Shown: positions 1 to 64,000 of the stretch, one piece after another | Position numbering within the stretch: position 1 is the first letter of the stretch | How the letters are laid out: the number at the start of each line of letters is the position of its first letter | Source: an uncultured Ruminococcus sp. | GTDB lineage: Bacteria > Bacillota > Clostridia > Oscillospirales > Ruminococcaceae | Direction of reading: 5' to 3' | Length of the DNA: 64,000 nucleotides | Assembly: GCF_947301925.1 (NCBI RefSeq) | Contig: NZ_CAMYUE010000002.1 | Span: forward strand, 190,131 to 254,130 | Notes under the pieces: generated by a model | Database searches by the model: none | What the model was told of the DNA's origin: nothing | What the model saw: only the letters and a program-made list of their open reading frames with translations | Translations under genes and position numbers: made by a program

Positions 1-25
1 GCAGGTCTTCATGCGATCCAACATA

Positions 26-337
26 TCAAAGCTCTTCAGCTTCTTCCTCAGCGGCTTCCACGGCAGACTCAGTCTCCATTATAGCCAGCTGTCTCTCGTA
101 AGCTTCAAGAATATTCTCCTCAAAGAGCTTTCTTGCGGCAGGAGAAATGGGATGAACAATATCACGGAAAACTCCGTTCTCGTCCTTGCGGCTGGGCATT
201 GCCACGAACAGCCTCTCATCTCCCTGTACGACTTTGATATCATGTACGGCGAACATATCGTCGATAGTAAGGGATACTACCGCTCTGAGCCTGCCATCGG
301 ACATGATCTTTCTGATCTTTACATCTGTAATTTCCAT
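26..337 (-). CDS. spoVG: Septation/sporulation regulator SpoVG
   Basis: 103-aa ORF. The N-terminus MEITDVKIRKI...GRLRAVVSLTIDDMFAVHDIKVV is the conserved SpoVG signature, followed by an acidic C-tail. Confidence 0.9.
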   Translation of the reverse strand: MEITDVKIRKIMSDGRLRAVVSLTIDDMFAVHDIKVVQGDERLFVAMPSRKDENGVFRDIVHPISPAARKLFEENILEAYERQLAIMETESAVEAAEEEAEEL

Positions 338-593
338 AGTTCTTCCTCCTTAATAAATAGTGTGACTCATGGGTTACGCGCTGAAAAAATTATATCTTTT
401 TCTCAGCCATTTCAGCGAACAGTAAACCTGTAAACTATTATAGCGCATATTTTGTAAAAATGCAAGCTATTTTTTGCAAGTTATAAGAAAAAATTATAAT
501 TATTTGTTTTTCTGCTTATTGTCAGGCCGCTCAGAAGCGGTCTGCTGATATAAGTCCTGTCCCTTCAGGACCATTCTATTCATTCAAAGAAAG

Positions 594-2018
594 GTGATCA
601 TTTTGGATATCAACATATTAAAGGGCAAAAAGCACATTCACTTCATTGGCATAGGCGGTTCGGGTATGTACCCCCTGGCACAGATCCTTCACTCACAGGG
701 CTACTACCTGACAGGCTCGGACAACAACGAGACCGAGACTCTCGACGCCGTCAGAAAAATGGGCATTCCCGTTTTCATCGGTCAGAGAGCAGAGAATATC
801 GAAGGCGCAGACCTCATCGTCCACACAGCCGCCATTATGGCCGACAACCCCGAGCTCATGGCCGCAAGAGCCAGCGGAGTCCCGGTGCTGGAGCGTGCTG
901 ACCTCCTGGGTATCGTAACGAGCTGGTACGACAACGCTATCTGCGTTTCGGGCACTCACGGCAAGACCTCCACTACCTCTATGATCACTCAGATACTCTT
1001 TACCGCAGGCGTTGACCTCTCCGCTTATATCGGCGGCAAGCTCCCCTGCATAGGCGGAAGCGGCGTTGCAGGCAAAAGCGACATCATGGTATGCGAGTCC
1101 TGCGAATTCGAGGATCACTTCCTCAAATTCTTCCCCGATATATCCGTTATACTCAACATCGACGCAGATCACCTTGACTACTTCGGCACCCTCGAAAATA
1201 TCATCAAGTCATTCCGTAAGTTCAACGAGAACACCTCAAAGTGCATTATCGTCAACGGCTCCGACGAGAACTCAATGAAGTCGCTTGAGGGTATCAGCGG
1301 CAAGGAGATAATCACCTTCGGCAGGGACAGCTCCTGCGACTATTATCCCGAGAACGTAAAGCACGAGAACGGCCTCCTCACCACCTACGACGCCATGTAC
1401 AAGGGCGAAAAGCTGGGAACTGTGACTCTCCATGTGGCAGGTATCCACAATGTGCTCAACTCCCTTGCAGCCATTGCGGCTTCACGCTATGTGGGCGTTG
1501 ATTTCAGGTTCATACAGAAGGGCCTTGAGGACTTCCGCGGCGCCAAGCGCCGTTTCGAGAAGCTGGGCTTTGAAAAGGGTATAACCGTAGTTGATGACTA
1601 CGCCCACCACCCCACAGAACTGGAAGCTACTCTCAATGCCGCCATGGAGATGAACTTCAATCATGTATGGGCAGTATTCCAGCCCTTCACCTTCTCCCGT
1701 ACAAAGCTGCTGCTGGACGACTTCGCAAGGGTGCTTCAGATCCCCGATCACGCCGTGCTCACGGATATAATGGGAAGCCGCGAGAAGAACACCTACGGCA
1801 TCTTCACACGTCACCTTGCGGAAAAGATACCGGGCTGCATATGGTTCCCCCAGGACGAGTCCGCAGAATGGACCGACGAGAGAAAATACGCAAACTTTGA
1901 GCAGATATGCGACTATGTATGCGAGCACGCTCAGGAGGGAGATCTGGTCATCACTCTGGGCTGCGGCGACGCCTACAAGATCGCTAAAATGATACTGAAA
2001 AAGCTTTCGGAGGAATAA
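594..2018 (+). CDS. murC: UDP-N-acetylmuramate--L-alanine ligase
   Basis: 474 aa with the N-terminal GIGGSGM dinucleotide fold, Mur-ligase P-loop GTHGKTSTTSM, DADHLDYF and C-terminal DDYAHHP motifs. GTG start. Confidence 0.93.
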   Translation: MIILDINILKGKKHIHFIGIGGSGMYPLAQILHSQGYYLTGSDNNETETLDAVRKMGIPVFIGQRAENIEGADLIVHTAAIMADNPELMAARASGVPVLERADLLGIVTSWYDNAICVSGTHGKTSTTSMITQILFTAGVDLSAYIGGKLPCIGGSGVAGKSDIMVCESCEFEDHFLKFFPDISVILNIDADHLDYFGTLENIIKSFRKFNENTSKCIIVNGSDENSMKSLEGISGKEIITFGRDSSCDYYPENVKHENGLLTTYDAMYKGEKLGTVTLHVAGIHNVLNSLAAIAASRYVGVDFRFIQKGLEDFRGAKRRFEKLGFEKGITVVDDYAHHPTELEATLNAAMEMNFNHVWAVFQPFTFSRTKLLLDDFARVLQIPDHAVLTDIMGSREKNTYGIFTRHLAEKIPGCIWFPQDESAEWTDERKYANFEQICDYVCEHAQEGDLVITLGCGDAYKIAKMILKKLSEE

Positions 2019-2021
2019 GCT

Positions 2022-2603
2022 ATGCTGAAAGATAAAGAAATCGCTGTCTTCAACTATATCAAGTCCCGTCTCAGCGACGGTATGTCCCCTTCTGTAAGAG
2101 AGATCATGGACGCTATGGGCTTCAAGTCCACGTCCACGGCTCACAGATACATAGAGACCCTTGTCCGCGAGGGACTTATCGAAAAGACAGGCAACCTCAA
2201 CCGCACCCTGCACCTCCCCAACAGCGGAACTACCTCTGTTCCCGTTATGGGTACGGTCACTGCGGGCAGGCCTATCACCGCAGTGGAGGATATAACAGGC
2301 TATATCGGCTTTGAAGCTCCAGGCGTGGATCCCCAGGAGCTCTTCGCCCTGAAGATACGCGGCGAGAGCATGATCGACGCAGGTATCCTTGACGGTGATA
2401 TCGTTATCGTCAAGCGTGTGAACTACGCAGAGAACGGCGATATCGTCGTTGCCTTCATCGACCGCGAGGAAGCTACGGTAAAGCGCTTCTTCAAGGAGAA
2501 GGGACACTACCGTCTCCAGCCCGAAAATCCCACAATGGATCCCATTATCGTGGACGAGGTGGAGGTGCTGGGCAAGGTCATAGGTCTGAAGCGCTACTAT
2601 TGA
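2022..2603 (+). CDS. lexA: LexA repressor (S24 peptidase)
   Basis: 193 aa with an N-terminal winged HTH (SVREIMDAMGFKSTSTAHRYIETLVREGLIEK), a VTAGRPI cleavage region, the Ser motif GESMIDAGI and the Lys motif VKRF. It starts 4 nt after the murC stop. Confidence 0.92.
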   Translation: MLKDKEIAVFNYIKSRLSDGMSPSVREIMDAMGFKSTSTAHRYIETLVREGLIEKTGNLNRTLHLPNSGTTSVPVMGTVTAGRPITAVEDITGYIGFEAPGVDPQELFALKIRGESMIDAGILDGDIVIVKRVNYAENGDIVVAFIDREEATVKRFFKEKGHYRLQPENPTMDPIIVDEVEVLGKVIGLKRYY

Positions 2604-2627
2604 CGGCTGCCCGTTGATATGTGAAAC

Positions 2628-3518
2628 ATGGCTATGAAAAGATTCGTAAGGATATTCGGCGTACTGGCTGTGCTGCTGACGGCTGCTCTCCTTGCCGGCT
2701 GTCATGCAATGTACCCCATTACGGTAAATGTCAGCGGCAGCAGCATCGACGATGAATTTGTAGATATCCTCCTTCCCATAGATGAGGACGATACCAATTA
2801 CCTTATGATAAGCGGCGAGGCAGGATATGTCCTCAATATGGAAGACACCGGCGTAATGCGCACGGAGCTGTACAGCTACTGTGACGGCGGCTACAGAAGT
2901 ATGCTTATCCATCACGAGCTGTCCGATTACAGGATAACCCACGGCAGCAATACCGCCGAGGTAAATCTGTACCTCAACGGCCGGAAGGATTTCACGGAGA
3001 TGTGCGATAAATACCGCACTTTCAAAATAGCACTTGTCGACAGGAACGGAAATATCCTCGATGTTTCGGAGAAGTTCGATCTCAGCACATACAAGGGCGT
3101 ATACGTCGATAAGATAAACTACGACCGCAGCACAGGCAGATTTGATGTGAGTTATCTGTACAACAGATCGTTACTCATAGCGGTGACCGAGGCCGCAGCA
3201 GAGACTGCAATGCTGGCGATCCCCATGATAGCCGTACTCGGACTTGCGGCAATTATCATCATCAGAACGAAGGAAAAAGGCAATATACCAAATATCGCCC
3301 ACAGTCTGCTGTTTCTGATACCGCTGCTCCCACTTGTCCTGTATATCGTTATACGCATTGACTACGCCGTAAAGACCGCCGCTCCCCTGTCGGAGGCGTG
3401 GACGGACTTCACCGCCCTCAGCGGCGGAAATATCCTCATGGCGGCATACCGACTGCTGCCCGTTCCCATATTCATCGCCGTAACGGTTTGGGCAGCGATA
3501 AACAGGAAAAAACAATGA
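2628..3518 (+). CDS. Lipoprotein with C-terminal multi-TM region, function unknown
   Basis: Signal peptide with lipobox LLAGC, an extracytoplasmic domain of about 170 aa, then 3-4 hydrophobic helices. No family recognised. Confidence 0.6.
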   Translation: MAMKRFVRIFGVLAVLLTAALLAGCHAMYPITVNVSGSSIDDEFVDILLPIDEDDTNYLMISGEAGYVLNMEDTGVMRTELYSYCDGGYRSMLIHHELSDYRITHGSNTAEVNLYLNGRKDFTEMCDKYRTFKIALVDRNGNILDVSEKFDLSTYKGVYVDKINYDRSTGRFDVSYLYNRSLLIAVTEAAAETAMLAIPMIAVLGLAAIIIIRTKEKGNIPNIAHSLLFLIPLLPLVLYIVIRIDYAVKTAAPLSEAWTDFTALSGGNILMAAYRLLPVPIFIAVTVWAAINRKKQ

Positions 3519-3706
3519 TCCCTGCACGAGCAGCCCCACAGGACTTACAGGCATAATAAGCACAGCCCCCGATCTACAGGTAAAACTGCTTGTATCCGCT
3601 GTGCTGAGTAAAAAAATAAAAAATTTTTAAAAACCTCTTCCATTCTTATAAAAAATAGTGTATAATGTAAGGTGGTAAAAAATTCGCCACAGAAAGGACG
3701 ATACAA

Positions 3707-4069
3707 ATGCTTAATGAAGTAAAGGTCATAATCTGCGGTAAGGAGTACAAGATCAAGACCGCTGAAGCTCCCAATTACGTTTTTGCCCTGGCAAGAGCGC
3801 TGGAAACAAAGATAAACGAGATCACTTCAGCAAACGGTTCTTCTCCCTACGCAGCTTCCATAATGGTGTCGATGGCTCTCCTCGACGACCTCAACAAGGC
3901 TAATCAGCGCCTTGACAATATCCGCGACCAGACAAAGGAATATGTGGACGAGGCAGGCAGGACACGCATCGAGCGCGACGCTGCACAGAAGGAGATCGAG
4001 GTGCTCAAGTCCAAGATCGTTCAGCTTGAGAATATGGTCAAGCTCAAGCAGCTCAGCGACAGTATTTAA
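3707..4069 (+). CDS. zapA: Cell division protein ZapA
   Basis: 120 aa. The N-terminal VIICGKEYKIKT...YASIMVSMALLDDL pattern plus a C-terminal coiled coil is typical of ZapA. Its stop overlaps the next start (TAATG). Confidence 0.8.
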   Translation: MLNEVKVIICGKEYKIKTAEAPNYVFALARALETKINEITSANGSSPYAASIMVSMALLDDLNKANQRLDNIRDQTKEYVDEAGRTRIERDAAQKEIEVLKSKIVQLENMVKLKQLSDSI

Positions 4070-6102
4070 TGAAGCAAACGGAGATACTCGCCCCCGCAGG
4101 AAGCATGGAGACTCTCCGTGCCGCCCTGAGATCGGGTGCGCAGGCCGTCTACATAGGTGGAAAACGCTTCTCTGCCAGAAGCAGTGCCGCCAATTTCTCC
4201 ATGGAGGAGATAGCAGAGGCCGCAGAGCTCTGCCACAGATACGGTGCAAAGCTTGACCTGGCAGTAAATACCGTTATTTCCGACGGCGAGGCCGCAGACT
4301 TCTGCGAATATATAAGGGCTGCCGCCAAAAACGGCGTGGACGCCTTTATCGTTCAGGACTGGGGCTGCGCGGAGCTCATACGCCGCTGTGTGCCCGACGC
4401 CGTTCTTCACGGCTCCACACAGATGTCGGTGCATACCGCCGCAGGCGCTTCCCTGCTCCGTGAGCTGGGCTACGCAAGAGTGGTCCCTGCAAGGGAGCTG
4501 GACAGGAACACTATTTCCCGTATATGTGACACGGGTATAGAGACCGAGATATTCGTACACGGTGCGCTGTGTATGTCAGTCTCGGGTCAGTGCTATATGT
4601 CGGCCATGATAGGCTCCCGCTCCGCCAACCGCGGATGCTGCGGACAGGCCTGCAGGCTGCCGTTTTCTGCTTTGGGAAATAAGGACAGAGCCGCACTTTC
4701 ACTGAAGGATCTCTCCCTCCTGCCAAGGGCAAGGGAGCTTGCGGACATGGGCGTGGATTCCTTCAAGATAGAGGGGCGTATGAAGCGTCCCGAGTATGTG
4801 GCGTCGGCCGTACACGAACTGAAAACCGCACTTGAGGGCGGTATCCCCGATATGAAGCTCCTCCGCGGAGTTTTCTCCCGAAGCGGCTTTACGGACGGCT
4901 ATTTTACAGGCAAAAGAAATGATATGTTCGGCGTCCGCGAAAAAGACGATGTCATCGCCGCCAGTGAGCTCATTCCAAAGATACATGAGCTTTACCGCTT
5001 TGAGCGGAAGGCGTATACCGCTGACTTCCATGCCGTCATAAAAGCGGGACAGCCCGTTGTGATAACCGCTGTATGCGGTGATCTGTCGGCTTCCGCACAG
5101 GGAGACGTCCCCGAAAAGGCCATGAACCGTCCCACTGATGAGGAGGGGCTGAAAAAGCAGCTCTCAAAGCTGGGAGATACGGTATTCACATTCGGCACTC
5201 TCTCCGCAGACATAGATGAGGGGCTCATAGTCCCCGCCGGAAAGCTCAACGAGCTCCGCCGACAGGTGACGGAAAGGCTGACAGCTCTCATCATAAAAAG
5301 CAATACTCCCGTATATACCGTTACGGACTACTTTCCTGCAGCAGATACGGACGCGATACATAAAGACGCGGAAAAGCTTCCGCTGAGGACATTCTGCCGT
5401 ACCGCTCAGCAGGCCATAGCCGCCGCAGAGCTTTCGCAGTACGTCATAGTTCCAGAGGAGCTGATTAATGAGGAACTTCTCGGCGCCGTGGACGCTGAAA
5501 GGATCATCGCCTCTCCCCCTCGGTTCATCACCGACGAGGACGGCCTTACAGACAGGCTGCAAAAGCTGAAAGCTATGGGCGTGAACAGGCTTTACTGCCA
5601 CACTCCCGACTCTCTTGCCATTGGCAGAAGTCTTGGCATGAAGCTTCACGGCAGCTTCACGCTGAATGCGTTCAACTCCTTCAGCGCTGAGTACCTGCGC
5701 GGACTTGGTCTTGAAGACTGCGTCTTCTCCGTGGAGGCCACACTCGAACAGACAGGTGCAGTCCGCACGGAGCTTCCGCTGGGAGCCGTTGTTTACGGCA
5801 GACTTCCCCTTATGCTCACAAGGAACTGTCCCATACGCAATGAGGCGGGCTGCGGAAGATGTACAAAAAAGCTCACCGACCGCACGGGCAGAGAGCTTCC
5901 CGTCATATGCTCAAAGGACTATACCGAGATCCTCAATCCCGACAGGATATATATGTTTGACAGGCTCGGTGAGATACATAATATCGCCTTCGGAGTGGTA
6001 TACCTCTCTGACGAGGACGCCGAAGACACACGAAACGCCCTTACAGGGCGCAAGCCGCAGGGAAACATCACCCGCGGACTATACTACAGAGGTATCCTAT
6101 AA
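4069..6102 (+). CDS. U32-family protein (collagenase-like peptidase / RNA or quinone hydroxylase family), long form
   Basis: 677 aa with the U32 signature EIFVHGALCMSVSGQCYMS and RSANRGCCGQACRLPF, plus an extra C-terminal Cys cluster NCPIRNEAGCGRC. Confidence 0.85.
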   Translation: MKQTEILAPAGSMETLRAALRSGAQAVYIGGKRFSARSSAANFSMEEIAEAAELCHRYGAKLDLAVNTVISDGEAADFCEYIRAAAKNGVDAFIVQDWGCAELIRRCVPDAVLHGSTQMSVHTAAGASLLRELGYARVVPARELDRNTISRICDTGIETEIFVHGALCMSVSGQCYMSAMIGSRSANRGCCGQACRLPFSALGNKDRAALSLKDLSLLPRARELADMGVDSFKIEGRMKRPEYVASAVHELKTALEGGIPDMKLLRGVFSRSGFTDGYFTGKRNDMFGVREKDDVIAASELIPKIHELYRFERKAYTADFHAVIKAGQPVVITAVCGDLSASAQGDVPEKAMNRPTDEEGLKKQLSKLGDTVFTFGTLSADIDEGLIVPAGKLNELRRQVTERLTALIIKSNTPVYTVTDYFPAADTDAIHKDAEKLPLRTFCRTAQQAIAAAELSQYVIVPEELINEELLGAVDAERIIASPPRFITDEDGLTDRLQKLKAMGVNRLYCHTPDSLAIGRSLGMKLHGSFTLNAFNSFSAEYLRGLGLEDCVFSVEATLEQTGAVRTELPLGAVVYGRLPLMLTRNCPIRNEAGCGRCTKKLTDRTGRELPVICSKDYTEILNPDRIYMFDRLGEIHNIAFGVVYLSDEDAEDTRNALTGRKPQGNITRGLYYRGIL

Positions 6103-6539
6103 TGAAACTGACTTTCAAAAAGCTGGACCCGCGGGCCGTTATCCCGTCAAGGGCAACTGCGGGAAGCGCAGGCCTCGACCTGTGCGCCTGTCTGGACGCT
6201 CCCGTAATTCTTGAGCCGGGAGATATAAAAATGATCCCCATAGGCATAACCGCTCAGCCCGATTCGGACGATATCGCACTGCTCATCTATCCCCGCTCGG
6301 GACTCTCCTCAAAGTTCGGAGTTTCCCTTGCAAACTGCGTGGGCGTAGTGGACAGCGATTACCGCGGCGCATGGTTCGTGCCCCTTATAAATCACGGCAG
6401 AGAGCCCTTTACCGTTGAACACGGTATGCGCATTGCTCAGCTGATACCTACCCGTATATTAATGCCCGATATAGAAGTGAGCGACGGCCTCTCCGAAACG
6501 GAAAGAGGCAAAGGCGGCTTCGGTTCGTCGGGTATATGA
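6102..6539 (+). CDS. dut: dUTP diphosphatase
   Basis: 145 aa with dUTPase motifs AGSAGLDL, YPRSG, GVVDSDYRG and RGKGGFGSSG. The start overlaps the U32 stop by 1 nt. Confidence 0.9.
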   Translation: MKLTFKKLDPRAVIPSRATAGSAGLDLCACLDAPVILEPGDIKMIPIGITAQPDSDDIALLIYPRSGLSSKFGVSLANCVGVVDSDYRGAWFVPLINHGREPFTVEHGMRIAQLIPTRILMPDIEVSDGLSETERGKGGFGSSGI

Positions 6540-6575
6540 TAAATATGCTATATAACAAAAGATAGGAGATCAATC

Positions 6576-6839
6576 ATGAAAAAAACACTCTATTTTCTGC
6601 TTCTTTTAATCTGTGCCTGCGTCCTGGGCGGCGTTATCGCAAACGGTGCTTCGGGCTCGTTTTCATGGCTTGGCTGGTCAAGGGGCATCTCCCTCTCGCC
6701 CAGCACCTTCTCAACGGATATCATATCCCTTACCTTCGGCTTTGCTCTCAGCATAAGCGTTGCACAGGTGATATGCATAGCAGTTGCGATATACATATAT
6801 ATCAAGACCGTTGGAAAGGTTTGCCCCGACGGCAAATGA
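6576..6839 (+). CDS. Small two-TM membrane protein (possibly DUF4321-like)
   Basis: 87 aa with two hydrophobic helices and a good RBS (AGGAGA). Family assignment is from memory of the gene neighbourhood only. Confidence 0.5.
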   Translation: MKKTLYFLLLLICACVLGGVIANGASGSFSWLGWSRGISLSPSTFSTDIISLTFGFALSISVAQVICIAVAIYIYIKTVGKVCPDGK

Positions 6840-6941
6840 TCCGTTATTGTATTTTTTGACAGTTTTTTATCACCCTGCGCCCCTTCAGTTTCCGTATTAT
6901 ACTAATTTTTCCGCACATCTGCAAATCCCTGCGGAATAAAC

Positions 6942-6970
6942 TTGTACATATCCCGCCTTGGTGATATAAT
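6942..6970 (+). promoter_or_regulatory. Sigma-A type promoter for the mreBCD-PBP2 operon
   Basis: TTGTAC, a 17-nt spacer, then TATAAT with an extended TG (TGATATAAT), about 40 nt upstream of the mreB ATG. Confidence 0.6.
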
Positions 6971-7010
6971 ATGATAAGTACGATAACAGCATAAATTAAG
7001 GAGCTTCAAA

Positions 7011-8027
7011 ATGTTTACAAAAGATATTGGCATTGATTTGGGAACTGCCAACACCCTTGTATATATGAGGGGAAAGGGCATAATAATAAGAGAGCCTTCG
7101 GTAGTTGCCGTAAATACCAGAACAGATAAATGCCGCTATGTCGGCAAGGAGGCAAAGGACGTCATCGGCAGGACCCCCGGTTCCATCGTTGCCGTAAGAC
7201 CTCTGAAGGACGGCGTTATCGCCGACTTCGACATAGCCACCACCATGCTTCAGGAATTCATCAGGAAGGCACTGAAGGGCACTCTCTTCACAAAGGCTAA
7301 CGTTATAATCTGTATCCCTTCGGGCGTTACGGCTGTCGAGAGGCGTGCGGTGCGCGAATCCTGCAAGAAGGCAGGCGCCAACAACGTCCTCATCATCGAG
7401 GAGCCCATGGCTGCCGCTATCGGCGCAGGTCTCCCCACAAACGAGCCCGCGGGAAGCATGATAGTTGATATCGGCGGCGGCACCAGCGAGGTTGCTGTCA
7501 TATCCATGGGCGGCATAGTTGCCTCACGCTCGGTAAGATGTGCAGGCGATGAGTTCGACGCGGCTATCATCAACTATATCAAGAAGAAGTACAACCTCCT
7601 CATAGGCGAAAGGACTGCCGAGAACATCAAGCTGGATATCGGCTCTGCCTTCCCCAGCGAGAAGGAGGAATCACAGGAGATAAAGGGCAGAAACCTCCTC
7701 AACGGACTCCCCGAGAATATCACCGTTACCTCAGCCGAGATACGCGACGCCCTCGTTGAGCCCCTTTCAAGAGTCATTGACGCTATCAAGTCCACTCTTG
7801 AGGAAACTCCCCCCGAGCTCTCCGCAGATATCATAGATCACGGCATCACCCTTGCAGGCGGCGGCGCTCTGCTCCGCGGCCTTGACAAGCTCATAAACCG
7901 CGAAACAGGTATGCCCGTTTATATCGCCGAGTACCCCCTGGACTGCGTTGCCGAGGGTACGGGAAAGATACTGGAGAATATCAGCGATTATCAGGACGCT
8001 CTCACCGAAAACGTCAAGTACTATTAA
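7011..8027 (+). CDS. mreB: Rod shape-determining protein MreB
   Basis: 338 aa with actin-fold motifs [20 protein letters not shown] and [12 protein letters not shown]. Confidence 0.95.
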
Positions 8028-8038
8028 GGAGGAGCGCC

Positions 8039-8905
8039 ATGCGTGATTTCTTAAAAAGCACCAGATTCAAGATATTGCTGGGCTTTCTCGCCTTCCTTGT
8101 GGGCATTATGATATACGCTGTCACCAAGGGCGGATATTCCGTTTCGGGAGCTTCCTTCATAAACACCATAACCAAGCCCTTCCGCTCTGCCTCAAACGGC
8201 ATTAGCATGAAGATGGAGGGCACGGTGGATAAGCTCTCCAATGCTGACAAATACTATGAGGAGAACCAGAAGCTCAAGAAGCAGATCGGCGAGCTCAATG
8301 CACAGCTCACGGAATACGACGCCATAAAGGCCGAGGTGGAGGAGCTCCGCAAGTTCGTCTCCATAAAGGAGGAGCACGAGGACTATATGCTCTCCCAGCC
8401 CTGCAAGGTACTGGGCTATGTGACCAACGATCCATTCAAGTCCTTCACTATCGACAGGGGCTCTGCCGACGGGATAAAGGTCAACTGTCCCGTTGTTACC
8501 GCAGAGGGTCTGGTAGGCATAACCGTTGAGGTCTCCGAGCACGTCTCAACCGTAAGGACCATACTCTCCCCCGACCTCTCCGTAGCTGCAATGGCTTCGT
8601 CCTCCAGCGCGGATCAGGGCATTATCGAGGGCAGTGTGCTGGCATCGGAAAACGGCCGCACCAGACTGATACACGTTCCCAAGAAGAACAAGCTCAAGCG
8701 CGGCGACCTTATGATAACCACGGGCACCAGCGGCCTCTTCCCCAAGGATTACCCCATAGGCACCATACTGGATATCGGTATCGACTCCAACGGTCTGTCG
8801 GTATGCGCCGATATACAGCCATGCGTCGATGTCAACCGTCTTACCTCTGTTATCGTCATCACCGATTTCAGCGGCAAGAAGGAGGAAGATAAGGATGAGG
8901 ATTAG
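8039..8905 (+). CDS. mreC: Rod shape-determining protein MreC
   Basis: 288 aa with an N-terminal TM, a coiled coil (ENQKLKKQIGELNAQL) and a beta-barrel domain (GLVGITVEV). Positioned between mreB and mreD. Confidence 0.9.
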   Translation: MRDFLKSTRFKILLGFLAFLVGIMIYAVTKGGYSVSGASFINTITKPFRSASNGISMKMEGTVDKLSNADKYYEENQKLKKQIGELNAQLTEYDAIKAEVEELRKFVSIKEEHEDYMLSQPCKVLGYVTNDPFKSFTIDRGSADGIKVNCPVVTAEGLVGITVEVSEHVSTVRTILSPDLSVAAMASSSSADQGIIEGSVLASENGRTRLIHVPKKNKLKRGDLMITTGTSGLFPKDYPIGTILDIGIDSNGLSVCADIQPCVDVNRLTSVIVITDFSGKKEEDKDED

Positions 8906-9473
8906 AACTACCCGTGAGCAGCGTATTTTCCGCTTCAAGACCACTCTCAGGTGGATAATATACTATCTGCTCATATTCATAAGCTTCATCATTATGACCT
9001 CGGGCACTCTTTACAAGCCCGTGATACTTGTCCCACTGGCTGTAGGCATTGCAATAAACAACAATATCTACGCCTCAGCCGTAACAGGAGCCATATGCGG
9101 CTTCCTCATCGATATATGCTGCGGTAAGCTCTTCGGCTATAACGCCGTGATACTGGCATTCTTCTGTATCGCCGCAAATCTGGTCTTTGAGCTCTACCTG
9201 AAGGACAGGTTCATAAACTACTTCATCATCACCGCTGCGGCTTCATTCCTCCAGTGCTGGCTGGACTACAAGTTCTATTACCAGATCTGGGGATATGAGA
9301 ACGTGGGCAGGATATTCAGGAAGGTATCCCTGAAAATATGGATATATACCGTGATATCCTCAGTATTCGTGTTCCTTGTGCTGAAGCTGGTGAACCGTCT
9401 CCTCATGCCCCGTGAGCACCTCACTATCGAGGAGGCCATAAATACCAATATACAATCGGAAAACAGACGATAA
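8895..9473 (+). CDS. mreD: Rod shape-determining protein MreD
   Basis: Polytopic membrane protein directly after mreC. I chose the internal ATG (codon 23 of track ORF 8829..9473), which is preceded by GGAGGAAGATAAGG. Confidence 0.75.
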   Translation: MRIRTTREQRIFRFKTTLRWIIYYLLIFISFIIMTSGTLYKPVILVPLAVGIAINNNIYASAVTGAICGFLIDICCGKLFGYNAVILAFFCIAANLVFELYLKDRFINYFIITAAASFLQCWLDYKFYYQIWGYENVGRIFRKVSLKIWIYTVISSVFVFLVLKLVNRLLMPREHLTIEEAINTNIQSENRR

Positions 9474-9525
9474 ACTCACCGACCGCACAGCAACGTGCGG
9501 TCATAATCATAAAGGAGGCAGACTT

Positions 9526-11793
9526 TTGAAAGGATTTGCGGAAAATCTCAAATCTATCCTGATAATACTGCTGGTGGTCGTTCTGGCTCTGCTCAGCTCC
9601 CTTCGCCTCATGAAGATACAGGTGGTAGGCGACAAGGAGATCAAGGCTCCGCAGCTGTATGAGCCGGGCACACTGACCTATACCAAGGGCATAAAGGCTA
9701 CCCGAGGCGAGATAATGGACTACGCAGGCAATCTGCTGGTGACCAACGACTCCCGAACCGACCTTGTGCTCCGCATGGCCTTCTTCCCCACAGACCTCCA
9801 GGAGGGCAACAGGGCTCTGCTGGGTATATACCGCGCTCTGGAGGAAAGAGGCATAAAGTTCAAGGAGTCTATTCCCATATCGTTCAACAAGCCATATGTT
9901 TTCAAGTCGGAGGACACGGAGGAGCTCATCTCCGACCTTAACCTCAATATCTACGCAACTGCGGACAACTGCATAGACAAGCTCATTTCCGACTATGAGA
10001 TAAGCGATAAGTATACCGACGAGGAAAAGCGTATCATCGCAGGTATGCGCTATCAGATGATAGACAAGGACTTCTCCTACAGCAACGATCTCCTCCTTGC
10101 AGAGGGCGTTGACGAGCAGACTGTCATAGATATGAAGGAGCTGGGCAACTTCTACCGCGGCATCGAAGCCATAGACGCCTCCGAAAGGCGCGTGGTGCGC
10201 GGCGATATCCTCCCCCATGAGATAGGCACTGTCGGTCCTATCTACGCAGAGGAATACGACGAGCTGAAAACAAAGGGCTACAGCTATAACGATACTCTCG
10301 GAAAGAGCGGTATCGAAAAGGCCATGGAAACTCCCCTCCGCGGTATCAACGGCGAGGAGCAGATAGCCGTCAAGGACGGCGTTGTACGCGATATCAGGAC
10401 CATCACCGAGGCCACCTCGGGCGAGACCGTAAAGCTCACCGTTGACGGAAGCTTCCAGCTGAAGCTCCAGGGCATACTGGACAATTTCCTGACCAATACC
10501 TTCCCCGCCCTCAATCCCAAGCCATGGGTGCTGAAGGGAAACTGCGGAGCCATATGCGTTCTTGACGCCAAGACAGGCGCTGTTAAGGGTATGGCCACTG
10601 CTCCCACCTATAACCTGAAGGACTACGTTGAGAATTACGAGTATTTCTTACAGGCCAAGGATTCACCTCTGGTAAACCGCTGTACCTACGGCCTTTACCG
10701 TCCCGGATCCACATTCAAGACCATAACCGCTACCGCAGGCCTCAACGAGGGCGTGGTAACAGGCGGCACTCCCCTTGTATGTAATCAGGGCTATGATTTC
10801 TACGGAACACATTACTCATGTACGGGTTATCACGGCAATATCACCATGCGCCGTGCAATCGAGGTATCATGCAACTCGTACTTCTACGAGGTATCCCGTA
10901 TGCTGGGTATCGACAATATTACAAAATACGCAAAGCTCTACGGACTGGGTGCCAGCACTGGCATAGAGACAGGCGACGCTCCCGGTTACCTCTGTAACCC
11001 CGAGACCTTTGCCGAGCACGGTCAAGAATGGTATATCGGTTACGTTATACAGGCAGGTATCGGTAACCAGGACTGCGGCATGACTCCCATTCAGATGGCA
11101 ACGGTCGCCAATACTATCGCAAACCGCGGTATCAGATATCAGCCATATCTCGTCGACAGCTACTATGACTACGGTACAGGCAGTCTCATCAGAAAGACCG
11201 AGCCCACCATTGCCCAGCAGATAGAGCTGAATACTCCCGACCTCTATGATTATATCGTAGGCGGTATGATGGACGCCGCAAAGAATATGCCTGCCAAGTA
11301 CTCGCTCAGCGACCTTGGCTTCGATGTGGCTATCAAGACAGGTACTCCCCAGACAGGTAAGGTGCTGGACGAGCAGAACTCCTTCTTCATCGGCTTCGCT
11401 CCCGCAAACAATCCCGAGATAGCCTTTGCAGGCGTTATCGAGAGCGGTGAATACTCCAAGTACATGATACGCGATATCCTTCTCGCATATCAGGAGTGCT
11501 ACGGTCTTAACGGAGTAAAGCCCACCAAGCAGAAGCTCCCCGAGGAGGTCCGTCACGAACTGGTGACCTCCACAACTACGGAGTCCACCATAACTACCAC
11601 CACTACAACCGAGGCTATCGTAACAACAGAAGCTCCCTATGTGCCCGAGACCGAGGCTCCCTATGAGCAGCCCCAGCAGCCTCAGCAGCAGCCCTGGACA
11701 GAATATCCCGCTGCTGTCCCCACAGAGCCTACAACTGCATACGACCCCAACGGCTACGCTCCCGAGGCCTCTCAGGAGCCCGACTACAACTGA
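9526..11793 (+). CDS. mrdA: Penicillin-binding protein 2 (elongation transpeptidase)
   Basis: 755 aa with a TM anchor, a PBP dimerisation domain and the transpeptidase triad GSTFK / SCN / KTGT. It has a Thr/Pro/Gln-rich C-terminal tail and a TTG start. Confidence 0.9.
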   Translation: MKGFAENLKSILIILLVVVLALLSSLRLMKIQVVGDKEIKAPQLYEPGTLTYTKGIKATRGEIMDYAGNLLVTNDSRTDLVLRMAFFPTDLQEGNRALLGIYRALEERGIKFKESIPISFNKPYVFKSEDTEELISDLNLNIYATADNCIDKLISDYEISDKYTDEEKRIIAGMRYQMIDKDFSYSNDLLLAEGVDEQTVIDMKELGNFYRGIEAIDASERRVVRGDILPHEIGTVGPIYAEEYDELKTKGYSYNDTLGKSGIEKAMETPLRGINGEEQIAVKDGVVRDIRTITEATSGETVKLTVDGSFQLKLQGILDNFLTNTFPALNPKPWVLKGNCGAICVLDAKTGAVKGMATAPTYNLKDYVENYEYFLQAKDSPLVNRCTYGLYRPGSTFKTITATAGLNEGVVTGGTPLVCNQGYDFYGTHYSCTGYHGNITMRRAIEVSCNSYFYEVSRMLGIDNITKYAKLYGLGASTGIETGDAPGYLCNPETFAEHGQEWYIGYVIQAGIGNQDCGMTPIQMATVANTIANRGIRYQPYLVDSYYDYGTGSLIRKTEPTIAQQIELNTPDLYDYIVGGMMDAAKNMPAKYSLSDLGFDVAIKTGTPQTGKVLDEQNSFFIGFAPANNPEIAFAGVIESGEYSKYMIRDILLAYQECYGLNGVKPTKQKLPEEVRHELVTSTTTESTITTTTTTEAIVTTEAPYVPETEAPYEQPQQPQQQPWTEYPAAVPTEPTTAYDPNGYAPEASQEPDYN

Positions 11794-11821
11794 CATAATA
11801 AGTCAAATATAGCAATAATTG

Positions 11822-11860
11822 AACAGCATTCGGAATTTATATCCCGAATGCTGTTTTTTT
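11822..11860 (+). terminator. Intrinsic terminator after PBP2
   Basis: 12-bp stem AACAGCATTCGG/CCGAATGCTGTT followed by T7. Confidence 0.85.
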
Positions 11861-11863
11861 GAC

Positions 11864-11892
11864 TTGACATAAGCAGATTTTACGGTTATAAT
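11864..11892 (+). promoter_or_regulatory. Sigma-A promoter for the VanW-family gene
   Basis: TTGACA, a 17-nt spacer, then TATAAT immediately after the terminator. Confidence 0.65.
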
Positions 11893-11910
11893 TGATAATA
11901 AATAAACAAA

Positions 11911-12771
11911 GTGGAGATGACAACAATCAAAAGGAAGCTTTTTTGCGAGATATCGCCCCTGACCTATGCGATATCCGAGAAAAAATGTATATTTATAAGG
12001 TCAGTGAAAAACCTTGTGGGGCTGCGGCACCTTGCAAAGACCAGACAGGAAAAGAATCTGAAGTATGTTATCTACAGGCATAATTCACTCATAAGACGCA
12101 GGCTGGGCAACGTAAATATGGAGCTCCAGGAGAACAAGGCTGTAAACCTCGGCCTTGCCGCTCCGAAAATAAACAAGATACTTATACGCCCCGGCGAGAC
12201 CTTCTCATTCTGGTATCTGGTGGGAAAGACCACTGCCAAAATGGGCTACAAGGAGGGACTTACCATATTCGGCGACCACACCGCTTCGGGAACAGGCGGC
12301 GGAATGTGCCAGATGACAAATCTCATCCACTGGATGATACTTCATTCGGAAATGAAGATAACCGAGCACCACCACCATGACGGTCTCGATCTCTTCCCCG
12401 ACTTCCAGCGAAAGATCCCCTTCGGCACAGGTACATCCATAATGTACAATTATCTGGACTACCGCTTCAGGAATACCACTGACAGAACGTACCAGCTCAT
12501 AGTGTATACTACCGATGAATACCTCTGCGGCGAGCTCCGTGCGGACAGCCCCCAGCGCTACAAGTACCATATACAGGCCGAGGACGTTTACTTCTCCCGC
12601 GAGAACGGCGTTGTCTACCGCAACGGCAAGGTCTACCGCGACAAGGTGGACTGCGTCACAGGCAACCACCTTGGCAGAAAGCTCATCCGCGTGAACCACG
12701 CAAAGGTAATGTACGATACCGAGGGTCTGGATATCAGGGAGGAAGTCCCCTCCGAAGAAGCTACAGTATAA
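11911..12771 (+). CDS. VanW family protein
   Basis: 286 aa. The conserved VanW core (GETFSFW...GGGMCQMTNLIHW) is recognised. The exact start is uncertain (GTG 11911 or ATG 11917). Confidence 0.78.
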   Translation: MEMTTIKRKLFCEISPLTYAISEKKCIFIRSVKNLVGLRHLAKTRQEKNLKYVIYRHNSLIRRRLGNVNMELQENKAVNLGLAAPKINKILIRPGETFSFWYLVGKTTAKMGYKEGLTIFGDHTASGTGGGMCQMTNLIHWMILHSEMKITEHHHHDGLDLFPDFQRKIPFGTGTSIMYNYLDYRFRNTTDRTYQLIVYTTDEYLCGELRADSPQRYKYHIQAEDVYFSRENGVVYRNGKVYRDKVDCVTGNHLGRKLIRVNHAKVMYDTEGLDIREEVPSEEATV

Positions 12772-12783
12772 ACAGTACAGTTT

Positions 12784-12822
12784 TGCCCCGAAGCATATCA
12801 AAGAGCTTCGGGGCATTTTATT
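12784..12822 (+). terminator. Intrinsic terminator after VanW
   Basis: 11-bp stem TGCCCCGAAGC/GCTTCGGGGCA followed by TTTTATT. Confidence 0.85.
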
Positions 12823-12920
12823 CGTAAGCTATACGGTCTACGTTATTTTTATTGATAGTCTTTTCCTTTTCTATGTATATTTTCCGATTTTATGACAAAA
12901 ATAATGTCGGAGGTGTTAGT

Positions 12921-13709
12921 GTGAAGAAAAACGAACTGACCGATAAGCATTACGGAAAAGGCTCAAAGGGCTTCTACGCCGCACTGGGTATCAGCGCCGT
13001 CATGATAGGAGCTGCCTGCCTTTTCGCTCACAAGCAGGGGGACAAGCTCCCGGAGATACGTCCCTCGGCGGAAAAAGCGCCAATAGTACAGGACGCTCAG
13101 GTCAACAGGCCTGTTACCGACATACCCAAGGTCACAGCTCCGGCATACAGAGTTACGACACAGACTGTCACCGCTCCTGTGTTCAGCGACGAACCTCAGG
13201 TCACCATTCCTGCTGCGGATATCATCGCCGATGTCCCGCCCGGACAGGAACACGGCTTTGCGGAGCAGCCAGCGGCGGCGGTGGAGAATATGTCGGGGGC
13301 AGGAGCTCCGCTGAAAGAAATGAGCAATGTACTGACCCCTTTCAGCGGCGGCGAGCTGGTAAAGAACGAGACCACAGGCACCTGGCAGACCCATAACGGT
13401 ACGGATATTGCCGCCGAGGTGGGAACTGACGTCTATGCCACTGAAAGCGGCGAGATAACCGCTGTCACAAAGGATCCTCTCTGGGGCGTGACAGTCCTCA
13501 TCGACCACAAAAACGGCTTTACCACAAAATACTGCGGACTTGGCTCCGATCTTGCGGTACAGCAGGGCGATACCGTCACCACAGGCGACCTCATCGGAGC
13601 TGTGGGCGAAACAGCTGATATAGAGAGCTCGGTACAGAGCCATCTGCATATCGAGATAACCCACAACGGAGACTTTATTGACCCCATGACCGTTCTCAGC
13701 ACACAGTAA
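12921..13709 (+). CDS. M23 (LytM-type) metallopeptidase, membrane anchored
   Basis: HNGTDIAA...DVYA...HLHIEITHNG matches the M23 HxxxD / HxH motifs, and there is an N-terminal TM. The start is moved to the GTG preceded by GGAGGTG (codon 24 of the track ORF). Confidence 0.85.
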   Translation: MKKNELTDKHYGKGSKGFYAALGISAVMIGAACLFAHKQGDKLPEIRPSAEKAPIVQDAQVNRPVTDIPKVTAPAYRVTTQTVTAPVFSDEPQVTIPAADIIADVPPGQEHGFAEQPAAAVENMSGAGAPLKEMSNVLTPFSGGELVKNETTGTWQTHNGTDIAAEVGTDVYATESGEITAVTKDPLWGVTVLIDHKNGFTTKYCGLGSDLAVQQGDTVTTGDLIGAVGETADIESSVQSHLHIEITHNGDFIDPMTVLSTQ

Positions 13710-13715
13710 AAAAGG

Positions 13716-13746
13716 ATCACTTCCGCAAAACGGGAGTGATTTTTTT
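13716..13746 (+). terminator. Intrinsic terminator after the M23 peptidase
   Basis: 10-bp stem ATCACTTCCG/CGGGAGTGAT followed by T6. Confidence 0.8.
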
Positions 13747-13747
13747 C

Positions 13748-13776
13748 TTGACATTTTTCATTTTATGTGGTATAAT
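13748..13776 (+). promoter_or_regulatory. Sigma-A promoter (extended -10)
   Basis: TTGACA, a 17-nt spacer, then TATAAT with TGG immediately upstream (TGGTATAAT). Confidence 0.7.
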
Positions 13777-13809
13777 CCGATTTATATTTTATAAATCGGA
13801 GGTATCATC

Positions 13810-14349
13810 ATGAATGCACTTATCATCAATTGCAGTCCCGTGCGAAACGGCGCTACTGCGGAGATAGTCCGTATAATCACCGAAGAGCTGTCAGGGCGTT
13901 ACAACGCAAAGGCCGTATGTATAGACGACTACAGCTTCAGCTTCTGCAAGGGCTGCCGAAGCTGCCACAAAACTGCAATGTGCGTTCAGAAAGACGATGT
14001 GGAGACTCTGATGGATGAATTCGAGAAGGCAGACATCATCGTGTGCGTGGCTCCCTCCTACTGGGCGGATGTGCCAGCCCAGTTCAAGGCCTTTATCGAC
14101 AGGTGTACTCCCTGGAGCAATACCCACCAGCCTCACAGAAGTCTAAGCAGGGGCAAAAAAGGCTATGCTGCTGTTCTGCGGACAGGTCCCAATATGAAGG
14201 AGTGTGAGCGGCTCATAGGTACTATCGAGCATTTCTACGGTCACCTTGAGATAGAAGCCTGCGGACATATGGGACTGTGCTCGGTGGAATGCAGAGACGA
14301 TGTAGAGCCAAGGATCAGCGAGATCAAGGCCTTCTGCAATGATATATGA
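13810..14349 (+). CDS. Flavodoxin-fold iron-sulfur flavoprotein (Isf-like NADPH-dependent FMN reductase family)
   Basis: 179 aa with the N-terminal flavodoxin-like INCSPVRNG and a compact Cys motif CKGCRSCHKTAMC typical of Isf proteins. Confidence 0.7.
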   Translation: MNALIINCSPVRNGATAEIVRIITEELSGRYNAKAVCIDDYSFSFCKGCRSCHKTAMCVQKDDVETLMDEFEKADIIVCVAPSYWADVPAQFKAFIDRCTPWSNTHQPHRSLSRGKKGYAAVLRTGPNMKECERLIGTIEHFYGHLEIEACGHMGLCSVECRDDVEPRISEIKAFCNDI

Positions 14350-14351
14350 AA

Positions 14352-14387
14352 CAAAAAAGCCTGAGGAAATATCCTCAGGCCTTTGTT
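14352..14387. terminator. Bidirectional terminator between convergent genes
   Basis: GCCTGAGGA/TCCTCAGGC stem flanked by an A-run upstream and a T-rich tract downstream. Confidence 0.7.
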
Positions 14388-14389
14388 AT

Positions 14390-14719
14390 CTATCTGGGGG
14401 GAAGGAACGAATTCAATGTATTGACAAACTTCAGAACATTTCCTTCATTTCTTGATTTTGCAGCGATCTCTGTACCAAGATTTGACACGCTGGCAATATT
14501 CACGCCTGTCTTTCCGTCGGGAAGGACACCCAGTGTGATATTTACCTTTTCACCGTATGTCAGAAGTGAGAGACCTGTAGAAAACTGCACCTTATATGCT
14601 GCTCTGTCAGCCTTCTTGAGCTTCAGCTTCAGAGTGGAACCGGTACGCATGACCGCATCCAGCACATAATTTATATCATAATTGTAGACATAGTTCTGCT
14701 CATAATGTCCCCAAGCCAT
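14390..14719 (-). CDS. Hypothetical protein
   Basis: 109-aa ORF with coding-like composition and an RBS (AGGAGGGAACAGCTATG). No family recognised. Confidence 0.5.
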   Translation of the reverse strand: MAWGHYEQNYVYNYDINYVLDAVMRTGSTLKLKLKKADRAAYKVQFSTGLSLLTYGEKVNITLGVLPDGKTGVNIASVSNLGTEIAAKSRNEGNVLKFVNTLNSFLPPR

Positions 14720-14739
14720 AGCTGTTCCCTCCTAAGAAA

Positions 14740-15603
14740 TTATGCCTTGTTAACGCTTCCGAAGAGCTCCATCTTCTCCTTGACCTTAGCCTTGATAGCC
14801 TCAACACCGGGTGCGAGAAGCTTTCTGGGATCGAAGCCCTTGCCCTGCTTGTCCTTGCCTGCCTCAACGTAGCCTCTTGTAGCCTCAGCGAATACCAGCT
14901 GGCACTCTGTGTTAACGTTGATCTTTGCAACGCCGAGAGAGATAGCCTTTGTGATCATATCGTCGGGGATACCTGTACCGCCGTGGAGAACCAGAGGCAT
15001 ATCGCCTACTGTCTTGTTGATAGCCTCGAGAGTCTCAAAGCTGAGTCCCTCCCAGTTTGCAGGATATACGCCGTGGATATTACCGATACCTGCTGCGAGG
15101 AAATCTACGCCAAGATCAGCGATCATCTTGCACTCTGCGGGATCTGCGCACTCGCCCTTGCCGATAACGCCGTCCTCTTCGCCGCCGATAGCGCCTACCT
15201 CTGCCTCGATTGAGAGACCAAGGTTATGAGCAGCGTTTACCAGCTCTGTTGTCTTGGCAACGTTCTCGTCGATGGGGAAGTGTGAACCGTCGAACATGAT
15301 AGATGTAAAGCCTGCCTTGATGCACTTGTAGCAAGCCTCATATGAGCCGTGGTCGAGGTGAAGTGCAACGGGAACTGTGATACCGAGAGACTTGTCCATT
15401 GCTGCTACCATAGCTGCAACTGTCTCGAAGCCGCACATATACTTGCCTGCGCCCTCTGATACACCGAGGATAACGGGAGAATTGCACTCCTGAGCTGTAA
15501 GGAGAATAGCCTTAGTCCACTCAAGGTTGTTGATATTGAACTGACCAACTGCGTATTTGCCTGCTCTTGCTTTCTGGAGCATTTCTGTAGCTGAAGTTAA
15601 CAT
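14740..15603 (-). CDS. fba: Fructose-bisphosphate aldolase, class II
   Basis: 287 aa with HLDHG, MFDGSH and LVLHGGTGIP motifs of class IIB aldolases. Confidence 0.95.
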   Translation of the reverse strand: MLTSATEMLQKARAGKYAVGQFNINNLEWTKAILLTAQECNSPVILGVSEGAGKYMCGFETVAAMVAAMDKSLGITVPVALHLDHGSYEACYKCIKAGFTSIMFDGSHFPIDENVAKTTELVNAAHNLGLSIEAEVGAIGGEEDGVIGKGECADPAECKMIADLGVDFLAAGIGNIHGVYPANWEGLSFETLEAINKTVGDMPLVLHGGTGIPDDMITKAISLGVAKINVNTECQLVFAEATRGYVEAGKDKQGKGFDPRKLLAPGVEAIKAKVKEKMELFGSVNKA

Positions 15604-15657
15604 AGATATAATTCCTCCTGAGAATTCATTTACGGGGCTTCTGACCCCATCGTTAAT

Positions 15658-15686
15658 ATTATATCATAGCTTGCTGTGAATTGCAA
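15658..15686 (-). promoter_or_regulatory. Sigma-A promoter for fba
   Basis: On the - strand: TTGCAA, a 17-nt spacer, then TATAAT with an extended TG (TGATATAAT). Confidence 0.65.
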
Positions 15687-15911
15687 GAGTTTAATAAAAA
15701 TTTAGCAATAATAGTCTATTCAGCAAGTTTTTAGCGATCAGTGTGCACAGTGAATAGCAGAACTGATCAGACAGGCTGTTTACAAGGCTTTATGAGGATA
15801 ATGCTTCAGGTAAGATATCCGATGAACGCTGCGCTATGATATCGGCGGGATATGAGGACGAGCTGATGGAGAGCCTTTTCTTGAATAAATGCTGTTTCAG
15901 GCGTTCTGTTC

Positions 15912-16280
15912 TCAGAGCAGAACTTCATTCGTTCGATACTGTATTTCGTAATGAAGTACCTTTTTACACAAGTTACAGTAGGTTTTTATTTCACGGCGCT
16001 GGTATTCGCGCTTTACCCAATAAATACGTAATCTATTAGTAAATAGTCCATAACCCGCAGACACCCCGGGAACAGCGATACTCTCTTCTTTATAAGTTAC
16101 CCAGCCTGAATCCTCAGTAACTACATGATAACTTCCTCCATGACAATTATTACAAGTAGTTGCACTTGCAACAATTGTGTTGTCCTTCTGCGGTGCGATA
16201 GTTTTTGTTAAGGTTGTTCCTGTTCCAAGGAGTGTGAATGCCATAGCAACTGCTATGAGTTTTTTGAATGCCTTTTTCAT
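15912..16280 (-). CDS. Small secreted Cys-containing protein, unknown function
   Basis: 122 aa with a signal peptide (MKKAFKKLIAVAMAFTLLG). It sits in a locally A+T-rich patch. Confidence 0.5.
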   Translation of the reverse strand: MKKAFKKLIAVAMAFTLLGTGTTLTKTIAPQKDNTIVASATTCNNCHGGSYHVVTEDSGWVTYKEESIAVPGVSAGYGLFTNRLRIYWVKREYQRREIKTYCNLCKKVLHYEIQYRTNEVLL

Positions 16281-16521
16281 TGTGTATCAAGTCCTTTACA
16301 TAATATTTAAGGGAACGCCCCTTATGCCGATATTATATATTACTTTCAAACTATTGTCAATATTTTTGTGTGATTATTCACAAATAAGAAACAAATGATA
16401 CAGGCAAGCCACATATGTAATTACTTGCAGAGAACGCCGCCTCCCCACGTTCCATGCAGTTATTTTGTAGTGGCACACAGTGTTCGCCTGTTTGTTTGCT
16501 TGGATATCCCAATACAAATAC

Positions 16522-16547
16522 AGGGGCTGATGACTACATCAGCCCCT
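16522..16547 (-). terminator. Intrinsic terminator of the DtxR-MurL-like-MurD-like-BFD operon
   Basis: 11-bp perfect stem AGGGGCTGATG/CATCAGCCCCT, with T-rich sequence after it on the - strand. Confidence 0.75.
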
Positions 16548-16592
16548 ACAAATCGTATATTGCATAAAGTCGAGGGCGGCGTCCCATGCCTA

Positions 16593-16790
16593 TCATGCCA
16601 TCATAATTTCTGATATAACTTTCATTATGTCATCATGACAGCCGCCGCAGCCCGTGGAACAGTGAGTAGCTTCCTGTACCTTGTCGAACAAAGCCACAAC
16701 GTCTGTGAGCTGCTCATTATCGTGAAGAGCGTCCTCAACATCGAAATAGGTAACGCCCATGCAGTGACATATCTCGTAATTCTCTTTCAT
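16593..16790 (-). CDS. BFD-like [2Fe-2S]-binding domain protein
   Basis: 65 aa with the Cys pattern CHC...(about 37 residues)...C..C..C typical of bacterioferritin-associated-ferredoxin-like domains. The ATG start sits 8 nt after GAGAGG (codon 4 of the track ORF). Confidence 0.75.
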   Translation of the reverse strand: MKENYEICHCMGVTYFDVEDALHDNEQLTDVVALFDKVQEATHCSTGCGGCHDDIMKVISEIMMA

Positions 16791-16818
16791 TTCAAACACC
16801 TCTCTGTAGCAAGTGAGT

Positions 16819-18162
16819 TTACTTCATATCGGAAACAAGCTTCTTGAAGGCGTCGCCGCGCTCCTCGAAGTTCTTGAATATGCCGTAGCTTGCAGCCGCA
16901 GGCGACATAACGCAGCTCATGCCCTCGGGAGTTATCTCCGCAGCAAGCTTCACTGCGTCCTCAAGGTGGTCTGCGTAGTATACGCGGGATCTTTTCATGA
17001 ACTCTTCCCTTGCCTGTATCATATCATATACTCTCTTTCCTGAAGCCTCCATGCAGATGACTCTCACGTCAAAGTCCGCAAGGAAGTCCACAAGGGGGGT
17101 ATAGTCGATGCCTCTGTCCATACCGCCTATGAGGATAGTTCCCACCTCGGGAACGCTCTGCAATGCAGATATTGCCGTAGCACAGGCAGTTGAGATAGAA
17201 TCGTCATACCAGCGTATGCCATTTACGGTGTCCACATATTCAAGGCGGTGAGCCAGCGGAGAGAATGTACAGAGAGCCTTTGTGAAGTCACCCTCCCGTA
17301 TGAACATGATTGCGATAAAGTAGGCAACAGCTATGTTGTAGTGATTGTGAACGCCGAGAAGCTTCACCTTGTCGGTGGGGATAACGTAGGGCTCTGCGCA
17401 GTGAACCATGCCGCTGTTCACATAAACATCGGCGCTGCTGTCCCTGTCAGAGACAGTGTAGGTGTTCCATGAGACAGGCTCTTTCGGAGCAATATCCGAA
17501 TTAATGAGCAGAACGTCGTTCTCATGCTGGTGCAGGTATATGTTCTTCTTGGCGTTATAGTAGTTTTCAAGTGTGCCGTAATGGTCGAGGTGCTCCTCAT
17601 AGAGATTGAGGAATACCGCGTACTTCGGCGATACGGTCATATACTCCAGCTGGTGGCACGAGAGCTCGCAGACCACGACTGTGTCCTCCTCCATGCCCTC
17701 GGCGATGTCGAAGACGGGGATACCGATATTTCCTGCGATACGGCAGTCAACTCCGCTCTCCTTCAGCACATGATATATAAGAGAGGTAACGGTGCTCTTG
17801 CCCTTGGTGCCCGTGATGCCGATTATCTGCTCGCGGAACACCTCGAAGAACACCTGCGTCTCGCAGGTTATCATGCAGGAGAGCTCCGAAAGCGGCTTCT
17901 CCAGCACGATACCAGGGCTCTTGAATACCATATCGAAGCTGTTCAGGCAGTCCTGATATTCCTTGCCGCATATGAGCTCCACGCTGTCGGGAAGGCCGTT
18001 CGCCTCACGGTCTACGGGATTGAGGTCGGCAATGGCCAGCGAGGCCTGTGCGCCGTATTTCTCAAGTATCCTGTAGGTGGACTTTCCCTCCCTGCCGAAG
18101 CCGAGTATGCACACTCTCCTGCCGTCGGTGTACCGTTTTATATAGTCTCCGAAATTATTCAA
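16819..18162 (-). CDS. MurD-type Mur ligase with a non-canonical glutamate-site motif (MurD2-like candidate)
   Basis: 447 aa with a Rossmann N-domain (VCILGFGREGKST), P-loop GITGTKGKSTV and C-domain LIGGMDRGIDY. The canonical MurD motif NDSKATN reads DDSISTA here. The TTG start overlaps the upstream stop (TTGA). Confidence 0.8.
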   Translation of the reverse strand: MNNFGDYIKRYTDGRRVCILGFGREGKSTYRILEKYGAQASLAIADLNPVDREANGLPDSVELICGKEYQDCLNSFDMVFKSPGIVLEKPLSELSCMITCETQVFFEVFREQIIGITGTKGKSTVTSLIYHVLKESGVDCRIAGNIGIPVFDIAEGMEEDTVVVCELSCHQLEYMTVSPKYAVFLNLYEEHLDHYGTLENYYNAKKNIYLHQHENDVLLINSDIAPKEPVSWNTYTVSDRDSSADVYVNSGMVHCAEPYVIPTDKVKLLGVHNHYNIAVAYFIAIMFIREGDFTKALCTFSPLAHRLEYVDTVNGIRWYDDSISTACATAISALQSVPEVGTILIGGMDRGIDYTPLVDFLADFDVRVICMEASGKRVYDMIQAREEFMKRSRVYYADHLEDAVKLAAEITPEGMSCVMSPAAASYGIFKNFEERGDAFKKLVSDMK

Positions 18163-19541
18163 AGCAGACGCTCCATTTCATTCTTTAGTATAGTTTTGAA
18201 TTCGTCGGGCAGAAGATTCTGCTCGTTGAAGGAGCTGCAATACTCCTTGTTGATGCGGTCAATGCTGACCGGGCTGTACATTCCCAGCGCCTTGTATTCC
18301 TCAAACAGCAGCGGGAGCTCCTCTCCTTCACGTTCAAGCCTGCGTATGGCAAGGGACACCGCAAGGTTCACCTCGTCGATACTGCCCACGCACTCAAAGG
18401 GCTTGTGCTCTGAGCGTCCTATGAGCTCGATGAAGTATTCCTTCATCTTCTCATCGTTGAGCATATCCTTTCCGAAAATGCCCCTGAGCTCAGAAAGGCT
18501 GAGGAAGGGCGAGAGTATCAGGCTGACAAACAGGCACTTGGGACACTCTCCGCACCATATATCGGGAGATACCTTGCTGCCCAGATTGCAGCTCCTGAAC
18601 ACGGGGAGATACTTTCTGTGAGATACGAACATCTTCGCTATCTGGAACTCTGAAAGAGGTCTCAGGAAGCTGAAGTAATACTGTCCCGTGCGCAGGTACT
18701 TCTCCTCATAGCTGTGGAAGTCCTGCTCGAACTCGAAGCTCTTGGAATACTGGTGATTAACGTCCTGCCCCACAACAGTGCTCTCGTTGGCGCTGGACTC
18801 GTTGGACAGAACGATGTATTTCAGGTCGTTGAGGTATGCGGTTATCTCCGCAGAAAAGGCAACTATCGCCGAAAAAGGCGTATGGCCGTTGATGAAGCCC
18901 TTACTGTTAAGGTCTACCAGCGAGCGGTCAAAGTGACGGTGAGCCGTTATCAGTGCCGACTCGGGAAGTCCCGCAGCCGCTACCGTACCGCTTATGGAGC
19001 GGCGCTTGTTTATGGAATAGCACTTGCAGTCCATGCCTGCGCCCACAAGAGTCTCAAGAGTGAGGGCTGAGTCCTTTCCGCCGCCTATTGGCACAAGACA
19101 GCCCTTGGGCTGACGGTCGGTCTCGGCAAGGGAGCTGTCATAGCTTCCCGCGGAGACTATCTCCACAAAGTCGTCGGGATCGGCAGATATGCCGTTTACG
19201 AAGAAAAGCTCGCCGAGTCCCATGAACCACAGCTTCTTCCACCACTTCTTCTGCTCCTCGTCCAGTTCTCCGCATTCTGCGCGGAAAAACGGCGAGCAGG
19301 TGGCCTTCCAGTAGCTTACCGCCTCGGCCATACCCAGTGAAAACGCCAGCCTTTCAAACTTCAGGTCGCCCTTTACGGACATACCCGCAGGCCTGGCAAA
19401 TGTCCAGCTGGGACGGAACTCCGCAAGTCCCTCTATGCCGAATTTATAGCCGATCTCAACGGTCTCGGCAGTCTCGTTGACGTTATAGGATCTGTAAACA
19501 AAAACGGGATACTTCTCCCTGAATTCTTCAAATTTACCCAT
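18159..19541 (-). CDS. PP-loop-like ATP-utilising protein (MurL-like epimerase candidate)
   Basis: 460 aa with PIGGGKDSALT (a variant of the PP-loop SGGxDS) and a C-terminal CGECPKC. It is translationally coupled to the MurD-type ligase. The start is ATG, 5 nt after GGAGG. Confidence 0.6.
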   Translation of the reverse strand: MGKFEEFREKYPVFVYRSYNVNETAETVEIGYKFGIEGLAEFRPSWTFARPAGMSVKGDLKFERLAFSLGMAEAVSYWKATCSPFFRAECGELDEEQKKWWKKLWFMGLGELFFVNGISADPDDFVEIVSAGSYDSSLAETDRQPKGCLVPIGGGKDSALTLETLVGAGMDCKCYSINKRRSISGTVAAAGLPESALITAHRHFDRSLVDLNSKGFINGHTPFSAIVAFSAEITAYLNDLKYIVLSNESSANESTVVGQDVNHQYSKSFEFEQDFHSYEEKYLRTGQYYFSFLRPLSEFQIAKMFVSHRKYLPVFRSCNLGSKVSPDIWCGECPKCLFVSLILSPFLSLSELRGIFGKDMLNDEKMKEYFIELIGRSEHKPFECVGSIDEVNLAVSLAIRRLEREGEELPLLFEEYKALGMYSPVSIDRINKEYCSSFNEQNLLPDEFKTILKNEMERLL

Positions 19542-19561
19542 TGCTGCCTCCGCTCGGTGTC

Positions 19562-19951
19562 TCACTTTCCGTCCTCATTATTTCCCGAAAGCTTCAGATA
19601 ATGCGCCTTCAGAAGCGAAAAAGTCTCATCTGAGATATCATGCTCCACCTTGCAGGCGTCCTCTGCGGCGATATCCTTCTTGACGCCAAGATATGTGAAG
19701 AATGAAGTGAGTACTGTGTGTCTGTCATATATATGCTCCGCAACTCTGCGGCCTGCGTCCGTAAGCTTTATATGATTATCCCCGTCAACAGTCACAAGTC
19801 CCTCGTCCTTCATCTTCTTGAGTATGATAGATACCGTGGGGCGCGAATATCCGAGGTATGAGCATATATCTATAGCATGAACATCAGGCTGCTTCTGGGA
19901 AAGAATAAGAATGGTCTCCAGATAGTTTTCAACTGCTTCAGTAATAGCCAT
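19562..19951 (-). CDS. DtxR/MntR-family metal-dependent transcriptional regulator
   Basis: 129 aa. ENYLETILIL...IDICSYLGYSRPTVSIILKKMKDEGLV is the DtxR-type wHTH, followed by a metal-binding/dimerisation helix region. Confidence 0.85.
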   Translation of the reverse strand: MAITEAVENYLETILILSQKQPDVHAIDICSYLGYSRPTVSIILKKMKDEGLVTVDGDNHIKLTDAGRRVAEHIYDRHTVLTSFFTYLGVKKDIAAEDACKVEHDISDETFSLLKAHYLKLSGNNEDGK

Positions 19952-20004
19952 AACGATTCTCCTTTGATAAAATTTTTACCGTGTTAATCATTGTATACAT
20001 ATTC

Positions 20005-20033
20005 ATTATATCATACTATCCGCAAAAAAGCAA
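20005..20033 (-). promoter_or_regulatory. Sigma-A promoter of the DtxR-led operon
   Basis: On the - strand: TTGCTT, a 17-nt spacer, then TATAAT with an extended TG. The palindromic TGTATACA lies just downstream and is a possible operator. Confidence 0.6.
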
Positions 20034-20100
20034 CATCCGCCGTAAATTCTTTCCTCCCCCGGATAAATTATATTCGATCTCCACTGCTATTAAGCCCTTT

Positions 20101-22158
20101 TCACAGCAGAGGATGACGGCGGAAATCCCACGAGGTCTCGAAGCTGTCCCAGTCCTGACGGCACAGGGCGATATTCTCCCTTACAAGAGCGTTTATCTCC
20201 CGGCTCTGTCCGGTTTTTCCGGGCATGGGCAGCCTTGCTATATCCCCGGGGTTCATGTTGAGTGTGGGATTCAGCACACGGGAGAGCTCGCGGACAGGCT
20301 TGCTGTTAAGCAGTCCCAGCAGGAAGAGCAGCGCCTCCTCATCATCGGGGAAGGCACTGGTGCCCGCCACGTTGAACATAAAGTTTTCGTCGAAATACCG
20401 CACGGAAAGCTCTCCGCTGGTTATCTGCGACCAGCTTACCGAGGGGCGGAAATTATAGGCAAGCCCCTGGGGACGCGAACGGAGCTTCCCCTTTTCGTCG
20501 CGGAAATCGTTTATCTCGGCGCCGTCGTTCTCCCAGTTCACTACGAACTCGCGGTTCCCGTACCACTTTCGGTAGCTGCCGCCCTTGTTGAGCAGATACC
20601 ATTTCTTTTTACGACTGCCCGAAAATGCAGTATTGTTCTTTTCAACCTCAAACCACCTGCGCAGGAAACGGTCATTGTCTCCAGTTATAAGCCCTTCGCG
20701 GACGGGTATGAGACTCCCCAGCGGTACGCCCTCAAAAGCACGGAGTACAGCCTTCCCAGGCCAGTATGCCACAGGAGAAGTCGGGATCCGCAAGAAATCC
20801 GCCGCCGAAGCTGTGAAGCGGTATCGGCAGTCCTTCTCCGACAGGGCCGAAAGCACCATTTTACGCTGCTGTTCCATATCTCCCCTGAAGTCTGTCAGCC
20901 GCAGGAATATGCCTGTATCGGAAGAATGGTCCTTTCTTGCCGTGAACGAACACAGGGGCACAGTGGCGTCCCCAAAAGCAGAATACTCGAAATGAATGAG
21001 GGTCTGCACAGGACACTCGGTACATATCAGCCGCCGAAGTTTCTCATAGGACTGCAGAAAGAGCCATGTAGCAGGAGTCAGGAAGCCGATATATCCGCCT
21101 TTGCGGAGGTTTTTTATGCTCCTCGCCATAAAGGCTGAAAACAGATCTGCGCTGTAATCACGGTAGTCCCTGTCCATCAGCTCCGACAGCTCGCGGTTCA
21201 TGGCGGACTTTCCAAGGTAGGGAGGATTGGTCACAATTATGTCGTAATCCTGAGTCAGAAGCTGACCGATAATTGCGCTCTTATCATTACGCTCCGTAAG
21301 ATCATCGCAGCTCATGAGTGAGCCTGCCGCCTGACTTATACCTGCAAAATCATACACCATAGGACGTGCTGACGAGCCGTATGCGGCCGCTTTCATGCGC
21401 AGGGCAGTCTCCGCCAGAGCCCTCGCCCTCTCGTCCAGCTCAAGGCCGAAAAGATTGCAGCCGAGGGTCTTGTCTGCCGCCTCTTTATCCGTATATCCAC
21501 ATTTGCGGTAGAGCTCCATGAAAACGTCAAAGGCATAGAGCAGCACATTGCCGCTGCCCATGCATGGGTCAATGAACCTTATTTCCTCCGGAGCGCGTTT
21601 TTCCGCCTCGGCACCGCCGCCGAAGCTCAGCTCCCCTGCGCCGGTATCATAGCCCATGCCCCGCAGATACACGGTCAGGGTATTCTGCACCATATACCTC
21701 ACTATCCACCGCGGAGTGAATATCTGTGTCGCCGCCGCTATCCTGTCTGCGCTTAGACGTTTGCTGTTTTTCAGACCTGCAGCGATCTCGTTCCTGATAG
21801 GCTCGTTGAAATACTGGTGGAGCTGTCCCAGTGCGTATCCGCCGTCAGATAATGCGTCGCCCAGCATGAGGAGCTTCGCAGCTGTTCCGCCGTCAGCTAT
21901 CAGCTGCGGCGGAACGGGCAGCTCGGGGTACAATGTGAATATACCGCCGGATATGCCGCCGAGCTGCCTGCACTTTTCCGTGAAAAGTGCACTGCGAAGC
22001 TCCCCAGGGGCGTCCATAAGTGCGGAGATAAAGTCGGGCTCAGCCATATATGCCGCGCATAGCCGCATAAAACCGTAATAGGCCGTCTTTTCGTCGGAAT
22101 CCGCCATGAGCTCGTTTCTGGCGCTTACGGCGAATCGTTTCAGCTGTGCTGTATCCAC
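20101..22158 (-). CDS. PglX-like (BREX-type / type IIG-like) N6-adenine DNA methyltransferase, short form
   Basis: AATQIFTPRWIVRYMVQNTL (the PglX N-domain hallmark), motif I IDPCMGSGN and motif IV TNPPYLGK. It ends right after SWDFRRHPLL. The GTG start is 6 nt after AGGAGG (codon 9 of the track ORF). Confidence 0.8.
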   Translation of the reverse strand: MDTAQLKRFAVSARNELMADSDEKTAYYGFMRLCAAYMAEPDFISALMDAPGELRSALFTEKCRQLGGISGGIFTLYPELPVPPQLIADGGTAAKLLMLGDALSDGGYALGQLHQYFNEPIRNEIAAGLKNSKRLSADRIAAATQIFTPRWIVRYMVQNTLTVYLRGMGYDTGAGELSFGGGAEAEKRAPEEIRFIDPCMGSGNVLLYAFDVFMELYRKCGYTDKEAADKTLGCNLFGLELDERARALAETALRMKAAAYGSSARPMVYDFAGISQAAGSLMSCDDLTERNDKSAIIGQLLTQDYDIIVTNPPYLGKSAMNRELSELMDRDYRDYSADLFSAFMARSIKNLRKGGYIGFLTPATWLFLQSYEKLRRLICTECPVQTLIHFEYSAFGDATVPLCSFTARKDHSSDTGIFLRLTDFRGDMEQQRKMVLSALSEKDCRYRFTASAADFLRIPTSPVAYWPGKAVLRAFEGVPLGSLIPVREGLITGDNDRFLRRWFEVEKNNTAFSGSRKKKWYLLNKGGSYRKWYGNREFVVNWENDGAEINDFRDEKGKLRSRPQGLAYNFRPSVSWSQITSGELSVRYFDENFMFNVAGTSAFPDDEEALLFLLGLLNSKPVRELSRVLNPTLNMNPGDIARLPMPGKTGQSREINALVRENIALCRQDWDSFETSWDFRRHPLL

Positions 22159-22180
22159 ATTATACCTCCTCACAATTTCC

Positions 22181-22205
22181 AAAGGCGGACATGAAGTCCG
22201 CCTTT
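22181..22205 (-). terminator. Stem-loop between the GNAT stop and the PglX-like start
   Basis: Perfect 10-bp stem AAAGGCGGAC/GTCCGCCTTT. The U-tract on the - strand is weak, so it may attenuate rather than terminate. Confidence 0.45.
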
Positions 22206-22208
22206 ATA

Positions 22209-22712
22209 TTATCTGATATGAAGCTCCGAAACAATGGCCTCAAATACTGTCCTGCCGTTGTCACGGGAATACTGCGCATTGTACTCGGGAACAAAGCCGC
22301 ACTTTTCAAGCACCCGTCCCGATGCAGCGTTATCTCTGGCATAGTAAGCAGTGAAGTCCCTGATACCGCGCTCCGAGACTGCCCACTCTATAACAGCCCT
22401 TGCCGCTTCGGTGGCATAGCCCTGCCGCCAGAAGCGACGGTTCAGATTGTAGCCCAGCTCGTAAAGACCGCATTTTTCACTCCATTCCAGAGTGATGTCA
22501 CCTATGACCTTTCCTGCGCCTTTCAGCTCGATGGCATACTTGTCGCCGTCCGCGATCCACTCCTCTATCCTCTGCCGCGTCTCTTCGATGTCAGCGTCGC
22601 AGGGATAGGGCATGAACCTGTTCACCTCGGGATCGGAGCGCCATTCAAAGGCGTCCTCTGCGTCGGAAGTTTGAAACGGACGTATTAGAAGTCTTTCGGT
22701 CTTTATTTCCAT
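22209..22712 (-). CDS. GNAT family N-acetyltransferase (RimJ/RimL-like)
   Basis: 167 aa. RLLIRPF...NRRFWRQGYATEAARAVIEWA is typical of the GNAT acetyl-CoA binding core. Confidence 0.85.
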   Translation of the reverse strand: MEIKTERLLIRPFQTSDAEDAFEWRSDPEVNRFMPYPCDADIEETRQRIEEWIADGDKYAIELKGAGKVIGDITLEWSEKCGLYELGYNLNRRFWRQGYATEAARAVIEWAVSERGIRDFTAYYARDNAASGRVLEKCGFVPEYNAQYSRDNGRTVFEAIVSELHIR

Positions 22713-22718
22713 TAATTA

Positions 22719-24242
22719 TCAGAGTGAAGCCAGCTTTGCGAACTGTGCCTTCAGTGCGGGATAGATCTCTCTGTAGAGCTGATAATACTTCTCGTACTCG
22801 GGAACGTTCTTCTCGTCGGGAGCCTGTACCTTGTCGGTCCTGATGATAGCTCCGCAGGCCTCTGTTACGCTGCTGTAGATGCCAGCGCCAACGCTTGCAA
22901 GGATAGCTACGCCCAGTGCGGGTCCCTCCTTTGAAGCAACTGTCTTAACGTTGCAGTTGTAAAGATCGGCAAGCATACTTCTCCAGAGCGGTGAGGATCC
23001 GCCGCCGCCGCAGGCCATCATGTCGTTTACGTTTACGTTCATCTCACGGAATACCTCTACGCAGTCACGGAGAGAGTAGGTAACTCCCTCAAGAACAGCG
23101 CGGAGCATATCCTTTCTTGTATGTATGGCTGAAAGGCCGAAGAATACGCCTCTTGCGTCGGGATCAAGGTGAGGAGTTCTCTCGCCCATGAGGTAAGGCA
23201 GATAGAGAAGTCTGTTTGCACCTACGGGAACTGTCTCAGCCTGCTTGTCCATGAGGTAGTACTCGTCAACGCCCATGAGCTTTGCGGTCTCCTTCTCGGT
23301 CATGCAGAAGTTGTCCCTGAACCACTTCAGTGAAAGGCCTGCGCCCTGTGTAACGCCCATAACGTGCCATGAACCCGGAACTGCTGCACAGCAGGTATGA
23401 ACTCTGCCCTTCTTGTCGATGGATATATCCGAAGTATGAGCGAATACAACGCCCGATGTTCCTATAGTTGTAAAGGCCTTGCCGTCCTCAACGACGCCTG
23501 TGCCCACAGCAGCTGCTGCGTTGTCGCCTGCACCGCCTACTACGATGGTGCCCTCGCAGAGACCGAGAGTCTCGGCCATCTTCTTTGTAAGAGTGCCTGT
23601 TACCTCACAGCTCTCATGCACCTTGCCCAGCCAGTTCTTGTCGATCTCGAATGCGCTGAGGAGCTCGTCGGACCACTTGCGGTTAGGTACGTCAAGAAGC
23701 TGCATACCGGAAGCGTCGGATACCTCTGTTGCGTATTCGCCTGTGAGTATGAGTCTCAGATAGTCCTTGGGGAGGAGAATATGAGCCACCTTTGAGTACA
23801 CCTCGGGCTCGTTGTTCTTTACCCAGAGTATCTTTGCGGCTGTCCAGCCTGTGAGGGCAGGATTTGCCGTGATCTCAACAAGCTTTTCCCTGCCGACGAT
23901 ACGGTTCATTTCCTCTACCTCGGCAGCTGTTCTCTGGTCGCACCAGATAATGGACTTGCGGAGAACGTTGTTGTCCTTGTCCAGCATAACGAGACCGTGC
24001 ATCTGTCCCGATATACCGATACCCTTTACGTCCTCCTTCTTAACGCCGCTCTTTGCCATTACAGCCTTTACGGTCTCGATCATTGCGTTTGCCCAGTCAG
24101 CAGGCTCCTGCTCCGCATAGCCGTTCTTGGGCTGATACATAGGATATTCGATGGTCTTTGAAGCGATAACGCTTCCTTTCTCGTCAAAAAGGACTGTTTT
24201 TGTACCGCTGGTACCGCAGTCCACACCAATTACATATGCCAT
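22719..24242 (-). CDS. xylB: Xylulokinase
   Basis: FGGY-family kinase with VIGVDCGTSGTK, GISGQMHG and GGGSSPLWRSMLAD. The ATG at codon 4 of the track ORF is preferred over TTG. Confidence 0.9.
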   Translation of the reverse strand: MAYVIGVDCGTSGTKTVLFDEKGSVIASKTIEYPMYQPKNGYAEQEPADWANAMIETVKAVMAKSGVKKEDVKGIGISGQMHGLVMLDKDNNVLRKSIIWCDQRTAAEVEEMNRIVGREKLVEITANPALTGWTAAKILWVKNNEPEVYSKVAHILLPKDYLRLILTGEYATEVSDASGMQLLDVPNRKWSDELLSAFEIDKNWLGKVHESCEVTGTLTKKMAETLGLCEGTIVVGGAGDNAAAAVGTGVVEDGKAFTTIGTSGVVFAHTSDISIDKKGRVHTCCAAVPGSWHVMGVTQGAGLSLKWFRDNFCMTEKETAKLMGVDEYYLMDKQAETVPVGANRLLYLPYLMGERTPHLDPDARGVFFGLSAIHTRKDMLRAVLEGVTYSLRDCVEVFREMNVNVNDMMACGGGGSSPLWRSMLADLYNCNVKTVASKEGPALGVAILASVGAGIYSSVTEACGAIIRTDKVQAPDEKNVPEYEKYYQLYREIYPALKAQFAKLASL

Positions 24243-24426
24243 AAAATGCAACTCCTTTTGAATATTTACAGGGGCCTATCCCTGCATTATCATTCTCTAA
24301 ATCATAATATCCCTTGTCAGCATCATAATCGGGAGCTATCCCCATCCGCAGTCTGTGCCGCGGTAATACTACAGCGCTGCGGACATTCTCCTTGCGGAGC
24401 CGCTGTCTCCGCAGCGCCCTGTTTCA

Positions 24427-25728
24427 TCAGTTAAGAAGGTCTATGGAGAAATGTCTTGAGTTCACGTCGTAGTAGTCCTCAAGCTCAGCCACATAGAAGC
24501 GGAATACCACCTTGTCGGTGATGACCTCGGTGTCGTTGACGCCCTCGGGTACTTCCTCGCCCTCCTCATAGGTACGGGGCTCGGCTGATACCAGCATAAC
24601 GTCGCCGCTCTCTGAAACGCCCAGAGACGCCAGCTGCTCGTCCGTGAGAGAATTAAGGAGAACTGTGTGGTTCTTCTTTACGTTGAAGAGGGTTATGCCT
24701 GTTGCGGCGTCCACCTGCTCGCTGTTGAATATCCTCAGAGCCTTGGGTGTGAGCTCCTTGAAGTATATCCTCTGGCCCGCGGACTTTTCCATCTCATCCA
24801 TTACCTCTGCCGAGGGAGCCTTGATGTAGTACCTTCCGTCTGCCTCCTTGCCTATGCCGAAGAAGTCCAGCTGATCGTCGGTAAGAGTGTCCAGCGGAAC
24901 GGGATCAACGTCGGAGGCGGTCTTGTTTATGGCAAATTTGCGGCTTGCCGAGAGAGTTGTCAGCACCAGCTTGTTATCGTAGGTGTAGCCAAGCTTTTCA
25001 AGCTCTGCGTCTGTAACCGTTACCTCTATCCTGTCGGAGATGGAATTGAGGTGATCTGTTATCTCCTGACGGTTCTGGGTGGTCCAGTTGACTACAACGT
25101 TCTGCTGTGTGGGACGGTGCATATATACTACCCTCTCCATATTCTTGAGGGTGAATGTAGCGAAGGAGTACTTCAGATCGGCCGTATTGGGCTCAACATA
25201 TATGGCAGTGCTGCCGTTGGAGGTATCCTCGGTATTAACTATCCTGTAGCGGTATGCTCCCGAGGGAGATACGCCTGTGTCGATGACCTCCTCCTTGGTG
25301 GCAGCCACAAAGAACGAGGTGAAAAGGAAGTAGCCCAGTGCGCCGAATATATACAGAAGAAGTATGATAGTGGCAATGGCCGTTTTCATTCCCTCTCCCG
25401 CGCCCGAAAGCAGGAGTATGACGATACCCACTATCACTATGGGTATTATCAGTCCCCACTCGCCGAAGTACAGCAGCACCACAGGCAGCATTGCGGGAAG
25501 GATTATGAAGCTGGATATCCTTGTGATGATCTGGTGGCGGGTGTAGAGCATTACTATCAGCGCCAGCAGGGATATTCCCGAAACTGCAAGACACAGTGAT
25601 GTACGCTGTGATATGTGCATATCATAGAATATGGACAGATACGAGAGCTTGCACACAAAGAAGGTATACACCGCGCTCAGTATCGAAATGACTCTTTTTG
25701 TCCAGACATTTCCAAAAAACTTTTTCAT
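24427..25728 (-). CDS. Membrane protein with a large extracytoplasmic C-domain, unknown function
   Basis: 433 aa with 4-5 N-terminal TM helices and then a soluble domain of about 290 aa. No family recognised. Confidence 0.6.
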   Translation of the reverse strand: MKKFFGNVWTKRVISILSAVYTFFVCKLSYLSIFYDMHISQRTSLCLAVSGISLLALIVMLYTRHQIITRISSFIILPAMLPVVLLYFGEWGLIIPIVIVGIVILLLSGAGEGMKTAIATIILLLYIFGALGYFLFTSFFVAATKEEVIDTGVSPSGAYRYRIVNTEDTSNGSTAIYVEPNTADLKYSFATFTLKNMERVVYMHRPTQQNVVVNWTTQNRQEITDHLNSISDRIEVTVTDAELEKLGYTYDNKLVLTTLSASRKFAINKTASDVDPVPLDTLTDDQLDFFGIGKEADGRYYIKAPSAEVMDEMEKSAGQRIYFKELTPKALRIFNSEQVDAATGITLFNVKKNHTVLLNSLTDEQLASLGVSESGDVMLVSAEPRTYEEGEEVPEGVNDTEVITDKVVFRFYVAELEDYYDVNSRHFSIDLLN

Positions 25729-25915
25729 TATTGCCTCCGAATATCTTGATCTATATAAAAGCTATGCGGCTAAAAAAGTCACACACAGTATATTATATCA
25801 TTTTTCTTCTCGGTTTACAAGGTATTTTTGAAAATTTTTCCTTTGAAAACTGCCGCTTTACAAAAGTCAGCAATAATTGTATAATATACATAGCAAGAAA
25901 TGGAAGGGATAACCA

Positions 25916-26440
25916 ATGAAGAAACATCTGAATATAACAAAGGTATGTCAGATACTGTTCATGATACTGACAATTGCCATAATGGTGACTATATTCGTGC
26001 TGTCTGCCGAGGACGCGGAGGAGTCGTCGGATACCAGCAGCACCCTTACAAAGGCTGCCGTAGTCATAATCGACAGGAACTACTATCAGGAGCCCCCCGT
26101 AAAACAGCAGGAGATTTGGCACAAGGCCTCCTTCATAGTGAGGAAGCTGGCTCATTTCTCAATATATGCAGCTCTCGGCTTCTGCGCTTCGATAACGGCG
26201 GGAAAGCGCAGGCTGTTCACGCTGAAAAGTCTGGGAGTTATCGCCTTCGGCTTCCTGTATGCTGTCTCCGACGAGTTCCACCAGAGCTTCTCCGCAGGCC
26301 GCTCCTGCGAATTCAGGGATATGATGATAGACACAGGCGGAGTTACCGCAGGTATGCTGGTATCACTTGTGTTCATGGGGATAATTGCTTTTTTGGTGCG
26401 CAAACGGCAAAAAGCAGTCGAGCTGAGAGCTAAGAACTAA
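25916..26440 (+). CDS. VanZ family protein
   Basis: 174 aa with four TM helices and the VanZ motifs RKLAHFSIYAALG and SDEFHQSF. Confidence 0.8.
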   Translation: MKKHLNITKVCQILFMILTIAIMVTIFVLSAEDAEESSDTSSTLTKAAVVIIDRNYYQEPPVKQQEIWHKASFIVRKLAHFSIYAALGFCASITAGKRRLFTLKSLGVIAFGFLYAVSDEFHQSFSAGRSCEFRDMMIDTGGVTAGMLVSLVFMGIIAFLVRKRQKAVELRAKN

Positions 26441-26520
26441 GATGAAACGCCGTCCCCGGCGTTCCAGGCAAACAAAAAGCCCGTAAGAAGTATTAGCTTC
26501 TTACGGGCTTTACTGCTGTT

Positions 26521-27741
26521 TTACTGCATACCGCCTCTTACATAGAAGTTATCCTGAATGATAAGAGCACAGCCGCCAAGGAAGTTGTTCTTGCCGTCAA
26601 GCTTGCTGAGAACTACCCTGTCTGCGATCTCCTCACTTACAAGGCGTATCATCTCACGCTTGCAGTAATCGAACTGCTTTTCGTTGAGCTTGAAGTTGTG
26701 AAGAACTATCCTCTTTGCAAAGTGACTGATAGCCAGATTGTTGATAAGAACAGTATACTTGGCGATAAGATCGTCCACAACGTTCTTTACCGTCTCCTCG
26801 CCTCTCATGAGAGCCATGAACACGTTATCGGTATTGATAGCGTTCTTGTCGCCCTCTGTGAGCTCATAGAGCACGGGTGTCTTGTCCTTGGAATAGATCT
26901 CGCAGAAAGCATTGAGCATAGCCGTCCTTGAGAGCTCTGCCTTTACGGAGCCGTTGGGATAGCCCTCATAGGACTTTCCGTTGGGACATACGATGTATCT
27001 CTCGATAGTGGAGGTATAGGAAACGTAGTCTGCGGAGAGCTCGTTCTTGTTGATGATTGCAAGATTTACCTGATTTCCGTTGTGGATGAAGGCCTGATTG
27101 GTCTGATAGCCGTTCTGTGTCCTGAAATCATTGCTTGCAAGAGCCATAAGTCCGATGGCATTGCCGCAGTGTATCTCAAAGTTGAGACCGCCCGAGAGCT
27201 TGTCTATAAAGTTGGTGAAATCCAGCACGCCGTCCTTGTAGAAGATCTTCAGCTTGCCCCACATGGAGGGCACGACGCCTACGCCCAGACCCAGTATCTT
27301 GTCCTTGGTAAGAGCGCTGTTCTCGACCATTTCATTGCTTGTCTTGATTATGTAATTGATGATATCCTTGCTGGTGGTCCTGTCGTCGATGACCATGCTT
27401 GCCTTGTCCAGCACCTCGGAATTGAGATTGGTAAGACCTATGCTTACCTCCTTCTCGTCAACGGTAGCGCCGAGAGCAAAGCGGCTGTTTACATTGATAT
27501 CGATGAGGATCTTCCTTCTGCCCTTCTGGAGCTTCTCGGTATTTACGGGAGCCTCGCCGATCTCGACAAGTACGCCCTCCTCGATCATTTCGTTTGTGAT
27601 AATAGTTACGGCAGCCCTTGTGATCTCGAGAGCGCTGGCAACATCAACTCTGGAAATAGGGCCTGATTCTCTTATTACCCTCAGTATCTGCATTCGGTTT
27701 CTTCTTTTAAGATCGAGCTTACTGATACCTCTTTTTTCCAT
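26521..27741 (-). CDS. ROK family transcriptional regulator
   Basis: 406 aa with an N-terminal MarR-like wHTH (NRMQILRVIRESGPISRVDVASALEITRAAVTIITNEM) and a sugar-kinase-like ROK body lacking an obvious catalytic Zn motif. Confidence 0.85.
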   Translation of the reverse strand: MEKRGISKLDLKRRNRMQILRVIRESGPISRVDVASALEITRAAVTIITNEMIEEGVLVEIGEAPVNTEKLQKGRRKILIDINVNSRFALGATVDEKEVSIGLTNLNSEVLDKASMVIDDRTTSKDIINYIIKTSNEMVENSALTKDKILGLGVGVVPSMWGKLKIFYKDGVLDFTNFIDKLSGGLNFEIHCGNAIGLMALASNDFRTQNGYQTNQAFIHNGNQVNLAIINKNELSADYVSYTSTIERYIVCPNGKSYEGYPNGSVKAELSRTAMLNAFCEIYSKDKTPVLYELTEGDKNAINTDNVFMALMRGEETVKNVVDDLIAKYTVLINNLAISHFAKRIVLHNFKLNEKQFDYCKREMIRLVSEEIADRVVLSKLDGKNNFLGGCALIIQDNFYVRGGMQ

Positions 27742-27975
27742 ATTACAACAACTCCATTCTTCTTGATCTTTTTTCGGGATCGTGTCCCAAGCTGTACAAA
27801 CTGCATATCCCCACAGGACTTTTTAACATTGTTTACTGTTATAACTGCCTGTATAATTTTATTTTTTTATAAAAAAGTCAATCTCTTTTAACGTAATTAT
27901 ATTATAACACATTATTATTAAAATTCAAACCTTTTAACGCAATTATTTATAAAATCAGCGTTTTTGACAAAGGAT

Positions 27976-28908
27976 TCAGAGCTTTTTTGTTAAATATTCC
28001 GTAGCATTTACCACCAGCGGCAAAGATGCTACAGAAAGTATAGTTCCCGCAGTAAAGATCTCCGAAGCATAGACAGAATTTTTGCCGTACCTTATGCTCA
28101 TCAGGGTGCCCATTGCCGCAGGAGGCGCGGCAGCTGCTATGAGGACAGTCATGCGAACCTTCCCGTCTATCCCAGTCAGCAGAGCCAGCGGCACTGCAAG
28201 TATCAGCGGGAATATTATCAGCTTCAGCAGGCATACGAAGTAGACCCTGTAGTTTTTCAGCATTTTCGGCACATTTGTAGCAGCTATGGTCACTCCCGAT
28301 ACTATCATGGCAACGGGAGTGTTCATCTCCTTTATGTAGCCCAGGGCGCTCAGCGCCACCGAGGGCAGCCTTATCTCAAGGAAGAAGGTGATGAGTCCGA
28401 GGAAAATGGAGATTATAGTCGGAGAGTAAAAGACCTTCACCACCTGCCTGAAGTCCTTTTTCCCCGATATGAGTATAACGCCGTGAGTCCATACCGCCAG
28501 ATTGAACACGGTGATGAATGCGGTAAGGTAGAACACGCCCTCTTCATGGTATATGGCGTCAACAAGGGGGATCCCCATGAAGCCGCAGTTGGAATAGACA
28601 GATGAAAAGCGCTCTATCTCGAACTCCCTGCCCTGCTTTTTTCTCACGAACACGCAGGAGAGGAGTATCACGGCGGCTATGACTGCCACAGATATAACAA
28701 AGGTCAGCAGCAGGTTCCTTGCAAGCTCTGTTTTATAGGGCTTCTGATAGGACATGAATATGACCACGGGATTTACCACCTGGAGCACGAACCTTGACAG
28801 CTCCTTGTTGGAGGCCTCGCTTATGAGGCCTGTCTTCGAGCACATTACGCCCACGCCGATGAGTATCAGCATGATAATCGTCTGGCTGAATATAGTAGAT
28901 GATACCAT
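27976..28908 (-). CDS. AEC (auxin efflux carrier) family permease
   Basis: 310 aa with about 10 TM helices and the typical AEC N-terminus (IFSQTIIMLILIGVG). Confidence 0.82.
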   Translation of the reverse strand: MVSSTIFSQTIIMLILIGVGVMCSKTGLISEASNKELSRFVLQVVNPVVIFMSYQKPYKTELARNLLLTFVISVAVIAAVILLSCVFVRKKQGREFEIERFSSVYSNCGFMGIPLVDAIYHEEGVFYLTAFITVFNLAVWTHGVILISGKKDFRQVVKVFYSPTIISIFLGLITFFLEIRLPSVALSALGYIKEMNTPVAMIVSGVTIAATNVPKMLKNYRVYFVCLLKLIIFPLILAVPLALLTGIDGKVRMTVLIAAAAPPAAMGTLMSIRYGKNSVYASEIFTAGTILSVASLPLVVNATEYLTKKL

Positions 28909-28909
28909 T

Positions 28910-31567
28910 TTATCCTCCGATAAGGAATATTATATTCGCAACAGCCCATACAACGGGAGCTGCCGCATAGAACAGCGCCGCAAAGCATACGCTCAGGCCG
29001 CATACCGCTTTTACGGCGGTCTTTTCTGCCCTGACCGATCTCTTCTTTCTGCCCGTGACCGTCAATGCTGCCGCAAACAGCAGCGCTCCCGCTGCCGTAA
29101 GAACCGCTCCCGGCTTCAATCCCCGGGGACAGAAGCGAAGCTCAGCCGTTCCGCCGTCCTCCGGCAGCTCTACAGCGGAAAGGGAGCCTATGGTCTTTAT
29201 CAGCGGAGCCTTTTTACCGTTGACGGTACAGCTCCAGCCCTCTGACCAGGCTATGGGAAGGTAGATATATCCTCCTCTGTCCGCAGAGGCGGTGAGAGTG
29301 CTGCTGCTGACTTTCACAACGGCAGTATCTGCGGCGGCGATAGCATCCGAAGCTCTGTCTGCGTCAAAGAGATACAGTCCGAAGCTTGCAGCGGTAAAGT
29401 CCTTGAGTATTCTTATACGGACAGACAAGGTCTCGTCCTCATAGGTGCCCAGGTCGATGATGCCGTTGCAGGAGCCGTTGGGATAGTTGCCCAGCACGAG
29501 CTGATCGTTCACGAACACCTCTGCGCTGTAGTAATAGTCCTCCTCAACGTCGGCGGAGTACCTGCCGAAGAGGTCGAAATACAGCTCGCGGCGGCCATTG
29601 ACGTCAATATCGTATATGAGCTCCGACGGCTGGTCGGGCAGCCTTTTAACCGTAACGCTGCCGTTGTTTTCCGTTATATCCAGCCCCTCGGCAGTATCGG
29701 GAACAAGCTCCTCCACCACGCCCTTCTCTCCGAAGAGCCTGTCTGACAGGAACTCCGTTGCCGCCATGCGCTCGCAGCTCTCAAAGTCCGCAAGCTCAGA
29801 GGGAGGAACGTCGGATATCACTGCTCCGTCGGGGACGCGGGGGTCGGTGCGGACGGACAGGCTTCCCGTAACGTCATAGGCTCTGTAGAAGCGGTTGACG
29901 CCGTAGGAACTGCCTATGATATACCTGTTCAGCAGCAGCTCGTCAGTGAGCATGGTGCCTCCCGAGGTGTCCATATCCAGCCAGTGGGAGGAATAGCCCA
30001 GCCGCTTCATAGTGTACAGCATATCTCCGTCAGTAAGGGAGGTATAGTGGCCAGTGGAATACTTACCCATGGCCTCGGCGTAATTGGGGTAATAGTACCT
30101 TCTCAGCGCCTTTACGCGGACAAATCCTTCATCATCTATACGCTCAAGGGTATCACAGGCAGACCTGAAGCCTGCGGAAACGTCCTCTGTCTCAGCCACG
30201 TTTATGCCGAAGGTCATGAAGCTCTCGCCAAAGAGCAGCACAGCCATTACAATGACGGCAAAGGCCTTTTTCGTCCTGCCCCTTCGGAAGCTGTAGACTG
30301 CGGCAAAATATGCAGCTCCGCCGAGAAGTCCCACGGCGGTGATGATGAGGCCGTCCTTCGGCTCCACCCATAGGCTGTGAGGGTAGGAGCTGAGGCTGCT
30401 GCGCTTTATATAGGCCGCAGCCGCAGCCGCCGAAAACAGCACAGCCGCTGCTGCGGGAATTATATGAGCCGAAGCAGAAGGCTTATCCTCCTGTCTTTCG
30501 GAAATAAGAGCTCCGCAGGCAGAAAACATCAGAAGTATGACTATAAAGCCGTATCTCAGGGGATAGGCCTGATAGCTGCCCGTTTGCAGGAGCTTGTTCA
30601 CGGGCTCGATAAATATGCCGATAAACGATATGAGTCCGCCGACCGCAAAGAAACGGGCTCTGCCCGAGGCCATGCTCCTGCGGAATACTATGAGCAGCAC
30701 AGCTGCCGCAAATACAAGGCCGCTGCCCGAAAGCAGGGCGGTCTTGTCAAATGTCCTCTGTATGAAGTAGCCGCCGAAATACACTTCGCTCAGGGAGTTT
30801 CCCCTGCCCGACGAGGTGTACTGCGAAAAGGCAGGCAGCCAGACAACGCCGCTGAGCAGGGCGGCACAGATATCGCCAAGGAGCAGCTTCTTCGCCCTGT
30901 CGCCGCGCTTTCCGGCATCGCAGCACATATGCAGCGCAGCTCCGCCAAGTATGACGGTGAATATTATCACCATGAAACTGATATAGAAGTTCATGAGCAG
31001 ACACATGGCAAAGCAAAGAGTATAGGCGCCCCATTTTCCGCTTTCCGTAAGCCTGAAAAGCGCCGTCATCAGCAGGGGGAATATTATCATCATGTCCAGC
31101 CACATATTGTTCTGATAGTACATCATGACGTAGCCGCTGACGCCGTACATCACCGACATGAGCATACTGAAGGATACGTCCAGCTTCGGCAGCACCCTGC
31201 GGAAATAATACTCCGCGGAGGCAGAGCTAAGTCCCGCCTTAATTACAAGGAGGATATTCACGAACCATATCATCTGCGAATTGTCCGCCGCCAGAGATAA
31301 CAGCGACAGCGGCGACGACAGGAAGAACAGGAACACGCCGTAGAAGCTCATGAGTCCGCCGCCACGTCCCAGAAGGAGAGAGCCGTCGGAGAGAGCGGTT
31401 TTCAGCTCCATGAGCAGGGGCACATACTGCTGATCCATGTCGCACCAGGCAACGGAGCGCTCCCCGAAGGGATAGAAGCCGTGGAGGGCATAAAACAGCA
31501 TAAAAAGCAGCGCCGCAGCGGCTCCTGCCGCAAGAGGCGATAAATATGTCTTTATCTTATTTTTCAT
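28910..31567 (-). CDS. YfhO family membrane protein (putative glycosyltransferase)
   Basis: About 885 aa, polytopic N-terminal two thirds plus an extracytoplasmic C-domain, with a YfhO-like N-terminus (YPFGERSVAWCDMDQQYVPL). The ATG start has AAGGAGG 7 nt upstream (codon 39 of the track ORF). Confidence 0.8.
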   Translation of the reverse strand: MKNKIKTYLSPLAAGAAAALLFMLFYALHGFYPFGERSVAWCDMDQQYVPLLMELKTALSDGSLLLGRGGGLMSFYGVFLFFLSSPLSLLSLAADNSQMIWFVNILLVIKAGLSSASAEYYFRRVLPKLDVSFSMLMSVMYGVSGYVMMYYQNNMWLDMMIIFPLLMTALFRLTESGKWGAYTLCFAMCLLMNFYISFMVIIFTVILGGAALHMCCDAGKRGDRAKKLLLGDICAALLSGVVWLPAFSQYTSSGRGNSLSEVYFGGYFIQRTFDKTALLSGSGLVFAAAVLLIVFRRSMASGRARFFAVGGLISFIGIFIEPVNKLLQTGSYQAYPLRYGFIVILLMFSACGALISERQEDKPSASAHIIPAAAAVLFSAAAAAAYIKRSSLSSYPHSLWVEPKDGLIITAVGLLGGAAYFAAVYSFRRGRTKKAFAVIVMAVLLFGESFMTFGINVAETEDVSAGFRSACDTLERIDDEGFVRVKALRRYYYPNYAEAMGKYSTGHYTSLTDGDMLYTMKRLGYSSHWLDMDTSGGTMLTDELLLNRYIIGSSYGVNRFYRAYDVTGSLSVRTDPRVPDGAVISDVPPSELADFESCERMAATEFLSDRLFGEKGVVEELVPDTAEGLDITENNGSVTVKRLPDQPSELIYDIDVNGRRELYFDLFGRYSADVEEDYYYSAEVFVNDQLVLGNYPNGSCNGIIDLGTYEDETLSVRIRILKDFTAASFGLYLFDADRASDAIAAADTAVVKVSSSTLTASADRGGYIYLPIAWSEGWSCTVNGKKAPLIKTIGSLSAVELPEDGGTAELRFCPRGLKPGAVLTAAGALLFAAALTVTGRKKRSVRAEKTAVKAVCGLSVCFAALFYAAAPVVWAVANIIFLIGG

Positions 31568-31595
31568 GCCTTTCCTCCTTTGCATTGACCAGATA

Positions 31596-31624
31596 ATTCT
31601 ATCACATTTTCCCTGTTTAGTCAA
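31596..31624 (-). promoter_or_regulatory. Sigma-A promoter for the YfhO gene
   Basis: On the - strand: TTGACT, a 17-nt spacer, then TAGAAT with an extended TG. Confidence 0.55.
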
Positions 31625-31625
31625 T

Positions 31626-31658
31626 AAAAAAGATCCGAAGCATCTCTGCTTCGGATCT
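31626..31658 (-). terminator. Intrinsic terminator after the zinc-ribbon repeat protein gene
   Basis: 12-bp perfect stem AGATCCGAAGCA/TGCTTCGGATCT followed by T6 on the - strand. Confidence 0.85.
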
Positions 31659-31677
31659 CTGTGATCATAAGATCTTA

Positions 31678-32661
31678 TCAATCATAGTAATCGAGGTCGT
31701 CAGCTGACATGGGTATGATCTTCCAGCCTTCGCCCTTAACCTTAACAACGCACAGTGTAGTCTTGTCGTGCTCTGTGTCGCCGTCTTCGTCCTTGTTCTT
31801 TGTCTTGACTCTCATCTCGTAGCCCTTGATGACCTTTACTGTATCATCATCAGCATCGTAGTCGTCGCATAACTCCTCGAAGTAGTTCTCAGCGTGTCTG
31901 ATATCAGACTTCTTGAGCTTCTCCTGACGTGTGATTTTGTCGAACTTGGGAAGAGTCTCCTTGTCCTCGAGGTCGTCGATCCTGTCCTCGATCATCTCAT
32001 TGAAGCTGTCAACTCTGTCCTCGTACTCGTCCTCGTCCTTGAGGGCATCGATAACCGAATCGGGCATTGTGAGCTCGATCATTGTCTTTCCGCCCTTCTT
32101 GTCAGAAGCAGACTTGATATACTTCTTTACAGCGCCCTTTGCGCCACCGCCGCCTAAAAGAAGAGCAAGAAGCAGTACCAGGATAAGAGCAACGGCACCG
32201 AGAGCGATATAAACGATGCTCTTGTTGTTCTTCATGCTTCCGGGAAGATTCTCGGAAATACCGCCTGCAATGTTGTCCACCTTCTTTGCGATGTCAGAAC
32301 CGTTGATCTGCTTCATGCCGTTTCCTGCATTCTGTGCAGCGTTGTTTACAGCCTGAGCAGCATCATTCTTGACCTCATTGGCAGCATTTGCAGCATTGTT
32401 CAGAGCCTGAGCAGCGTCATTCTTGACCTCGTTAACAGCATCTGCAGCCTTCTGCTCTGCGTTCTCAACAACGTTTGCAGCCTTTTCTGCTGCGTTGTCA
32501 ACAGCCTGAGCAGCGTCATTCCTGACCTCGTTAACAGCCTCGGCAGCGTTGTTGACGCCGTTCTCGACTGTCTCCTTTACCTCGCCTGCTGCCTTTGATT
32601 CAGCACAGTCACAGGCGCCTCCTTCGGGGATCTGCTTTCCGCAGTACTTACAAAATGCCAT
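31678..32661 (-). CDS. Zinc-ribbon, repeat-containing single-pass membrane protein
   Basis: N-terminal CKYCG...CDC zinc ribbon, four or more imperfect repeats of about 20 aa (NEVKNDAAQA.NNAA), one TM and an acidic C-domain. Confidence 0.65.
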   Translation of the reverse strand: MAFCKYCGKQIPEGGACDCAESKAAGEVKETVENGVNNAAEAVNEVRNDAAQAVDNAAEKAANVVENAEQKAADAVNEVKNDAAQALNNAANAANEVKNDAAQAVNNAAQNAGNGMKQINGSDIAKKVDNIAGGISENLPGSMKNNKSIVYIALGAVALILVLLLALLLGGGGAKGAVKKYIKSASDKKGGKTMIELTMPDSVIDALKDEDEYEDRVDSFNEMIEDRIDDLEDKETLPKFDKITRQEKLKKSDIRHAENYFEELCDDYDADDDTVKVIKGYEMRVKTKNKDEDGDTEHDKTTLCVVKVKGEGWKIIPMSADDLDYYD

Positions 32662-32834
32662 AAGAAAACCTCCAGATAAAATATTTCAATAATTATTCTA
32701 TCATATAACCCTATATGTTGTCAAGCAAAACCAGTTATTTTGATAGGCAAAAATTTCTTTTCGTCAATTTGCATAAAAATGAAAAAACGCACTGTGCTCA
32801 TTGTATGAGGCGGCGCATTGTATTACCGGCTATT

Positions 32835-33335
32835 TCACCTTATATCCTGTCCGCGAAGGCTTTTCAGAGCCGCGGCATATGACAGCAGCAGAGCACAGGC
32901 AGGCACCGCTGCTGCGGGCATTATTGCCGCAAGCTCTCCCATCGAAAGGTCGGCCGCAGAGGCTGAGGGCTCGATGAAATTGTACAGGCGCAGAAATGAC
33001 GGATCAAGCAGCTTGAAAAGGCCGTAGAACTCAAAGGCGCCGCCCCGCGATATGCACAGGAGCACGCGGCTTATAAACGGAACTGCGGTCACAGCTGCCG
33101 CTGCGCCAAGCATACCTCTCACCGGGGCGCGGCTCTCACTGTGTTTTTCCTTTTTACAGTCCGCCGAGGCCTCATTTATGCCAAAGTCCGCCAGCACGCA
33201 CACCATAACCGAAAAAGTACACACAAGGCATATGGCACTGATAAGCGTGCCTCCCGCCGCCGCCAGCATTATATTCACGAAAAGGCTGAGCAGCTGAGCG
33301 GCTGTATATCTCAAAAATGCTCTGAATACTCTCAT
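32835..33335 (-). CDS. Hypothetical multi-TM membrane protein
   Basis: 166 aa with 4 predicted hydrophobic helices. No family recognised. Confidence 0.5.
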   Translation of the reverse strand: MRVFRAFLRYTAAQLLSLFVNIMLAAAGGTLISAICLVCTFSVMVCVLADFGINEASADCKKEKHSESRAPVRGMLGAAAAVTAVPFISRVLLCISRGGAFEFYGLFKLLDPSFLRLYNFIEPSASAADLSMGELAAIMPAAAVPACALLLSYAAALKSLRGQDIR

Positions 33336-33459
33336 ATTCTCCCCTTCACGCGCATATATCCTTCCCTGTGGGGCATAATATATGCGGAGGTGTTATCATG
33401 TACGATACCGAAGAAAAAGACGTCAAGATCTACATTCCGGGAAGCTCCGCCGACAGCGG

Positions 33460-33891
33460 TCATTCCCTGCCGCCGCACTCCGAGCAGCGTCCGTAGAACA
33501 CGGTCTGTGAGTAATCAATGTCGAAGCCATGCTCCTCCTCGATATGACGGGTGAGCTCCGCAAGATGCTCGCAGTCAAGATGAATGAGCCTGCCGCAGCA
33601 CAGACACTTCAGGTGGAAATGGCTGCGGCATTTCTCTTCGTCCTCGATATACTGATAGCAGGCCGATGTCTTTCCGTCAAAGGCGTATTTGCGCACAAGC
33701 CCCTGCTCCACCAGTCTGTCCAGCTGGCGGTAGATAGTGGCAACTCCCACGGGTGTACCCTCGGCTGACAGATACGCGCCTATCTCCTGCACATTGGTAT
33801 GCTTGTCCTTGTTTTTTATAAGATATGACAGAAGATTTTCCTTCTGTCTGGTATTGTATCCCGCGTCCTTTTTCATTTTCCCCTCCGTCAC
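33460..33891 (-). CDS. Fur family transcriptional regulator (Fur/Zur/PerR type)
   Basis: 143 aa with a wHTH (ATIYRQLDRLVEQGLV), HFHLKC and two CxxC pairs (CLCCG, CSECG). The start overlaps the upstream stop (ATGA). Confidence 0.88.
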   Translation of the reverse strand: MTEGKMKKDAGYNTRQKENLLSYLIKNKDKHTNVQEIGAYLSAEGTPVGVATIYRQLDRLVEQGLVRKYAFDGKTSACYQYIEDEEKCRSHFHLKCLCCGRLIHLDCEHLAELTRHIEEEHGFDIDYSQTVFYGRCSECGGRE

Positions 33892-34427
33892 TGTGTTATG
33901 ACCTTCCAGCCCTCGTCGTTGAGCCTTACTGCCAGCACAGTTTTTTCCGCGGCTTTTTTGCCGTCCTTTGTATAGTCGAAGGTGAGCTCATAGCCCTCCT
34001 TTATCTCCAGCTTTTCCGCGTCAAGAGCTGCATAGGGAGCGCTGACCGTCACAAAGTACCTTCTCACCGTATCCTTCTGCTCGTCGGTGAGCTCCTTTGA
34101 TGAGGTGACCTTTCCGAAGCTGTACTCCGCGTCGTCCTTTTTCAGGCTCTTTTCCTGGCTCTTGTTGTAATTGCTTACCATTTTATCGTACTTTCCCGCG
34201 GTCTTCATAGCCTCAACGGCTTCGTCGGGAAACATATAATCATAGAATATCTCTCCGCCGCCTCTTGTGTACATAGCGCCGAAGTACTCCTTTACCGCCT
34301 CGTCGCAGGACGAGCCGTCCTGATATGAAGCCTTTACCCCCGAAAGGGTCTTGCCCCCTGACTTGCAGCCCATTGCCGTACAGAGCACAGTACCGCACAC
34401 AAGAAGGAGCACTGCCGTTTTTTTCAT
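33888..34427 (-). CDS. Lipoprotein, unknown function
   Basis: 179 aa with a signal peptide and lipobox (LCTAMGC). Translationally coupled to the Fur-family gene. Confidence 0.65.
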   Translation of the reverse strand: MKKTAVLLLVCGTVLCTAMGCKSGGKTLSGVKASYQDGSSCDEAVKEYFGAMYTRGGGEIFYDYMFPDEAVEAMKTAGKYDKMVSNYNKSQEKSLKKDDAEYSFGKVTSSKELTDEQKDTVRRYFVTVSAPYAALDAEKLEIKEGYELTFDYTKDGKKAAEKTVLAVRLNDEGWKVITQ

Positions 34428-34546
34428 ACGGTTTTCCTCCGCAATAAATATTCATTCAGATTATATCACTATTCTGCCCCGTTGTCAATGCGGCATACAT
34501 AAGAAAGCCGCACCGTCAGCCTGGTGCTTACGGTACGGCTTTGATA

Positions 34547-35188
34547 TCATCTGATCTCCACTCCGGGGATCTCGTCTGCCTTATGGCATGAGCTGTCGCC
34601 CTTTACGGCGAGGCCTACCTCATATGCTGCGATGAGCCTGTAAAGAGCCGACGGGAAGTATTTGCCGCGGTACTCGCGGATAACGCGGTCATGATCGCCG
34701 CTCCTGCGCATGAGATCGGCTGCAAGTAGCACGATGTTCTGATCCTCTGACAGGGCTGCCTTATGGGTATCGTAGACCTTAAGGGCTGCTCTGCGGCACT
34801 CGGCCGCCTTTTCCTCATCGCCCCGGTCGTCGCATACCCAGGCCGCATAGAGAGCCGCCTTAACAGCCTCGTTATAGACCTTGTTCTTCTCGCAGGAGAG
34901 AGACATTTTCATAAAGCGGCCTGCGAGATCGTCTCCCGGCTTCCTGTATCTGTCGCTCATAGGATACTCCTTGGTGAACTCCGCGGGAATATCTATGGAG
35001 GCATTGCAGTAGCCGCAGTGAGGACACTCCATCACCCAGTATTTTGTATAGGAGCGGTGAGGCTCATCGGGTCTCATGTCAAGATCGGGAACGCTGGTGT
35101 CGGGATCGAACTCGGCCACCACGGTCTGTACGGAGCTTTCGCCGCATACTGCGCAGACCAGCTCTTTTTCCTCTGTTCTGAATGCCAT
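34547..35188 (-). CDS. Zinc-ribbon plus TPR-like helical protein (DUF2225-like)
   Basis: 213 aa with CAVCG...CPHCGYC followed by a helical repeat region. The family name comes from remembered architecture. Confidence 0.55.
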   Translation of the reverse strand: MAFRTEEKELVCAVCGESSVQTVVAEFDPDTSVPDLDMRPDEPHRSYTKYWVMECPHCGYCNASIDIPAEFTKEYPMSDRYRKPGDDLAGRFMKMSLSCEKNKVYNEAVKAALYAAWVCDDRGDEEKAAECRRAALKVYDTHKAALSEDQNIVLLAADLMRRSGDHDRVIREYRGKYFPSALYRLIAAYEVGLAVKGDSSCHKADEIPGVEIR

Positions 35189-35197
35189 GGCTCCTCC

Positions 35198-37471
35198 TTA
35201 CTTCTGCTTTATGCGGAAGCTGCTGTTGCGGAGCTGAGAAGCGTCAAAGCCCTTGGGCCTGCGGTCCTCGCGCTTTCTGTTATTGGGTCTGCGCTCGGAC
35301 TTCTGCTTCTTCTCCTCCTCGTCGTTGAGCCGCATGGTCAGTGATATGCGGTTTCTCTTGAGGTCAACGTCAAGGACTCTTACCTTCACTACCTCGCCCA
35401 CCTTTACGGCTTCAAGAGGGTGCTTGATGTATCGGCTGCATATCTGTGAGATGTGGACAAGTCCGTCCTCGTGAACGCCGATGTCCACGAAGCAGCCGAA
35501 GTCGATGATGTTGCGGACGGTTCCCACAAGCTCCATACCGGGCTTGAGGTCCTTTATCTCCATAACGTCGCCGCTTCTGAGAAGTGGTGCGGGGAGCTCG
35601 TCACGGAGGTCGCGGCCGGGCTTTTTAAGCTCGCCGATGATGTCGGTGAGAGTGGGAACGCCTATGCCCAGCGTCTTGCTGATATTGTCTATGCCGATGC
35701 TGTTTGCCTTCTCGGTGATGCCCTCTGCACCGCTGCCTGCGATGTCCGCAAGGGTAAAGCCGCACTCGCTGAGCAGGGAGGAAGCTGCCTCATAGCTCTC
35801 GGGGTGAACTGCGGTATTGTCAAGAGGGTTCTTGCCGTCGCGGACTCTCAGGAAGCCTGCGCACTGCTCGAAGGCCTTTTTGCCCAGCTTGGGCACCTTG
35901 AGAAGTTCCTTGCGGTCGGTGAAGCGGCCGTTCTCCTCACGGTAGGTAACGATATTCTTTGCAACTGTGGCATTTATGCCTGCGATATAGGAAAGAAGCG
36001 AATGTGAAGCGGTATTGAGGTCAACTCCCACGGAGTTAACGCAGTCCTCAACTACGCCGCCCAGAGCTTCGCTCATTCTTGCCTGGGGCATATCGTGCTG
36101 ATACTGTCCTACGCCGATAGCCTTGGGGTCTATCTTTACCAGCTCCGCAAGAGGATCCTGAAGACGTCTTGCAATGGATATAGCGCCCCTGATAGATACG
36201 TCATACTCGGGGAACTCCTCGGCAGCTACCTTGGAAGCGGAGTATACGGAAGCTCCCGCCTCGCTTACTACCATGTAGCTTACGTCCTGGGGCACCTCCT
36301 TGACTATCTCTGCGGCAAAGCTCTCGGTCTCGCGGGAGGCTGTGCCGTTTCCGATAGAGATGACGTTTACGTTGTACTTCTGTATGAACTCCTTGACCTT
36401 GCGCTTTGCAGCCTCAACCGCTCCCGCAGATCCTACGGGATAGATTATAGCCGTATCCAGCACCTTGCCCGTACCGTCGATGACTGCGGTCTTGCAGCCG
36501 TGTGCGTAGCCGGGATCAAGTCCGAGAATTATGCTGCTCTTGAGGGGGGGCTGGAGAAGCATCTGACGGAGATTTGCTGCGAATACCTTTATGGACTCCT
36601 CGGCAGCCTTTGCGCTCATCTCTGAGCGTATCTCTCGCTCGATAGAGGGGAATATAAGTCTCTTGTAGCTGTCTGCGGCTGCGGCTCTTACCAGCTCTCC
36701 GCAGGCATTGTTTGCCTTGATATACTTGCCGAAGATAACGTCTGTGGCAAGAGTCTCGTCCAGTGTGACAGCCACCTTGAGGAAGCCCTCCTTCTCGCCT
36801 CTGTCAAGGGCGAGAACGCGGTGGTTTGCCACCTTTGGGATAGCCTCGGAGTACTCATAGTAATTCATGTATACGCTCTCAGCCTCGGGGTCGGAAGCCT
36901 TTGATACCAGCTCTCCCTTTTCGCCTGCAAGGGCACGGAGCTTCTTTCTGATATCGGCATCGTCGGAGATATCCTCCGCGATGATGTCCATAGCTCCCTG
37001 GAGAGCGGTCTGGACGTCGTTTATCTTCTTCTCCTCGTCGATGAAGGCTTCTGCCTCCTTCTCGGGGTCTGTGGAGTTCTCCTGTGCCATGAGCAGCTCA
37101 GCCAGAGGCTCAAGGCCGTTCTCACGGGCAATACTTGCACGGGTGCGGCGCTTGGGCTTGAAGGGACGGTAGATGTCCTCCACCTCTACCAGAGTAACAG
37201 CAGCGCTGATAGCTGCCTCTATCTCGGGAGTCATCTTCTCCTGCTCGGTAATGGCGGCAGTTACCTCCTCCTTGCGCTTTTCAAGGTTGCGCAGGTACAT
37301 GAGTCTGTCGTAGAGCTCACGGAGTATCTGGTCGTCCAGGGAGCCTGTGAGCTCCTTACGGTAACGGGCTATGAAGGGTATGGTCTTATCGTCGTCAATA
37401 AGAGCCACGGTGTTGTCCACCTGTTCCTGTCTGAGTCCGAATTCCTTTGCGAGTGTCTTGTTGATATCCAT
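35198..37471 (-). CDS. tex: Tex-like S1 RNA-binding transcription accessory protein (YhgF)
   Basis: Tex N-terminal HTH, YqgF-like and HhH regions, and a C-terminal S1 domain (GTVRNIIDFGCFVDIG...GLVHISQ). The start is moved to the ATG at codon 10 with an RBS. Confidence 0.9.
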   Translation of the reverse strand: MDINKTLAKEFGLRQEQVDNTVALIDDDKTIPFIARYRKELTGSLDDQILRELYDRLMYLRNLEKRKEEVTAAITEQEKMTPEIEAAISAAVTLVEVEDIYRPFKPKRRTRASIARENGLEPLAELLMAQENSTDPEKEAEAFIDEEKKINDVQTALQGAMDIIAEDISDDADIRKKLRALAGEKGELVSKASDPEAESVYMNYYEYSEAIPKVANHRVLALDRGEKEGFLKVAVTLDETLATDVIFGKYIKANNACGELVRAAAADSYKRLIFPSIEREIRSEMSAKAAEESIKVFAANLRQMLLQPPLKSSIILGLDPGYAHGCKTAVIDGTGKVLDTAIIYPVGSAGAVEAAKRKVKEFIQKYNVNVISIGNGTASRETESFAAEIVKEVPQDVSYMVVSEAGASVYSASKVAAEEFPEYDVSIRGAISIARRLQDPLAELVKIDPKAIGVGQYQHDMPQARMSEALGGVVEDCVNSVGVDLNTASHSLLSYIAGINATVAKNIVTYREENGRFTDRKELLKVPKLGKKAFEQCAGFLRVRDGKNPLDNTAVHPESYEAASSLLSECGFTLADIAGSGAEGITEKANSIGIDNISKTLGIGVPTLTDIIGELKKPGRDLRDELPAPLLRSGDVMEIKDLKPGMELVGTVRNIIDFGCFVDIGVHEDGLVHISQICSRYIKHPLEAVKVGEVVKVRVLDVDLKRNRISLTMRLNDEEEKKQKSERRPNNRKREDRRPKGFDASQLRNSSFRIKQK

Positions 37472-37543
37472 AGTTATTCCTTTCATTTTACGATACAAGG
37501 ACCGTCAGCAGAGCCGCGGTCCCGTCCGTTGCATATATTGCGT

Positions 37544-38545
37544 TCATTCCTCATTTTCTGCCGTTTCGGCTGTCTGAACGGCCTCAGCAGGCATTTCCTG
37601 AGCCCGTCTGTCATTCCAGCGGTCAAGCCATGAGAAAAGAGTCTTTGCAATGTCCTTATATACGTTAATGGAGTTCTTCTCCATAAGCACGTCGTGTCTC
37701 ATACCGTCAAAAAGGCGGTGGGATATGCTCTCGTAGCCAAGCTTTTCCAGCCTTCTCATCGAGCGCATGAAGCGTTTTTCCGATATCATGGCGGAGTCGT
37801 CCCTGCCTGATATGAAGCGTATGGGCAGCGACGGATCGGTCATCTTCCAGCCCCTTCCCGACTCGGACTGCCTTATGAGCCATACAAGCTCCTGATAGGC
37901 ATTGAGGGTGGGCTTGAAGTTGCAGAGGGGATCCTCATTGTATGCCAGCACCACATCAGGATCGCTGCATCTCCATGAGTTTATGGGATCCTCGAAGAAT
38001 TTGCCGAAGCTGTCGTCCACGGTATCGAATATCTTCTCGCTCCTGAAGCGGCTTCCGGGACGCTTTGATGATACCGAGCTTATGGCTCTTGCAGCAGGTG
38101 AGAACACACTGTGACATATTGTACCCAGCAGCACCAGACCATTTATCTCGCCGTCGTGCTCCTTCAGGAAGCAGCGGGCGGCGGCAGCTCCCATACCGCT
38201 GGCAGCCATGAACACAGGCACACCCGGATAGGCAGCTTTTATCTTTCCGCAGAGCTGGACGATATCGCTAATCAGTCCCTCTCCGCCCATTCTGAACATA
38301 AAGCCGAGATCATCGGGCTCCACGATGCTCTTACCGTGGCCTCTGTTGTCGCATATCACCGTGATGAAGCCCTGCTCCGCAAGGTAATCCATAAAGGGAT
38401 AATAACGCTCCTTGTGCTCGTTCATGCCGTGAACTACCTGAACAATGCCGTTTATATCTCCCGAGGGCACTGCCAGCACAGCCGAGACAACAAGCTCGTC
38501 ATAATCGGAAGTAAATTCAAATTCCTTCAGATCAGCATTAAGCAT
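37544..38545 (-). CDS. Alpha/beta hydrolase (lysophospholipase/monoacylglycerol-lipase-like)
   Basis: 333 aa with HGMNEHKERY...DNRGHGKS and a nucleophile-elbow region ASGMGAA. Confidence 0.82.
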   Translation of the reverse strand: MLNADLKEFEFTSDYDELVVSAVLAVPSGDINGIVQVVHGMNEHKERYYPFMDYLAEQGFITVICDNRGHGKSIVEPDDLGFMFRMGGEGLISDIVQLCGKIKAAYPGVPVFMAASGMGAAAARCFLKEHDGEINGLVLLGTICHSVFSPAARAISSVSSKRPGSRFRSEKIFDTVDDSFGKFFEDPINSWRCSDPDVVLAYNEDPLCNFKPTLNAYQELVWLIRQSESGRGWKMTDPSLPIRFISGRDDSAMISEKRFMRSMRRLEKLGYESISHRLFDGMRHDVLMEKNSINVYKDIAKTLFSWLDRWNDRRAQEMPAEAVQTAETAENEE

Positions 38546-38602
38546 AGAGATCCTCCTGTCAAAAATCGGGGAAAAAATTAAGTGTACAAGTTTTTTTGAT
38601 TA

Positions 38603-38856
38603 TATATAATGAATGCTTCATTCATTATACCATAAAAGCGAAGCGTTATGGTATAATCGCCCGATTGCAGGGAGCAGATCTCCGATCTGCGTATCTGCAA
38701 GGGCATTCAGATCATTATAATGAATGCTCCATTCATTATACCATAAAAGCGAAGCGTTATGGTATAATCGCCCGATTGCAGGGAGCAGATCTCCGATCTG
38801 CATATCTGCAAGGGCATTCAGATCATTATAATGAATGCTCCATTCATTATACCATA
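38603..38856. repeat. Tandem repeat, 111-bp unit x about 2.3 copies
   Basis: Unit starts at about 38606, 38717 and 38828. Copies 1 and 2 differ at 2 of 111 positions. Each unit carries three perfect inverted repeats and TGGTATAAT on both strands. Confidence 0.95.
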
Positions 38857-38906
38857 TTGATGGAAATAAAGCAACTGTTTTCTTGTTTTTGCGTATATCA
38901 CGCAGT

Positions 38907-39662
38907 TTATCCGTCCTTCTCAAGCTGTCTCAGCCTGCACAGAAGGGCATCGGGGACTCCTCTGGGACCGCGCACCGCCGCTACTCCCAGCTCTCTCATC
39001 TCAGAAAGGGGCATATCCTCCGCAGCGAACCTGTGTATCAGCTTCAGCTTCATCACCTTTCTGATGTGATAGTCGCCGTTGTCGTAGGTATAAGGGATAT
39101 TGACCTCCACAGCCTCGCACCTGTACATTATGGCAGACAGGGGCGCAGCCATATACATATAAACGGTGTCGCCCGCTATCACGTCGGAGGTCTGCTTCCA
39201 GAGTATGGTGCCGTCACGGCGGAAGTCCCGCTCAACGTCATACATTACAGGCGACGCAGGCACCAGCCATTCTTTGTTCACGGTGCGCAGCTTCTTTCCG
39301 CTGCCGCTGCGGGAGGCCAGCTCATGGCTCATATCCAGCAGCGCCTTCACCTGCTCATCATCGGCGCTGTCGTCCAGCAGCACCGATACCCACTGCGCCT
39401 TCTGCATATGATAGGCAGGAAATATGCCATTCATTGCAAGCAGTGAGCCCGTCATAAGAGGACTGCACCTGACATTTACGATGTCCACCTTTCTCCCCTT
39501 TTCAAGGCCTATCTTCGAGCCGTCCACATTCATTACAATGGCGTACCATTTATCGTTGGTATCGCAGCGCAGAACGCCGTGCTCCGGTGAGCTTCTCCAG
39601 AGATACTCGGGCACGGTGCCGTATCTTTCAAGGGCATAATCAAACAGCTTTTTCCTGTCCAT
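38907..39662 (-). CDS. MmcQ/YjbR-family domain fused to a PUA-like (EVE/ASCH-type) domain
   Basis: The N-terminal 120 aa match the YjbR pattern (YALERYGTVPEYLW...WYAIVMNV...). The C-terminal approximately 120 aa (WLVPASPVMYDV...GDTVYMYMAAP) resemble EVE/PUA-like domains. Confidence 0.65.
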   Translation of the reverse strand: MDRKKLFDYALERYGTVPEYLWRSSPEHGVLRCDTNDKWYAIVMNVDGSKIGLEKGRKVDIVNVRCSPLMTGSLLAMNGIFPAYHMQKAQWVSVLLDDSADDEQVKALLDMSHELASRSGSGKKLRTVNKEWLVPASPVMYDVERDFRRDGTILWKQTSDVIAGDTVYMYMAAPLSAIMYRCEAVEVNIPYTYDNGDYHIRKVMKLKLIHRFAAEDMPLSEMRELGVAAVRGPRGVPDALLCRLRQLEKDG

Positions 39663-39663
39663 A

Positions 39664-40233
39664 TCATTTCTCTCCTGACTGAGCCTTAAACTCCTCTTTC
39701 AAGCGGAGATAGCAGGCGTTGCATATCTCGCAGTCCTTTGCCGCACGGTGGGCGCCCTCTGTCTCTATGCCGTAATGAGCAGCAACAGTGGTCTGACGGC
39801 GGTTCGGCAGAAACGGCAGCACCTTCCTGGAAAAGCGCAGCACGTCCACAAAATCATTGGTGAGCAATATACCGTGACAGCGGAGAAGATTGTCGTAAAG
39901 GAAGTTTATATCGAAATTCACATTATATCCCATGAGCATATCGCTGCCTGCAAATAAGCAGAAGTCCATTATGGCCTCCGAAATGTCGGGAGCGTCCTCC
40001 ACCATATCATTGGTTATGCCCGTAAGCTCTGTGATAAAAGGAGTTATCCTGCTGTGCGGCTTTATGAGAGTGCTGAAGACCGCAGCCTTTTTGCCGCTCC
40101 TGTAGCGTACAGCCGCTATCTCTATGATCTCGCATTCCTCGGGAGACAGCCCGGTTGTCTCTATATCCACTACGCAGTAATCCTCGGGGAAGGCTATCCT
40201 GCTCTTGCCCTTGAAGCGCTTTACGTTGCCCAC
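39664..40233 (-). CDS. DEDDh 3'-5' exonuclease (DnaQ/PolC-exonuclease-like)
   Basis: 189 aa with Exo motifs VVDIETTGL, GYNVNFDINFL and HRAAKDCE. Confidence 0.85.
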   Translation of the reverse strand: MGNVKRFKGKSRIAFPEDYCVVDIETTGLSPEECEIIEIAAVRYRSGKKAAVFSTLIKPHSRITPFITELTGITNDMVEDAPDISEAIMDFCLFAGSDMLMGYNVNFDINFLYDNLLRCHGILLTNDFVDVLRFSRKVLPFLPNRRQTTVAAHYGIETEGAHRAAKDCEICNACYLRLKEEFKAQSGEK

Positions 40234-40442
40234 ATCAGAAGCTCCTTTCCGTTATATCCGAATCTCATTATAATATATATACCGCCGATTGTCAAATCCG
40301 CAGGCAGGCATGGCTGTACTCCGCAGGGTAAAATTCACATTATTTTCCGAAAAGACTTGATTATTACAGTGAAAAATGCTATGATTAAAGTGGGTCATGT
40401 TACCCATTACGAATAAGACGCAACAGAAAGGGGTTTTAAACC

Positions 40443-41990
40443 ATGAAAAAACTAATCTCACTAAGCGCAGCACTCTCTATCGCAGCAGGAGCTGTTTCAA
40501 TGTCAGCGAGCGCTGCATACGAAAACGTTATCAAGGGCAGGATATGGGACGAAGAGATCGAAATGTTCGATGCCATTGACAACGGTTCTGTAAACACCGA
40601 TATCAACGGCGACGGGGTCTTCGATACAAAGGATTGTATCATTTACTATGCTTACACAAACGGCTTCACTTACGGTGACGAATACAATGAAGCTCTCGAA
40701 GCCATAGGCGACCTTGACGGCGACGGCCAGATCTACTGGTCGGACGCAGAGCACTTCATCAGATACTATATGTTCACTAATCCGCTGAAATTAAGCGATT
40801 TCGACGCAGAGAACTATGCCGACTATGAGATCATTTACCAGAGCGAGCATACAGATTACTGCACCCATGAAGTATATGTAACAGATCATTCTCTCGTTGA
40901 GGGCTTCCTGATGCAGATGAATTCCGACAGCTGCTACCTCATGGCAGGATATAATATGTACTGCGAATACGTTGACAACGGCACTCTCGATCCCGACCTC
41001 AATGCCGACGGGAAATACGATCTCACCGATCTCACCTACTTCTGGGTTTATTCCATGGACAGAGAGGTATTCACCATAAACTCTCCTCACGAGACCTCTA
41101 TGGAGGAACTGGACCAGGACATTTTCGACCGCGCAGCGGCGCTCTATGACGCTCTCCCCGATAGCGACTCCGTAGGAGAGTGGATATATGAATTCACCAA
41201 TATGTACTATTACCAGCACGGCAATGTCACCAAGGACATGATAACAGACGAGTTCTTTGAAAGCGTTGTCAAGGGCTCATCAGAGCTTGGTCTGGAGAGA
41301 ATGGTAAGATTTGATTATTTCTCTGTAGTTTCTCAGAACGATCCTTATATCGACTTTGACGGAAAAATGTTCGACAGAGAGTACAGAGCCTTCGTTCAGG
41401 CTGTAAAAGACGGCGAAAAGGCCATCCCCGACACCAACGGCGACGGCATACTCAACTCACTTGACTCCTTCAACATCTACATATACACAGAAGAACTGAA
41501 AAACGACATCACCGCGGAGAACTCCATTCTTCCCGATGATATCCACAGCATCTTCAAAAATAATATGGACGTAAACGACAACGGACTCAGCGGAGACATG
41601 AACGACCTCACCATCATCGACCTCTATGTATGTATCGAGGATAAGGAAGTCGAGGAAATGGACGAGATCTGTGAAAACTTTATCGATCGTCTCAATGATT
41701 ACGCCGCTCAGCTGGCAGCTGCAAAGAATATGCCTCCCGTAAAGTTCAGCCCCGAAGGCGGATACACACCTATGCTGTTCGATTCGGATGCTGAGCGCAC
41801 AGGCGACTCCAACAACGACGGCACCACCGATCTTGCAGACGCTATTTTCATCATGCAGTCCCTGGCCAATCCCGACAAATACCAGCTTTCTCCCTTAGGA
41901 AAGTTCAACGCCGACGTTGACGAAACAGGCGGCGGTATAACCTCTAACGACGCCCTCACTATCCAGAACAGACTCCTCGGTCTTGAATAA
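40443..41990 (+). CDS. Secreted protein with a C-terminal type-I dockerin and five additional dockerin-like F-hand motifs
   Basis: Signal peptide. The C-terminal GDSNNDGTTDLADAIFIMQ / ADVDETGGGITSNDALTIQ pair forms a dockerin, and upstream there are DINGDGVFDTKD, DLDGDGQIYWSD, DLNADGKYDLTD, DTNGDGILNSLD and DVNDNGLSGDMND. Confidence 0.8.
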   Translation: MKKLISLSAALSIAAGAVSMSASAAYENVIKGRIWDEEIEMFDAIDNGSVNTDINGDGVFDTKDCIIYYAYTNGFTYGDEYNEALEAIGDLDGDGQIYWSDAEHFIRYYMFTNPLKLSDFDAENYADYEIIYQSEHTDYCTHEVYVTDHSLVEGFLMQMNSDSCYLMAGYNMYCEYVDNGTLDPDLNADGKYDLTDLTYFWVYSMDREVFTINSPHETSMEELDQDIFDRAAALYDALPDSDSVGEWIYEFTNMYYYQHGNVTKDMITDEFFESVVKGSSELGLERMVRFDYFSVVSQNDPYIDFDGKMFDREYRAFVQAVKDGEKAIPDTNGDGILNSLDSFNIYIYTEELKNDITAENSILPDDIHSIFKNNMDVNDNGLSGDMNDLTIIDLYVCIEDKEVEEMDEICENFIDRLNDYAAQLAAAKNMPPVKFSPEGGYTPMLFDSDAERTGDSNNDGTTDLADAIFIMQSLANPDKYQLSPLGKFNADVDETGGGITSNDALTIQNRLLGLE

Positions 41991-41998
41991 GCATAAAG

Positions 41999-42088
41999 AA
42001 AGAGCCTGGCTTTTAACCGCTATACTCATATAGCAGCTTTACGGGTGATATTGAGGGAGAACCCTTTTGAAAAAGGGTTCTCCCTCAA
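41999..42088 (+). repeat. Conserved 3' flank element (copy 1) ending in a terminator-like hairpin
   Basis: Roughly three-quarters identical by eye to the reverse complement of 57062..57150. It ends in the near-perfect palindrome TTGAGGGAGAACCCTTTT-GA-AAAAGGGTTCTCCCTCAA (42051-42088). Confidence 0.75.
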
Positions 42089-42096
42089 TTGCCACG

Positions 42097-42109
42097 GTTC
42101 TTAACGAAG
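42097..42109. other. Candidate left attachment site (attL core)
   Basis: GGTTCTTAACGAAG equals the right-end palindrome minus one base, and lies within 10 bp of the host terminator hairpin. Confidence 0.4.
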
Positions 42110-42302
42110 AAAATATTACATCAAATCGAATAGGACAGTTTTCCCCATACATTTAAGTCGGTACTTATAAAGAAGTTTTCCCAAAAGCTAATATGAAAGG
42201 TCTATACAGTAGGCAACAACACAAAGACAGACAGATACTTCATGTATTTTTGAAGTATCTGTCTTTTTCACTATAAAGAGGTCTGATATTTATACTGAGA
42301 AA

Positions 42303-43331
42303 TCAAAACGTTATCGGTGATATTTTTTCCTCTGGCTCATCGGGGAAGGCACGGTATTCACTCGGACTTTTGTCCAGTGCTCGACGGAAAGTTTCTGCAT
42401 AGTAACTCGCACCAGAAAACCCACACGCAAATGCGATCTCTGTAATGGTCATATTTGTATTTTTCAGCAGTGTAATGCTTTGTTTAAGTCGGAATTCATT
42501 GAGGTATTTCATTGGAGAAATAAAAATGTAGCGCTCGAACAGATTACCGCAGGTACGTTTGGAAACGTATCCAGCTATAGCAATGCGATTCAGTGTAAGT
42601 TTTTCGGAGTAATGCTTTTCGATAAAAGCGATCATTGCTTTCATCGAAGTAAGTTGGCTGCATTCGGTATGAGGTTTCTCGTCCGGGCGAATATTTTCAG
42701 TGATTTCGCTCCAGATCAGATTTACCAATCCAATCATAGCGCACTTCTCAGAGTTATCCTGATTATCCTTGAGAACAGAATACTCGATCGGTGCGAATGC
42801 TTTAGGCATAGCCTTGTCAATGTGCCGTTTTCTGATGATTGAAAACCAGTGTAGGATATTCTCATGCCACGTCGTCCCTTTTTGCAGTAGGATATAATCA
42901 AAAGTCGAATTGAGGATTGGCTGAACTGCATTCTTTTCGATATCTTCTGAGATACACAGGATCATCGGATGAAAAATCAGCAGATTATAACAACAGTCGC
43001 GTATATCTTTTAAACGAGCTGAATGAAGTCGCCGTGAGTTGATGAGCAATCCTTCACCCGATCTTACAGTGACAAGCTTTCCGTTTATGTTATAAACCGC
43101 CTCTCTCTCATTGGGAACAATCAGTTCGATATCCTCATGCCAGTGTGTCGGGACTGAAGCATTCGGATAGGCAGAAAATCGACCGCTGAAGAAGCCAATT
43201 GGGATATCGGTATAACTGTATCTGACTGTTTCGCTGCAGTCGCTGTTCACCTCCAGCTCATAACTATAACGTAGTTCCACTGATATCACTTTCCTTTTTG
43301 TTATAGTTCTCTGCAAAATCATGATAGACAT
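42303..43331 (-). CDS. AraC family transcriptional regulator (cupin + double HTH)
   Basis: 342 aa with a C-terminal AraC signature (MTITEIAFACGFSGASYYAETFRRALDKSPSEYR) and an N-terminal cupin-like sensor. Confidence 0.85.
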   Translation of the reverse strand: MSIMILQRTITKRKVISVELRYSYELEVNSDCSETVRYSYTDIPIGFFSGRFSAYPNASVPTHWHEDIELIVPNEREAVYNINGKLVTVRSGEGLLINSRRLHSARLKDIRDCCYNLLIFHPMILCISEDIEKNAVQPILNSTFDYILLQKGTTWHENILHWFSIIRKRHIDKAMPKAFAPIEYSVLKDNQDNSEKCAMIGLVNLIWSEITENIRPDEKPHTECSQLTSMKAMIAFIEKHYSEKLTLNRIAIAGYVSKRTCGNLFERYIFISPMKYLNEFRLKQSITLLKNTNMTITEIAFACGFSGASYYAETFRRALDKSPSEYRAFPDEPEEKISPITF

Positions 43332-43428
43332 CGCACATTTTCTGCGTTATAATGATAACATATAAATGTGCATAAGTCAACCGACTATTATTGACTTATG
43401 CCAATAGATGAATAATAGGGGGATAATT

Positions 43429-44982
43429 ATGAAAAGAGTAATAGCAATTCTTTTATCTCTTACGCTTCTTACATCAATGTCTGCTTGCAGCAACAGTGAA
43501 AACAGCTCGCTATCTACACAGGTAAAGACATCTGAGTCTGTTGAAAACACTGAGCCGATACATCTTACAAATAAGATGACCGAAACAGAGTTAGCCAAAG
43601 TGGATAAACATAGCCTTACGCTGCTTGACGCTCCTGAAGAGACCACAAATACAACAACCGAACAATCGGGGCATACGGTTAGAATTGAGTTCGCTTCAAT
43701 ACCGATTGATAAAATAATCACAGGTCTTGAGGCTGCAAAAGAAGAGCTTACCGACGAAGAATATGGGAAGCTTTATGAAAAATTTGACTCTTACATTGAA
43801 AGTAGTGAAGACTATACATACCCGAAGTATATTTTTGTAGACGATCAGAATATTTTTGATAATGCGCCCTTAATGCCCCCAACCTACGATGACGGAAAGA
43901 TAACTGTGACAGATACAAAATACAACAGTGAAACTGACAGTTATGAAACAACAACAAACACCTATGCTGATATGGACGACTACCTTGATTGGATACGCTG
44001 CAAGTTTAGAGACTGGAACTATCCTGAGGAAGAAATAGAAAAAATAGAAGAAAGAATTCTAATTGCAGACGAAGCATACAGAGATAGTAATTATGAAACG
44101 CTGCCAGAGGGCTCTGTTGTTTATTCTGAATCGGATTATAGCTATATCATCAGCACTGATGAAAACAAAGATTACCGGAATGAATGGGAGTTTGATCGTC
44201 AGGCTGTTGAAGACATCAAGGACAGCATTGATGAAATAGATATTTACGATGAAGAACTTGACAAGGCGTTTGTTGTTCATGTGACACTTCCGCCAGAATA
44301 TGACAACAAAAAAGAATATCCTGTAATCCTGCTCACAGACGGAATATGGCGTTTTGGCAATACTCCTGAGATGAGAAAAGTTATGGAGGACGGAAAAGCA
44401 GCACCTGTGATACTTGTGAGCATATGGTATTCCTACGATGTAGAAGACACGAGTGGAAGTAAGCGCTATAATGATCTTGTGTTAGAACGCAGCAAATCAC
44501 TTGATTTCATAACAGACAACCTGATGCCGTATCTTGGTGAGAACTACAGTATCGACTATAAGAATTCTACGCTCTACGGTCATTCTGATGGTGGTGTCTT
44601 CTCCCACTATGCACTCTTCAACTCTGACCTCTACGAAAATCAGCCATTCGGCAATTACATCATCGGCAGTCCAGCCTTCTGGGGACTCTATTATGATTAT
44701 CCGGATCTCAATCCCGAAGAATATGAGAAGGATTACGGATACTTTGACAGAAATGAAAAGCTCAGTAAAAGCGTGTTCCTATGCGCAGGCTCACAGGAGG
44801 ATCCTGACTATACAGACAGTTACAACGGACATGACACAACGCTTGAAGGCGTTGCAAAGCTGAAGGAACGGCTTGAATCGCATGGCGCCAATCTGACATA
44901 CAAGCTTTACGATTCACATCACTATCAATATGTACCCTCGATGCTTCTTGAATATCTGAAAGCGGAATATCCTGTGCAATAA
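43429..44982 (+). CDS. Secreted lipoprotein with a C-terminal PF00756-type esterase domain (siderophore-esterase/esterase-D-like)
   Basis: Lipobox LLTSMSAC. The C-terminal YPVILLTDG...LYGHSDGG nucleophile elbow resembles the Fes/IroE/BesA-type putative esterase family. The ATG start follows AGGGGGA (codon 8 of the track ORF). Confidence 0.75.
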   Translation: MKRVIAILLSLTLLTSMSACSNSENSSLSTQVKTSESVENTEPIHLTNKMTETELAKVDKHSLTLLDAPEETTNTTTEQSGHTVRIEFASIPIDKIITGLEAAKEELTDEEYGKLYEKFDSYIESSEDYTYPKYIFVDDQNIFDNAPLMPPTYDDGKITVTDTKYNSETDSYETTTNTYADMDDYLDWIRCKFRDWNYPEEEIEKIEERILIADEAYRDSNYETLPEGSVVYSESDYSYIISTDENKDYRNEWEFDRQAVEDIKDSIDEIDIYDEELDKAFVVHVTLPPEYDNKKEYPVILLTDGIWRFGNTPEMRKVMEDGKAAPVILVSIWYSYDVEDTSGSKRYNDLVLERSKSLDFITDNLMPYLGENYSIDYKNSTLYGHSDGGVFSHYALFNSDLYENQPFGNYIIGSPAFWGLYYDYPDLNPEEYEKDYGYFDRNEKLSKSVFLCAGSQEDPDYTDSYNGHDTTLEGVAKLKERLESHGANLTYKLYDSHHYQYVPSMLLEYLKAEYPVQ

Positions 44983-45034
44983 CAGATTGAACAAGCATCA
45001 GGGCATAGTACAGTGCTGATAAAGAAAAAATGTG

Positions 45035-45081
45035 CCATAGTATTTCTAATGAATTTGTCAGAAATACTATGGTAGTTTTTT
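45035..45081. terminator. Bidirectional terminator between the esterase and ECF ATPase genes
   Basis: 13-bp perfect stem CCATAGTATTTCT/AGAAATACTATGG with an A-run before and a T-run after. Confidence 0.85.
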
Positions 45082-45131
45082 ATATTGACAATGAAAATGA
45101 TGGGTAGGAAATTAAACGAGGTATCAATTAA

Positions 45132-46577
45132 TCAATTATCCGCAACACAGCCATTTTCAAGTCTGACAATATGATCGCAGCAGGAAAGAATAAACTCATT
45201 ATCGTGAGTAACAACAATAATTGTCTTGCCTATTTCTTTCAGCTTTTTTAGCTGGTTTGATACCTGTTTCATATGTGCAAGGTCAAGACCGCTGGTGGGT
45301 TCGTCAAAGATTATAACAGGCTTGCTTGAAGCCACCCCCGATGCGATTGCTGTACGCTGTTTCTGTCCGCCCGAAAGCGCCATGGGATGCGTATTGGCAT
45401 ACTCCAAAAGATCAAGCTGTGACAGTATTTCATCAGCTTTTTTTATTTTCTGCTCATCGGTCAGTAACTTATCCGTCATGCTCAGCATGACCTCATCACG
45501 CACGCTCTCTGTAAAAAGCTGGTGGTTCACGTCCTGCATTATCATATAACAAGAATGCAGACGATCTTTCGCTTTTAGCTTTTTGCCGTTCATTATGAGA
45601 GTACCTTTACACTTGCGTTCAAGTCCGCAGATATTTCGTGCGAGGGTGCTTTTGCCTGCGCCGTTGTGACCGATAATCGCAATGATATGATTTGCAGGTA
45701 ATTCGAGCCGAGGGATATTGATACCGTGCTTGCCGTCATTATAGGTAAAACGGAAATCCTCCAGTAACAGAACATCGCCTTGTACGTCTGTATTTTTTTG
45801 CGAACAGTGTATTTCGGGGAGCATCGTAGGACGTATACCCATTTTTTCGGTATCGTCAGCAGTAAGTTTTTTTATCTCTTCGGTAATCAGTTCTTTTGCA
45901 ATTCTGCCGTTTTCAAGTATCAGCATTCTGTCTGCAAGTTCACGCAGAAAATACAGACGATGCTCTGCGATAACTATGGTTTTGCCCTGTGACTTCCAGT
46001 CTGTCAGCACGGCTTTCAGCTTCTCTATCGCCTCGCTGTCAAGATTAGATGACGGTTCGTCAAGTACGATGATATCAGGCGACAGAACATTGATGCCTGC
46101 ACAGGCTATGATTTGCTTTTCTCCGCCCGAAAGCTCAAATATATTGCGATCAAGCAGTTTTTCTATGTGCATGGAAGCTGCTGTTGCAGTTATCGCTTTT
46201 GATATTTCAGCAGGCTCACAGCACTGATTTTCAGCGGCAAATGCGATCTCGTCAGTGGTATTCACATTGAAAAACTGCGAACGAGGATTCTGGAAAACAC
46301 TTCCGACTTTTTTAGCAGTTTCAAATATTGGTGTGTCGGGAACGCTCTTTCCGTCGATCATCACTTCACCATTCAGAGTTCCGCTGTAATAGTGAGGAAT
46401 AAGCCCGTTGATAAGCCTTGTGACCGTTGTTTTTCCGCAGCCTGAGCCGCCGGTCAGAACGATAAACTCGCCATTCTGTATCGTCAGGTCAAGACCGTTG
46501 ATACTTCCTTGTTCAATAGCCCTGCCGTTGGCATCTGTCGAGCTGTATGCAAATGTTACATTCCTGAATTCTATCAT
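45132..46577 (-). CDS. ECF transporter ATPase, fused double NBD (EcfA1-EcfA2)
   Basis: 481 aa with two sets of Walker A (GGSGCGKTT, GHNGAGKST), signature (LSGGEKQ, LSGGQKQR) and Walker B (VLDEPSS, IFDEPTS). Confidence 0.9.
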   Translation of the reverse strand: MIEFRNVTFAYSSTDANGRAIEQGSINGLDLTIQNGEFIVLTGGSGCGKTTVTRLINGLIPHYYSGTLNGEVMIDGKSVPDTPIFETAKKVGSVFQNPRSQFFNVNTTDEIAFAAENQCCEPAEISKAITATAASMHIEKLLDRNIFELSGGEKQIIACAGINVLSPDIIVLDEPSSNLDSEAIEKLKAVLTDWKSQGKTIVIAEHRLYFLRELADRMLILENGRIAKELITEEIKKLTADDTEKMGIRPTMLPEIHCSQKNTDVQGDVLLLEDFRFTYNDGKHGINIPRLELPANHIIAIIGHNGAGKSTLARNICGLERKCKGTLIMNGKKLKAKDRLHSCYMIMQDVNHQLFTESVRDEVMLSMTDKLLTDEQKIKKADEILSQLDLLEYANTHPMALSGGQKQRTAIASGVASSKPVIIFDEPTSGLDLAHMKQVSNQLKKLKEIGKTIIVVTHDNEFILSCCDHIVRLENGCVADN

Positions 46578-46586
46578 ATTCTCACC

Positions 46587-47309
46587 CTAAAATGCAAAGA
46601 ATAAAACGATCATAGCCAGTGTGCCGAACATCAGCAGCCAATCGTACAACCTGATACTGATCTGACAGATATGCGTTCGCTTTCCGCCTGCACACAGTCC
46701 CTTTGTCAGTGAAGCAGCTGAAAGCTCGTCCGCAATACGGACAGTTGACATCATGATCGGTACAAGCACATACTCGATATAAGTGAACGGATTCTTCACG
46801 CTCTGCCCGATCTCACGCATTTTCATGGCATCGTGGACACTACGGTATTCCTCGCTAAGTGTTGGAAAATAACGGAACATCACAGAAAACGGTATCGTGA
46901 TAAAATACGGAACGTGCATCCTGTCCATTGCAGTCATAAACTCGCTGACAGAGGTTGAGCGTACAGTGTACCAGCCCATCATATATCCGGGAACAAACCT
47001 TGATATGATACCACATAATATCATCAGTATCAGATTAGGCGCTCCGCTGATATTGGGGATCACACTGCCTTCACAAAATACAGAAAAAGCAATAAGTACG
47101 ACATAAATAAGTGCGGATTTTATGTGCCTGACTGTCAGAAGAAGCACAAACGGAATTGCTGCACATATCACTCTCAGAATGTATTCCACGCCGGCTGTTT
47201 TTCCGCCCACCATAATAAGACTGATCGCTATCAGCAGACAAAGTTTTGTTCTCGGATCGAGTTTCAGTACGCTTTTGTCCGAAGTTGATGAAAGTCCGAG
47301 TTCCATCAA
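46587..47309 (-). CDS. ECF transporter transmembrane (T) component, CbiQ/EcfT family
   Basis: 240 aa, polytopic. It sits between the S component and the ATPase, and its start overlaps the S-component stop. Confidence 0.8.
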   Translation of the reverse strand: MMELGLSSTSDKSVLKLDPRTKLCLLIAISLIMVGGKTAGVEYILRVICAAIPFVLLLTVRHIKSALIYVVLIAFSVFCEGSVIPNISGAPNLILMILCGIISRFVPGYMMGWYTVRSTSVSEFMTAMDRMHVPYFITIPFSVMFRYFPTLSEEYRSVHDAMKMREIGQSVKNPFTYIEYVLVPIMMSTVRIADELSAASLTKGLCAGGKRTHICQISIRLYDWLLMFGTLAMIVLFFAF

Positions 47310-47890
47310 GCCATACCTGCCTTACGGAAGTGCTTTCTGAGTACCTTTGCGCCAAGCAGACCGCCGATCAGTCCCCCGATGATACACATAGCTATCATAG
47401 TGAAGAACACCCATGTCGGAGTATATCCCGACATTTTATCGACGTATTCCTGACCGTATCCGTCAGCGAGCGAATTGAGATATGATTCACGGAATCCGAA
47501 GAAGAAAGCAATGACCATACCGAGCAGCCATAGACTGAATGTCGAAGAACCGATCACGCACGACTTGATGCTCTGATAATCACCGAGTTTCAGTACGATC
47601 TCTGTCAGCAATCCTGCACCGATACAGAAGATAAAAATCGGATAAGGGTGTCCTGTAATGAACATGAGAATTGCAATGATAACGCTTGTAATTGTGACCA
47701 TTCCGAAATGCTTTATCTTTGAAAAATACAGCATAAGCGGCATTCCTGCAAATATCGGAACAAGCAGCGGCATAAATACCATGAATATCGGGATAAATCC
47801 GATACAAGCGACTGCAAATGTTATCGCAAAATACAGTGCGGTAAAAATACCTACCGTGATAAGATCTTTGACCTCAAATTTCTTTTCCAT
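47306..47890 (-). CDS. ECF transporter S component, MptD/Trep_Strep-like
   Basis: 194 aa with 6 TM helices. N-terminus KDLITVGIFTALYFAITF. Family assignment is from remembered family features and the conserved 5-gene context. Confidence 0.7.
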   Translation of the reverse strand: MEKKFEVKDLITVGIFTALYFAITFAVACIGFIPIFMVFMPLLVPIFAGMPLMLYFSKIKHFGMVTITSVIIAILMFITGHPYPIFIFCIGAGLLTEIVLKLGDYQSIKSCVIGSSTFSLWLLGMVIAFFFGFRESYLNSLADGYGQEYVDKMSGYTPTWVFFTMIAMCIIGGLIGGLLGAKVLRKHFRKAGMA

Positions 47891-47908
47891 AAATATACTC
47901 CTTCAAAC

Positions 47909-49645
47909 TTAATTTTTCCAACCCGTGCTGACTGCACGTTTTGTGACCATGTTATGATAGATACCGCCCATATCCATAAGGCTCTTATGATCGCCCGACT
48001 CGGCTATCTCTCCGTCTTTGATAACCATGATGTTATCGGCATGAGCGATAGTATTGAGCCTGTGTGCGATGACGAGCAATGTCTTACCCTTGCAAAGCTC
48101 GGATATTGCCTGCTGTATGTAGCTTTCATTGTCAGCATCAACGCTTGCAGTCGCCTCGTCAAGAATGACAATGGGCGAATCTTTCAAAATACATCTTGCA
48201 ATTGAAAGCCGCTGTGCCTGACCGCCCGAAAGCGAAGCACCACCCTCGCCGATGACTGTATCAAATCCTTCGGGCAGCTCCATGATGAAATCATAGCAGC
48301 GAGCCTTCTTTGCAGCTTCGATGACTTCTTCACGGCTTGCATCGGGTCTACCGAGCGCGATATTGTTGTAGACCGTATCCTGAAACAGATACACCCTCTG
48401 GAACACCATACTGATATTATCCATAAGTGTTGCAAGCGGTATCTTTCGTATATCCGTACCGCGCAGAAGTATCTCTCCGCTTTTCACGTCCCAGAAGCGT
48501 GTCAGCAAACTTGCAATTGTGGATTTGCCGCCGCCGGACGGACCGACCAGTGCAGTCATTGTACCTTTGCCTGATTTGAATGATATGTCTTTCAGCACGT
48601 CTTTTTCGCCGTAGGCAAATGTGACATTGCGGTATTCTATCTCGGGAGCATTGCTGTTTTTCAGCATTTCTGCTCCGTTGTCAGAAAGCTCCTTTTCAGC
48701 AAACAGTGATTCAATTCTGTCCATACAAGCGTTCATTACCGTCAGCCTTGCAATCTGTCCGTAGAATGACTTCATCGGTACAAACAGATCAAACAGGAAC
48801 AGCAGCATACCGATATAGAAATTTAGTGGCATAGTTCCCGAAAAATAGAGATATGAGGATACTGCAAGGACTATAACGGTTCCGAAAGTGTATATCAGGT
48901 TCACTCCTGTCTGCCACGGTGCATGGTCGAACTCGAAGTCGAGATTGACCTTGCAGTTGAGCTCGAAGCTGTCGGTCAGCTCCTTTGATTTATCGCCCAT
49001 TAGGTTAAAAGTCTTGATGATTCCGATGCCCTCTGTAAAGTCAAGCACCGACTCCGTCAGCTTTTCTGAAGCCTCCTGACGTTCGTCTGAATGATGCAGG
49101 GTACTTTTTTTCATGGCAAAACCAAGCATGAGCATTCCCAATGTTACAATCAGGGAAATAAATCCTAAACGCCAGTCAAAGAAAAACATGAACAGCACCA
49201 TGATTGCCTGTGAAAACAGGTAACTCATCATATCCGCCAATGTCATCATGCAGTTTTCCTCGATGAACACCATATCCGTTGACAACACCGAGCTGATCTT
49301 TCCGATATTGCCCTCCGTAAAATATCCCATAGGCAGACGACGCAGATGCTCACCCAGTTTCATTCGCATATCCGCAAAAATCATATAACCTGCTGCACTT
49401 TGCAGTCTGTCGGCGAAATACTGGAGCAATGCCTGCACAGCAACGCTTGCCACAAGTGCAACAGCTATGTAAACACAATGCGTTTTCGTGACCGTTCCCT
49501 CTATGAATGCCGTAACAACGAAATATGCCAGCATAATAGGAACTTTCATCAGCATCCCTTTCAAAAATGAAAGGAACATAGCACCGTATATTCTGCCTTT
49601 GTATTTTCCCGAAACGCCGAGAATCCGTCCGATAAGTCCTATCAT
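47909..49645 (-). CDS. ABC transporter permease/ATPase, exporter fold (half-transporter B)
   Basis: 578 aa with a 6-TM domain plus an NBD (GPSGGGKST, LSGGQAQR, ILDEATAS). Confidence 0.9.
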   Translation of the reverse strand: MIGLIGRILGVSGKYKGRIYGAMFLSFLKGMLMKVPIMLAYFVVTAFIEGTVTKTHCVYIAVALVASVAVQALLQYFADRLQSAAGYMIFADMRMKLGEHLRRLPMGYFTEGNIGKISSVLSTDMVFIEENCMMTLADMMSYLFSQAIMVLFMFFFDWRLGFISLIVTLGMLMLGFAMKKSTLHHSDERQEASEKLTESVLDFTEGIGIIKTFNLMGDKSKELTDSFELNCKVNLDFEFDHAPWQTGVNLIYTFGTVIVLAVSSYLYFSGTMPLNFYIGMLLFLFDLFVPMKSFYGQIARLTVMNACMDRIESLFAEKELSDNGAEMLKNSNAPEIEYRNVTFAYGEKDVLKDISFKSGKGTMTALVGPSGGGKSTIASLLTRFWDVKSGEILLRGTDIRKIPLATLMDNISMVFQRVYLFQDTVYNNIALGRPDASREEVIEAAKKARCYDFIMELPEGFDTVIGEGGASLSGGQAQRLSIARCILKDSPIVILDEATASVDADNESYIQQAISELCKGKTLLVIAHRLNTIAHADNIMVIKDGEIAESGDHKSLMDMGGIYHNMVTKRAVSTGWKN

Positions 49646-51393
49646 GCTCTCACCTCATTTCCGATAGTCCAGCTTGCTCTTGCTTCGCTGCTGTTCCATA
49701 ACTTCTGATACTCCACACAGCTTTGCAGGAGCTTTTCGTGAGTGTCGGCGGCGATGATATTTCCGTCATTCATAACGCATATCTTGTCGGCGTTCACGAT
49801 AGTCTGTAAACGGTGAGCAATGACAAGAACGGTCTTGCCCTTTATTATCTCAGCAATAGCAGAGTTCATTTTCTCCTCGTTCTCAGGATCAATGAAAGCT
49901 GTTGCTTCGTCAAGCACGATAACAGGAGCATCTTTCAGTATCGCCCTTGCAAGAGATATTCGCTGACGTTCACCGCCTGACAGCATCTTTCCGCCGTCGC
50001 CTGCCATAGTGTCGATGCCTTTTGGAAGACGTTTGAGGAACTCTCCACATTGTGCTTTTTCTGCTGCCGCCATCACTTCTTCACGACTCGCATCAGGCTT
50101 GCCGATGAGGATATTCTCGTACAGCGTTGTGTTGAACAAAAACTGTTCCTGCGATACATAGGAGATATGATCGTTGAGTGCTTCGATGCTCATCTCGGTA
50201 ATATCCTGACCACCCAGTGTGATACGTCCGCTGCTGAGGTCGTAGTAGTGAACAAGCAGCTTTGCCAGTGTGGACTTACCGCTGCCGGATTCTCCCACAA
50301 GAGCTGTGAGCGTCCCCTCACCGAGTTCAAGGGATACACCGTGCAGGACTTCTTTTTCCTTGTAAGCAAAACGTACATCTTCAAATTTTATGATATGTGA
50401 ATTACCGATAAACGAATTATCATTAGTTTTTAAAGGTTCACTATCCATTGCTTTTTCAATTTCATCTATCTTATAGCCAAGCTGTGGGAATTTGCCTGCA
50501 AAGCTCAGTGCTTTCAGCAGCGGTACACCAATCGACAGCGACAGGCAGAACACAAGTACCAGATTGGCAAGTGTTGATGTTCCATTGATAACAAACAGCG
50601 TTCCGACAGGCAGCATGACAAGAGCCGTACATGGAAGTATCGCACTGTAAAGAGCCATCCAGCCCCAGCAAGCTTTATACCACGCAAGGGTAAAGTCACG
50701 ATAGCTTCGGATATCGGTTGCATAGCGCTGATAGGATTCACCGTCCCGTCCAAACACCTTGACGACTTCCATACCGTTGACATACTCGATAATGGTTGCA
50801 TTCATCTTAGCTGATGCGGCGTAGTAGGCGTTCATTCGTTTCATACCCGTGCGGAACATCATGCCCATTGCAAACAATCCGAGCGGCAGAGAGCAGAGAG
50901 ACAGAAGTGCCAGTTTCCAGTCTGCGAAGAACATACATATAATCGCCATCAATGCCATTGCAAGGTTGGAGATGCCTTCGGGAATTGCGTGTGCCAGCAG
51001 AAGTTCCACCTGATCTATATCATCGGTAAACAACTTTTTTATTCTGCCGTTACCCATATCCTGTATTGTGCCGAGCGGCTGACGCTCCAGCTTTTTTTGC
51101 AATGAAATACGGATATTTTTTAGTGTGTTGTATGCGGAAATGTGCGAGTATTTCAATCCCAGTACATATAAGATAGCGTAGGCTAACTCACATACAAAAA
51201 TAACAGCTATATGCACTGCATAATAGCCTGCGGATAATGATTCGCCGCCAATCAGCGGCTTGATAATGCGGTACACCATAAAAAACGGCACAGCGGAGGC
51301 GATCAGTCCTGCGAACATGACCGCCAGAGCCGCATAGGTATACTTGATGTAGTCGCCCATATAGGGCTTTATCTTGTTAAACACTGTTTTCAT
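49642..51393 (-). CDS. ABC transporter permease/ATPase, exporter fold (half-transporter A)
   Basis: 583 aa with a 6-TM domain plus an NBD (GESGSGKST, LSGGERQR, VLDEATAF). It overlaps both neighbours, suggesting coupled translation. Confidence 0.9.
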   Translation of the reverse strand: MKTVFNKIKPYMGDYIKYTYAALAVMFAGLIASAVPFFMVYRIIKPLIGGESLSAGYYAVHIAVIFVCELAYAILYVLGLKYSHISAYNTLKNIRISLQKKLERQPLGTIQDMGNGRIKKLFTDDIDQVELLLAHAIPEGISNLAMALMAIICMFFADWKLALLSLCSLPLGLFAMGMMFRTGMKRMNAYYAASAKMNATIIEYVNGMEVVKVFGRDGESYQRYATDIRSYRDFTLAWYKACWGWMALYSAILPCTALVMLPVGTLFVINGTSTLANLVLVFCLSLSIGVPLLKALSFAGKFPQLGYKIDEIEKAMDSEPLKTNDNSFIGNSHIIKFEDVRFAYKEKEVLHGVSLELGEGTLTALVGESGSGKSTLAKLLVHYYDLSSGRITLGGQDITEMSIEALNDHISYVSQEQFLFNTTLYENILIGKPDASREEVMAAAEKAQCGEFLKRLPKGIDTMAGDGGKMLSGGERQRISLARAILKDAPVIVLDEATAFIDPENEEKMNSAIAEIIKGKTVLVIAHRLQTIVNADKICVMNDGNIIAADTHEKLLQSCVEYQKLWNSSEARASWTIGNEVRA

Positions 51394-52012
51394 CGCCTTT
51401 CTTTAGCATTATGACCTCCTGCCAGTTGAAGAAACGACAGACGATACGGCAATGCTCCTCGATCTGCTTCCATGACATATCGTGAATGATCGGTTCGCAT
51501 ACGCAAGTCCAAAAAGACGAGATCAGCACATGAAATTCTTCTCTGGTAACTTCTGCTTGAGCAAGTCCTCTTTTGTACGCCTCTGCGTAGAACTGCTCAT
51601 AGGCATAACTCATTTTCGTGACATATTCGTGGTTGAAATTCTCATAGCGCGTGCCGGCAGCCTTGTCTATCAGCAAAGAGACAGTCTCACGGTTATTGTA
51701 GAGAAGCTTGAAAAGAGGTATCATGGATTCATACGACATCACCCATGAATCATATATCTCATCGTCCGAAAGTACCGAAAAATCCAAATCTGAACGGCTT
51801 TCAACGAAATGATTCAGCTCATCTGCTATATCCTCCACAACAGCGCTGAACAGGTCTTCCTTGCCCTTATATCGCTTGTAGACTGCGCCCGTTGTGATGT
51901 CGGCGTTCTCGCAAATTGTTTTCAGTTCTGCTTTCAGATAGCCGTGCTTTATGAATTCTGTCTGCGCACTGGCACGAAGTCGTGGGTCGATACTTTTATC
52001 AGGTATTGCCAT
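51377..52012 (-). CDS. TetR/AcrR family transcriptional regulator
   Basis: 211 aa with an N-terminal TetR HTH (TICENADITTGAVYKRYKGKEDLF). Confidence 0.88.
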   Translation of the reverse strand: MAIPDKSIDPRLRASAQTEFIKHGYLKAELKTICENADITTGAVYKRYKGKEDLFSAVVEDIADELNHFVESRSDLDFSVLSDDEIYDSWVMSYESMIPLFKLLYNNRETVSLLIDKAAGTRYENFNHEYVTKMSYAYEQFYAEAYKRGLAQAEVTREEFHVLISSFWTCVCEPIIHDMSWKQIEEHCRIVCRFFNWQEVIMLKKGDENSV

Positions 52013-52034
52013 TTTATCCCTCCTACGAAAATTT

Positions 52035-52048
52035 GATTATCAATAATC
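52035..52048. promoter_or_regulatory. Palindromic candidate operator upstream of tetR
   Basis: GATTAT-CA-ATAATC (6-2-6 palindrome) lies about 22 nt upstream of the tetR ATG, next to its RBS. Confidence 0.4.
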
Positions 52049-52352
52049 CACTTATCATTATAGCATATGCTAACTACGATGTCAAGGGGTTATTCATATG
52101 ATTTGTATGAACAAACAAAAAACGACGGTGCGTTGATTTGAATGCATCGCCTGTATCGCTAACGCAGTCAAGGATTTTGTGAATAAGCGTATGGTACTGC
52201 AAAAAAACTGAGAGTATGTTCTTTAAACGGTCAATCACGATGAAAAAATGAGAGAGATAATAAATAAAGGCTGAATTTGTGCGCAATGCATATTGACCAC
52301 CTCCTCAAAAAATCGAACGTTTGTGCAATCGAACAAAGTTTCTTGAAATCTC

Positions 52353-52381
52353 TTGACAGAACTAATGTTTCGCGATATTAT
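52353..52381 (+). promoter_or_regulatory. Strong sigma-A promoter with no downstream ORF
   Basis: TTGACA (52353-58), a 17-nt spacer, then TATTAT (52376-81). Confidence 0.65.
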
Positions 52382-52387
52382 GATAAT

Positions 52388-52900
52388 GTCCCTTAATGGG
52401 AGAGTAGCTTGAAAATCGAATATCAACACATCAGTGTGCAGCAAGACCAGTGCCGGCAAAACCGACAAGCCGCGAGCTTCCGTACGCCACGACCTCGAAA
52501 GAGCGAGCGATAAATACGTGAAGGCGGTAGGAGAGACTTAGCGAGTCGAGTCAAGGATGACCAACAGAACTCAGCTGAGTGCCATGGGAATACACGTTTA
52601 AGGATTGTGGACTCCCCGCCGCTCCTATAATGGCAATGACAGCCGGCTTGCGCGCCCATCCGCACGTGCGGCTCTGATTCCGTAAGGGCAGAGAGACAAG
52701 GAGCTATGTGAGAGTTGAGGACGACTCTCGGCTGATGTGTTCCCGGCTTCGGAGGGTGCAGGCGTATGCCTGTAGGAGAATATCAGAAGCCTCGGAATGA
52801 GGAAAACGTCATGGCACAGCGCCATGATAAGGTACCTCCGCGGGGGTACAAGGCTATCAAATTGATAGTCAGCATTTCAAGGGGCAAACTATGCCCTTTT
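52388..52900 (+). ncRNA. Candidate large structured noncoding RNA (about 510 nt, unclassified)
   Basis: It is bounded by the promoter above and an intrinsic terminator. There is no + strand ORF of 60 aa or more. The G+C-rich core is dense in short perfect hairpins, including GAAA, GTAA and GCTT loops. Confidence 0.4.
52879..52900 (+). terminator. Intrinsic terminator 1 of the noncoding unit
   Basis: AAGGGGCA/TGCCCTTT stem with a 5-nt loop and a T-run. Confidence 0.6.
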
Positions 52901-52972
52901 ACAGATGAAATGCGGTTTTGAATTTGGAAAAATGCATGGCACGGATAGTTATGCCCAAATATAAGGTTAAGA

Positions 52973-53016
52973 GAAGGCAGAGTAACGTCAAAGGCGTCAC
53001 TCTGCCTTTTTATTTT
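52973..53016 (+). terminator. Intrinsic terminator 2
   Basis: Perfect 10-bp stem AAGGCAGAGT/ACTCTGCCTT followed by TTTTATTTT. Confidence 0.8.
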
Positions 53017-53033
53017 GTCAAAAATTAAATATA

Positions 53034-53077
53034 AAGCGCTCAGCGGTTCGTCACGGACTGCTGTGCGCTTTTTTGTT
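53034..53077 (+). terminator. Intrinsic terminator 3 (imperfect)
   Basis: AGCGCTCAGCGG/CTGCTGTGCGCT stem (2 mismatches) followed by T6GTTT. Confidence 0.5.
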
Positions 53078-53252
53078 TGCACATAAGCTACAAAAATCAG
53101 TGGCATCTCTTGTGCAAAAGCTCCGAACAAATGGTTAAAACAAAATTTTATTTTGTAAAAACGCCATTTTTCTGCTTAGTAATATATGGAGGGTGGTGAT
53201 AACAATGAGCAATTCAATCGCAAACTGAACTCAAATCGAAAGGAGAAATCGA

Positions 53253-54500
53253 ATGAAAAAACTTGAAACTGTAAGCTGTGAAACACTTATGACAACGCCG
53301 TTGAAGCCAATGGAATTTCTCGTAGACGATCTGATAGCGCAGGGACTGTACATCCTCGCTGGCAATCAGAAGGTCGGCAAGTCTTGGCTCGCACTCGACA
53401 TCTGCCTCAGCATTGCAAAGGGAGAAACGGTGCTCGGACGCGAAACAACTCAGGGCACGGCACTCTACCTCTGCCTTGAGGACAGCTACGTCCGACTGCA
53501 AAATCGCCTCTACGAGCTGACCGATGAGCCGACCGACAAGCTCTATTTTTCTCTGCTTGCCAATACGATAGGCGACGGACTTGAAGAACAGATACGCGAT
53601 TTCAAAAATGAACACACTGACCTGAAATTCGTCGCCATCGACACCTTGCAGAAGGTCAGGAGCGGCGACGAGCAGACCTACGCCTCCGACTATCGGGAGA
53701 TGAGTGTGCTGAAAAATCTCGCCGCCGAGCTCGGTATCACAATACTGCTTGTACATCACCTCCGCAAGTGCAAGGACAGTGACCCCTTCAAAATGATATC
53801 GGGAACGAGCGGTATTACAGGCTGCGCGGACGGCAGTTTCGTACTTAAACGCGAGGACAGGTCTCAGCCGTATGCCACTCTGAGCGTGGTTGGCAGAGAC
53901 ATCGAGGGCGGCGACATCGCTCTGAAAATGATCGGCAACCGCTGGACTGTGACCGAGCCTGTGAAGCAAACTCCGCCCGACAACTTTGCATTCGCCGTCC
54001 ACGACTTCATGGTCGAGAGAGGTCAACTGAAAGTGACTGCGACCGAGCTTGCCAATGAACTCAACGAGCACTTCAGACTGATTGTCCCGAACAATATGAT
54101 AACCAAGAAGCTCGTTCAGCACGGCATTGAACTGCAAGGCTATGGCGTCCGCTTCGTGATTAAGCACAGCCACGGAAAGCGTTGGCTGGAGCTGACCTAC
54201 GACCGTTCGGGTGACAGCGGTGACGGCAGAACGATGTGGGCATCGCCGAGCTGTCCTGCCGCTACCCGAGAGCATGAAAAGCTCTTAGATTCGTCATCTG
54301 AGTTGGGTGACAGCTTGACTGAGGGTGACAGCAAAACCGCTTCGGGTGACAGCTCGGAGTACGCGATAGTCAACGGCAGACCTGTCCCGATAACGCGCAT
54401 GAACATCAACGATGTCATCAACCAATGCGCCGAGCGTCTGAGGGAAAGGATAGCAGCCGAGCGCGGTATAGTCGTCCCCGAATTCAAGTTCGCGCCGTAA
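53253..54500 (+). CDS. RepA-like RecA-superfamily ATPase (AAA_25 type) of mobile elements
   Basis: 415 aa with Walker A AGNQKVGKSW, Walker B-like FVAIDTLQK and LLVHHLRK, typical of RepA/DnaB-like element ATPases. Confidence 0.8.
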   Translation: MKKLETVSCETLMTTPLKPMEFLVDDLIAQGLYILAGNQKVGKSWLALDICLSIAKGETVLGRETTQGTALYLCLEDSYVRLQNRLYELTDEPTDKLYFSLLANTIGDGLEEQIRDFKNEHTDLKFVAIDTLQKVRSGDEQTYASDYREMSVLKNLAAELGITILLVHHLRKCKDSDPFKMISGTSGITGCADGSFVLKREDRSQPYATLSVVGRDIEGGDIALKMIGNRWTVTEPVKQTPPDNFAFAVHDFMVERGQLKVTATELANELNEHFRLIVPNNMITKKLVQHGIELQGYGVRFVIKHSHGKRWLELTYDRSGDSGDGRTMWASPSCPAATREHEKLLDSSSELGDSLTEGDSKTASGDSSEYAIVNGRPVPITRMNINDVINQCAERLRERIAAERGIVVPEFKFAP

Positions 54501-54957
54501 GCCGATATTTGCCGCGAGAGTACCGAGGTCGAGTGAGTATCCCACCTGCGGCGATAGAAGCGATTGTCGCGCAACGTGGAGCGAGTGTGTGGATGTATCC
54601 GCGAAGGAAAGAAGCTGCGGCGAGCGACAAAAAGTCTTCCCTTTTGGGAAGGCAAGCATCGCAGACGGCATTCCGCCTGCCGCTGAAAACGGGAGGACCC
54701 GAGCCCCTTTGTGGTTTGCAGGAAAAAGGCTGGCGTCAAAGCGCCTGCCGATTCACCTCGGAGGGCAGTGCCCGCCGAAATATCGGAACTTGCAGGAATT
54801 GAAAATTGGGGGCAAAATGAGAAATGGAGAAAAAGTGTGGGGTCAAAATTTGAAAAGAGCCATGATAAGGGCTATATTTCGGAAGGAGTGACTGGCGTCA
54901 GAGCGTATATTTACGATAATTAAGAATTGGAAATCGTGTGACATGAAAGGAGCTTGT

Positions 54958-55119
54958 ATGCAAGAGAAAAAACAGGAAGAAATACTTTGCGTTGACAAGA
55001 CAATGATCATTGACGGTCAGAAGTTTGAGATCACTCTCGTGTTCAAGTCTCCCGACAATGAGCACGAAACGGTCGAGGAGAAAATAAGACACTTGATAAA
55101 CGGCGACAAAATAAAGTGA
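54958..55119 (+). CDS. TnpW-like small protein (53 aa)
   Basis: Not in the track because it is under 60 aa. GGAG lies 5 nt before the ATG. Translation: MQEKKQEEILCVDKTMIIDGQKFEITLVFKSPDNEHETVEEKIRHLINGDKIK. Size, position just upstream of the recombinase and the ...EKI..LI... tail resemble TnpW-family ORFs. Confidence 0.5.
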   Translation: MQEKKQEEILCVDKTMIIDGQKFEITLVFKSPDNEHETVEEKIRHLINGDKIK

Positions 55120-55217
55120 GAATAGGTCTGGACTTTCGAGCCGAGTAGTGATATACTATTGGTGTATCCTATTCGGTTTGATTCCCAGAACGAGTACGTT
55201 CGGAACAGGAGGAAACA

Positions 55218-56855
55218 ATGAGAGAATCAAATACGGAACAGATAACAGCACTGTATTGCCGCCTGAGTCAAGAGGATATGCGTGCGGGAGAGTCGCTGTC
55301 AATTGAAAATCAAAGACTAATGTTGAAGGACTACGCCGACAAAAACGGCTTCCGCAATTGTCAATATTACATCGACGACGGATACAGCGGCACCGATAAT
55401 ACCCGTCCAGAGTATGTTCATATGCTTGATGATGTGCAAAACGGATTGGTCGGAACAGTTATTGTCAAAGACCAGTCGCGGCTTGGACGTGACCATCTTG
55501 AAACCGATAGACTAATGGAGTTGGTGTTCCCTGCATATGATGTTCGCTTCATTGCGGTAACAGACGGAGTTGATTCCGCCAACGGCATCAATGAAATGTC
55601 AGGCATACGTAACCTGTTCAATGATATGTACGCTCGCGATACAAGTAAGAAAATCAGAGCTGTGCAGCGAGCGAAAGGTGAGCGAGGAGAGCGCGTCGGA
55701 ACGACAACTCCCTACGGTTACATGAAGGACGAAAACAAGCATCTGATACCTAATCCCGAAACATCTCCGATAGTAAAACGCATATTTGAAATGAGTGCAG
55801 ATGGAAAAGGCGTCCGCAAGATATGCGACATACTTACAGCCGAGGAAGTGCTTACTCCAAGTGCGTATTCGGCTCATAAATCGGGCAAGCAGAAAACAAG
55901 CTCACCGTACCGCTGGTCGCTGAAAACGGTCAGAGAGATGTTAAAGAATCGAATCTACTGCGGCGATACCATCAACTTCAGCACCTACACTAAATCATAC
56001 AAGCTGAAAAAGACGCTCAAGAACGAGCCCGAAAAAATGCTTATCTTCGAGAACACACACGAAGCTATAATCAGCCGAAAGTTGTTCGACATCGTGCAGA
56101 AACACTACGAAGGAAGAAAGAAGTCGGACAAGTTCGGTGAAACTGATAAGTATGCAGGCTACCTTTACTGCGCGGAGTGCGGCTCAAAGCTCTATCTTCA
56201 CCGAGCGAGAACGCTTGACCCAAAGAAGAACAATTATATGTGCGGAGGCTATCAGAGTCGTGTCACAGACTGCACTGCGCACTACATCAGGGAAAAGGTA
56301 CTCGACGATATTGTGCTGCGCTATCTGAGACAGGTCGTAAGCTATGCGAAAGACAAGTCCGACGAGTTCTACTCAATGGCAATGGCGAATGGTGAAGCTG
56401 AAGCGAAAAAGCAGTTCAAGGAGAACGAAAAGCTCCGCAGTGAATATGAAACAAAAATCAGTCAACTCGACAATGCGATACAGCTTCTCTTCATGGACAG
56501 GTCAAACGGAAAGATCACGGATGAGCGCTACGATATACTCTCTGCAAACTTCGAGAAGGAGCAGTCAGAGATAAAAGTCAAGCTCAGCACTCTCGATTCT
56601 CAGCTGGACAAGATGAAAGTACGCGAGAAACGTGTCAGGGAGTTCATCAACAACGCCAAGCAGTACACAGAGATACATAGGCTCACTCCCGAGATACTGA
56701 AGTCTTTCATCGGGCGCATTGAAGTCTACGAAAAGGCAGTCAAGCGCTCGAGAACCTGTGGAAACCGCATCGTCATCTACTTCACATTTTCAGCTGATAA
56801 GGCGATAGCTATCGACAGAGTGATTACTGAAAATGGCGATATACTGATACTTTAA
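55218..56855 (+). CDS. Large serine recombinase
   Basis: 545 aa with an N-terminal resolvase domain (ALYCRLSQED with the catalytic Ser, DRLGRD), a recombinase domain, a zinc ribbon (CAECGSKLY...C..C) and a C-terminal coiled coil. Confidence 0.92.
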   Translation: MRESNTEQITALYCRLSQEDMRAGESLSIENQRLMLKDYADKNGFRNCQYYIDDGYSGTDNTRPEYVHMLDDVQNGLVGTVIVKDQSRLGRDHLETDRLMELVFPAYDVRFIAVTDGVDSANGINEMSGIRNLFNDMYARDTSKKIRAVQRAKGERGERVGTTTPYGYMKDENKHLIPNPETSPIVKRIFEMSADGKGVRKICDILTAEEVLTPSAYSAHKSGKQKTSSPYRWSLKTVREMLKNRIYCGDTINFSTYTKSYKLKKTLKNEPEKMLIFENTHEAIISRKLFDIVQKHYEGRKKSDKFGETDKYAGYLYCAECGSKLYLHRARTLDPKKNNYMCGGYQSRVTDCTAHYIREKVLDDIVLRYLRQVVSYAKDKSDEFYSMAMANGEAEAKKQFKENEKLRSEYETKISQLDNAIQLLFMDRSNGKITDERYDILSANFEKEQSEIKVKLSTLDSQLDKMKVREKRVREFINNAKQYTEIHRLTPEILKSFIGRIEVYEKAVKRSRTCGNRIVIYFTFSADKAIAIDRVITENGDILIL

Positions 56856-56863
56856 CAACAAAA

Positions 56864-56890
56864 ATCTCCGAGGGGCTATCCCTCGGAGAT
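56864..56890 (+). terminator. Stem-loop after the recombinase stop
   Basis: 11-bp perfect stem ATCTCCGAGGG/CCCTCGGAGAT, with no clear U-tract. Confidence 0.5.
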
Positions 56891-56905
56891 ATAATAAAAC
56901 CAATG

Positions 56906-56919
56906 TTCGTTAACGAACG
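56906..56919. other. Candidate right attachment site (attR core)
   Basis: Perfect 14-bp palindrome GTTCGTTAACGAAC about 50 bp past the recombinase stop. Confidence 0.4.
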
Positions 56920-56954
56920 TGAACTAAACTCCCTTCCTAAAACTTTTAGCATTA

Positions 56955-57032
56955 AATTTAGCCCTTACAGGGCGCTCCCCGGTTATTACCGGATCTCACG
57001 TTTTGTGGAGAGCGCCCTGTACGGGCTAAATT
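56955..57032. repeat. Large inverted repeat (23-bp arms, 1 mismatch) with a nested hairpin
   Basis: AATTTAGCCCTTACAGGGCGCTC ... GAGCGCCCTGTACGGGCTAAATT. The loop contains CCGGT-TAT-TACCGG, and each arm is itself a GCCC-N5-GGGC hairpin. Confidence 0.85.
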
Positions 57033-57061
57033 CAGTTATAAAGTCTTTGGAAAAGGGGTTC

Positions 57062-57150
57062 GGGGAAAGAACCTTTCCTCAGAAAGGTTTGTCCCCGATA
57101 ATTACGCATAAACCTCTATATAAGCATCACGGTTAAAGTCGGGCTCTTTT
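57062..57150 (-). repeat. Conserved 3' flank element (copy 2, inverted)
   Basis: Its reverse complement aligns with 41999..42088. It contains the hairpin GGGGAAAGAACCTTTC-CTCA-GAAAGGTTTGTCCCC. Confidence 0.75.
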
Positions 57151-57159
57151 CCGTTATTA

Positions 57160-58785
57160 TCAGTCTGTTGCCTGGAATACTGCTCTTACGAACGTATAGA
57201 GATGTGAGTGTATGGAGTCATCACCGTGGTGACCGTTCTGTACAACGTGCCATACATGAGGTACGCCGTTCTTGTTGAAGTTATTGTGATAGCCCTCGGG
57301 AGTATTCAGACCAACTACGTCGTCCTGAGTACCGCCTGTTACCATTACCAGATAAGGAGTCTCCTCCTCGCTGTTCCACTTCCATGCGCCTGAAGCACCG
57401 GGTGCGGGACAGATAGCGCCCACATAACCGAACTTGTCGCCGTACTTCATACCGATCTGGAGAGACTCGCGTCCGCCCATTGAGAAGCCTGTAACGGCTG
57501 TATTCTCTCTGCCTGTCTTGACGCTGTACTTCTCCTCAATGTGAGGCATGAGGCTGTCAACGATATCGTCAACGAAGTTGTCGTAGCCCTCGTTGGAGCC
57601 TGGATCTGCAAAGCCTGTAGCATCGTTCATCGTAGCGCTGGTGAATACGAAGGGTACTACTACGATCATATCCTTGGCCTCGCCCGAAGCGATAGCGTTG
57701 CCCACGATCTGCTTGGTGTACATCTGGCCGTTGCCCTTGGTTATCATTCGGTCCTCATTCTCGAAGAAGCCGTGGAGAACATAGAGTACGGGGTATTCCT
57801 TGCTCTCGTCATAGCCTGCGGGAAGGAGTATATTGTAAGGCTTGTTCTTGTTTGCCTTCTTGGAGTAGTAGGTCTCCTTCTTGATAGTACCGTACTGTAC
57901 TCCGCCCTTCTCCATATGAGAATCATTGGGCTCGTTGTTTACCAGCATATTCTGTACGATCTCTGCATATTCCTCCATGGTGTACTTGCGCTGACCGGGA
58001 ACGATGACCGGCTCTACTACGGGGAATTCTGTAATCTTGCCCGCTACGAACTGCATGATGAGCACAGCGTCGTTGAGCTCGTACACTCCGTTGCTGTCGG
58101 CGTCTGCGGCCTTCAGCCACTTCTTGTCGGTGATCTCCTGGATAAGTCCCTTACGAGCCTGAACGATATCCAGCGAGTCGATTGTTCCGTCATAGTTAAT
58201 GTCGCCCTTGTTCATCTTTACCGGCGGAGAGGGTTCGCCTATTTCTGTGCCGACGTTAGCGCCAACTACTTCATCGATGTAGAAGCTGCAGGTGGTGCCT
58301 TCCTCAGACTCGATATAGAGCTGCACGCTTTCCGCGCCTGCGGGAATGGTGAACTCCTTGTTCTCAAGATGCGCCCACTGCCCCTTTTCGGCAGTTACCT
58401 CAGCTATCTTCGGATAAGAGGTAGTGCTTCCGTCGCTGTACTGGAGAGTCAGGTAGAAGGTAACGGGAGAGGTGGTGTCCTCCGTCATTACATAAGCGCT
58501 GAAAGCATAGTCCTGACCCGCCCTGAAGTCAGTACCGAGGCTCATTGTTGCGCCGTTCCATGATGACTCTCTGCCGCTTGTGAAAAGTGAGCCTTCACCC
58601 GAACGTGAGATGCCTGTGACCGCCTTTACAGAAGCGGAACCGCGGCCGCTCCACTGTTCCTTTCCATCCTCGAAGGTACTGTGAAGCAGGTAATCGGTAT
58701 CTGCCGCCGAAACAGGTACCGATGCGACAGCTGAGAGGGATAACGCTGCCGCTGTGATGAGTGGTAATATTTTTCTCATTTCCAA
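57160..58785 (-). CDS. Cellulosomal esterase: CBM-like module + dockerin + PF00756/CE1-type esterase (feruloyl/acetyl-xylan esterase-like)
   Basis: 541 aa with a signal peptide, a beta-sandwich module of about 170 aa, a dockerin pair (DINYDGTIDSLDIV / DADSNGVYELNDAV) and an esterase with YPVLYVLHG and GFSMGG. Confidence 0.85.
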   Translation of the reverse strand: MEMRKILPLITAAALSLSAVASVPVSAADTDYLLHSTFEDGKEQWSGRGSASVKAVTGISRSGEGSLFTSGRESSWNGATMSLGTDFRAGQDYAFSAYVMTEDTTSPVTFYLTLQYSDGSTTSYPKIAEVTAEKGQWAHLENKEFTIPAGAESVQLYIESEEGTTCSFYIDEVVGANVGTEIGEPSPPVKMNKGDINYDGTIDSLDIVQARKGLIQEITDKKWLKAADADSNGVYELNDAVLIMQFVAGKITEFPVVEPVIVPGQRKYTMEEYAEIVQNMLVNNEPNDSHMEKGGVQYGTIKKETYYSKKANKNKPYNILLPAGYDESKEYPVLYVLHGFFENEDRMITKGNGQMYTKQIVGNAIASGEAKDMIVVVPFVFTSATMNDATGFADPGSNEGYDNFVDDIVDSLMPHIEEKYSVKTGRENTAVTGFSMGGRESLQIGMKYGDKFGYVGAICPAPGASGAWKWNSEEETPYLVMVTGGTQDDVVGLNTPEGYHNNFNKNGVPHVWHVVQNGHHGDDSIHSHLYTFVRAVFQATD

Positions 58786-59012
58786 TCCTCCTTTTTTAAT
58801 TCCGTAACCGAAATTATTCTATTATAATCATTGCATATATTTTTTCATCCGTCAACCCACAAAATGAAGATTTTGTACAAATTTTAATTTGTTTTTATTT
58901 TTATAACATTTTTATTACCTGTTTAATATGATTATAGCACAATTATGATACACATTTCATTTTTCTTCATAATACCGTCACCATGATAGCACGATCGTGC
59001 TGTTCAGAATAA

Positions 59013-59043
59013 TTAAAAAATGCCTCATCTTCCGATGAGGCAT
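59013..59043 (-). terminator. Intrinsic terminator after galE
   Basis: 10-bp stem ATGCCTCATC/GATGAGGCAT followed by T6 on the - strand. Confidence 0.85.
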
Positions 59044-59047
59044 CAGA

Positions 59048-60067
59048 TTATTTATTGTATCCGTTGGGGTTATTTTTTTGCCAGTTCCATGAATCGCGGC
59101 ACATATCCTCAAGGGTCTTTTCCGTTTTCCAGCCAAGCACCTTCAGAGCCTTGTCCGCATTGGCATAGCACTCGGCAAGATCACCTGCGCGTCTTGCTCC
59201 GTATACGTGATTTACCTTTATACCGTTGACCTTCTCAAATGTGTCAACGATCTCGGTAACGCTGTAGGGCGTACCTGTGCCAAGGTTGAATATCTCCACG
59301 CCGTTATGGCTGAGGATATAGTCTATAGCCTTGACATGGCCCTTTGCAAGGTCTACCACATGGATATAGTCACGGGTGCAGGTACCGTCGTGGGTGGGAT
59401 AATCGTTGCCGAATATGGTGAGACACTCACGTCTGCCCACAGCCACCTGTGACACATAGGGCATGAGATTATTGGGGATACCCTGGGGATCCTCGCCTAT
59501 CATTCCCGACTCGTGTGCGCCTATGGGATTGAAGTATCTCAGCAGCACCACGGAGAGCTCCTTATCTGCCTTTGCCGCGTCCTCGAAGATCTGCTCCATC
59601 ATGACCTTTGTCCAGCCGTAGGGATTCGTGCATACGCCGCGCTTCATCTCCTCGGTATATGGCACCTTGTTCTCCTCGCCGTAGACAGTTGCGCTGGATG
59701 AGAAAATTATATTCTTCACGCCGAACCTGCTCATATTCTCGAGAAGCGAAAGAGTCGTATCTATATTGTTGCGGTAGTACATAACGGGCTTTTCCACGGA
59801 CTCGCCTACTGCCTTCAGGCCTGCGAAGTGTATAACGGCGTCGATCTTATTCTCGGCAAACACCTCTGCCAGCTTGTCCGCGTCCTTTATATCCAGCTCA
59901 TAGAGCTTTACGTTCTTCCCTGTGATCTTTTCGATCCTGCGCACTGCCTCGGGGGAGCTGTTTGCAAAATTATCCGCTATAATAACATCGTATCCTGAAT
60001 CCAGCAGCTCAACAGCGGTGTGGGAGCCTATATATCCTGCTCCGCCTGCAAGTAATATGGTAGCCAT
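59048..60067 (-). CDS. galE: UDP-glucose 4-epimerase
   Basis: 339 aa with GGAGYIGSH, the SSSATVYG region and the YGWTK (YxxxK) catalytic motif. Confidence 0.93.
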   Translation of the reverse strand: MATILLAGGAGYIGSHTAVELLDSGYDVIIADNFANSSPEAVRRIEKITGKNVKLYELDIKDADKLAEVFAENKIDAVIHFAGLKAVGESVEKPVMYYRNNIDTTLSLLENMSRFGVKNIIFSSSATVYGEENKVPYTEEMKRGVCTNPYGWTKVMMEQIFEDAAKADKELSVVLLRYFNPIGAHESGMIGEDPQGIPNNLMPYVSQVAVGRRECLTIFGNDYPTHDGTCTRDYIHVVDLAKGHVKAIDYILSHNGVEIFNLGTGTPYSVTEIVDTFEKVNGIKVNHVYGARRAGDLAECYANADKALKVLGWKTEKTLEDMCRDSWNWQKNNPNGYNK

Positions 60068-60215
60068 AACAATTATTCCTTTCGTATTCCGTATCGATAC
60101 TGATGACGTTATATCATCTGTATACTATTATACACTATCCGCGGCACAAAATCAACTCTTTTGCAGCAAATCCTGCACGACAGACCGCAGGAGCCCTCCC
60201 CATGAGGAGATAACA

Positions 60216-60251
60216 GACAAAAACCTCCGATACAGAAAATGTACCGGAGGT
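60216..60251 (-). terminator. Intrinsic terminator after rfbC
   Basis: ACCTCCG/CGGAGGT stem with a T5 run on the - strand. Confidence 0.65.
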
Positions 60252-60257
60252 GGATTT

Positions 60258-60866
60258 TCAGAATTTGAATGTATTCTCAAGAGTGTCCCACTTCTTGTCC
60301 TTGTCGGAAAGATTCAGTGCAGTTCCGTCCTGAAGGGCATAGCCCTCGCTGTCAGCGCTGCCCTTGTACTCTCCTGTCAGCTCAGGCCAGTTTATGCCGA
60401 TAGCAGGATCGTTCCATGCAAGGCCGCCCTCGTCGTTGGCATGGTAGAAGTCGTCGCACTTGTAGCAGAACTCCGCCACATCGCTGAGCACAAGGAAGCC
60501 GTGAGCAAAGCCCTTGGGAATGAGGAACTGCTTCTTGTTCTCCTCGGTGAGCTCAACTCCGTACCACTTGCCGTAGGTCTCGCTGCCGCTTCTGAGGTCA
60601 ACGGCAACGTCGAATACTCTGCCCTTGATAGCTCTTACAAGCTTGGTCTGAGGGAACTGCTTCTGGAAGTGAAGACCTCTCAGAACTCCCTTTGTGGAGC
60701 ATGACTGATTATCCTGTACAAATACGATGTCTATACCTGCCTCCTCCATGTCGCGCTGAGAATAGGTCTCCATGAAGTAGCCGCGGTTATCGCCGTGAAC
60801 AGCGGGAGTTATAACGCAGAGTCCCTCGATGCCGCCCACGTTCTTTTCAACTGTGATCTGTCCCAT
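60258..60866 (-). CDS. rfbC: dTDP-4-dehydrorhamnose 3,5-epimerase
   Basis: Cupin with GVLRGLHFQ and KLVRAIKGRVFDVAVDLR. The ATG (codon 15 of the track ORF) overlaps the rfbD stop as TAATG, with AAGGAG 7 nt upstream. Confidence 0.92.
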   Translation of the reverse strand: MGQITVEKNVGGIEGLCVITPAVHGDNRGYFMETYSQRDMEEAGIDIVFVQDNQSCSTKGVLRGLHFQKQFPQTKLVRAIKGRVFDVAVDLRSGSETYGKWYGVELTEENKKQFLIPKGFAHGFLVLSDVAEFCYKCDDFYHANDEGGLAWNDPAIGINWPELTGEYKGSADSEGYALQDGTALNLSDKDKKWDTLENTFKF

Positions 60867-61753
60867 TATAATATCTCCTTTAAATATCTTGAAAGTGCGT
60901 CCTGCCATGCAGGAAGCGGAGTAAAGCCGTTTTCAGCCAGCTTTGACTTGTCAAGTCTGCTGTTGAAAGGCCTTGCAGCCTTGGAAAGTCCGTATTCTGC
61001 TGTAGTAACAGGGGTTACCTTTGTGGACATTCCTGCCTGTCTGTATATCTCAACTGTGAAGTCGTACCATGAGATATAGCCGCCCTCGTTGGTAGCGTGA
61101 TAGTAGCCGTACTTCTCGCTCTCTGCCATATCAACAAGAAGTCTTGACAGGTCAAGGGTATATGTGGGAGTTCCTATCTGGTCGGAGACTACTCTTACTT
61201 CATCATGTGTCTTGCCTACGTTTACCATAGTCTTGATGAAGTTCCTGCCGTTTACTCCGAATACCCATGCGATGCGCACGATGAAGTATTTGTCAAGAGT
61301 ATTTGCCACTGCAAGCTCGCCGTCCAGCTTTGACTGTCCGTATACGTTCTGGGGAGCGTAGTCCTTGCAGTCGGGCTGCCAGGGCTCTGTTCCCTGTCCG
61401 TTGAAAACGTAGTCTGTGGAAATGTATATCATCTTGCAGTCAAGCTTCTTGCACACATTTGCGATATTCTGCGTACCGTCTACATTGATTGCCTTGACCT
61501 TTGGCTTGTTTTCCTCGTCCTCGGCAGCGTCGACCGCTGTCCATGCCGCACAGTGGATAACGATATCGGGCTTTACCTCGGATATCGCCTTGTCTACTGC
61601 TGCTGCATCGGTTATATCAAGCTGTACATAGGGATAGTCCGTGGGAACAGACTCCAGTATATCGGAACCTACGCCCTCATATCCGCGCTTTGCCAGCTCG
61701 TCCATAACATCATGCCCCAACTGTCCGCCTACACCTGTTACAAAAGCTCTCAT
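60866..61753 (-). CDS. rfbD: dTDP-4-dehydrorhamnose reductase
   Basis: 295 aa with VTGVGGQLG, ISTDYVF and YGQSKLDGE. Confidence 0.92.
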   Translation of the reverse strand: MRAFVTGVGGQLGHDVMDELAKRGYEGVGSDILESVPTDYPYVQLDITDAAAVDKAISEVKPDIVIHCAAWTAVDAAEDEENKPKVKAINVDGTQNIANVCKKLDCKMIYISTDYVFNGQGTEPWQPDCKDYAPQNVYGQSKLDGELAVANTLDKYFIVRIAWVFGVNGRNFIKTMVNVGKTHDEVRVVSDQIGTPTYTLDLSRLLVDMAESEKYGYYHATNEGGYISWYDFTVEIYRQAGMSTKVTPVTTAEYGLSKAARPFNSRLDKSKLAENGFTPLPAWQDALSRYLKEIL

Positions 61754-62798
61754 AAAAATCCTCCAAATGTAATACTCTGCCTATAAAATAAAACAGTTTT
61801 TTCCTGATTATATCAATCAATATGCAGACAAAGAATAGCATTACTGCATATATAATTATTGCAAAAAAGATAACAATCTGATTATTATTTCTCACAATAA
61901 ATTGCTTTAATGGATAAAAAACTACCTTGCGCGCATAATCAAAATCTGTAATCAGATAAACTGCCAGTGCATATTTTGAGATTTTACTTGAAAATTTGAC
62001 TATAGCGTTATTTGAATTCCATATTATAAATGCCAAACTAAGACTTATTGCACTTATAATTATCAAGGGATCATTATAGCTGTATACTTGCCACGAAATA
62101 GTTGAAAATGATAACCTATACATCAAATATGCTACCCCCGAAACAACTAATGATATTATGACGTAAATGAGAGCGTATGGAGTTTTCGTTGCTGATAGTG
62201 AATCTATATTCTTACTACACAGAATTCCTACATAATACATATACATTCCTTGCAAAAAGGTATGTCCACGTCCAATACCATCCCAATCAAATACAAAACC
62301 ATAAATTACAGTAATTAAACTAAAAATGATGAGAAGCCTTTTCCGGTTAATATTATTGAGTGAATTAACATATTCATTGACAAACGGTGACAGAATACAA
62401 AGCAAAAAGTATGCTCCCATAAACCAATAAGAAGAAAATGGCAAAGCGCTTTTTAAAATATACTTTATAGATTGAGTCGAAAATAGGGAAAACTCATTCC
62501 TTAAAAGCATGATTATATACCAGATAATTGAGTAAAACTGCATCTCTAAGTATAATATAATCAGCTTTTTAGAATTAAACTTGATAGAATAAAAACCACT
62601 GATAAAGAAAAACGAATTTACAGCTATAATACAAAAAGAGTTAAGCAAAAATAAGGAATAATCTAATCGATCACTAAGCCCTTCTTCTGTTCCAAGTGCT
62701 CGCATATTCAGTGAATGAACAATTGTATGATGAATAATTATCATTACCATCAGAAGGCAGCGAAGTAAATCCGTAGAGTAATTTCGCTTAACCGACAT
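61710..62798 (-). CDS. Acyltransferase family 3 membrane protein (putative polysaccharide O-acetyltransferase)
   Basis: Polytopic, with an N-terminal DLLRCLLMVMIIIHH motif typical of acyltransferase_3. It is strongly A+T-rich. The ATG (codon 28 of the track ORF) lies 7 nt after GGAGG and 2 nt after the rfbB stop. Its 3' end overlaps rfbD by 44 nt. Confidence 0.78.
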   Translation of the reverse strand: MSVKRNYSTDLLRCLLMVMIIIHHTIVHSLNMRALGTEEGLSDRLDYSLFLLNSFCIIAVNSFFFISGFYSIKFNSKKLIILYLEMQFYSIIWYIIMLLRNEFSLFSTQSIKYILKSALPFSSYWFMGAYFLLCILSPFVNEYVNSLNNINRKRLLIIFSLITVIYGFVFDWDGIGRGHTFLQGMYMYYVGILCSKNIDSLSATKTPYALIYVIISLVVSGVAYLMYRLSFSTISWQVYSYNDPLIIISAISLSLAFIIWNSNNAIVKFSSKISKYALAVYLITDFDYARKVVFYPLKQFIVRNNNQIVIFFAIIIYAVMLFFVCILIDIIRKKLFYFIGRVLHLEDFYESFCNRCRRTVGA

Positions 62799-62799
62799 C

Positions 62800-63828
62800 T
62801 CAGACCTCCGCACGGTTGCCGTACATCTTCTCGTAGTAGTTCTGATACTCGCCGCTGATGATAGTCTCCCACCACTCACGGTTCTCCAGATACCACTTGA
62901 TGGTCTTCTTTATGCCGTCCTCGAACTTTGTCTCGGGCAGCCAGCCGAGCTCATTGTGGATCTTTGTGGGATCGATAGCGTAACGCATATCGTGTCCCTT
63001 TCTGTCCTCAACGTGAGTGATAAGGCTCTCGGGCTTGCCAAGCTCCTTGCAGATGAGCTTTACGATGTCGATGTTCTTCATCTCGTTGTGTCCGCCTACG
63101 TTGTAGACCTCGCCTACCTTGCCCTTATGGATGATAAGATCGATAGCACGGCAGTGATCCTCAACGTAAAGCCAGTCTCTTACGTTGAGTCCCTCGCCGT
63201 ATACGGGGAGAGGCTTGTCTGCCAGAGCATTTGCTATCATAAGGGGTATCAGCTTCTCGGGGAAGTGATAGGGACCGTAGTTGTTGGAACATCTTGATAT
63301 TGTCACGGGCAGACCGTATGTCCTGTGGTAAGCCATAACCAGAAGGTCAGCGCCTGCCTTTGAGGAGCTGTAGGGGCTGCTTGTGTGAATAGGCGTCTCC
63401 TCTGTGAAGAAGAGGTCGGGACGGTCAAGTGGAAGGTCTCCGTACACCTCGTCTGTGGATACCTGATGATAGCGCTGTATGCCGTACTTTCTGCAAGCGT
63501 CCATAAGTACCTGTGTACCCAGGATATTTGTCTGAAGGAATATCTCGGGATTCTCGATAGAACGGTCAACGTGTGACTCTGCTGCGAAGTTTACAACAAT
63601 ATCGGGCTTTTCTTCCTCAAAAAGCTTGTATATAGCCTCTCTGTCGCATATGTCGATCTTCACGAAGCGGAAGTTGGGGTTCTTCATTACAGGCTCAAGA
63701 GTTGAGAGGTTGCCTGCATAGGTGAGCTTATCCAGACATACGATACGATAATCGGGATAGGTATTCAGCATATGAAAAACAAAATTTGCGCCGATAAAGC
63801 CTGCGCCGCCTGTTACGAATACTGTCAT
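62800..63828 (-). CDS. rfbB: dTDP-glucose 4,6-dehydratase
   Basis: 342 aa with GGAGFIGANF, STDEVYG and YSSSKAGAD. Confidence 0.95.
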   Translation of the reverse strand: MTVFVTGGAGFIGANFVFHMLNTYPDYRIVCLDKLTYAGNLSTLEPVMKNPNFRFVKIDICDREAIYKLFEEEKPDIVVNFAAESHVDRSIENPEIFLQTNILGTQVLMDACRKYGIQRYHQVSTDEVYGDLPLDRPDLFFTEETPIHTSSPYSSSKAGADLLVMAYHRTYGLPVTISRCSNNYGPYHFPEKLIPLMIANALADKPLPVYGEGLNVRDWLYVEDHCRAIDLIIHKGKVGEVYNVGGHNEMKNIDIVKLICKELGKPESLITHVEDRKGHDMRYAIDPTKIHNELGWLPETKFEDGIKKTIKWYLENREWWETIISGEYQNYYEKMYGNRAEV

Positions 63829-63841
63829 TTTTCAGTTCTCC

Positions 63842-64000
63842 TTAATACATAACTTTTCCCTCGGCTACCTTCCTCAGGTGTGCGCCGTAAGGTGATTTAC
63901 CGTACTTTTCTGCCGATGCAAGAAGTCCTTCCCTGTCTATCCAGCCGTTTATGAAGGCTATCTCCTCGGGAGCGGATATCTCTATGCCCTGTCTGTTCTG
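63842..64000 (-). CDS. rfbA: Glucose-1-phosphate thymidylyltransferase, C-terminal fragment (gene continues beyond the window)
   Basis: Hand translation of the - strand gives QNRQGIEISAPEEIAFINGWIDREGLLASAEKYGKSPYGAHLRKVAEGKVMY-stop, matching the conserved RfbA/RmlA C-terminus. It sits upstream of rfbB. Confidence 0.8.
   Translation of the reverse strand, partial: QNRQGIEISAPEEIAFINGWIDREGLLASAEKYGKSPYGAHLRKVAEGKVMY

Follow-up and report, generated by a model that had tools for sequence, protein, structure and literature searches.

A 64,000-nucleotide window of DNA from an uncultured Ruminococcus sp. contains a short operon that pairs a Mur ligase with a PP-loop-like protein of 460 residues, and the question is what such a pair makes. 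The preliminary description of this DNA had proposed a MurD2/MurL-type pathway in a Firmicute. Our analysis points the same way: we put at about three in four the probability that the core of the locus serves the D-glutamate step of peptidoglycan precursor synthesis by a Firmicute form of the alternative MurD2/MurL route. This reading is supported by family homology, motif conservation (the Glu and Arg residues of the ligase among them), fold, gene linkage and fusion proteins.

An inspection of the minus strand from 19951 to 16593 showed four co-directional ORFs, with a conserved TGnTATAAT promoter ahead of them and a strong terminator behind them (Table 1), so that the four tightly packed genes, the single promoter and the single terminator first described are all found. 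Loci L005 and L007, which are R. flavefaciens-like, have the same or nearly the same -35 and -10 elements. A TGnTATAAT element precedes the regulator gene both in the window and in each of the 14 related Ruminococcus loci that were compared (as TGnTATAAA in L023). The promoter is missing from the generic scan list because its -35 element fits at just three of six bases. The palindrome next to it can be called no more than a candidate operator. At the equivalent position L005 has AGTATATATACT, and no conserved inverted repeat is found at this site in the window and the 14 loci, the region being simply AT-rich. The mechanical murL ORF begins at GTG 19565, and gene callers choose the ATG at 19541. 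The TTG start of the ligase gene, described earlier as overlapping the preceding stop, is real: the TTGA overlap and the GGAG ribosome-binding site that precedes it by 7 nt are kept in 13 of 15 Ruminococcus loci, with ATGA in one of these. The two genes are translationally coupled via TTGA within a single transcription unit. The neighbouring gene, at 20101-22182, fits PglX / type IIG methyltransferase models; it lies upstream of the operon promoter and therefore forms a separate transcription unit. The gene fba adjoins the ligase locus.

Table 1 Positions of the operon genes and transcription signals in the window.
Feature	Position	Strand	Remarks
DtxR/MntR-family metalloregulator, 129 aa	19562..19951	-	two domains, without SH3 domain
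MurL homologue, 460 aa	18159..19541	-	GGAGG ribosome-binding site 19551-19547
MurD-type ligase, 447 aa	16819..18162	-	TTG start overlapping murL stop (TTGA)
BFD-like [2Fe-2S] protein, 65 aa	16593..16790	-	PF04324, 42.2 bits (cut-off 26); co-transcribed in the window's species
Promoter of operon	20005..20033	-	-35 TTGCTT (20033-20028), spacer 17 nt, extended -10 TG-a-TATAAT (20013-20005)
8-bp palindrome TGTATACA	19992..19999	.	directly 3′ of -10; candidate operator
Intrinsic terminator	16519..16550	-	14-bp stem, 7 G-C pairs, 4-nt loop, T-rich tail

Sequence comparison identifies the 460-aa protein as a homologue of MurL. It matches the NCBIfam MurL model NF041275 over profile positions 57-394 of 447 (E=3.3e-69), with a score of 233.5 bits that is far under the equivalog cut-off of 700 bits of a model made for Xanthomonadales only; X. 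sacchari MurL itself scores 836 bits. Precomputed Pfam matches place MurL_N and MurL_epimerase_C on the exact 460-aa protein and on 120 of the 120 homologues listed. These profile matches bear out its proposed place in the MurL family. The identity to the PGAP-annotated X. sacchari MurL is 35% (E=7e-53), and GGGKDS, NGHxP, SNExSA, NHQ[YW]SK, SCN..WCGxCPKC and KPFECVG are invariant between the two proteins. The protein carries PIGGGKDSALT, with GGGKDS at residues 153-158, and CGECPKC, which belongs to a four-Cys motif of C318, C330, C333 and C336; the invariant KPFECVG covers residues 380-386. All MurL homologues are 459-466 aa long, and nearly all have 460.

The known pair is MurD2 (XOO_1320) and MurL (XOO_1319) of Xanthomonas oryzae, with verified orthologues in Micromonospora and Salinispora (Feng et al. 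2017, reviewed in PMC8788868 and PMC5808125). As in Xanthomonas, murL precedes and overlaps murD here, all MurL motifs are present, and the ligase has Glu and Arg at E. coli MurD positions 182 and 348 together with an NDS-I-ST motif (NDSISTT in X. sacchari, DDSISTA here). The chemistry predicted here is also the same, namely ligation of L-Glu followed by ATP/AMP-dependent epimerisation. The present locus differs in its Firmicute host (Ruminococcus, Oscillospirales), in the low identity of MurL (just 29-35%) and of the ligase (just 27%), in Ala/Tyr instead of Pro/Phe at positions 414/416, and in its place behind a DtxR/MntR-type regulator, with a BFD-like gene in the window's species.

The ligase has the Pfam domains MurD-like_N, Mur_ligase_M and Mur_ligase_C and carries GITGTKGKST and DDSISTA as first described. 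At the E. coli MurD positions it reads Glu182, Ile319, Thr321, Arg348, Ala414 and Tyr416. The lysine of the canonical NDSKATN motif had been taken for a D-Glu contact, which is incorrect: that residue is E. coli K319, whereas the D-Glu-contacting Lys348 sits in the GGDGK motif, where our ligase reads GGMDR. Its Glu (E. coli D182) and Arg (K348) are both of the residues that set L-Glu specificity in Xanthomonas MurD2, in which the E197D/R358K double mutation turns an L-Glu-specific enzyme into a D-Glu-specific one (PMC8788868). In a set of 79 MurL-linked ligases of different species, all 79 have Arg at 348 and Ile at 319, and 70 have Glu at 182; X. sacchari MurD2 has Glu, Ile and Arg at 182, 319 and 348. 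At 182 the canonical MurDs carry Asp, Asn, Ala or Thr, with Glu in none of the 11 sampled, and at 319 mostly Lys.

The ligase could still be an ordinary housekeeping MurD specific for D-Glu, supplied by a MurI or D-amino-acid aminotransferase encoded elsewhere, with the MurL homologue in another role: it might, for instance, proofread or salvage precursors into which L-Glu was mis-ligated, or act on a different carboxylate. We consider this unlikely, although it is the most serious of the alternatives. The ligase shares with the MurD of the canonical route the three-domain Mur-ligase architecture, the P-loop and the equivalents of H183 and K198; it retains T321, S415 and F422, and it clears the TIGR01087 murD cut-off (323.7 bits against 212). 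However, TIGR01087 also scores bona fide MurD2 at 298 bits and so cannot separate MurD from MurD2. Arg348 is found also among canonical Bacilli MurDs, and Ile319 also in the MurDs of two Oscillospiraceae without an adjacent murL, Pusillibacter and Subdoligranulum; the Pusillibacter murD adjoins fba, as here, which hints that the present locus is the ancestral one for murD. The overall identity is no closer to MurD2 (27% to X. sacchari MurD2, 26-31% to canonical MurDs). A neighbor-joining tree does group the ligase with MurD2, in 150 of 200 bootstraps, but the distances behind this grouping are saturated.

Against an ordinary MurD stands Glu182, which the ligase has in common with Xanthomonas MurD2 and most MurL-linked ligases and with none of the canonical enzymes sampled. 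The linkage of the two genes argues in the same direction. Canonical murD directly follows mraY in Bacillus, Listeria, Staphylococcus, Paenibacillus, Bacteroides and Sphingomonas, whereas here a ligase gene with MurD2-type residues follows murL. In 79 of 80 related GTDB-species loci murL is followed directly by murD, and MurL-MurD and MurD-MurL fusion proteins are both common. Translational coupling and repeated fusion in both orders suggest consecutive steps on one substrate. Characterised MurL is moreover unidirectional from L to D and requires an L-Glu dipeptide that is made by MurD2 alone (PMC8788868). In favour of a role in peptidoglycan synthesis, eight loci have the pair in or beside the dcw cluster. 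In seven Erysipelotrichales-like loci it lies downstream of mraZ-rsmH-ftsL-ftsI, in six of these also of mraY, and these dcw loci contain no second murD; in locus L082 it adjoins mraZ..murE. The pair of R. flavefaciens abuts mreBCD-PBP2. The few stand-alone MurL-family genes without murD (L043 and those on Pseudonocardia plasmids) indicate that the family may have more than one function.

An AlphaFold (AF2) model of the MurL homologue (pLDDT 94.4) shows a QueC-like PP-loop core with the four-Cys motif. Foldseek matched it to QatC and QueC at probability 1.00 and also to TtuA, MnmA and Cap9; among these structures QatC 9y01_B ranks first (E=3e-5), and the TM-score with QueC is 0.61-0.63 on the QueC side. 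The MurL family profile matches the TtuA PP-loop (E=2.5e-4). An hhalign comparison with E. coli QueC aligns the PP-loop GGGKDS to SGGQDS, and the Cys motif C-x11-CGxCxxC to the QueC motif TCYNGFKGDGCGHCAAC, whose cysteines bind Zn (3BL5). The alpha/beta PP-loop fold is thus common to MurL, QueC, QatC, Cap9 and the ATP pyrophosphatases TtuA and MnmA. MurL differs from QueC in an additional N-terminal domain of ~140 aa, a C-terminal helical domain and its outcome, the epimerisation of a peptide residue rather than amide or nitrile formation. Its identity to QueC and relatives is just 13-17%, and none of the sequence models run places it in a QueC-type family. The QatC and Cap9 matches, and the fit of the adjoining gene to PglX / type IIG models, would suit a QueC-like anti-phage defence component, but this is the least probable reading of all: PADLOC gives no match for the protein, QatA, QatB, QatD and CBASS neighbours are absent, the methyltransferase gene is separately transcribed here and unlinked in other genera, and the homology to MurL is both strong and specific.

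QueC-type enzymes adenylate carboxylates with AMP release, and the MurL homologue may activate its substrate likewise. This fold therefore matches the known chemistry of characterised MurL, which converts one ATP to AMP per turnover (PMC8788868), and agrees with the earlier suggestion that a PP-loop fold would suit an ATP-dependent epimerase. In the MurD2/MurL route as we propose it, the ligase would first add L-Glu, and ATP/AMP-dependent L-to-D epimerisation would follow on the nucleotide dipeptide. The QueC-like PP-loop site of the MurL homologue would adenylate the alpha-carboxylate of the terminal L-Glu, turning the alpha-proton acidic; candidates for the acid/base residues are the invariant Cys384, His220, His263 and Lys267. 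As in QueC, a structural Zn is probably bound by the four-Cys motif. For substrate chirality, adenylation and metal content we infer by analogy with the enzymes characterised in Xanthomonas, Micromonospora and Salinispora (PMC8788868, PMC5808125).

The regulator has the Pfam domains Fe_dep_repress (PF01325) and Fe_dep_repr_C (PF02742), scores 87 and 54 bits against the NCBIfam MntR models, under their equivalog cut-offs, and has E. coli MntR 2h09 as its closest solved relative (9e-15), followed by IdeR/DtxR. Its Cys-x2-Glu-His aligns to C102/E105/H106 of IdeR. Most likely it acts on its own promoter in response to Fe or Mn and would therefore govern the whole transcription unit. A regulator of this kind at the head of the operon, kept 5′ of murL in all 14 Ruminococcus species loci with an upstream flank present, and the [2Fe-2S] protein gene as the last in the operon, would suit the alternative view that a metal-controlled Mur-ligase/PP-loop pair, together with the BFD-like protein, builds another amide-linked metabolite (such as a metallophore or modified nucleotide), the DtxR-type repressor setting expression by Fe or Mn. 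We find this very improbable. The regulator is absent from all murL-murD loci outside Ruminococcus, and the BFD-like gene, present here as described, occurs just in the species of the window (L001-L004) and in L011; the other 79 GTDB-species loci, R. flavefaciens included, lack it. The sole conserved core is murL-murD, which other Firmicutes have in or beside the dcw cluster; the catalytic motifs of the peptidoglycan enzymes are retained in both proteins, and no linked transporter or other biosynthetic gene is found at the loci. As the preliminary description had noted, neither gene is part of the described system, and locus comparison shows that the two are clade-specific accessories outside the pathway.

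The locus is a probable new member of the known MurD2/MurL system in a taxon in which it was undescribed. The published distribution covers Gamma- and Alphaproteobacteria and Micromonosporaceae, with low-similarity matches in cyanobacteria, a fungus and an amoeba (PMC8788868, PMC5808125). It lacks the Firmicutes, and the related loci show the predicted route, until now described only from Xanthomonas and a small number of other genera, in hundreds of gut and rumen species of this phylum.

We read the locus as most probably a Ruminococcus murL-murD2 operon, a reading to which we assign a probability of about three in four; the operon would represent a known two-enzyme system in a phylum where that system has no prior description. 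In this route, MurD2 ligates L-Glu, and MurL then epimerises it to D-Glu. The MurD2 characterised in X. oryzae is reportedly the L-Glu-adding type.

The preliminary description had proposed a co-directional four-gene operon with its own promoter and terminator, and ORF and sequence reads bear this out, with four minus-strand ORFs arranged head to tail. The motifs PIGGGKDSALT, CGECPKC, GITGTKGKST and DDSISTA, which it had listed, are all present in the predicted proteins. The mechanical ORF of the MurL homologue opens at GTG 19565, and gene callers choose the ATG at 19541; the length of the 120 homologues listed is 459-466 aa, nearly all being exactly 460. The ligase TTG start does overlap the murL TGA stop as TTGA, and 7 nt 5' of it lies a GGAG ribosome-binding site; of 15 related Ruminococcus loci, 13 keep this arrangement, ATGA standing in for TTGA in one of the 13. 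In the window and in all 14 related loci compared, the regulator gene is preceded by an extended -10 of the TGaTATAAT type. The operon promoter is not listed by a generic promoter scan because its -35 is weak. An Rfam scan of the whole 64-kb window gave no match.

Features of the predicted murL-murD2 operon in the window
Feature	Position	Strand	Basis
DtxR/MntR-type regulator, 129 aa	19951-19562	-	ORF call, Pfam domains
MurL homologue, 460 aa	19541-18159	-	ATG at 19541, GGAGG ribosome-binding site
Mur ligase, 447 aa	18162-16819	-	TTG start
BFD-like protein, 65 aa	16790-16593	-	ORF call, PF04324
Terminator, 14-bp stem	16550-16519	-	Beyond the operon's last gene
Operon promoter TTGCTT-17 nt-TGaTATAAT	20033-20005	-	Sequence read

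The suspected membership of the 460-aa protein in the MurL family is supported by HMM matches. Precomputed Pfam matches to PF26299 (MurL_N) and PF26298 (MurL_epimerase_C) are found on P0001, the database protein identical to the window MurL homologue, and on all 120 listed homologues. The 460-aa protein drew no match in a local Pfam scan, whose library copy contains neither MurL model. The PGAP-annotated X. sacchari MurL, despite its 836 bits with the NCBIfam MurL model, was likewise blank in the local scan, and the blank result for the 460-aa protein is therefore an artefact. NCBIfam NF041275 (MurL) matches the 460-aa protein with 233.5 bits (E=3.3e-69), below the 700-bit equivalog cut-off of a model specific to Xanthomonadales, and this score indicates homology and does not certify equal function. 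On the same model, X. sacchari MurL scores 836.5, a Pseudonocardia homologue 323 and a Pseudobutyrivibrio homologue 249 bits. BLASTP aligned 324 aa of the window protein with X. sacchari MurL at 35% identity (E=7e-53). The motifs GGGKDS, NGHxP, SNExSA, NHQ[YW]SK, SCN..WCGxCPKC and KPFECVG are invariant between these two proteins and five others. The annotated X. sacchari murL-murD pair used as reference is chromosomal DNA filed as a record in a plasmid collection. Among the PLSDB "plasmid" records, including L091 (NZ_CP010410.1), many are chromosomal fragments or whole chromosomes with murD, mraY and similar genes.

An AlphaFold2 model of the MurL homologue, built from a 32-sequence alignment, reached a pLDDT of 94.4 and a pTM of 0.92. 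Foldseek searches of the PDB with this model returned QatC (9y01_B, E=3e-5) and B. subtilis QueC (3bl5, probability 1.00, target TM-score 0.61), with further matches to Cap9 and to the PP-loop enzymes TtuA and MnmA. The MurL family profile matches the TtuA PP-loop with E=2.5e-4. With hhalign, the family aligned with E. coli QueC (E=1.9e-4) across the PP-loop, and C318-x11-C330-G-x-C333-x2-C336 fell on the QueC motif TCYNGFKGDGCGHCAAC. The PP-loop fold that had been read from the SGGxDS variant is thus supported, and the features of a QueC-like PP-loop protein are present at the fold level, namely an SGGxDS-type motif, a Rossmann-like fold and a C-terminal CxnCxxCxxC. No MurL structure turned up when the PDB was searched by sequence, and we found no paper on one in the literature. 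As QueC-type enzymes adenylate carboxylates, a QueC-like PP-loop core is the expected machinery for MurL chemistry. MurL spends one ATP, releases AMP and probably adenylates the alpha-carboxylate, and reviews state that it "lacks known conserved domains" (PMC8788868, PMC5808125). The modelled PP-loop fold of the MurL homologue is consistent with AMP formation. The assignment of a QueC-like PP-loop with four Cys gives the proposed adenylation mechanism a concrete structural basis.

The main alternative for the ligase is that it is a canonical MurD. It has the MurD-like N-terminal, middle and C-terminal Pfam domains, and TIGR01087 (murD) scores it at 323.7 bits, past the equivalog cut-off of 211.95. 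X. sacchari MurD2 is also accepted by TIGR01087 with 298 bits, so the model is unable to separate MurD from MurD2 activity. Specificity residues were mapped onto E. coli MurD in the literature numbering, with Met1 omitted. Canonical MurD carries NDSKATN with Lys319, together with Asp182 and Lys348 or the Bacilli equivalents, whereas the window ligase departs from this pattern, having Glu at D182 (YE-E-H) and Ile at K319, the Lys of NDSKATN (here DDSISTA). It has Arg at K348 (GGMD-R-G) and retains T321. None of the 11 canonical MurDs compared has Glu182; the residue there is D, N, A or T, and most of them carry Lys319. X. sacchari MurD2 shows Glu182, Ile319 (NDSISTT) and Arg348. Of the MurL-linked ligases of 79 different species, 70 carry Glu and 9 carry Asp at position 182; Arg348 is present in 79 of 79, Ile319 is invariant and Tyr416 is nearly invariant.

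Specificity in X. oryzae MurD2 is determined by Glu197 and Arg358, the equivalents of E. coli D182 and K348, and the double mutation E197D/R358K turns the enzyme into a D-Glu ligase (PMC8788868). In E. coli MurD, K319T gains acceptance of L-Glu (PMC8788868). At positions 414 and 416, X. oryzae MurD2 has Pro and Phe, whereas the window ligase has Ala (A414 in E. coli) and Tyr (L416). P433 and F435 of MurD2 are not determinants, since the P433A and F435L mutants retained L-Glu specificity (PMC8788868). Arg348 is not unique to MurL-linked ligases, as Bacilli MurDs carry it too, and Ile319 occurs in two Oscillospiraceae MurDs without an adjacent murL. By pairwise identity, the window ligase resembles X. 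sacchari MurD2 no more than it does canonical MurDs. An NJ tree was built from 91 sequences, with distances saturated at about 1.7. The Firmicute MurL-linked ligases formed a clade in 171 of 200 bootstraps, and in the same saturated tree this clade joined X. sacchari MurD2, with only moderate support, in 150 of 200.

The two Oscillospiraceae MurDs with Ile319 were found in Pusillibacter faecalis (L093 2995-4371; NDSIASS) and Subdoligranulum variabile (L094 about 2974-4365; NDSIATS), both with Asn182 and Lys348 and both without murL within 3 kb. The Pusillibacter murD adjoins fba, as does the murL-linked ligase gene in Ruminococcus. These MurDs may be intermediates, or may mark the ancestral locus of the MurD2-type ligase. 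A small gene beside the Pusillibacter murD is not BFD-like.

Both in the window and in X. sacchari, murL and the gene for a MurD-type ligase are adjacent and co-directional. In 79 of 80 GTDB-species loci (the best 80 of at least 590), a murD-type gene lies directly 3' of murL on the same strand, with three fused ORFs (L063 9995-12646, L065 4663-7260 and L088 1524-4226). Proteins of 840-1250 aa make up about a third of the closest 150 MurL-family representatives, and all eight of the long representatives scanned are MurL-MurD or MurD-MurL fusions (P0126, P0128, P0153, P0168, P0187, P0195, P0198 and P0206). Seven Erysipelotrichales-like loci carry murL-murD downstream of the dcw genes mraZ-rsmH-ftsL-ftsI, with mraY in six of the seven and often with secDF and a gene for a HAD hydrolase in between; no second murD was found in the dcw region of these seven loci beside the murL-linked one. 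At locus L082, murL-murD sits beside mraZ..murE, and in R. flavefaciens it abuts mreBCD-PBP2-M23. The linkage and fusion with murD and the dcw and mreBCD neighbourhoods therefore point to peptidoglycan synthesis as the role of murL-murD. A tblastn search with E. coli MurI, covering just the window and about 1.3 Mb of related loci, found no MurI-like sequence.

Some members of the family differ in architecture or context. The 1247-aa fusion P0206 bears a third, C-terminal domain of the M20-type amidohydrolases, and P0195 and P0198 contain long unexplained linkers or N-terminal extensions. Standalone MurL-family genes with no adjacent Mur ligase occur on three Pseudonocardia plasmids and in one Ruminococcus MAG (L043 6582-7973). 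One of them, on the P. alni plasmid pPaSha1 (L092 4809-6209), is annotated as hypothetical and scores 323 bits on the MurL model; the other Pseudonocardia plasmid genes, hits H3 and H4, are also annotated as hypothetical. The MurL family may include members with another substrate.

Several observations concern the surroundings of the operon. The block regulator-murL-murD-(bfd)-fba-109-aa-ORF (window 14390-19951; L005, an R. flavefaciens-like contig, 9598-14156) is inverted between the two relative to the mreBCD-PBP2-M23 cluster. In the R. flavefaciens-like contigs the operon runs in the same direction as mreBCD, directly after the M23 peptidase gene. The window has mreB-mreC-mreD-PBP2 with two M23 peptidase genes at 7011-13709. 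Between the operon terminator and fba lies a 122-aa ORF (15912-16280, minus strand) with a signal-peptide-like N-terminus, a CxxC motif, no Pfam match and a perfect TTGACA-17-TATAAT promoter at 16360-16332. A 693-aa PglX-like or type IIG restriction-methyltransferase is encoded at 20101-22182 on the minus strand (PADLOC PglX, E=9e-170); its match to full-length models is limited to their C-terminal two-thirds, no further BREX genes adjoin it, and the same gene neighbours the operon region in the R. flavefaciens-like contigs. At 594-2018 on the plus strand is a MurC-type Mur ligase gene (31% identity to E. coli MurC) with no dcw cluster near, followed after 4 nt by a LexA-type repressor gene (2022-2603, plus strand).

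The regulator has both the winged helix (PF01325, 38 bits) and the metal-binding and dimerisation domain (PF02742, 52 bits), each above cut-off, and scores below cut-off for every named NCBIfam equivalog (MntR, DtxR). Among relatives of solved structure, E. coli MntR comes first and IdeR/DtxR next, and the regulator's Cys-x2-Glu-His aligns with C102/E105/H106 of IdeR. The BFD-like protein scores 42.2 bits on PF04324 against a cut-off of 26 and has four Cys in CxC...CxxxCxxC. A further reading would tie the essential D-Glu step of wall synthesis in Ruminococcus to metal status: the regulator would gate murL-murD2 by Fe or Mn, the four Cys of MurL would hold an Fe-S cluster and not Zn, as in TtuA, and the BFD-like protein would be a cluster or electron partner. 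If this were true, MurL would be a metal- or redox-dependent epimerase, and wall-precursor supply would be tied to iron availability. We regard this reading as very improbable. In the Ruminococcus clade, each of the 14 species loci with the upstream flank present has the regulator gene 5' of murL (66-88% identical); no other genus among the best 80 of at least 590 species loci has it there. The BFD gene is restricted, among the loci compared, to the window's own species and L011, and R. flavefaciens is without it. Neither was retained as a member of a conserved system, the regulator being linked only in Ruminococcus and BFD in two species; given this clade-restricted linkage, both are clade-specific passengers or regulators and not parts of the pathway. 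The TGTATACA palindrome was rejected as an operator, as it is not conserved across the promoters of the window and 14 Ruminococcus loci, and no conserved operator for the DtxR-type regulator is definable in this set. We make no operator claim because the promoter region of these loci is merely AT-rich. The structural matches had also prompted the idea of a QatC- or Cap9-type defence protein, and since PADLOC finds nothing for the MurL homologue, it is not one.

The murL-murD2 reading extends to many relatives of the window locus. The MurL family, already delineated in Pfam, comprises 2,668 clusters at 50% identity (E<=1e-3), and scanning a single genome for each GTDB species gave at least 590 murL-family loci. 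The best 80 of these are almost all from rumen or gut Firmicutes, with hosts in Ruminococcus, Lachnospiraceae (including the isolate Pseudobutyrivibrio xylanivorans DSM 14809), Oscillospiraceae and Erysipelotrichaceae (Bulleidia, Solobacterium). Published occurrences of MurD2/MurL are in Xanthomonadales, a few Alphaproteobacteria and Micromonosporaceae, besides low-similarity matches in cyanobacteria, a fungus and an amoeba; Firmicutes are not mentioned (PMC8788868, PMC5808125). Our literature searches brought up no paper that deals with MurL or MurD2 from this phylum. Two results reach past this one locus, namely how widely murL-murD is spread among gut and rumen Firmicutes and how MurL is built, with its QueC-like PP-loop and four Cys.

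MurD2/MurL has been described as limited to a few genera, and on that ground as a target for narrow-spectrum drugs against Xanthomonas and Stenotrophomonas (PMC8788868). The window locus and its relatives indicate that the route is not so limited. If the Firmicute pairs are functional, inhibitors of the pathway would also strike major commensals, and annotation pipelines would be mislabelling L-Glu ligases as D-Glu ligases and MurL as "hypothetical". The supply of D-glutamate in many anaerobes would then have to be re-examined.

Follow-up and report, generated by a model that had tools for sequence, protein, structure and literature searches.

A Tn4451/Tn5397-Like Integrative Island With a Candidate Orphan oriT in a MITE-Like Repeat of Rumen Ruminococcus

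Introduction

Among the closest described systems are the transposons Tn4451/Tn4453 and Tn5397. The recombinases TnpX and TndX catalyze both integration and excision without accessory factors, with TndX acting bidirectionally, as stated in the available text of PMC2475636. In the accessible sections of Durrant et al. (2022; PMC10083194), DUF4368 is the mark of a multi-targeting clade that includes TndX-like transposases, and the idea is raised that such enzymes may target sequences present at many genome sites. A further category, the iOriT, is described in the available part of its source (preprint of Ares-Arroyo et al., 2026; 10.64898/2026.01.13.699239) as integrative islands of six nosocomial species that have an oriT and encode neither a relaxase nor a mating pore.

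Here we analyze an island within 64,000 nucleotides of an uncultured Ruminococcus sp. (the window, to which all positions refer unless a contig is named). We propose that it is very probably an integrated mobile element of a rumen Ruminococcus family, one that its own TnpX/TndX-like recombinase would move and that, through an oriT-like region, is probably spread by the machinery of other elements.

Results

Boundaries, Core and End Arms

The island lies between two convergent host genes.

40443-41990, + strand, host dockerin gene
57160-58785, - strand, host esterase with CBM and dockerin

It spans 42089-56927, or 14,839 bp including one copy of an AA core. Its limits are read from uninterrupted copies of the target in the same genome (G000), where the flanks 42011-42088 and 56926-57135 abut with a 2-base overlap at 93-98.7% identity. 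In one such copy (C12, whole repeat 62068-62352) the left flank matches 62068-62144 and the right flank 62143-62352, and in another (C2) the two matches are 123518-123592 and 123591-123801.

42087-42088, no strand, left copy of the AA crossover core, the 2-base overlap of the flank matches on uninterrupted repeat copies
56926-56927, no strand, right copy of the AA crossover core, the same 2-base overlap
42089-42109, + strand, P' arm forming the left end, with CACGGTTCTTAACGAAG inside it, conserved in related left ends
56905-56925, + strand, P arm forming the right end, with GTTCGTTAACGAAC as its palindrome and then GTG, matching family right ends

AA adjoins the arm in 17/17 related left ends and in 18 of the 19 related right ends. 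An identical 2-bp core with no longer target duplication, combined with imperfectly inverted end arms, is the pattern of large serine recombinases. The first-pass annotation had placed an island between related edge motifs, and this stands, but the true junctions lie 8 bp outside its span on both sides. The palindrome is also real, though one base from where it was first placed (56905-56918, not 56906-56919), and it begins 50 bp past the recombinase stop, as had been estimated. Its 12-mer TTCGTTAACGAA occurs once in the window (56906-56917), and the left copy of the motif, with one base missing, is at 42096-42109. With up to one mismatch allowed, 0.15 matches to the 12-mer are expected and at least one appeared in 14 of 100 shuffles, so the motif by itself is weak evidence. 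It is conservation at the ends of related elements, not these counts, that sets the edge motifs beyond chance, and we read the two as the inverted arms of a large-serine-recombinase site.

42120-42135, + strand, subterminal 16-mer copy 1, inverted partner of 55167-55182
55167-55182, - strand, second copy of the subterminal 16-mer, past the promoter-like site and before the start of the recombinase

This 16-mer has two matches in the window against none expected (100 shuffles). A related motif is found inside 17/17 related left ends, and copy 2 is conserved in all nine family members of alignment A1.

A search for a same-species empty site found none, and no circle junction was found among the metagenome contigs searched, a type of data that drops rare forms. 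Two of these contigs (X1 and X3) contain "empty" joints from 42086 to 56926, with sides of just 25 and 20 bases, and are uninformative because paralogous repeat copies yield an identical joint.

The Landing Site

The sequence interrupted by the island is a 285-bp MITE-like repeat, the two parts of which make up the flanks.

42014-42088, + strand, left part of the repeat, with a terminal inverted repeat (TIR) from 42014, the perfect hairpin 42050-42089 and the B arm of the insertion site
56928-57135, + strand, right part of the repeat, with the B' arm, an internal inverted repeat (56927-57060), a second hairpin and the right TIR

The hairpin at 42050-42089 has 19-bp arms, and the TIR arms (42012-42033 and 57116-57137) are 82% complementary. 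Seven full copies were aligned, and G000 contains 10 matches to the left TIR with at most one mismatch, one of which (C2:232144) is window position 42014. Five further copies differ by a 60-bp insert only, giving a repeat length of 285 or 345 bp. The repeat is short, non-coding, bounded by TIRs and present in many copies, as MITEs are, and the flanks of every copy are mutual inverted repeats, meaning that the repeat had inserted into palindromes. The right part is 94-98.6% identical to seven other copies, and at 98.6% identity the insertion of the island would be recent on that scale. The homology initially ascribed to host 3' flanks does exist, but it is that of the TIRs and not of host 3' UTRs; similarly, the left motif does lie close to a hairpin, 7 bp past 42050-42089, but this hairpin is part of the repeat rather than a host terminator.

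The 36 related ends fall into three target classes. Most left ends are in the hairpin of this repeat (13/17), with one in a second repeat type and three elsewhere; of the 19 right ends, 11 are in the repeat, two in the second type and six elsewhere.

Recombinase and Its Neighborhood

53253-54500, + strand, AAA_25/DnaB-like ("RepA-like") ATPase, 415 aa (PF13481, E 1.3e-26)
54943-55119, + strand, small ORF of 58 aa (53 aa if started at the second Met), weakly TnpW-like
55129-55157, + strand, promoter-like site before the recombinase gene, TGGACT-17-TATACT with TG, a consensus match only
55218-56855, + strand, large serine recombinase of 545 aa with DUF4368 (PF00239, PF07508, PF13408, PF14287)
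56864-56890, no strand, terminator-like hairpin past the recombinase gene, conserved in the family

The gene order first described, with the AAA_25 ATPase, the small ORF and an outward-reading 545-aa recombinase between convergent host genes, is borne out. The catalytic domain of the recombinase (PF00239, E 1.9e-21) is followed C-terminally by the Recombinase domain (PF07508, E 3.6e-23) and a Zn-ribbon (PF13408, E 3.6e-11), and DUF4368 occupies residues 462-524 (PF14287, E 5.7e-15). Its closest solved relative is the TnpX catalytic domain (PDB 2mhc_A, E 5e-30), in which the catalytic serine of YERLS aligns with Ser17 in YCRLS. These four domains, the TnpX match and the conserved arms agree with its earlier assignment as a TnpX/TndX-type enzyme. 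The small ORF exists as annotated, but its assignment as TnpW is weak, with 13.5 bits to PF14202 (E 0.063) against a cut-off of 25; it has an Atlas score of 0.90 to a cluster with TnpW in 35% of members, and a homologue lies just 5' of the recombinase in 13/14 sister loci.

Cargo and Composition

42303-43331, - strand, AraC-family regulator (PF12833, E 7.6e-18)
43408-44982, + strand, protein of 524 aa whose C-terminal part is an esterase domain (PF00756, E 1.3e-15)
45132-47890, - strand, ECF-type transporter by domain matches, comprising the next three
45132-46577, - strand, its duplicated ABC ATPase
46587-47309, - strand, its CbiQ/T component
47306-47890, - strand, its MptD/Trep_Strep S component
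47909-51393, - strand, two ABC exporter half-transporters of 578 and 583 aa (PF00664 and PF00005)
51377-52012, - strand, TetR-family regulator (PF00440, E 3.3e-8)
52272-53083, + strand, conserved noncoding stretch with which the backbone begins, 79-92% identical in the G074 and G077 elements

The noncoding stretch has a weak Rfam match (RF03532, scoring 34.6 bits where the cut-off is 100). No relaxase domain was found in the 20 island ORFs scanned, nor any mating-pore gene, nor any capsid, terminase, portal or packaging-related domain, in agreement with the original description of an island devoid of conjugation, mobilization and phage structural genes. That description also spoke of visibly lower G+C, which is true of the average (0.450 against 0.483 for the genome) and clearly of 42089-45500 (0.402), but the island as a whole is not singled out, as 19.8% of 622 genome windows of the same size have a G+C that is no higher.

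Related Elements in Rumen Ruminococcus

A left-end pattern search of 151 genomes gave 41 matches against 2 control matches, and 17 related left ends were recognized among the 30 matches fetched. The right-arm pattern alone is no evidence, with 24 matches against 28 in the control, and the 19 related right ends were recognized among these 24 by context. Elements with paired ends on one contig measure 14,839, 14,582, 8,424, 18,409, 5,213, 26,526 and 8,430 bp, and their cargo varies: defense-like genes occur in G074, for example, whereas G077:C21 has a two-component system and an ABC/FtsX transporter. The constant part of the family consists of the left arm and subterminal 16-mer on one side and, on the right, the oriT-like region, the tnpW-like gene, the recombinase gene and the right arm. 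What lies between the two sides is cargo that can be exchanged, here the AraC regulator and esterase, the ECF importer, the ABC exporter pair and the TetR regulator.

The island recurs in another species (G141) at 96% identity, sharing the left junction but lying at a different locus between different flanks, while the orthologous host genes of the two genomes are only about 72% identical. Its right end is different and chimeric, being derived from a sister clade, so this copy may be immobile.

A Candidate Orphan oriT

54501-54705, + strand, oriT-like region, with a hairpin at about 54636-54651 followed by an invariant core at about 54654-54686

This region is homologous to the DNA directly 5' of nikA-relaxase operons at 21 of 30 nikA loci, with the core included in 16, and the arms of its hairpin vary with compensation. 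Such a layout, in which a hairpin of varying but compensated sequence precedes an invariant core of about 33 nt and the whole lies directly 5' of nikA and a relaxase, is usual for the oriT of MOB systems. The mobilization genes of the sister elements encode a NikA-like protein and a PF03432 relaxase, and their order is AAA_25, oriT-like region, nikA, relaxase, tnpW and recombinase. Because of this order and the homology to the region 5' of nikA-relaxase, 54501-54705 is probably an orphan oriT. The oriT-like region has been kept in the island without a relaxase, so the element is probably moved between cells in trans. The label "minimal", which the island had been given, therefore fits its genes only, since it carries the oriT-like region in common with relaxase-encoding sister elements.

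Candidate helpers are present in the same genome, with three PF03432 relaxase matches and three PF02534 (VirD4-like) matches, and the oriT-like core motif is found there 5' of nikA at C12 and C1. The contigs with these relaxases end inside the MITE-like repeat, so the relaxase context is incomplete.

The case for an oriT is one of position and homology, and the covariation fits an oriT and a promoter, leader or structured RNA alike. Thus 54501-54900 might instead be a cis-regulatory leader or small RNA for expression of tnpW and the recombinase (and of nikA-relaxase), in which case the island would spread by transformation or transduction. RNAalifold predicts 48 pairs, four with compensatory changes, with several G-U pairs on the + strand, and conservation extends to about 54900, past the part common to nikA loci. 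The position directly 5' of nikA-relaxase and the oriT-typical layout point the other way, as does the lack of any Rfam family match, and we regard such a leader as unlikely while giving it appreciable weight.

Discussion

How the Island May Move

We envisage that the convergent gene pair with its terminator came first, followed by the repeat and then the island. The recombinase would pair the two imperfectly inverted arms (56905-56925 and 42089-42109), and strand exchange at the AA core would yield a circle and a restored target. Re-insertion would take place at AA within a preferred sequence, mostly one spot just past the first hairpin of the 285-bp repeat, itself inside terminators. Both directions would need no helper protein. 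Between cells, relaxases whose genes lie elsewhere in the genome would nick the oriT-like site and, with mating pores likewise encoded outside the island, transfer it in trans.

A fixed remnant, which arrived by serine recombination and is now immobile, with its ends and recombinase gene as fossils and its presence in other species due to old events, is improbable. Neither a circle nor an empty site was seen, the G141 copy has its chimeric right end, and the 5.2-kb relative keeps both ends but, of the recombinase gene, no more than the final ~570 nt. In contrast, the recombinase frame here is intact with its catalytic Ser aligned, the two arms and the AA core are undamaged and agree with the family consensus, and recency is indicated both by the near-identity of the interrupted repeat to other copies and by a G141 cargo far better conserved than the orthologous host genes. 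The AAA_25 protein matches PHROG primase/helicase families and could replicate the circle of a phage satellite packaged by a helper phage. We consider this very improbable, given that the 20 ORFs scanned hold no packaging-related domain, that the nikA-relaxase of the sister elements follows a logic of conjugative mobilization, and that AAA_25 is present in only some relatives and absent from several family members.

It is close to untenable that the mobile unit is just a right-hand module of 2.4-4.7 kb (oriT-like region, tnpW and recombinase, with or without AAA_25; or 52-57 kb alone) beside 10 kb of host transporter and esterase genes. Many genomes do share just window 54560-56927, and many have the ABC/TetR block without the module (75-78% identity). 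Against this reading, the uninterrupted repeat copies place 56926 next to 42088 and not next to 52-54 kb, the left arm mirrors the right one as its inverted partner and recurs, conserved, in 17 elements of different cargo, G141 has cargo and module together behind the same left junction at its other locus, and the orthologous host genes are adjacent, 160-310 bp apart, in three other species. The initial claim that the whole 14.8 kb, cargo included, lies between the recombination sites is upheld by the first three of these counter-observations.

Returning to the mobile island, we tentatively suggest, as something a little short of an even chance, a hitch-hiking in three layers. A terminator-colonizing repeat would spread the landing site, the TnpX-like family would use one position in it and a sister clade another, and members that had lost nikA-relaxase, this island among them, would be moved by the relaxases of their siblings via the family oriT. 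Through the 16-mer, present at the left end and again in the promoter region of the recombinase, the state of the element would be coupled to recombinase expression.

The island represents a natural multi-targeting serine recombinase system that is cleanly delimited, with arms, 2-bp core and preferred target readable from genomes, and the cargo differs among at least seven relatives with paired ends. Sets of transporter, esterase and defense-like genes are thereby shown moving between rumen Ruminococcus species, a small repeat is suggested as a dispersed landing pad, and the orphan oriT-like region is a possible account of how an island without transfer genes spreads. The recombinase and its ~45-bp sites are a candidate genome-engineering tool with a defined target motif.

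Comparison With Known Systems

Tn5397 (TndX, Clostridioides difficile), a conjugative transposon, encodes its own transfer functions, whereas the island has no transfer genes; a gene annotated as TndX shows 36.9% identity over 96% of the recombinase. The core of Tn4451 is GA and differs from the AA of the island. With the integrative mobilizable elements Tn4451/Tn4453 (C. perfringens/C. difficile) the island shares a recombinase closest to TnpX, cargo between the ends, a small (weakly) TnpW-like ORF and, going by the available text of both sources, a 2-bp core at both ends (PMC3158075; PMC5704250) and low or multi-site integration specificity (PMC5704250). It differs in its 545-aa recombinase reading outward at the right end, its strong preference for one repeat site and its lack of a Mob gene, and the sister elements have NikA and a PF03432 relaxase instead of the MobV relaxase TnpZ that the accessible part of PMC5704250 gives for Tn4451. 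Membership in the Tn4451/Tn4453 family proper was considered and rejected, as that family has the MobV relaxase TnpZ with its RSA site inside the element, and neither TnpZ nor any other relaxase domain was found in the 20 ORFs scanned.

The multi-targeting clade is matched by DUF4368, by enzymes 90% identical in different targets (G014:C12 and G022:C71, with the same right arm and different flanks) and by a conserved dinucleotide core, the TT example in the available text of PMC10083194 being AA on the other strand. A point of difference is the repeated target, which can be named here: a particular MITE-like repeat that holds 13/17 left and 11/19 right ends at a single position. Like an iOriT it is att-delimited, without relaxase or pore genes, and has a region homologous to that 5' of co-resident relaxase operons, but iOriT hitchers are unrelated to their helpers beyond the oriT in the accessible part of 10.64898/2026.01.13.699239, whereas the helper candidates here are close sister elements of the island's own family. 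The known categories are unchanged, and on its sequence features the island is a Tn4451/Tn5397-like, oriT-only integrative element with a candidate oriT.

Boundaries of the Island and the Repeat It Interrupts

By comparison with intact repeat copies, we assign the element to window 42089-56927, 14,839 bp counting one AA, between two convergent host genes and inside a 285-bp MITE-like repeat.

Features of the island, the interrupted repeat and the host genes (window coordinates)
40443-41990, + strand: dockerin gene (left host gene), convergent with the esterase gene
42014-42088 and 56928-57135: interrupted repeat copy
from 42014 and up to 57135: terminal inverted repeats of the repeat, 20 bp
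42050-42089: perfect hairpin inside the repeat
42303-43331, - strand: AraC regulator
43408-44982, + strand: PF00756 esterase
45132-47890, - strand: ECF-type importer
47909-51393, - strand: two ABC exporter halves
51377-52012, - strand: TetR regulator
between the TetR regulator and AAA_25 genes: ~1.2 kb without a credible ORF
53253-54500, + strand: AAA_25/DnaB-like ATPase
between the AAA_25 gene and the 58-aa ORF: ~450 bp without a credible ORF
54943-55119, + strand: 58-aa ORF, weakly TnpW-like
55218-56855, + strand: recombinase, 545 aa, with Resolvase, Recombinase, Zn-ribbon and DUF4368 domains
56927-57060: long internal inverted repeat of the repeat
within the repeat: second hairpin
57160-58785, - strand: CBM-dockerin esterase gene (right host gene), convergent with the dockerin gene

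An own-genome search finds that the sequence beginning exactly at 56926 has copies of 95-100% identity in many contigs of the window's genome (G000), and BLAST of both flanks identifies 42011-42088 and 56926-57135 as two parts of one repeat. The two parts adjoin, overlapping by 2 bases, in G000 contigs C12 (62068-62144 and 62143-62352) and C2 (123518-123592 and 123591-123801). Alignment of seven full copies gives a repeat of 285 bp, with an extra 60 bp in five of them (345 bp total); besides the window, copies lie at C12:62068-62352 and C2:123518-123801 and on C18, C10, C3, C20 and C1, and the left terminal inverted repeat has 10 matches in G000. The DNA flanking every copy pairs as an inverted repeat, each copy lying in the middle of a palindrome that is different each time. 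This mutual inversion of the outer flanks points to insertion into palindromic terminators, and terminator hairpins seem to be the target of the MITE-like repeat.

The island splits its copy between 42088 and 56926. Two A precede the island and three follow it, while intact copies have three, and hence a 2-bp AA is common to both junctions, which is the expected trace of the 2-bp staggered exchange of a serine recombinase. The first-pass annotation had described homologous 3′ flanks of the two host genes; BLAST and alignment confirm the homology and assign it to the ends of the repeat and to a terminator split into two halves. In three other genomes of the genus (G124, G074 and G106) the host genes lie next to each other, separated by 160-310 bp, and the intergenic region of G106 has plain terminators without the repeat; this host-locus comparison is one between species (GTDB, one genome per species).

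Four of 24 metagenome runs, all as Logan contigs, were checked for an empty site or a circle. A joint of 42086 to 56926, which skips 14,839 bases with 2 bases fitting both sides, is found in runs X1 (depth 41.8, side 25) and X3 (depth 5.07, side 20). We reject these joints as an empty site because uninterrupted paralogous repeat copies yield the same joint, and they are further discounted by sides of less than 30 bases and a depth like that of a repeat. Cover in X1 extends to 30 of 30 bins, and this run may stem from the sample of origin; in a third run (X5) the host-flank contigs have 0-1 differences and the island is nearly without cover, which proves nothing. No backward joint, as from a circle, is listed in the four runs, whose contigs drop rare forms, and none of the seven metagenome-contig loci matching the left host protein is from the same species (best identity 66%).

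The Recombinase and Its Sites

Among solved structures, the recombinase comes closest to the catalytic domain of TnpX (2mhc_A, E 5e-30, residues 4-122), with whose serine Ser17 aligns, and a tndX-annotated gene is 36.9% identical with 96% of the protein covered. From the arms and their relatives, we take the island ends to be the sites of this enzyme. The related edge motifs first read from the sequence are indeed present at both ends, as a palindrome at 56905-56918 and a partner shorter by one base at 42096-42109, and the 12-mer alone is not significant (0.15 matches expected; one present in 14 of 100 shuffles). Read toward the core, the right arm (56905-56925) is an imperfect inverted repeat of the left arm (42089-42109) read outward from the core; CACG is equidistant from the core in both, with TTAACGAA also in matching register. 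Comparison of attB and attP half-sites by eye gave no convincing common register.

Recombinases 87-93% identical to that of the island occur in three genomes of the genus (G014, G011 and G022), where the right arm is kept and followed by the same repeat position, except on G022:C71, where an identical arm and AA lead into unrelated DNA. The enzymes of G014:C12 and G022:C71 (loci L010 and L012) are 90% identical and have the same right arm and different targets; their differences cluster around residues 205-240 and 315-350, the recombinase-domain and zinc-ribbon regions.

Across 151 genomes of the genus, the left-arm pattern has 41 matches versus 2 in the control. Thirty of these were examined: 17 are true left ends, as a conserved subterminal motif continues inward, 12 are chance matches (L055, L063, L066, L068, L070, L072-L075, L078-L080) and one (L069) is a right end. 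AA directly precedes the arm in all 17, which lie at the repeat hairpin (13), in a second repeat type (1) or elsewhere (3). The right-arm pattern is no better than its control (24 matches versus 28), and its count is rejected as statistical evidence. Right ends were accepted solely by context, that is, the family's terminator hairpin upstream, which retains 19 of the 24 (dropped: L086, L088, L090, L093, and L102, a left end in reverse); AA is at the expected place in 18 of the 19, and the targets are the repeat (11), the second repeat type (2) and other DNA (6).

In G124 the orthologous intergenic region holds the second repeat type in intact form, with AA centred in a G+C-rich palindrome. Its GGCTAACGG/GGCTAATGG units fill this region (L046, G124:C14, ~3150-3400), and three related elements (loci L012/L094 on G022:C71, L061 and L096) are inserted at the AA-centred palindrome.

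A 16-mer occurs exactly twice in the window, inverted, with none expected: at 42120-42135 (+), 33 bp inside the left end, and at 55167-55182 (-), just past a promoter-like site and before the recombinase start. The latter is kept in nine of nine aligned family members and a related motif lies inside all 17 left ends. We infer a putative protein-binding site that may link the left end to recombinase expression.

Cargo and Inferred Mobility of the Whole Island

The cargo of the island is a mosaic of two blocks, 42303-44982 and 45132-52012. The esterase block is found alone in G111 and G045 (86-89% identity) and the ECF/ABC/TetR block alone in G138 and G111 (84%), and G+C rises from 0.40 in the first block to 0.45 in the second. 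In the noncoding DNA, 52272-53083 is 79-92% identical in related elements that carry AAA_25, a conservation exceeding that of the neighbouring genes; its sole Rfam match is a weak one at 52873-53083 to RF03532 (SQ2397, a cis-regulator of an HTH factor), at 34.6 bits versus a cut-off of 100, and the Rfam scan of 41800-57400 has no match above threshold. G+C was rejected as a sign of foreign origin for the island.

Seven contigs carry both element ends, at lengths of 5,213-26,526 bp. In R. flavefaciens ND2009 (G074) both junctions are in the repeat, the backbone is 76-90% identical and the cargo comprises FRG, endonuclease, HerA-like, dynamin-like and SLOG genes. In the element on G077:C21, AAA_25 is absent and the genes carried are those of an ABC/FtsX transporter and a two-component system. 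A 5.2-kb relative (L106, G048:C53:72000-78000) has both family ends, a recombinase gene reduced to its last ~570 nt, and ORFs of 637 and 633 aa of no recognised kind.

In another genome, G141, cargo 96% identical to that of the island follows the same left junction within different flanking DNA, so cargo and ends move together. From ~56802 on, near the recombinase stop, this copy (L041, G141:C20, ~2200-2450, reverse strand) carries a sister clade's right end (recombinases 63-66% identical) and is therefore chimeric. It meets the repeat at the second hairpin, and ~135 bp of repeat sequence are absent, as though two elements had recombined within a single repeat copy; elements of the sister clade seem to insert at a different position in this repeat. 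The possibility raised in the first-pass annotation that only 52-57 kb is mobile is excluded by the seven paired-end contigs, the G141 cargo and the adjacent host genes in three genomes.

A Probable Orphan Origin of Transfer

As had been claimed from the sequence, the island appears to have no conjugation, mobilisation or phage structural genes, since a domain scan of its ORFs found no relaxase, coupling-protein or phage structural domain. We propose that it has probably kept an orphan oriT at 54501-54710. The segment 54560-54850 recurs at 84% identity beside a recombinase merely 37% identical (G000:C4), and a 45-nt piece of it recurs at two G000 contig ends, followed 65-110 nt downstream by a NikA/MobC-like gene and then a PF03432 relaxase. 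Among 30 nikA loci in 81 genomes, 54501-54710 is matched in the 140-335 nt before nikA at 21, of which 16 include an invariant core. On alignment the hairpin arms vary with full compensation in three arm variants, and an invariant stretch of ~33 nt follows the hairpin. Origins of transfer usually have this arrangement, with a variable, compensated hairpin ahead of an invariant core.

The same region could alternatively be a leader or small RNA: a second, RNAalifold alignment, which adds a fourth arm variant, gives 48 pairs, 4 with compensatory change, and the conserved stretch runs past the part common to the nikA loci. We favour the orphan oriT as the probable reading. The order AAA_25, oriT-like region, nikA, relaxase, tnpW-like ORF and recombinase is present in 3 of 14 sister loci, a relaxase fragment is kept in two more and the tnpW-like ORF in 13. 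From this gene order and the homology upstream of nikA, the island looks like a derivative of a relaxase-bearing element and would have lost nikA-relaxase while retaining the oriT. G000 itself has three relaxase and three VirD4-like matches, and the oriT-like core occurs there in the island, on C4, at two nikA loci and in one unrelated match. Four other DUF4368/serine-recombinase elements of the genus (L167, G000:C4:14000-23000; L168, G000:C2:438500-448000; L170; L171) have two genes immediately before this oriT-like region, one for a DUF6076 protein and one for an HTH_36/DnaD_N-like protein of 121 aa.

Relation to Known Elements

The first interpretation as a serine-recombinase island is thus upheld, with boundaries at the base pair, an AA core and the repeat as preferred target. 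The accessible literature on Ruminococcus flavefaciens serine recombinases, or on large serine recombinases with MITE and integrative elements, holds no description of this island family, and the supplementary tables of PMC10083194 may list the enzyme; the present analysis adds the exact junctions, a defined AA core, the repeat target and a probable orphan oriT. According to Durrant et al. (PMC10083194), a multi-targeting clade to which TndX-like transposases belong has DUF4368 in 63% of its members, versus 0.73% of site-specific enzymes; an example enzyme has a TT core, and the authors suggest that such enzymes may recognise sequences that recur at many sites. TnpX and TndX are described as integrating and excising without accessory factors (PMC2475636), and their site as 2 bp (PMC3158075, PMC5704250). 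The island belongs to these TnpX/TndX-like multi-targeting serine-recombinase elements and, with its oriT a probable one, may also be classed as an oriT-only integrative element, akin to the relaxase-less, oriT-bearing islands that a 2026 preprint names iOriTs (10.64898/2026.01.13.699239).

Follow-up and report, generated by a model that had tools for sequence, protein, structure and literature searches.

The 64,000-nucleotide stretch of Ruminococcus DNA analysed here (the window) carries, at 52353-53078 on the + strand, a promoter, a G+C-rich core without a conserved open reading frame (ORF) and intrinsic terminators, bearing out as a whole an original prediction made from the sequence alone, and together these appear to specify a structured non-coding RNA. 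We consider it an evenly balanced proposition that this RNA is the greatly expanded 5' leader of a block comprising a replication gene (rep), a probable origin (ori), a short reading frame (orf58) and a recombinase gene in Ruminococcus integrative elements. According to this model, a strong promoter flanked by operator-like palindromes would fire into the RNA and nearly all transcripts would end at three terminators (T1-T3), so that a stable folded RNA builds up; the replication and recombinase genes would stay almost silent and be expressed by read-through alone, either leaky or regulated. The conserved fold would set or sense the read-through decision and may bind a protein or RNA polymerase, or it may alternatively work on sister elements in trans, as an RNA for immunity or copy control.

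To our knowledge, structured bacterial RNAs of more than 400 nt without an assigned function are few, and each of them opened new biology. The RNA described here is directly testable, having a defined promoter, defined terminators and a well-supported fold, and it occupies the point at which replication and excision genes are controlled in integrative elements that carry cargo in a major degrader of rumen fibre. If it governs read-through or immunity, RNA control of mobile-element life cycles, known from the P4 CI RNA, plasmid counter-transcripts and the pLS20 leader, would extend to serine- and tyrosine-recombinase elements of Clostridia, with an RNA several times the size of any known attenuator. 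Were it merely an insulated leader, it would still constitute a new RNA family suited to Rfam.

Table 1. Features of the RNA unit and the adjoining replication and recombination block (window coordinates)
Feature	Position	Strand	Remarks
Left edge of conserved module, imperfect palindrome TGTGC-N5-GCA(C/T)A	52277-52292		Homology begins exactly there (18 homologues)
Operator-like near-palindrome TTTGTGCAATCGAACAAA	52320-52337		5' of the -35 hexamer; conserved in all homologues
Sigma-70 promoter	52353-52381	+	TTGACA (52353-58), 17-nt spacer, TATTAT (52376-81); 11/12 consensus match
Structured RNA core, multi-domain, with long-range closing helices	52388-52870	+	RNAalifold, 142 pairs
5' motif TTGAAAATCGAATA (consensus TTGANAATYGAATA)	52409-52422	+	Present in each full-length type A copy with an exact pattern match
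5' strands of long-range closing helices	52426-52445	+	Pair with 52731-52740 and ~52640-52660
Invariant hairpin CCUC-GAAA-GAGC, GNRA tetraloop	52493-52504	+	Tip of long hairpin 52469-52531
Optional-domain site	52603-52620	+	Extra 58-60 nt in 12/18 homologues; window without the domain
Hairpin GAGAG...CUCUC (helix 18)	52710-52729	+	Two neighbouring pairs exchanged between clades (AU/GC to GC/AU)
Hairpin CAGGC-GUAU-GCCUG (helix 20)	52759-52772	+	G-C to A-U in L002 and L024; G-U variants elsewhere
Hairpin GUACCUCC-GC-GGGGGUAC (helix 22)	52832-52849	+	C-G to U-A in four sequences, two clades
Hairpin GGCUAUC-N5-GAUAGUC	52852-52870	+	Present in MFE fold
T1, weak terminator-like hairpin	52881-52904	+	5-8 bp stem and U4, -5 to -10 kcal/mol
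T2, long-stem intrinsic terminator	52972-53016	+	14-19 bp stem, -21 to -30 kcal/mol
T3, long-stem intrinsic terminator	53033-53078	+	18 bp stem, -26 to -30.5 kcal/mol
Window-only insertion of ~100 nt	53089-53190	+	Absent from L001 and all other homologues
Strong Shine-Dalgarno and 7-codon mini-ORF (MSNSIAN)	53188-53228	+	Shine-Dalgarno and 6-8 codon ORF after T3 in all clades
AAA_25 / DnaB_C-like replication ATPase gene	53253-54500	+	Pfam and PHROGs
Conserved non-coding block, repeated TGGGG(N)CAAAAT units	54500-54940		
Conserved 58-aa ORF (orf58)	54943-55119	+	tblastn in 7 loci
Large serine recombinase	55218-56855	+	Resolvase, Recombinase, Zn_ribbon_recom, DUF4368

A single window would only be suggestive, and the case is carried by hexamers, terminators and base pairs conserved across about 19 independent homologues. 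These distinct sequences, 74-98% identical, were drawn from metagenomes and a R. flavefaciens MAG; the metagenome homologues were all selected by one exact 19-mer, so that the sampled diversity is biased. Scanning the contigs of genomes with the AAA_25 protein yielded one locus only, an exact-protein look-up of the window's AAA_25 protein returned no record, and the RNA was not found in DUF927 relatives at 79% identity or less.

The promoter given in the original prediction was verified, and the homologues keep both hexamers (TTGACA; TATTAT or TATGAT) while the spacer and flanks drift, an upstream TG preceding the -10 hexamer in most of them. Transcription is predicted to start at about 52388, some 7 nt past the -10 hexamer, which would give an RNA of about 515 nt to T1 and of 630-690 nt to T2 or T3. 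All three proposed + strand terminators are present, T2 and T3 with long stems and T1 as a weak one; variants in the upper stem of T2 maintain pairing in each clade, and one base pair of T3 changes from C-G via U-G to U-A in L002 (L numbers denote individual loci). The G+C-rich core was likewise confirmed (0.52-0.58 across 52400-52900 vs 0.35-0.39 in the A+T-rich flanks), as was the lack of + strand ORFs reaching 60 aa in the interval 52012-53253, where the longest has 51 aa. One 51-aa ORF at 52766-52921, which has a Shine-Dalgarno sequence, was rejected as a candidate, its start codon being lost or its frame shifted in several homologues, and the - strand ORFs of 66-115 aa over the unit are not conserved. 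A simple consensus scan of the - strand revealed no conserved promoter, just weak 9/12 matches that differ between clades, and no tRNA, tmRNA, tandem repeats or iterons were detected. As its conserved promoter shares a strand with intrinsic termination signals, the stretch reads as an independent transcription unit.

Its position within the element points to a leader. To the left of 52277 the cargo differs from locus to locus, and the cargo hotspot beside the RNA contains defence-like genes; the edge palindrome (52277-52292) may serve as an operator and the near-palindrome at 52320-52337 is a putative protein-binding site. The neighbours that the original prediction had singled out, a replication gene and a recombinase gene, recur in the homologues, the RNA being placed between variable cargo and a replication gene (AAA_25 or DUF927) plus recombinase. 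In the loci long enough to show downstream sequence, it is co-oriented with and directly upstream of the AAA_25 gene (window, L001, L002, L015, L031), a DUF927 gene (L017, L014, L021, L030) or orf58 and the serine recombinase (L016, L022), a synteny that partly reflects common descent since the set is closely related (74-98% identity). In L001, the 65 nt from T3 to the rep start are filled by the Shine-Dalgarno sequence and the mini-ORF, so that no promoter fits; the mini-ORF peptide is not conserved between clades. The description of the unit as an orphan was abandoned, as the RNA heads the replication/recombinase block and no other promoter fits the gap from T3 to this block in the nearest relatives. 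Co-oriented, directly upstream and with no intervening promoter, it would belong to the leader class. The window-only insertion holds a further TTGTGCAA...CGAACAAA motif at 53110-53131, a candidate promoter only. Further downstream, the block at 54500-54940 is probably the replication origin, and a family search with the window's orf58 protein gave no hit.

Related elements share parts of this arrangement. Loci L006, L037, L055 and L056 have a TTGACA-17-TATAAT promoter at the same place, with the same TTTGTGCAA and TCGAAC motifs, and leaders of about 190 nt that end in a terminator aligning with T3 (E = 0.002, 1.1-kb search); the motif CTTGACAATTGAAT, likewise shared, comes next, ahead of the Shine-Dalgarno sequence of rep. 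Moreover, the 5' motif of the RNA also occurs at 3361-74 of L006 and at 2703-16 (- strand) of L028, each time ahead of a different RNA body, with about 0.02 chance matches expected in the loci. The G+C-rich block of L006 was rejected as a structured relative, sharing just a 19-nt 5' motif and folding no better than shuffles.

A serious, though less favoured, alternative is that the unit encodes a free-standing, abundant, trans-acting large RNA (scaffold, decoy, or defence/anti-defence), comparable to ROOL or GOLLD on phages, that is unrelated to rep regulation, the terminators insulating its neighbours. The near-consensus promoter and three terminators agree with it, and as T2 and T3 belong to the long-stem class that resists antitermination (PMC10325885), they suit the firm end of a separate RNA gene better than a regulated attenuator. 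The same can be said of the large size, multi-domain fold, invariant GNRA loops and optional domain, of a module that stays intact while the cargo to its left and the AAA_25 or DUF927 gene to its right are exchanged, and of its place next to a hotspot with defence-like genes. Conversely, the RNA is always co-oriented and abuts the rep/recombinase Shine-Dalgarno sequence without a promoter between them in L001-type loci, T3 and the promoter motifs are common to the short rep leaders of related elements, and the RNA is missing from phage, plasmid and viral-contig collections (no match in plasmid and phage collections when the unit was searched by blastn; nothing found in an exact-pattern scan of viral contigs with two conserved stretches).

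Some further observations count against the leader model as well. Duplex energies of the core with the 5' arms of T1, T2 and T3 lie within 1.4 sd of shuffles, so antiterminator pairing between core and terminators is not above shuffles, and a conserved antisense promoter was not found. A fold of about 500 nt also far exceeds the needs of known attenuators.

More tentatively still, the RNA may represent a hitherto undescribed class of large multi-domain RNAs (0.5-0.6 kb) on satellite-like integrative elements of rumen Ruminococcus, the folded product of which is itself the effector. As a trans-acting immunity or copy-control RNA, a ribonucleoprotein scaffold or an RNA-polymerase-binding element, it would decide on replication and excision, and the element-specific bodies (types A, B and C) behind the shared 5' motif would confer different specificities.

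The RNA matches none of the curated Rfam 15 families. At gathering thresholds, cmscan of the whole window (4227 models) gave 0 hits, as did an Rfam scan of 15 homologous loci, and scans of the L006 block and the L055 leader gave nothing meaningful. The resemblance to ROOL and GOLLD suggested originally did not hold as membership, nor did HEARO, OLE or raiA fit: no model of these is listed for 52000-53300 even at E <= 10. The sole hits wholly inside the core, sR10 (13.6 bits) and MEG8_1 (13.1 bits), are far under gathering, a SNORA27 hit (- strand, 17.2 bits) just clips its 3' end, and the remaining permissive hits fall on T1-T3 and reflect a generic terminator shape. A ctRNA hit was discarded as a chance match to T2 (14.7 bits vs a gathering score of 50).

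Structure of the core was supported by several measures. Folding of 52388-52905 gave MFE z-scores of -3.3 (+ strand) and -2.2 (- strand), and lengthening the segment to T2 brought the value to -6.0. In the consensus fold, pairing holds in 99.2% of cells, and double-sided changes affect 7 pairs (22 cells), as opposed to shuffles, of which 3/500 reach 7 pairs and 0/500 reach 22 cells, and to slid controls with 0-3 pairs and 35-39% paired. Variable columns are rarer among paired (39/272) than unpaired positions (47/185; Fisher exact p = 0.003). Base pairs therefore seem to be maintained by compensatory or wobble-compatible changes beyond controls, with support kept at a moderate level by the near-invariance of 88% of columns, and with few independent events behind it owing to the close similarity of the homologues. 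It is unlikely that the conservation stems from recent spread of the element, with the fold a by-product of G+C content and the RNA, if made, a mere spacer with terminators. Most pairs are indeed invariant, the RNA is 97% identical to L001 vs 95% for the flanking ABC and TetR genes, and the correspondingly placed G+C-rich block of L006 folds like shuffles (z = -0.74). However, those paired positions that vary keep their pairing, double changes exceed shuffled and slid controls, substitutions avoid paired columns, hairpins are swapped for different hairpins, and promoter hexamers stay while the spacer drifts.

Very improbable is a function at the DNA level, as folded ssDNA or a protein-binding array (origin, single-strand initiation site or ssDNA promoter, transfer or attachment site). 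Many hairpins do lie beside the replication gene of a mobile element, but the 262 G-U (G-T) cells are tolerated on just one strand (99.2% paired on the + strand vs 89.3% on the - strand), the stretch is bracketed by a canonical double-stranded promoter and intrinsic terminators, iterons and tandem repeats are lacking, and 54500-54940 is a better origin candidate. A coding function is contradicted by indels of 1, 2, 7 and 58-60 nt, which interrupt all reading frames among the homologues, by substitutions that are distributed evenly over the three codon phases and by longest + strand open frames that differ in place and phase. A decayed protein-coding gene has next to no likelihood, for although the L002 homologue has a called ORF of 92-113 aa in the stretch, compared with the window it arises only through three frame changes and the loss of a stop codon, codon periodicity and a conserved frame are absent, and a six-frame chimeric protein query had no hit (matching segments being too short for the database size). 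The central claim of a discrete, non-coding, structured + strand RNA is thus supported by covariation, frame-breaking indels, G-U asymmetry and the conserved promoter and terminators.

Long structured leaders and termination-controlling RNA elements are documented on Gram-positive mobile elements, such as the 456-nt leader of pLS20 with its 'zipper' attenuator cATT and the antitermination RNA conAn2 of conjugation operons (PMC13401043, PMC8191782), and long-stem terminators of pLS20 resist processive antitermination and mark the operon end (PMC10325885). Like the pLS20 leader and conAn2, the Ruminococcus RNA is a long RNA (260-600 nt) on a Firmicute mobile element, located immediately behind the main regulated promoter and ahead of terminators and a core operon; the known RNAs act in cis on termination. 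Unlike in the conAn system, no gene lies between promoter and RNA, so that conAn1 is missing ahead of it, and its long-stem terminators belong to a class resistant to conAn (PMC10325885). Zipper-type complementarity to a terminator as in cATT was not found, the downstream genes serve replication and recombination instead of conjugation, there is no sequence similarity, and the RNA is strongly conserved with covariation whereas conAn2 regions are poorly conserved. With ROOL, GOLLD, OLE, HEARO and raiA it shares a size of 0.5-0.6 kb, a multi-domain fold, GNRA loops, optional domains and a function that is not known, with ROOL, GOLLD and HEARO the location on mobile DNA and with ROOL the rumen habitat; it differs from all five by a much narrower distribution, a fixed rep/recombinase leader position and the lack of a covariance-model match.

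In satellite phage P4, the leader of the replication (alpha) operon is transcribed from a constitutive promoter and terminated prematurely by CI RNA, a stable leader-derived immunity factor of about 70 nt that pairs with repeated targets in the same leader; P4 has a primase/helicase-type replication gene and a proteobacterial host, and variable cargo hotspots are found on P4-like elements too. The Ruminococcus element resembles P4 as an integrated satellite-like element with variable cargo and a replication gene behind a promoter-driven leader with terminators, but no pairing-target repeats were found in its leader and no sequence similarity exists. In pT181 and pIP501/pAMbeta1, rep leaders of 100-350 nt end in an intrinsic terminator and require a counter-transcript (antisense RNA); here too rep is preceded by a leader ending in an intrinsic terminator and would be expressed via read-through, but a conserved - strand promoter was not found in the leader. 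ColE1 RNA II, a structured replication primer of about 550 nt, is comparable in size, structure, strong promoter and location in the replication region, but it runs into the origin unterminated, whereas between the Ruminococcus RNA and its probable origin lie three terminators and 1.2 kb of rep gene.

At the level of single helices, CTC-GAAA-GAG, CCGC-ACGT-GCGG, CC-GTAA-GG, CAGGC-N4-GCCTG and TCATGGC-N5-GCCATGA, all predicted at the outset, occur in the sequence and in the consensus fold. CCG-GCTT-CGG is invariant, but the consensus fold pairs GGCUUC with GAAGCC instead, and CTATC-N5-GATAG is present in the sequence and in single-sequence MFE folds but missing from the consensus fold, where RNAalifold offers a long-range helix GAAUAUC (52417-23)/GAUAGUC (52864-70) with weaker support than the local hairpin 52852-70. 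A long-range pairing of CCCCGC (52614-19) with GCGGGG (52840-45), suggested at the outset, was rejected, as the first segment varies (CCCCAC, CCUUCC, CCAUGC) with the second unchanged, and also because GCGGGG sits in a local covarying hairpin. A comparison of the RNA with the remainder of the island, for complementary as well as identical stretches, turned up a single 12-mer, GCCATGATAAGG, also at 54859; it was dismissed as a meaningful match, since chance alone would yield about 1.4 and other clades do not conserve it. In closing helices 3-4, pair 67/339 appears as CG in 12 sequences and as UA in 4, and pair 69/337 as GU, GC or AU; closing helix 3 is invariant across sequences and so without covariation signal. 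The 7-nt insertion of one clade sits in the internal loop of hairpin 52469-52531, and a copy of the optional domain is also present in the second unit of L028. Hairpin 52832-52849 additionally shows one-sided changes (A-U to G-U and U-G to C-G), and in the L015/L002 clade a 9-bp hairpin of other sequence (GAACCGUCA...UGAUGGUUC) replaces hairpin 52852-52870.

In the gap of 1.24 kb between tetR and the AAA_25-type replication gene (rep) of the window, no + strand ORF exceeds 51 aa. The G+C content is 0.52-0.58 across 52400-52900 versus 0.35-0.39 in the flanks, and the folding z-scores of the segment 52388-52905 are -3.3 (+ strand) and -2.2 (- strand). Downstream of the core lie three successive terminator-like hairpins (T1-T3), of which T2 and T3 have folding energies of -21 to -30.5 kcal/mol and a pairing that is preserved through sequence changes among homologues. 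Since promoter, ORF, G+C, terminator and folding results agree, the original prediction of a promoter-to-terminator unit lacking a long ORF described this region accurately. The homologues preserve both promoter hexamers, TTGACA at -35 and TATTAT or TATGAT at -10 (the -10 mostly preceded by TG), while the spacer and surroundings drift.

Features of the RNA locus and of related loci (window positions unless a locus in another genome or metagenome, L-number, is named)
Feature	Position	Strand	Remarks
Cargo region	42300-52012
tetR	51377-52012	-
tetR/transporter operon promoter	52085-52057	-	perfect 12/12, extended -10 TG; directed away from RNA unit
Conserved near-palindromes upstream of promoter	52277-92; 52320-37		from alignment of homologues
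Sigma-70 promoter, rightward	52353-81	+	TTGACA, 17 nt, TATTAT; 11/12 match
Candidate structured RNA	52388-52870	+
14-nt motif	52409-22		about +20
Long-range helix	52426-35/52731-40		never varies
Long-range helix	52437-55 with about 52640-60		C-G vs U-A
Helix	52710-29		GAGAG/CUCUC vs GAAGG/CCUUC
Helix	52759-72		CAGGC/GCCUG vs CAGAC/GUCUG
Helix	52832-49		GUACCUCC/GGGGGUAC vs GUGUCCC/GGGGAUAC
Hairpin	52852-70		replaced by a different 9-bp hairpin in one clade
T1	52881-52904	+	weak
T2	52972-53016	+	stem 14-19 bp
T3	53033-53078	+	stem 18 bp
Shine-Dalgarno (SD) and mini-ORF	53188-53228; L001 3952-3984; L017 6683-6725
AAA_25 gene	53253-54500	+
Ori-like block	54500-54940		repeated TGGGG(N)CAAAAT, about 54806-54850
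orf58	54943-55119
Dockerin-bearing CBM_4_9 esterase gene	57160-58785	-
Leader RNA of about 190 nt	L055 1290-1500; L037 2355-2565; L006 3145-3355; L056 1300-1500		between operator-type promoter and AAA_25
Second RNA-like unit	L028 2716-2480	-
PF05183 gene	L043 70-3063	-	also in L046-L051, L053, L054
Inverted ori-like block/orf58/serine recombinase	L031 3637-6024 and 8707-6343

The same locus is present in L001, a R. flavefaciens MAG (unit 97%, ABC/TetR side 95% and recombinase side 87% identical), and L002, a Logan contig, holds a copy of about 78-85% identity beside an AAA_25 protein of 79% identity. A metagenome scan with the exact 19-mer CAGAAGCCTCGGAATGAGG yielded 21 loci, about 17 with the unit; this selection under-samples true diversity and itself imposes the invariance of that stretch among the metagenome copies. 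In total, 18 distinct near-full-length sequences were obtained, 74-98% identical. The unit was not found in plasmid, phage and viral-contig collections, and its distribution is so far narrow, being that of rumen-type Ruminococcus integrative elements. In agreement with the noncoding nature originally proposed, homologues differ by indels of 1, 2, 7 and 58-60 nt, their longest + strand open frames (51-101 codons) change phase and place, and variable columns are evenly distributed over the three codon phases, all of which indicates that the unit is not protein-coding. A gene-caller ORF at the unit in L002 was rejected, as the window sequence would yield it only with three changes of frame and one stop codon removed; the - strand 'ORFs' are a product of the purine-rich + strand and are broken by the same indels.

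RNAalifold on a MAFFT alignment gave 142 pairs in 23 helices, nearly identical to the single-sequence MFE fold, with standard pairs in 99.2% of 2554 alignment cells. Covariation among homologues was found at seven pairs (22 cells) that change on both sides, counts matched by 3/500 and 0/500 shuffles respectively, versus 0-3 double-changed pairs and 35-39% pairing in partner-slid controls; it is modest, comprising few independent compensatory events counted on the alignment from which the fold was derived. At a mean column identity of 88%, most pairs never vary. Paired positions hold fewer variable columns than expected (p = 0.003), and owing to 262 G-U cells the + strand is 99.2% paired versus 89.3% for the - strand. 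An optional domain of 58-60 nt is inserted at about 52609 in 12 of the 18 homologues. Together, these data make it highly probable that the structured non-coding RNA of the + strand is real.

The suspected kinship with the ROOL/GOLLD class was not borne out: although size and ornateness are comparable, neither model matched, nor did OLE, HEARO, raiA, group I/II intron, riboswitch or ctRNA models. Cmscan with all 4227 models of Rfam 15 at gathering thresholds gave no match in the window or 15 homologous loci, and at E <= 10 the matches left in 52000-53300 were only on terminators or far below threshold. Neither tRNA nor tmRNA was found and literature searches returned no description of this RNA, which we class as a putative new family: a well-defined, testable candidate large RNA at a mobile element's control point.

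Homology among loci starts sharply at 52277, and the cargo on its left varies: TetR with ABC/ECF transporters (window, L001), a 1608-aa DEAD+UvrD helicase (L017, L014, L020), FRG (L002) or HTH plus DUF2971 (L034). Such clade-specific content gives this region the look of a cargo-exchange hotspot of the kind seen in phage satellites. Wherever downstream sequence exists, the RNA points the same way as, and is immediately followed by, an AAA_25 gene (window, L001, L002, L015/L027, L031), a 591-aa protein with DUF927 relatives (L017, L014, L021, L030), or an ori-like block, a conserved 58-aa ORF (orf58) and a serine recombinase (L016, L022). The company of RepA-like and serine-recombinase genes is not constant: the recombinase is of the DUF4368 large serine type except in L030, which has a tyrosine integrase, and rep is absent from L016 and L022. 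Both sides vary by locus, and the module of putative operators, promoter, RNA, T1-T3 and SD is thus retained while its neighbours are exchanged. In every clade, a perfect SD and a mini-ORF of 6-8 codons directly follow T3, the peptide being variable (MSNSIAN, MNLPYA, MLTSGTPP). In L001 the distance between the U-run of T3 and the ATG of rep is only 65 nt, taken up by the SD and a 7-codon mini-ORF, which is too little space for a promoter; at this point the window carries an additional insertion of 100 nt with another TTGTGCAA...CGAACAAA motif.

Among AAA_25 elements at 52-58% protein identity, the RNA's position is taken by a divergent DUF6076 gene (L007, L035), a sigma-70 region-4 protein (L038) or, in L006, L037, L055 and L056, a TTGACA-17-TATAAT promoter at which the motifs TTTGTGCAA and TCGAAC recur, followed by a conserved leader and the 14-nt motif CTTGACAATTGAAT that the window RNA shares. 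No Rfam match was obtained for the leader, and window T3 aligns with its terminator (E = 0.002, 1.1-kb search). The motif is followed in L056 immediately by the rep SD, in L037 and L055 by a body of about 200 nt, and in L006 by a 420-nt G+C-rich block. The folding of this block is not better than that of shuffles (z = -0.74), and structure is therefore demonstrated only for the window-type RNA. The same motif also heads a second RNA-like unit in L028, which lies upstream of the main unit and is shorter; its copy of the 59-nt optional domain suggests that elements bearing the RNA have recombined. The RNA is missing from DUF927 relatives at 79% identity or less, which have upstream instead a PF05183 polymerase gene (about 995 aa, eukaryote-type RdRP / YonO-like two-barrel), divergent from rep.

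The shared layout of regulated promoter, terminated leader, SD, rep, ori, orf58 and recombinase suggests that the window RNA is an expanded leader, and we see about an even chance that it regulates the rep/recombinase block. Most transcripts would then stop at T1-T3, yielding a stable folded RNA and leaving rep and recombinase near-silent, expressed by read-through alone. The large conserved fold might bind a protein or RNA polymerase, sense a signal, or act in trans, controlling copy number or conferring immunity in the manner of P4 or plasmid counter-transcript systems. A simple attenuator is disfavoured, because antiterminator complementarity did not exceed shuffles, no conserved antisense promoter was found, and T2 and T3, by their predicted stems, fall into the long-stem class (>= 14 bp, where 7-11 bp is usual), which withstands processive antitermination in pLS20 (PMC10325885). 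These results make a strong rival of a free-standing, autonomous RNA that acts in trans and is simply insulated from the genes around it, a reading which we nonetheless rate as distinctly less probable than the regulatory leader. Functionally nearest to the unit are the long leaders and the RNA elements for termination control in conjugative plasmids of Gram-positive bacteria (PMC13401043, PMC8191782), the immunity leader of P4 with its CI RNA, and pT181 and Inc18 rep-leader attenuation; among those that could be tested, there is none whose defining features it shows.

To the right, the conserved non-coding G-rich block between AAA_25 and orf58 has no Rfam match, was found by nhmmer near rep even in distant elements (L006, L037, L038, L030) and is probably a replication origin. 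All serine-recombinase loci have orf58 in conserved form (48-98% identity) between this block and the recombinase gene; it matches no family and may encode a directionality factor or a regulator. The two inverted copies on the L031 contig appear to be two elements back to back. Directly right of the window's recombinase, the esterase gene marks a cellulosomal Ruminococcus host and, probably, where the element ends on the right.
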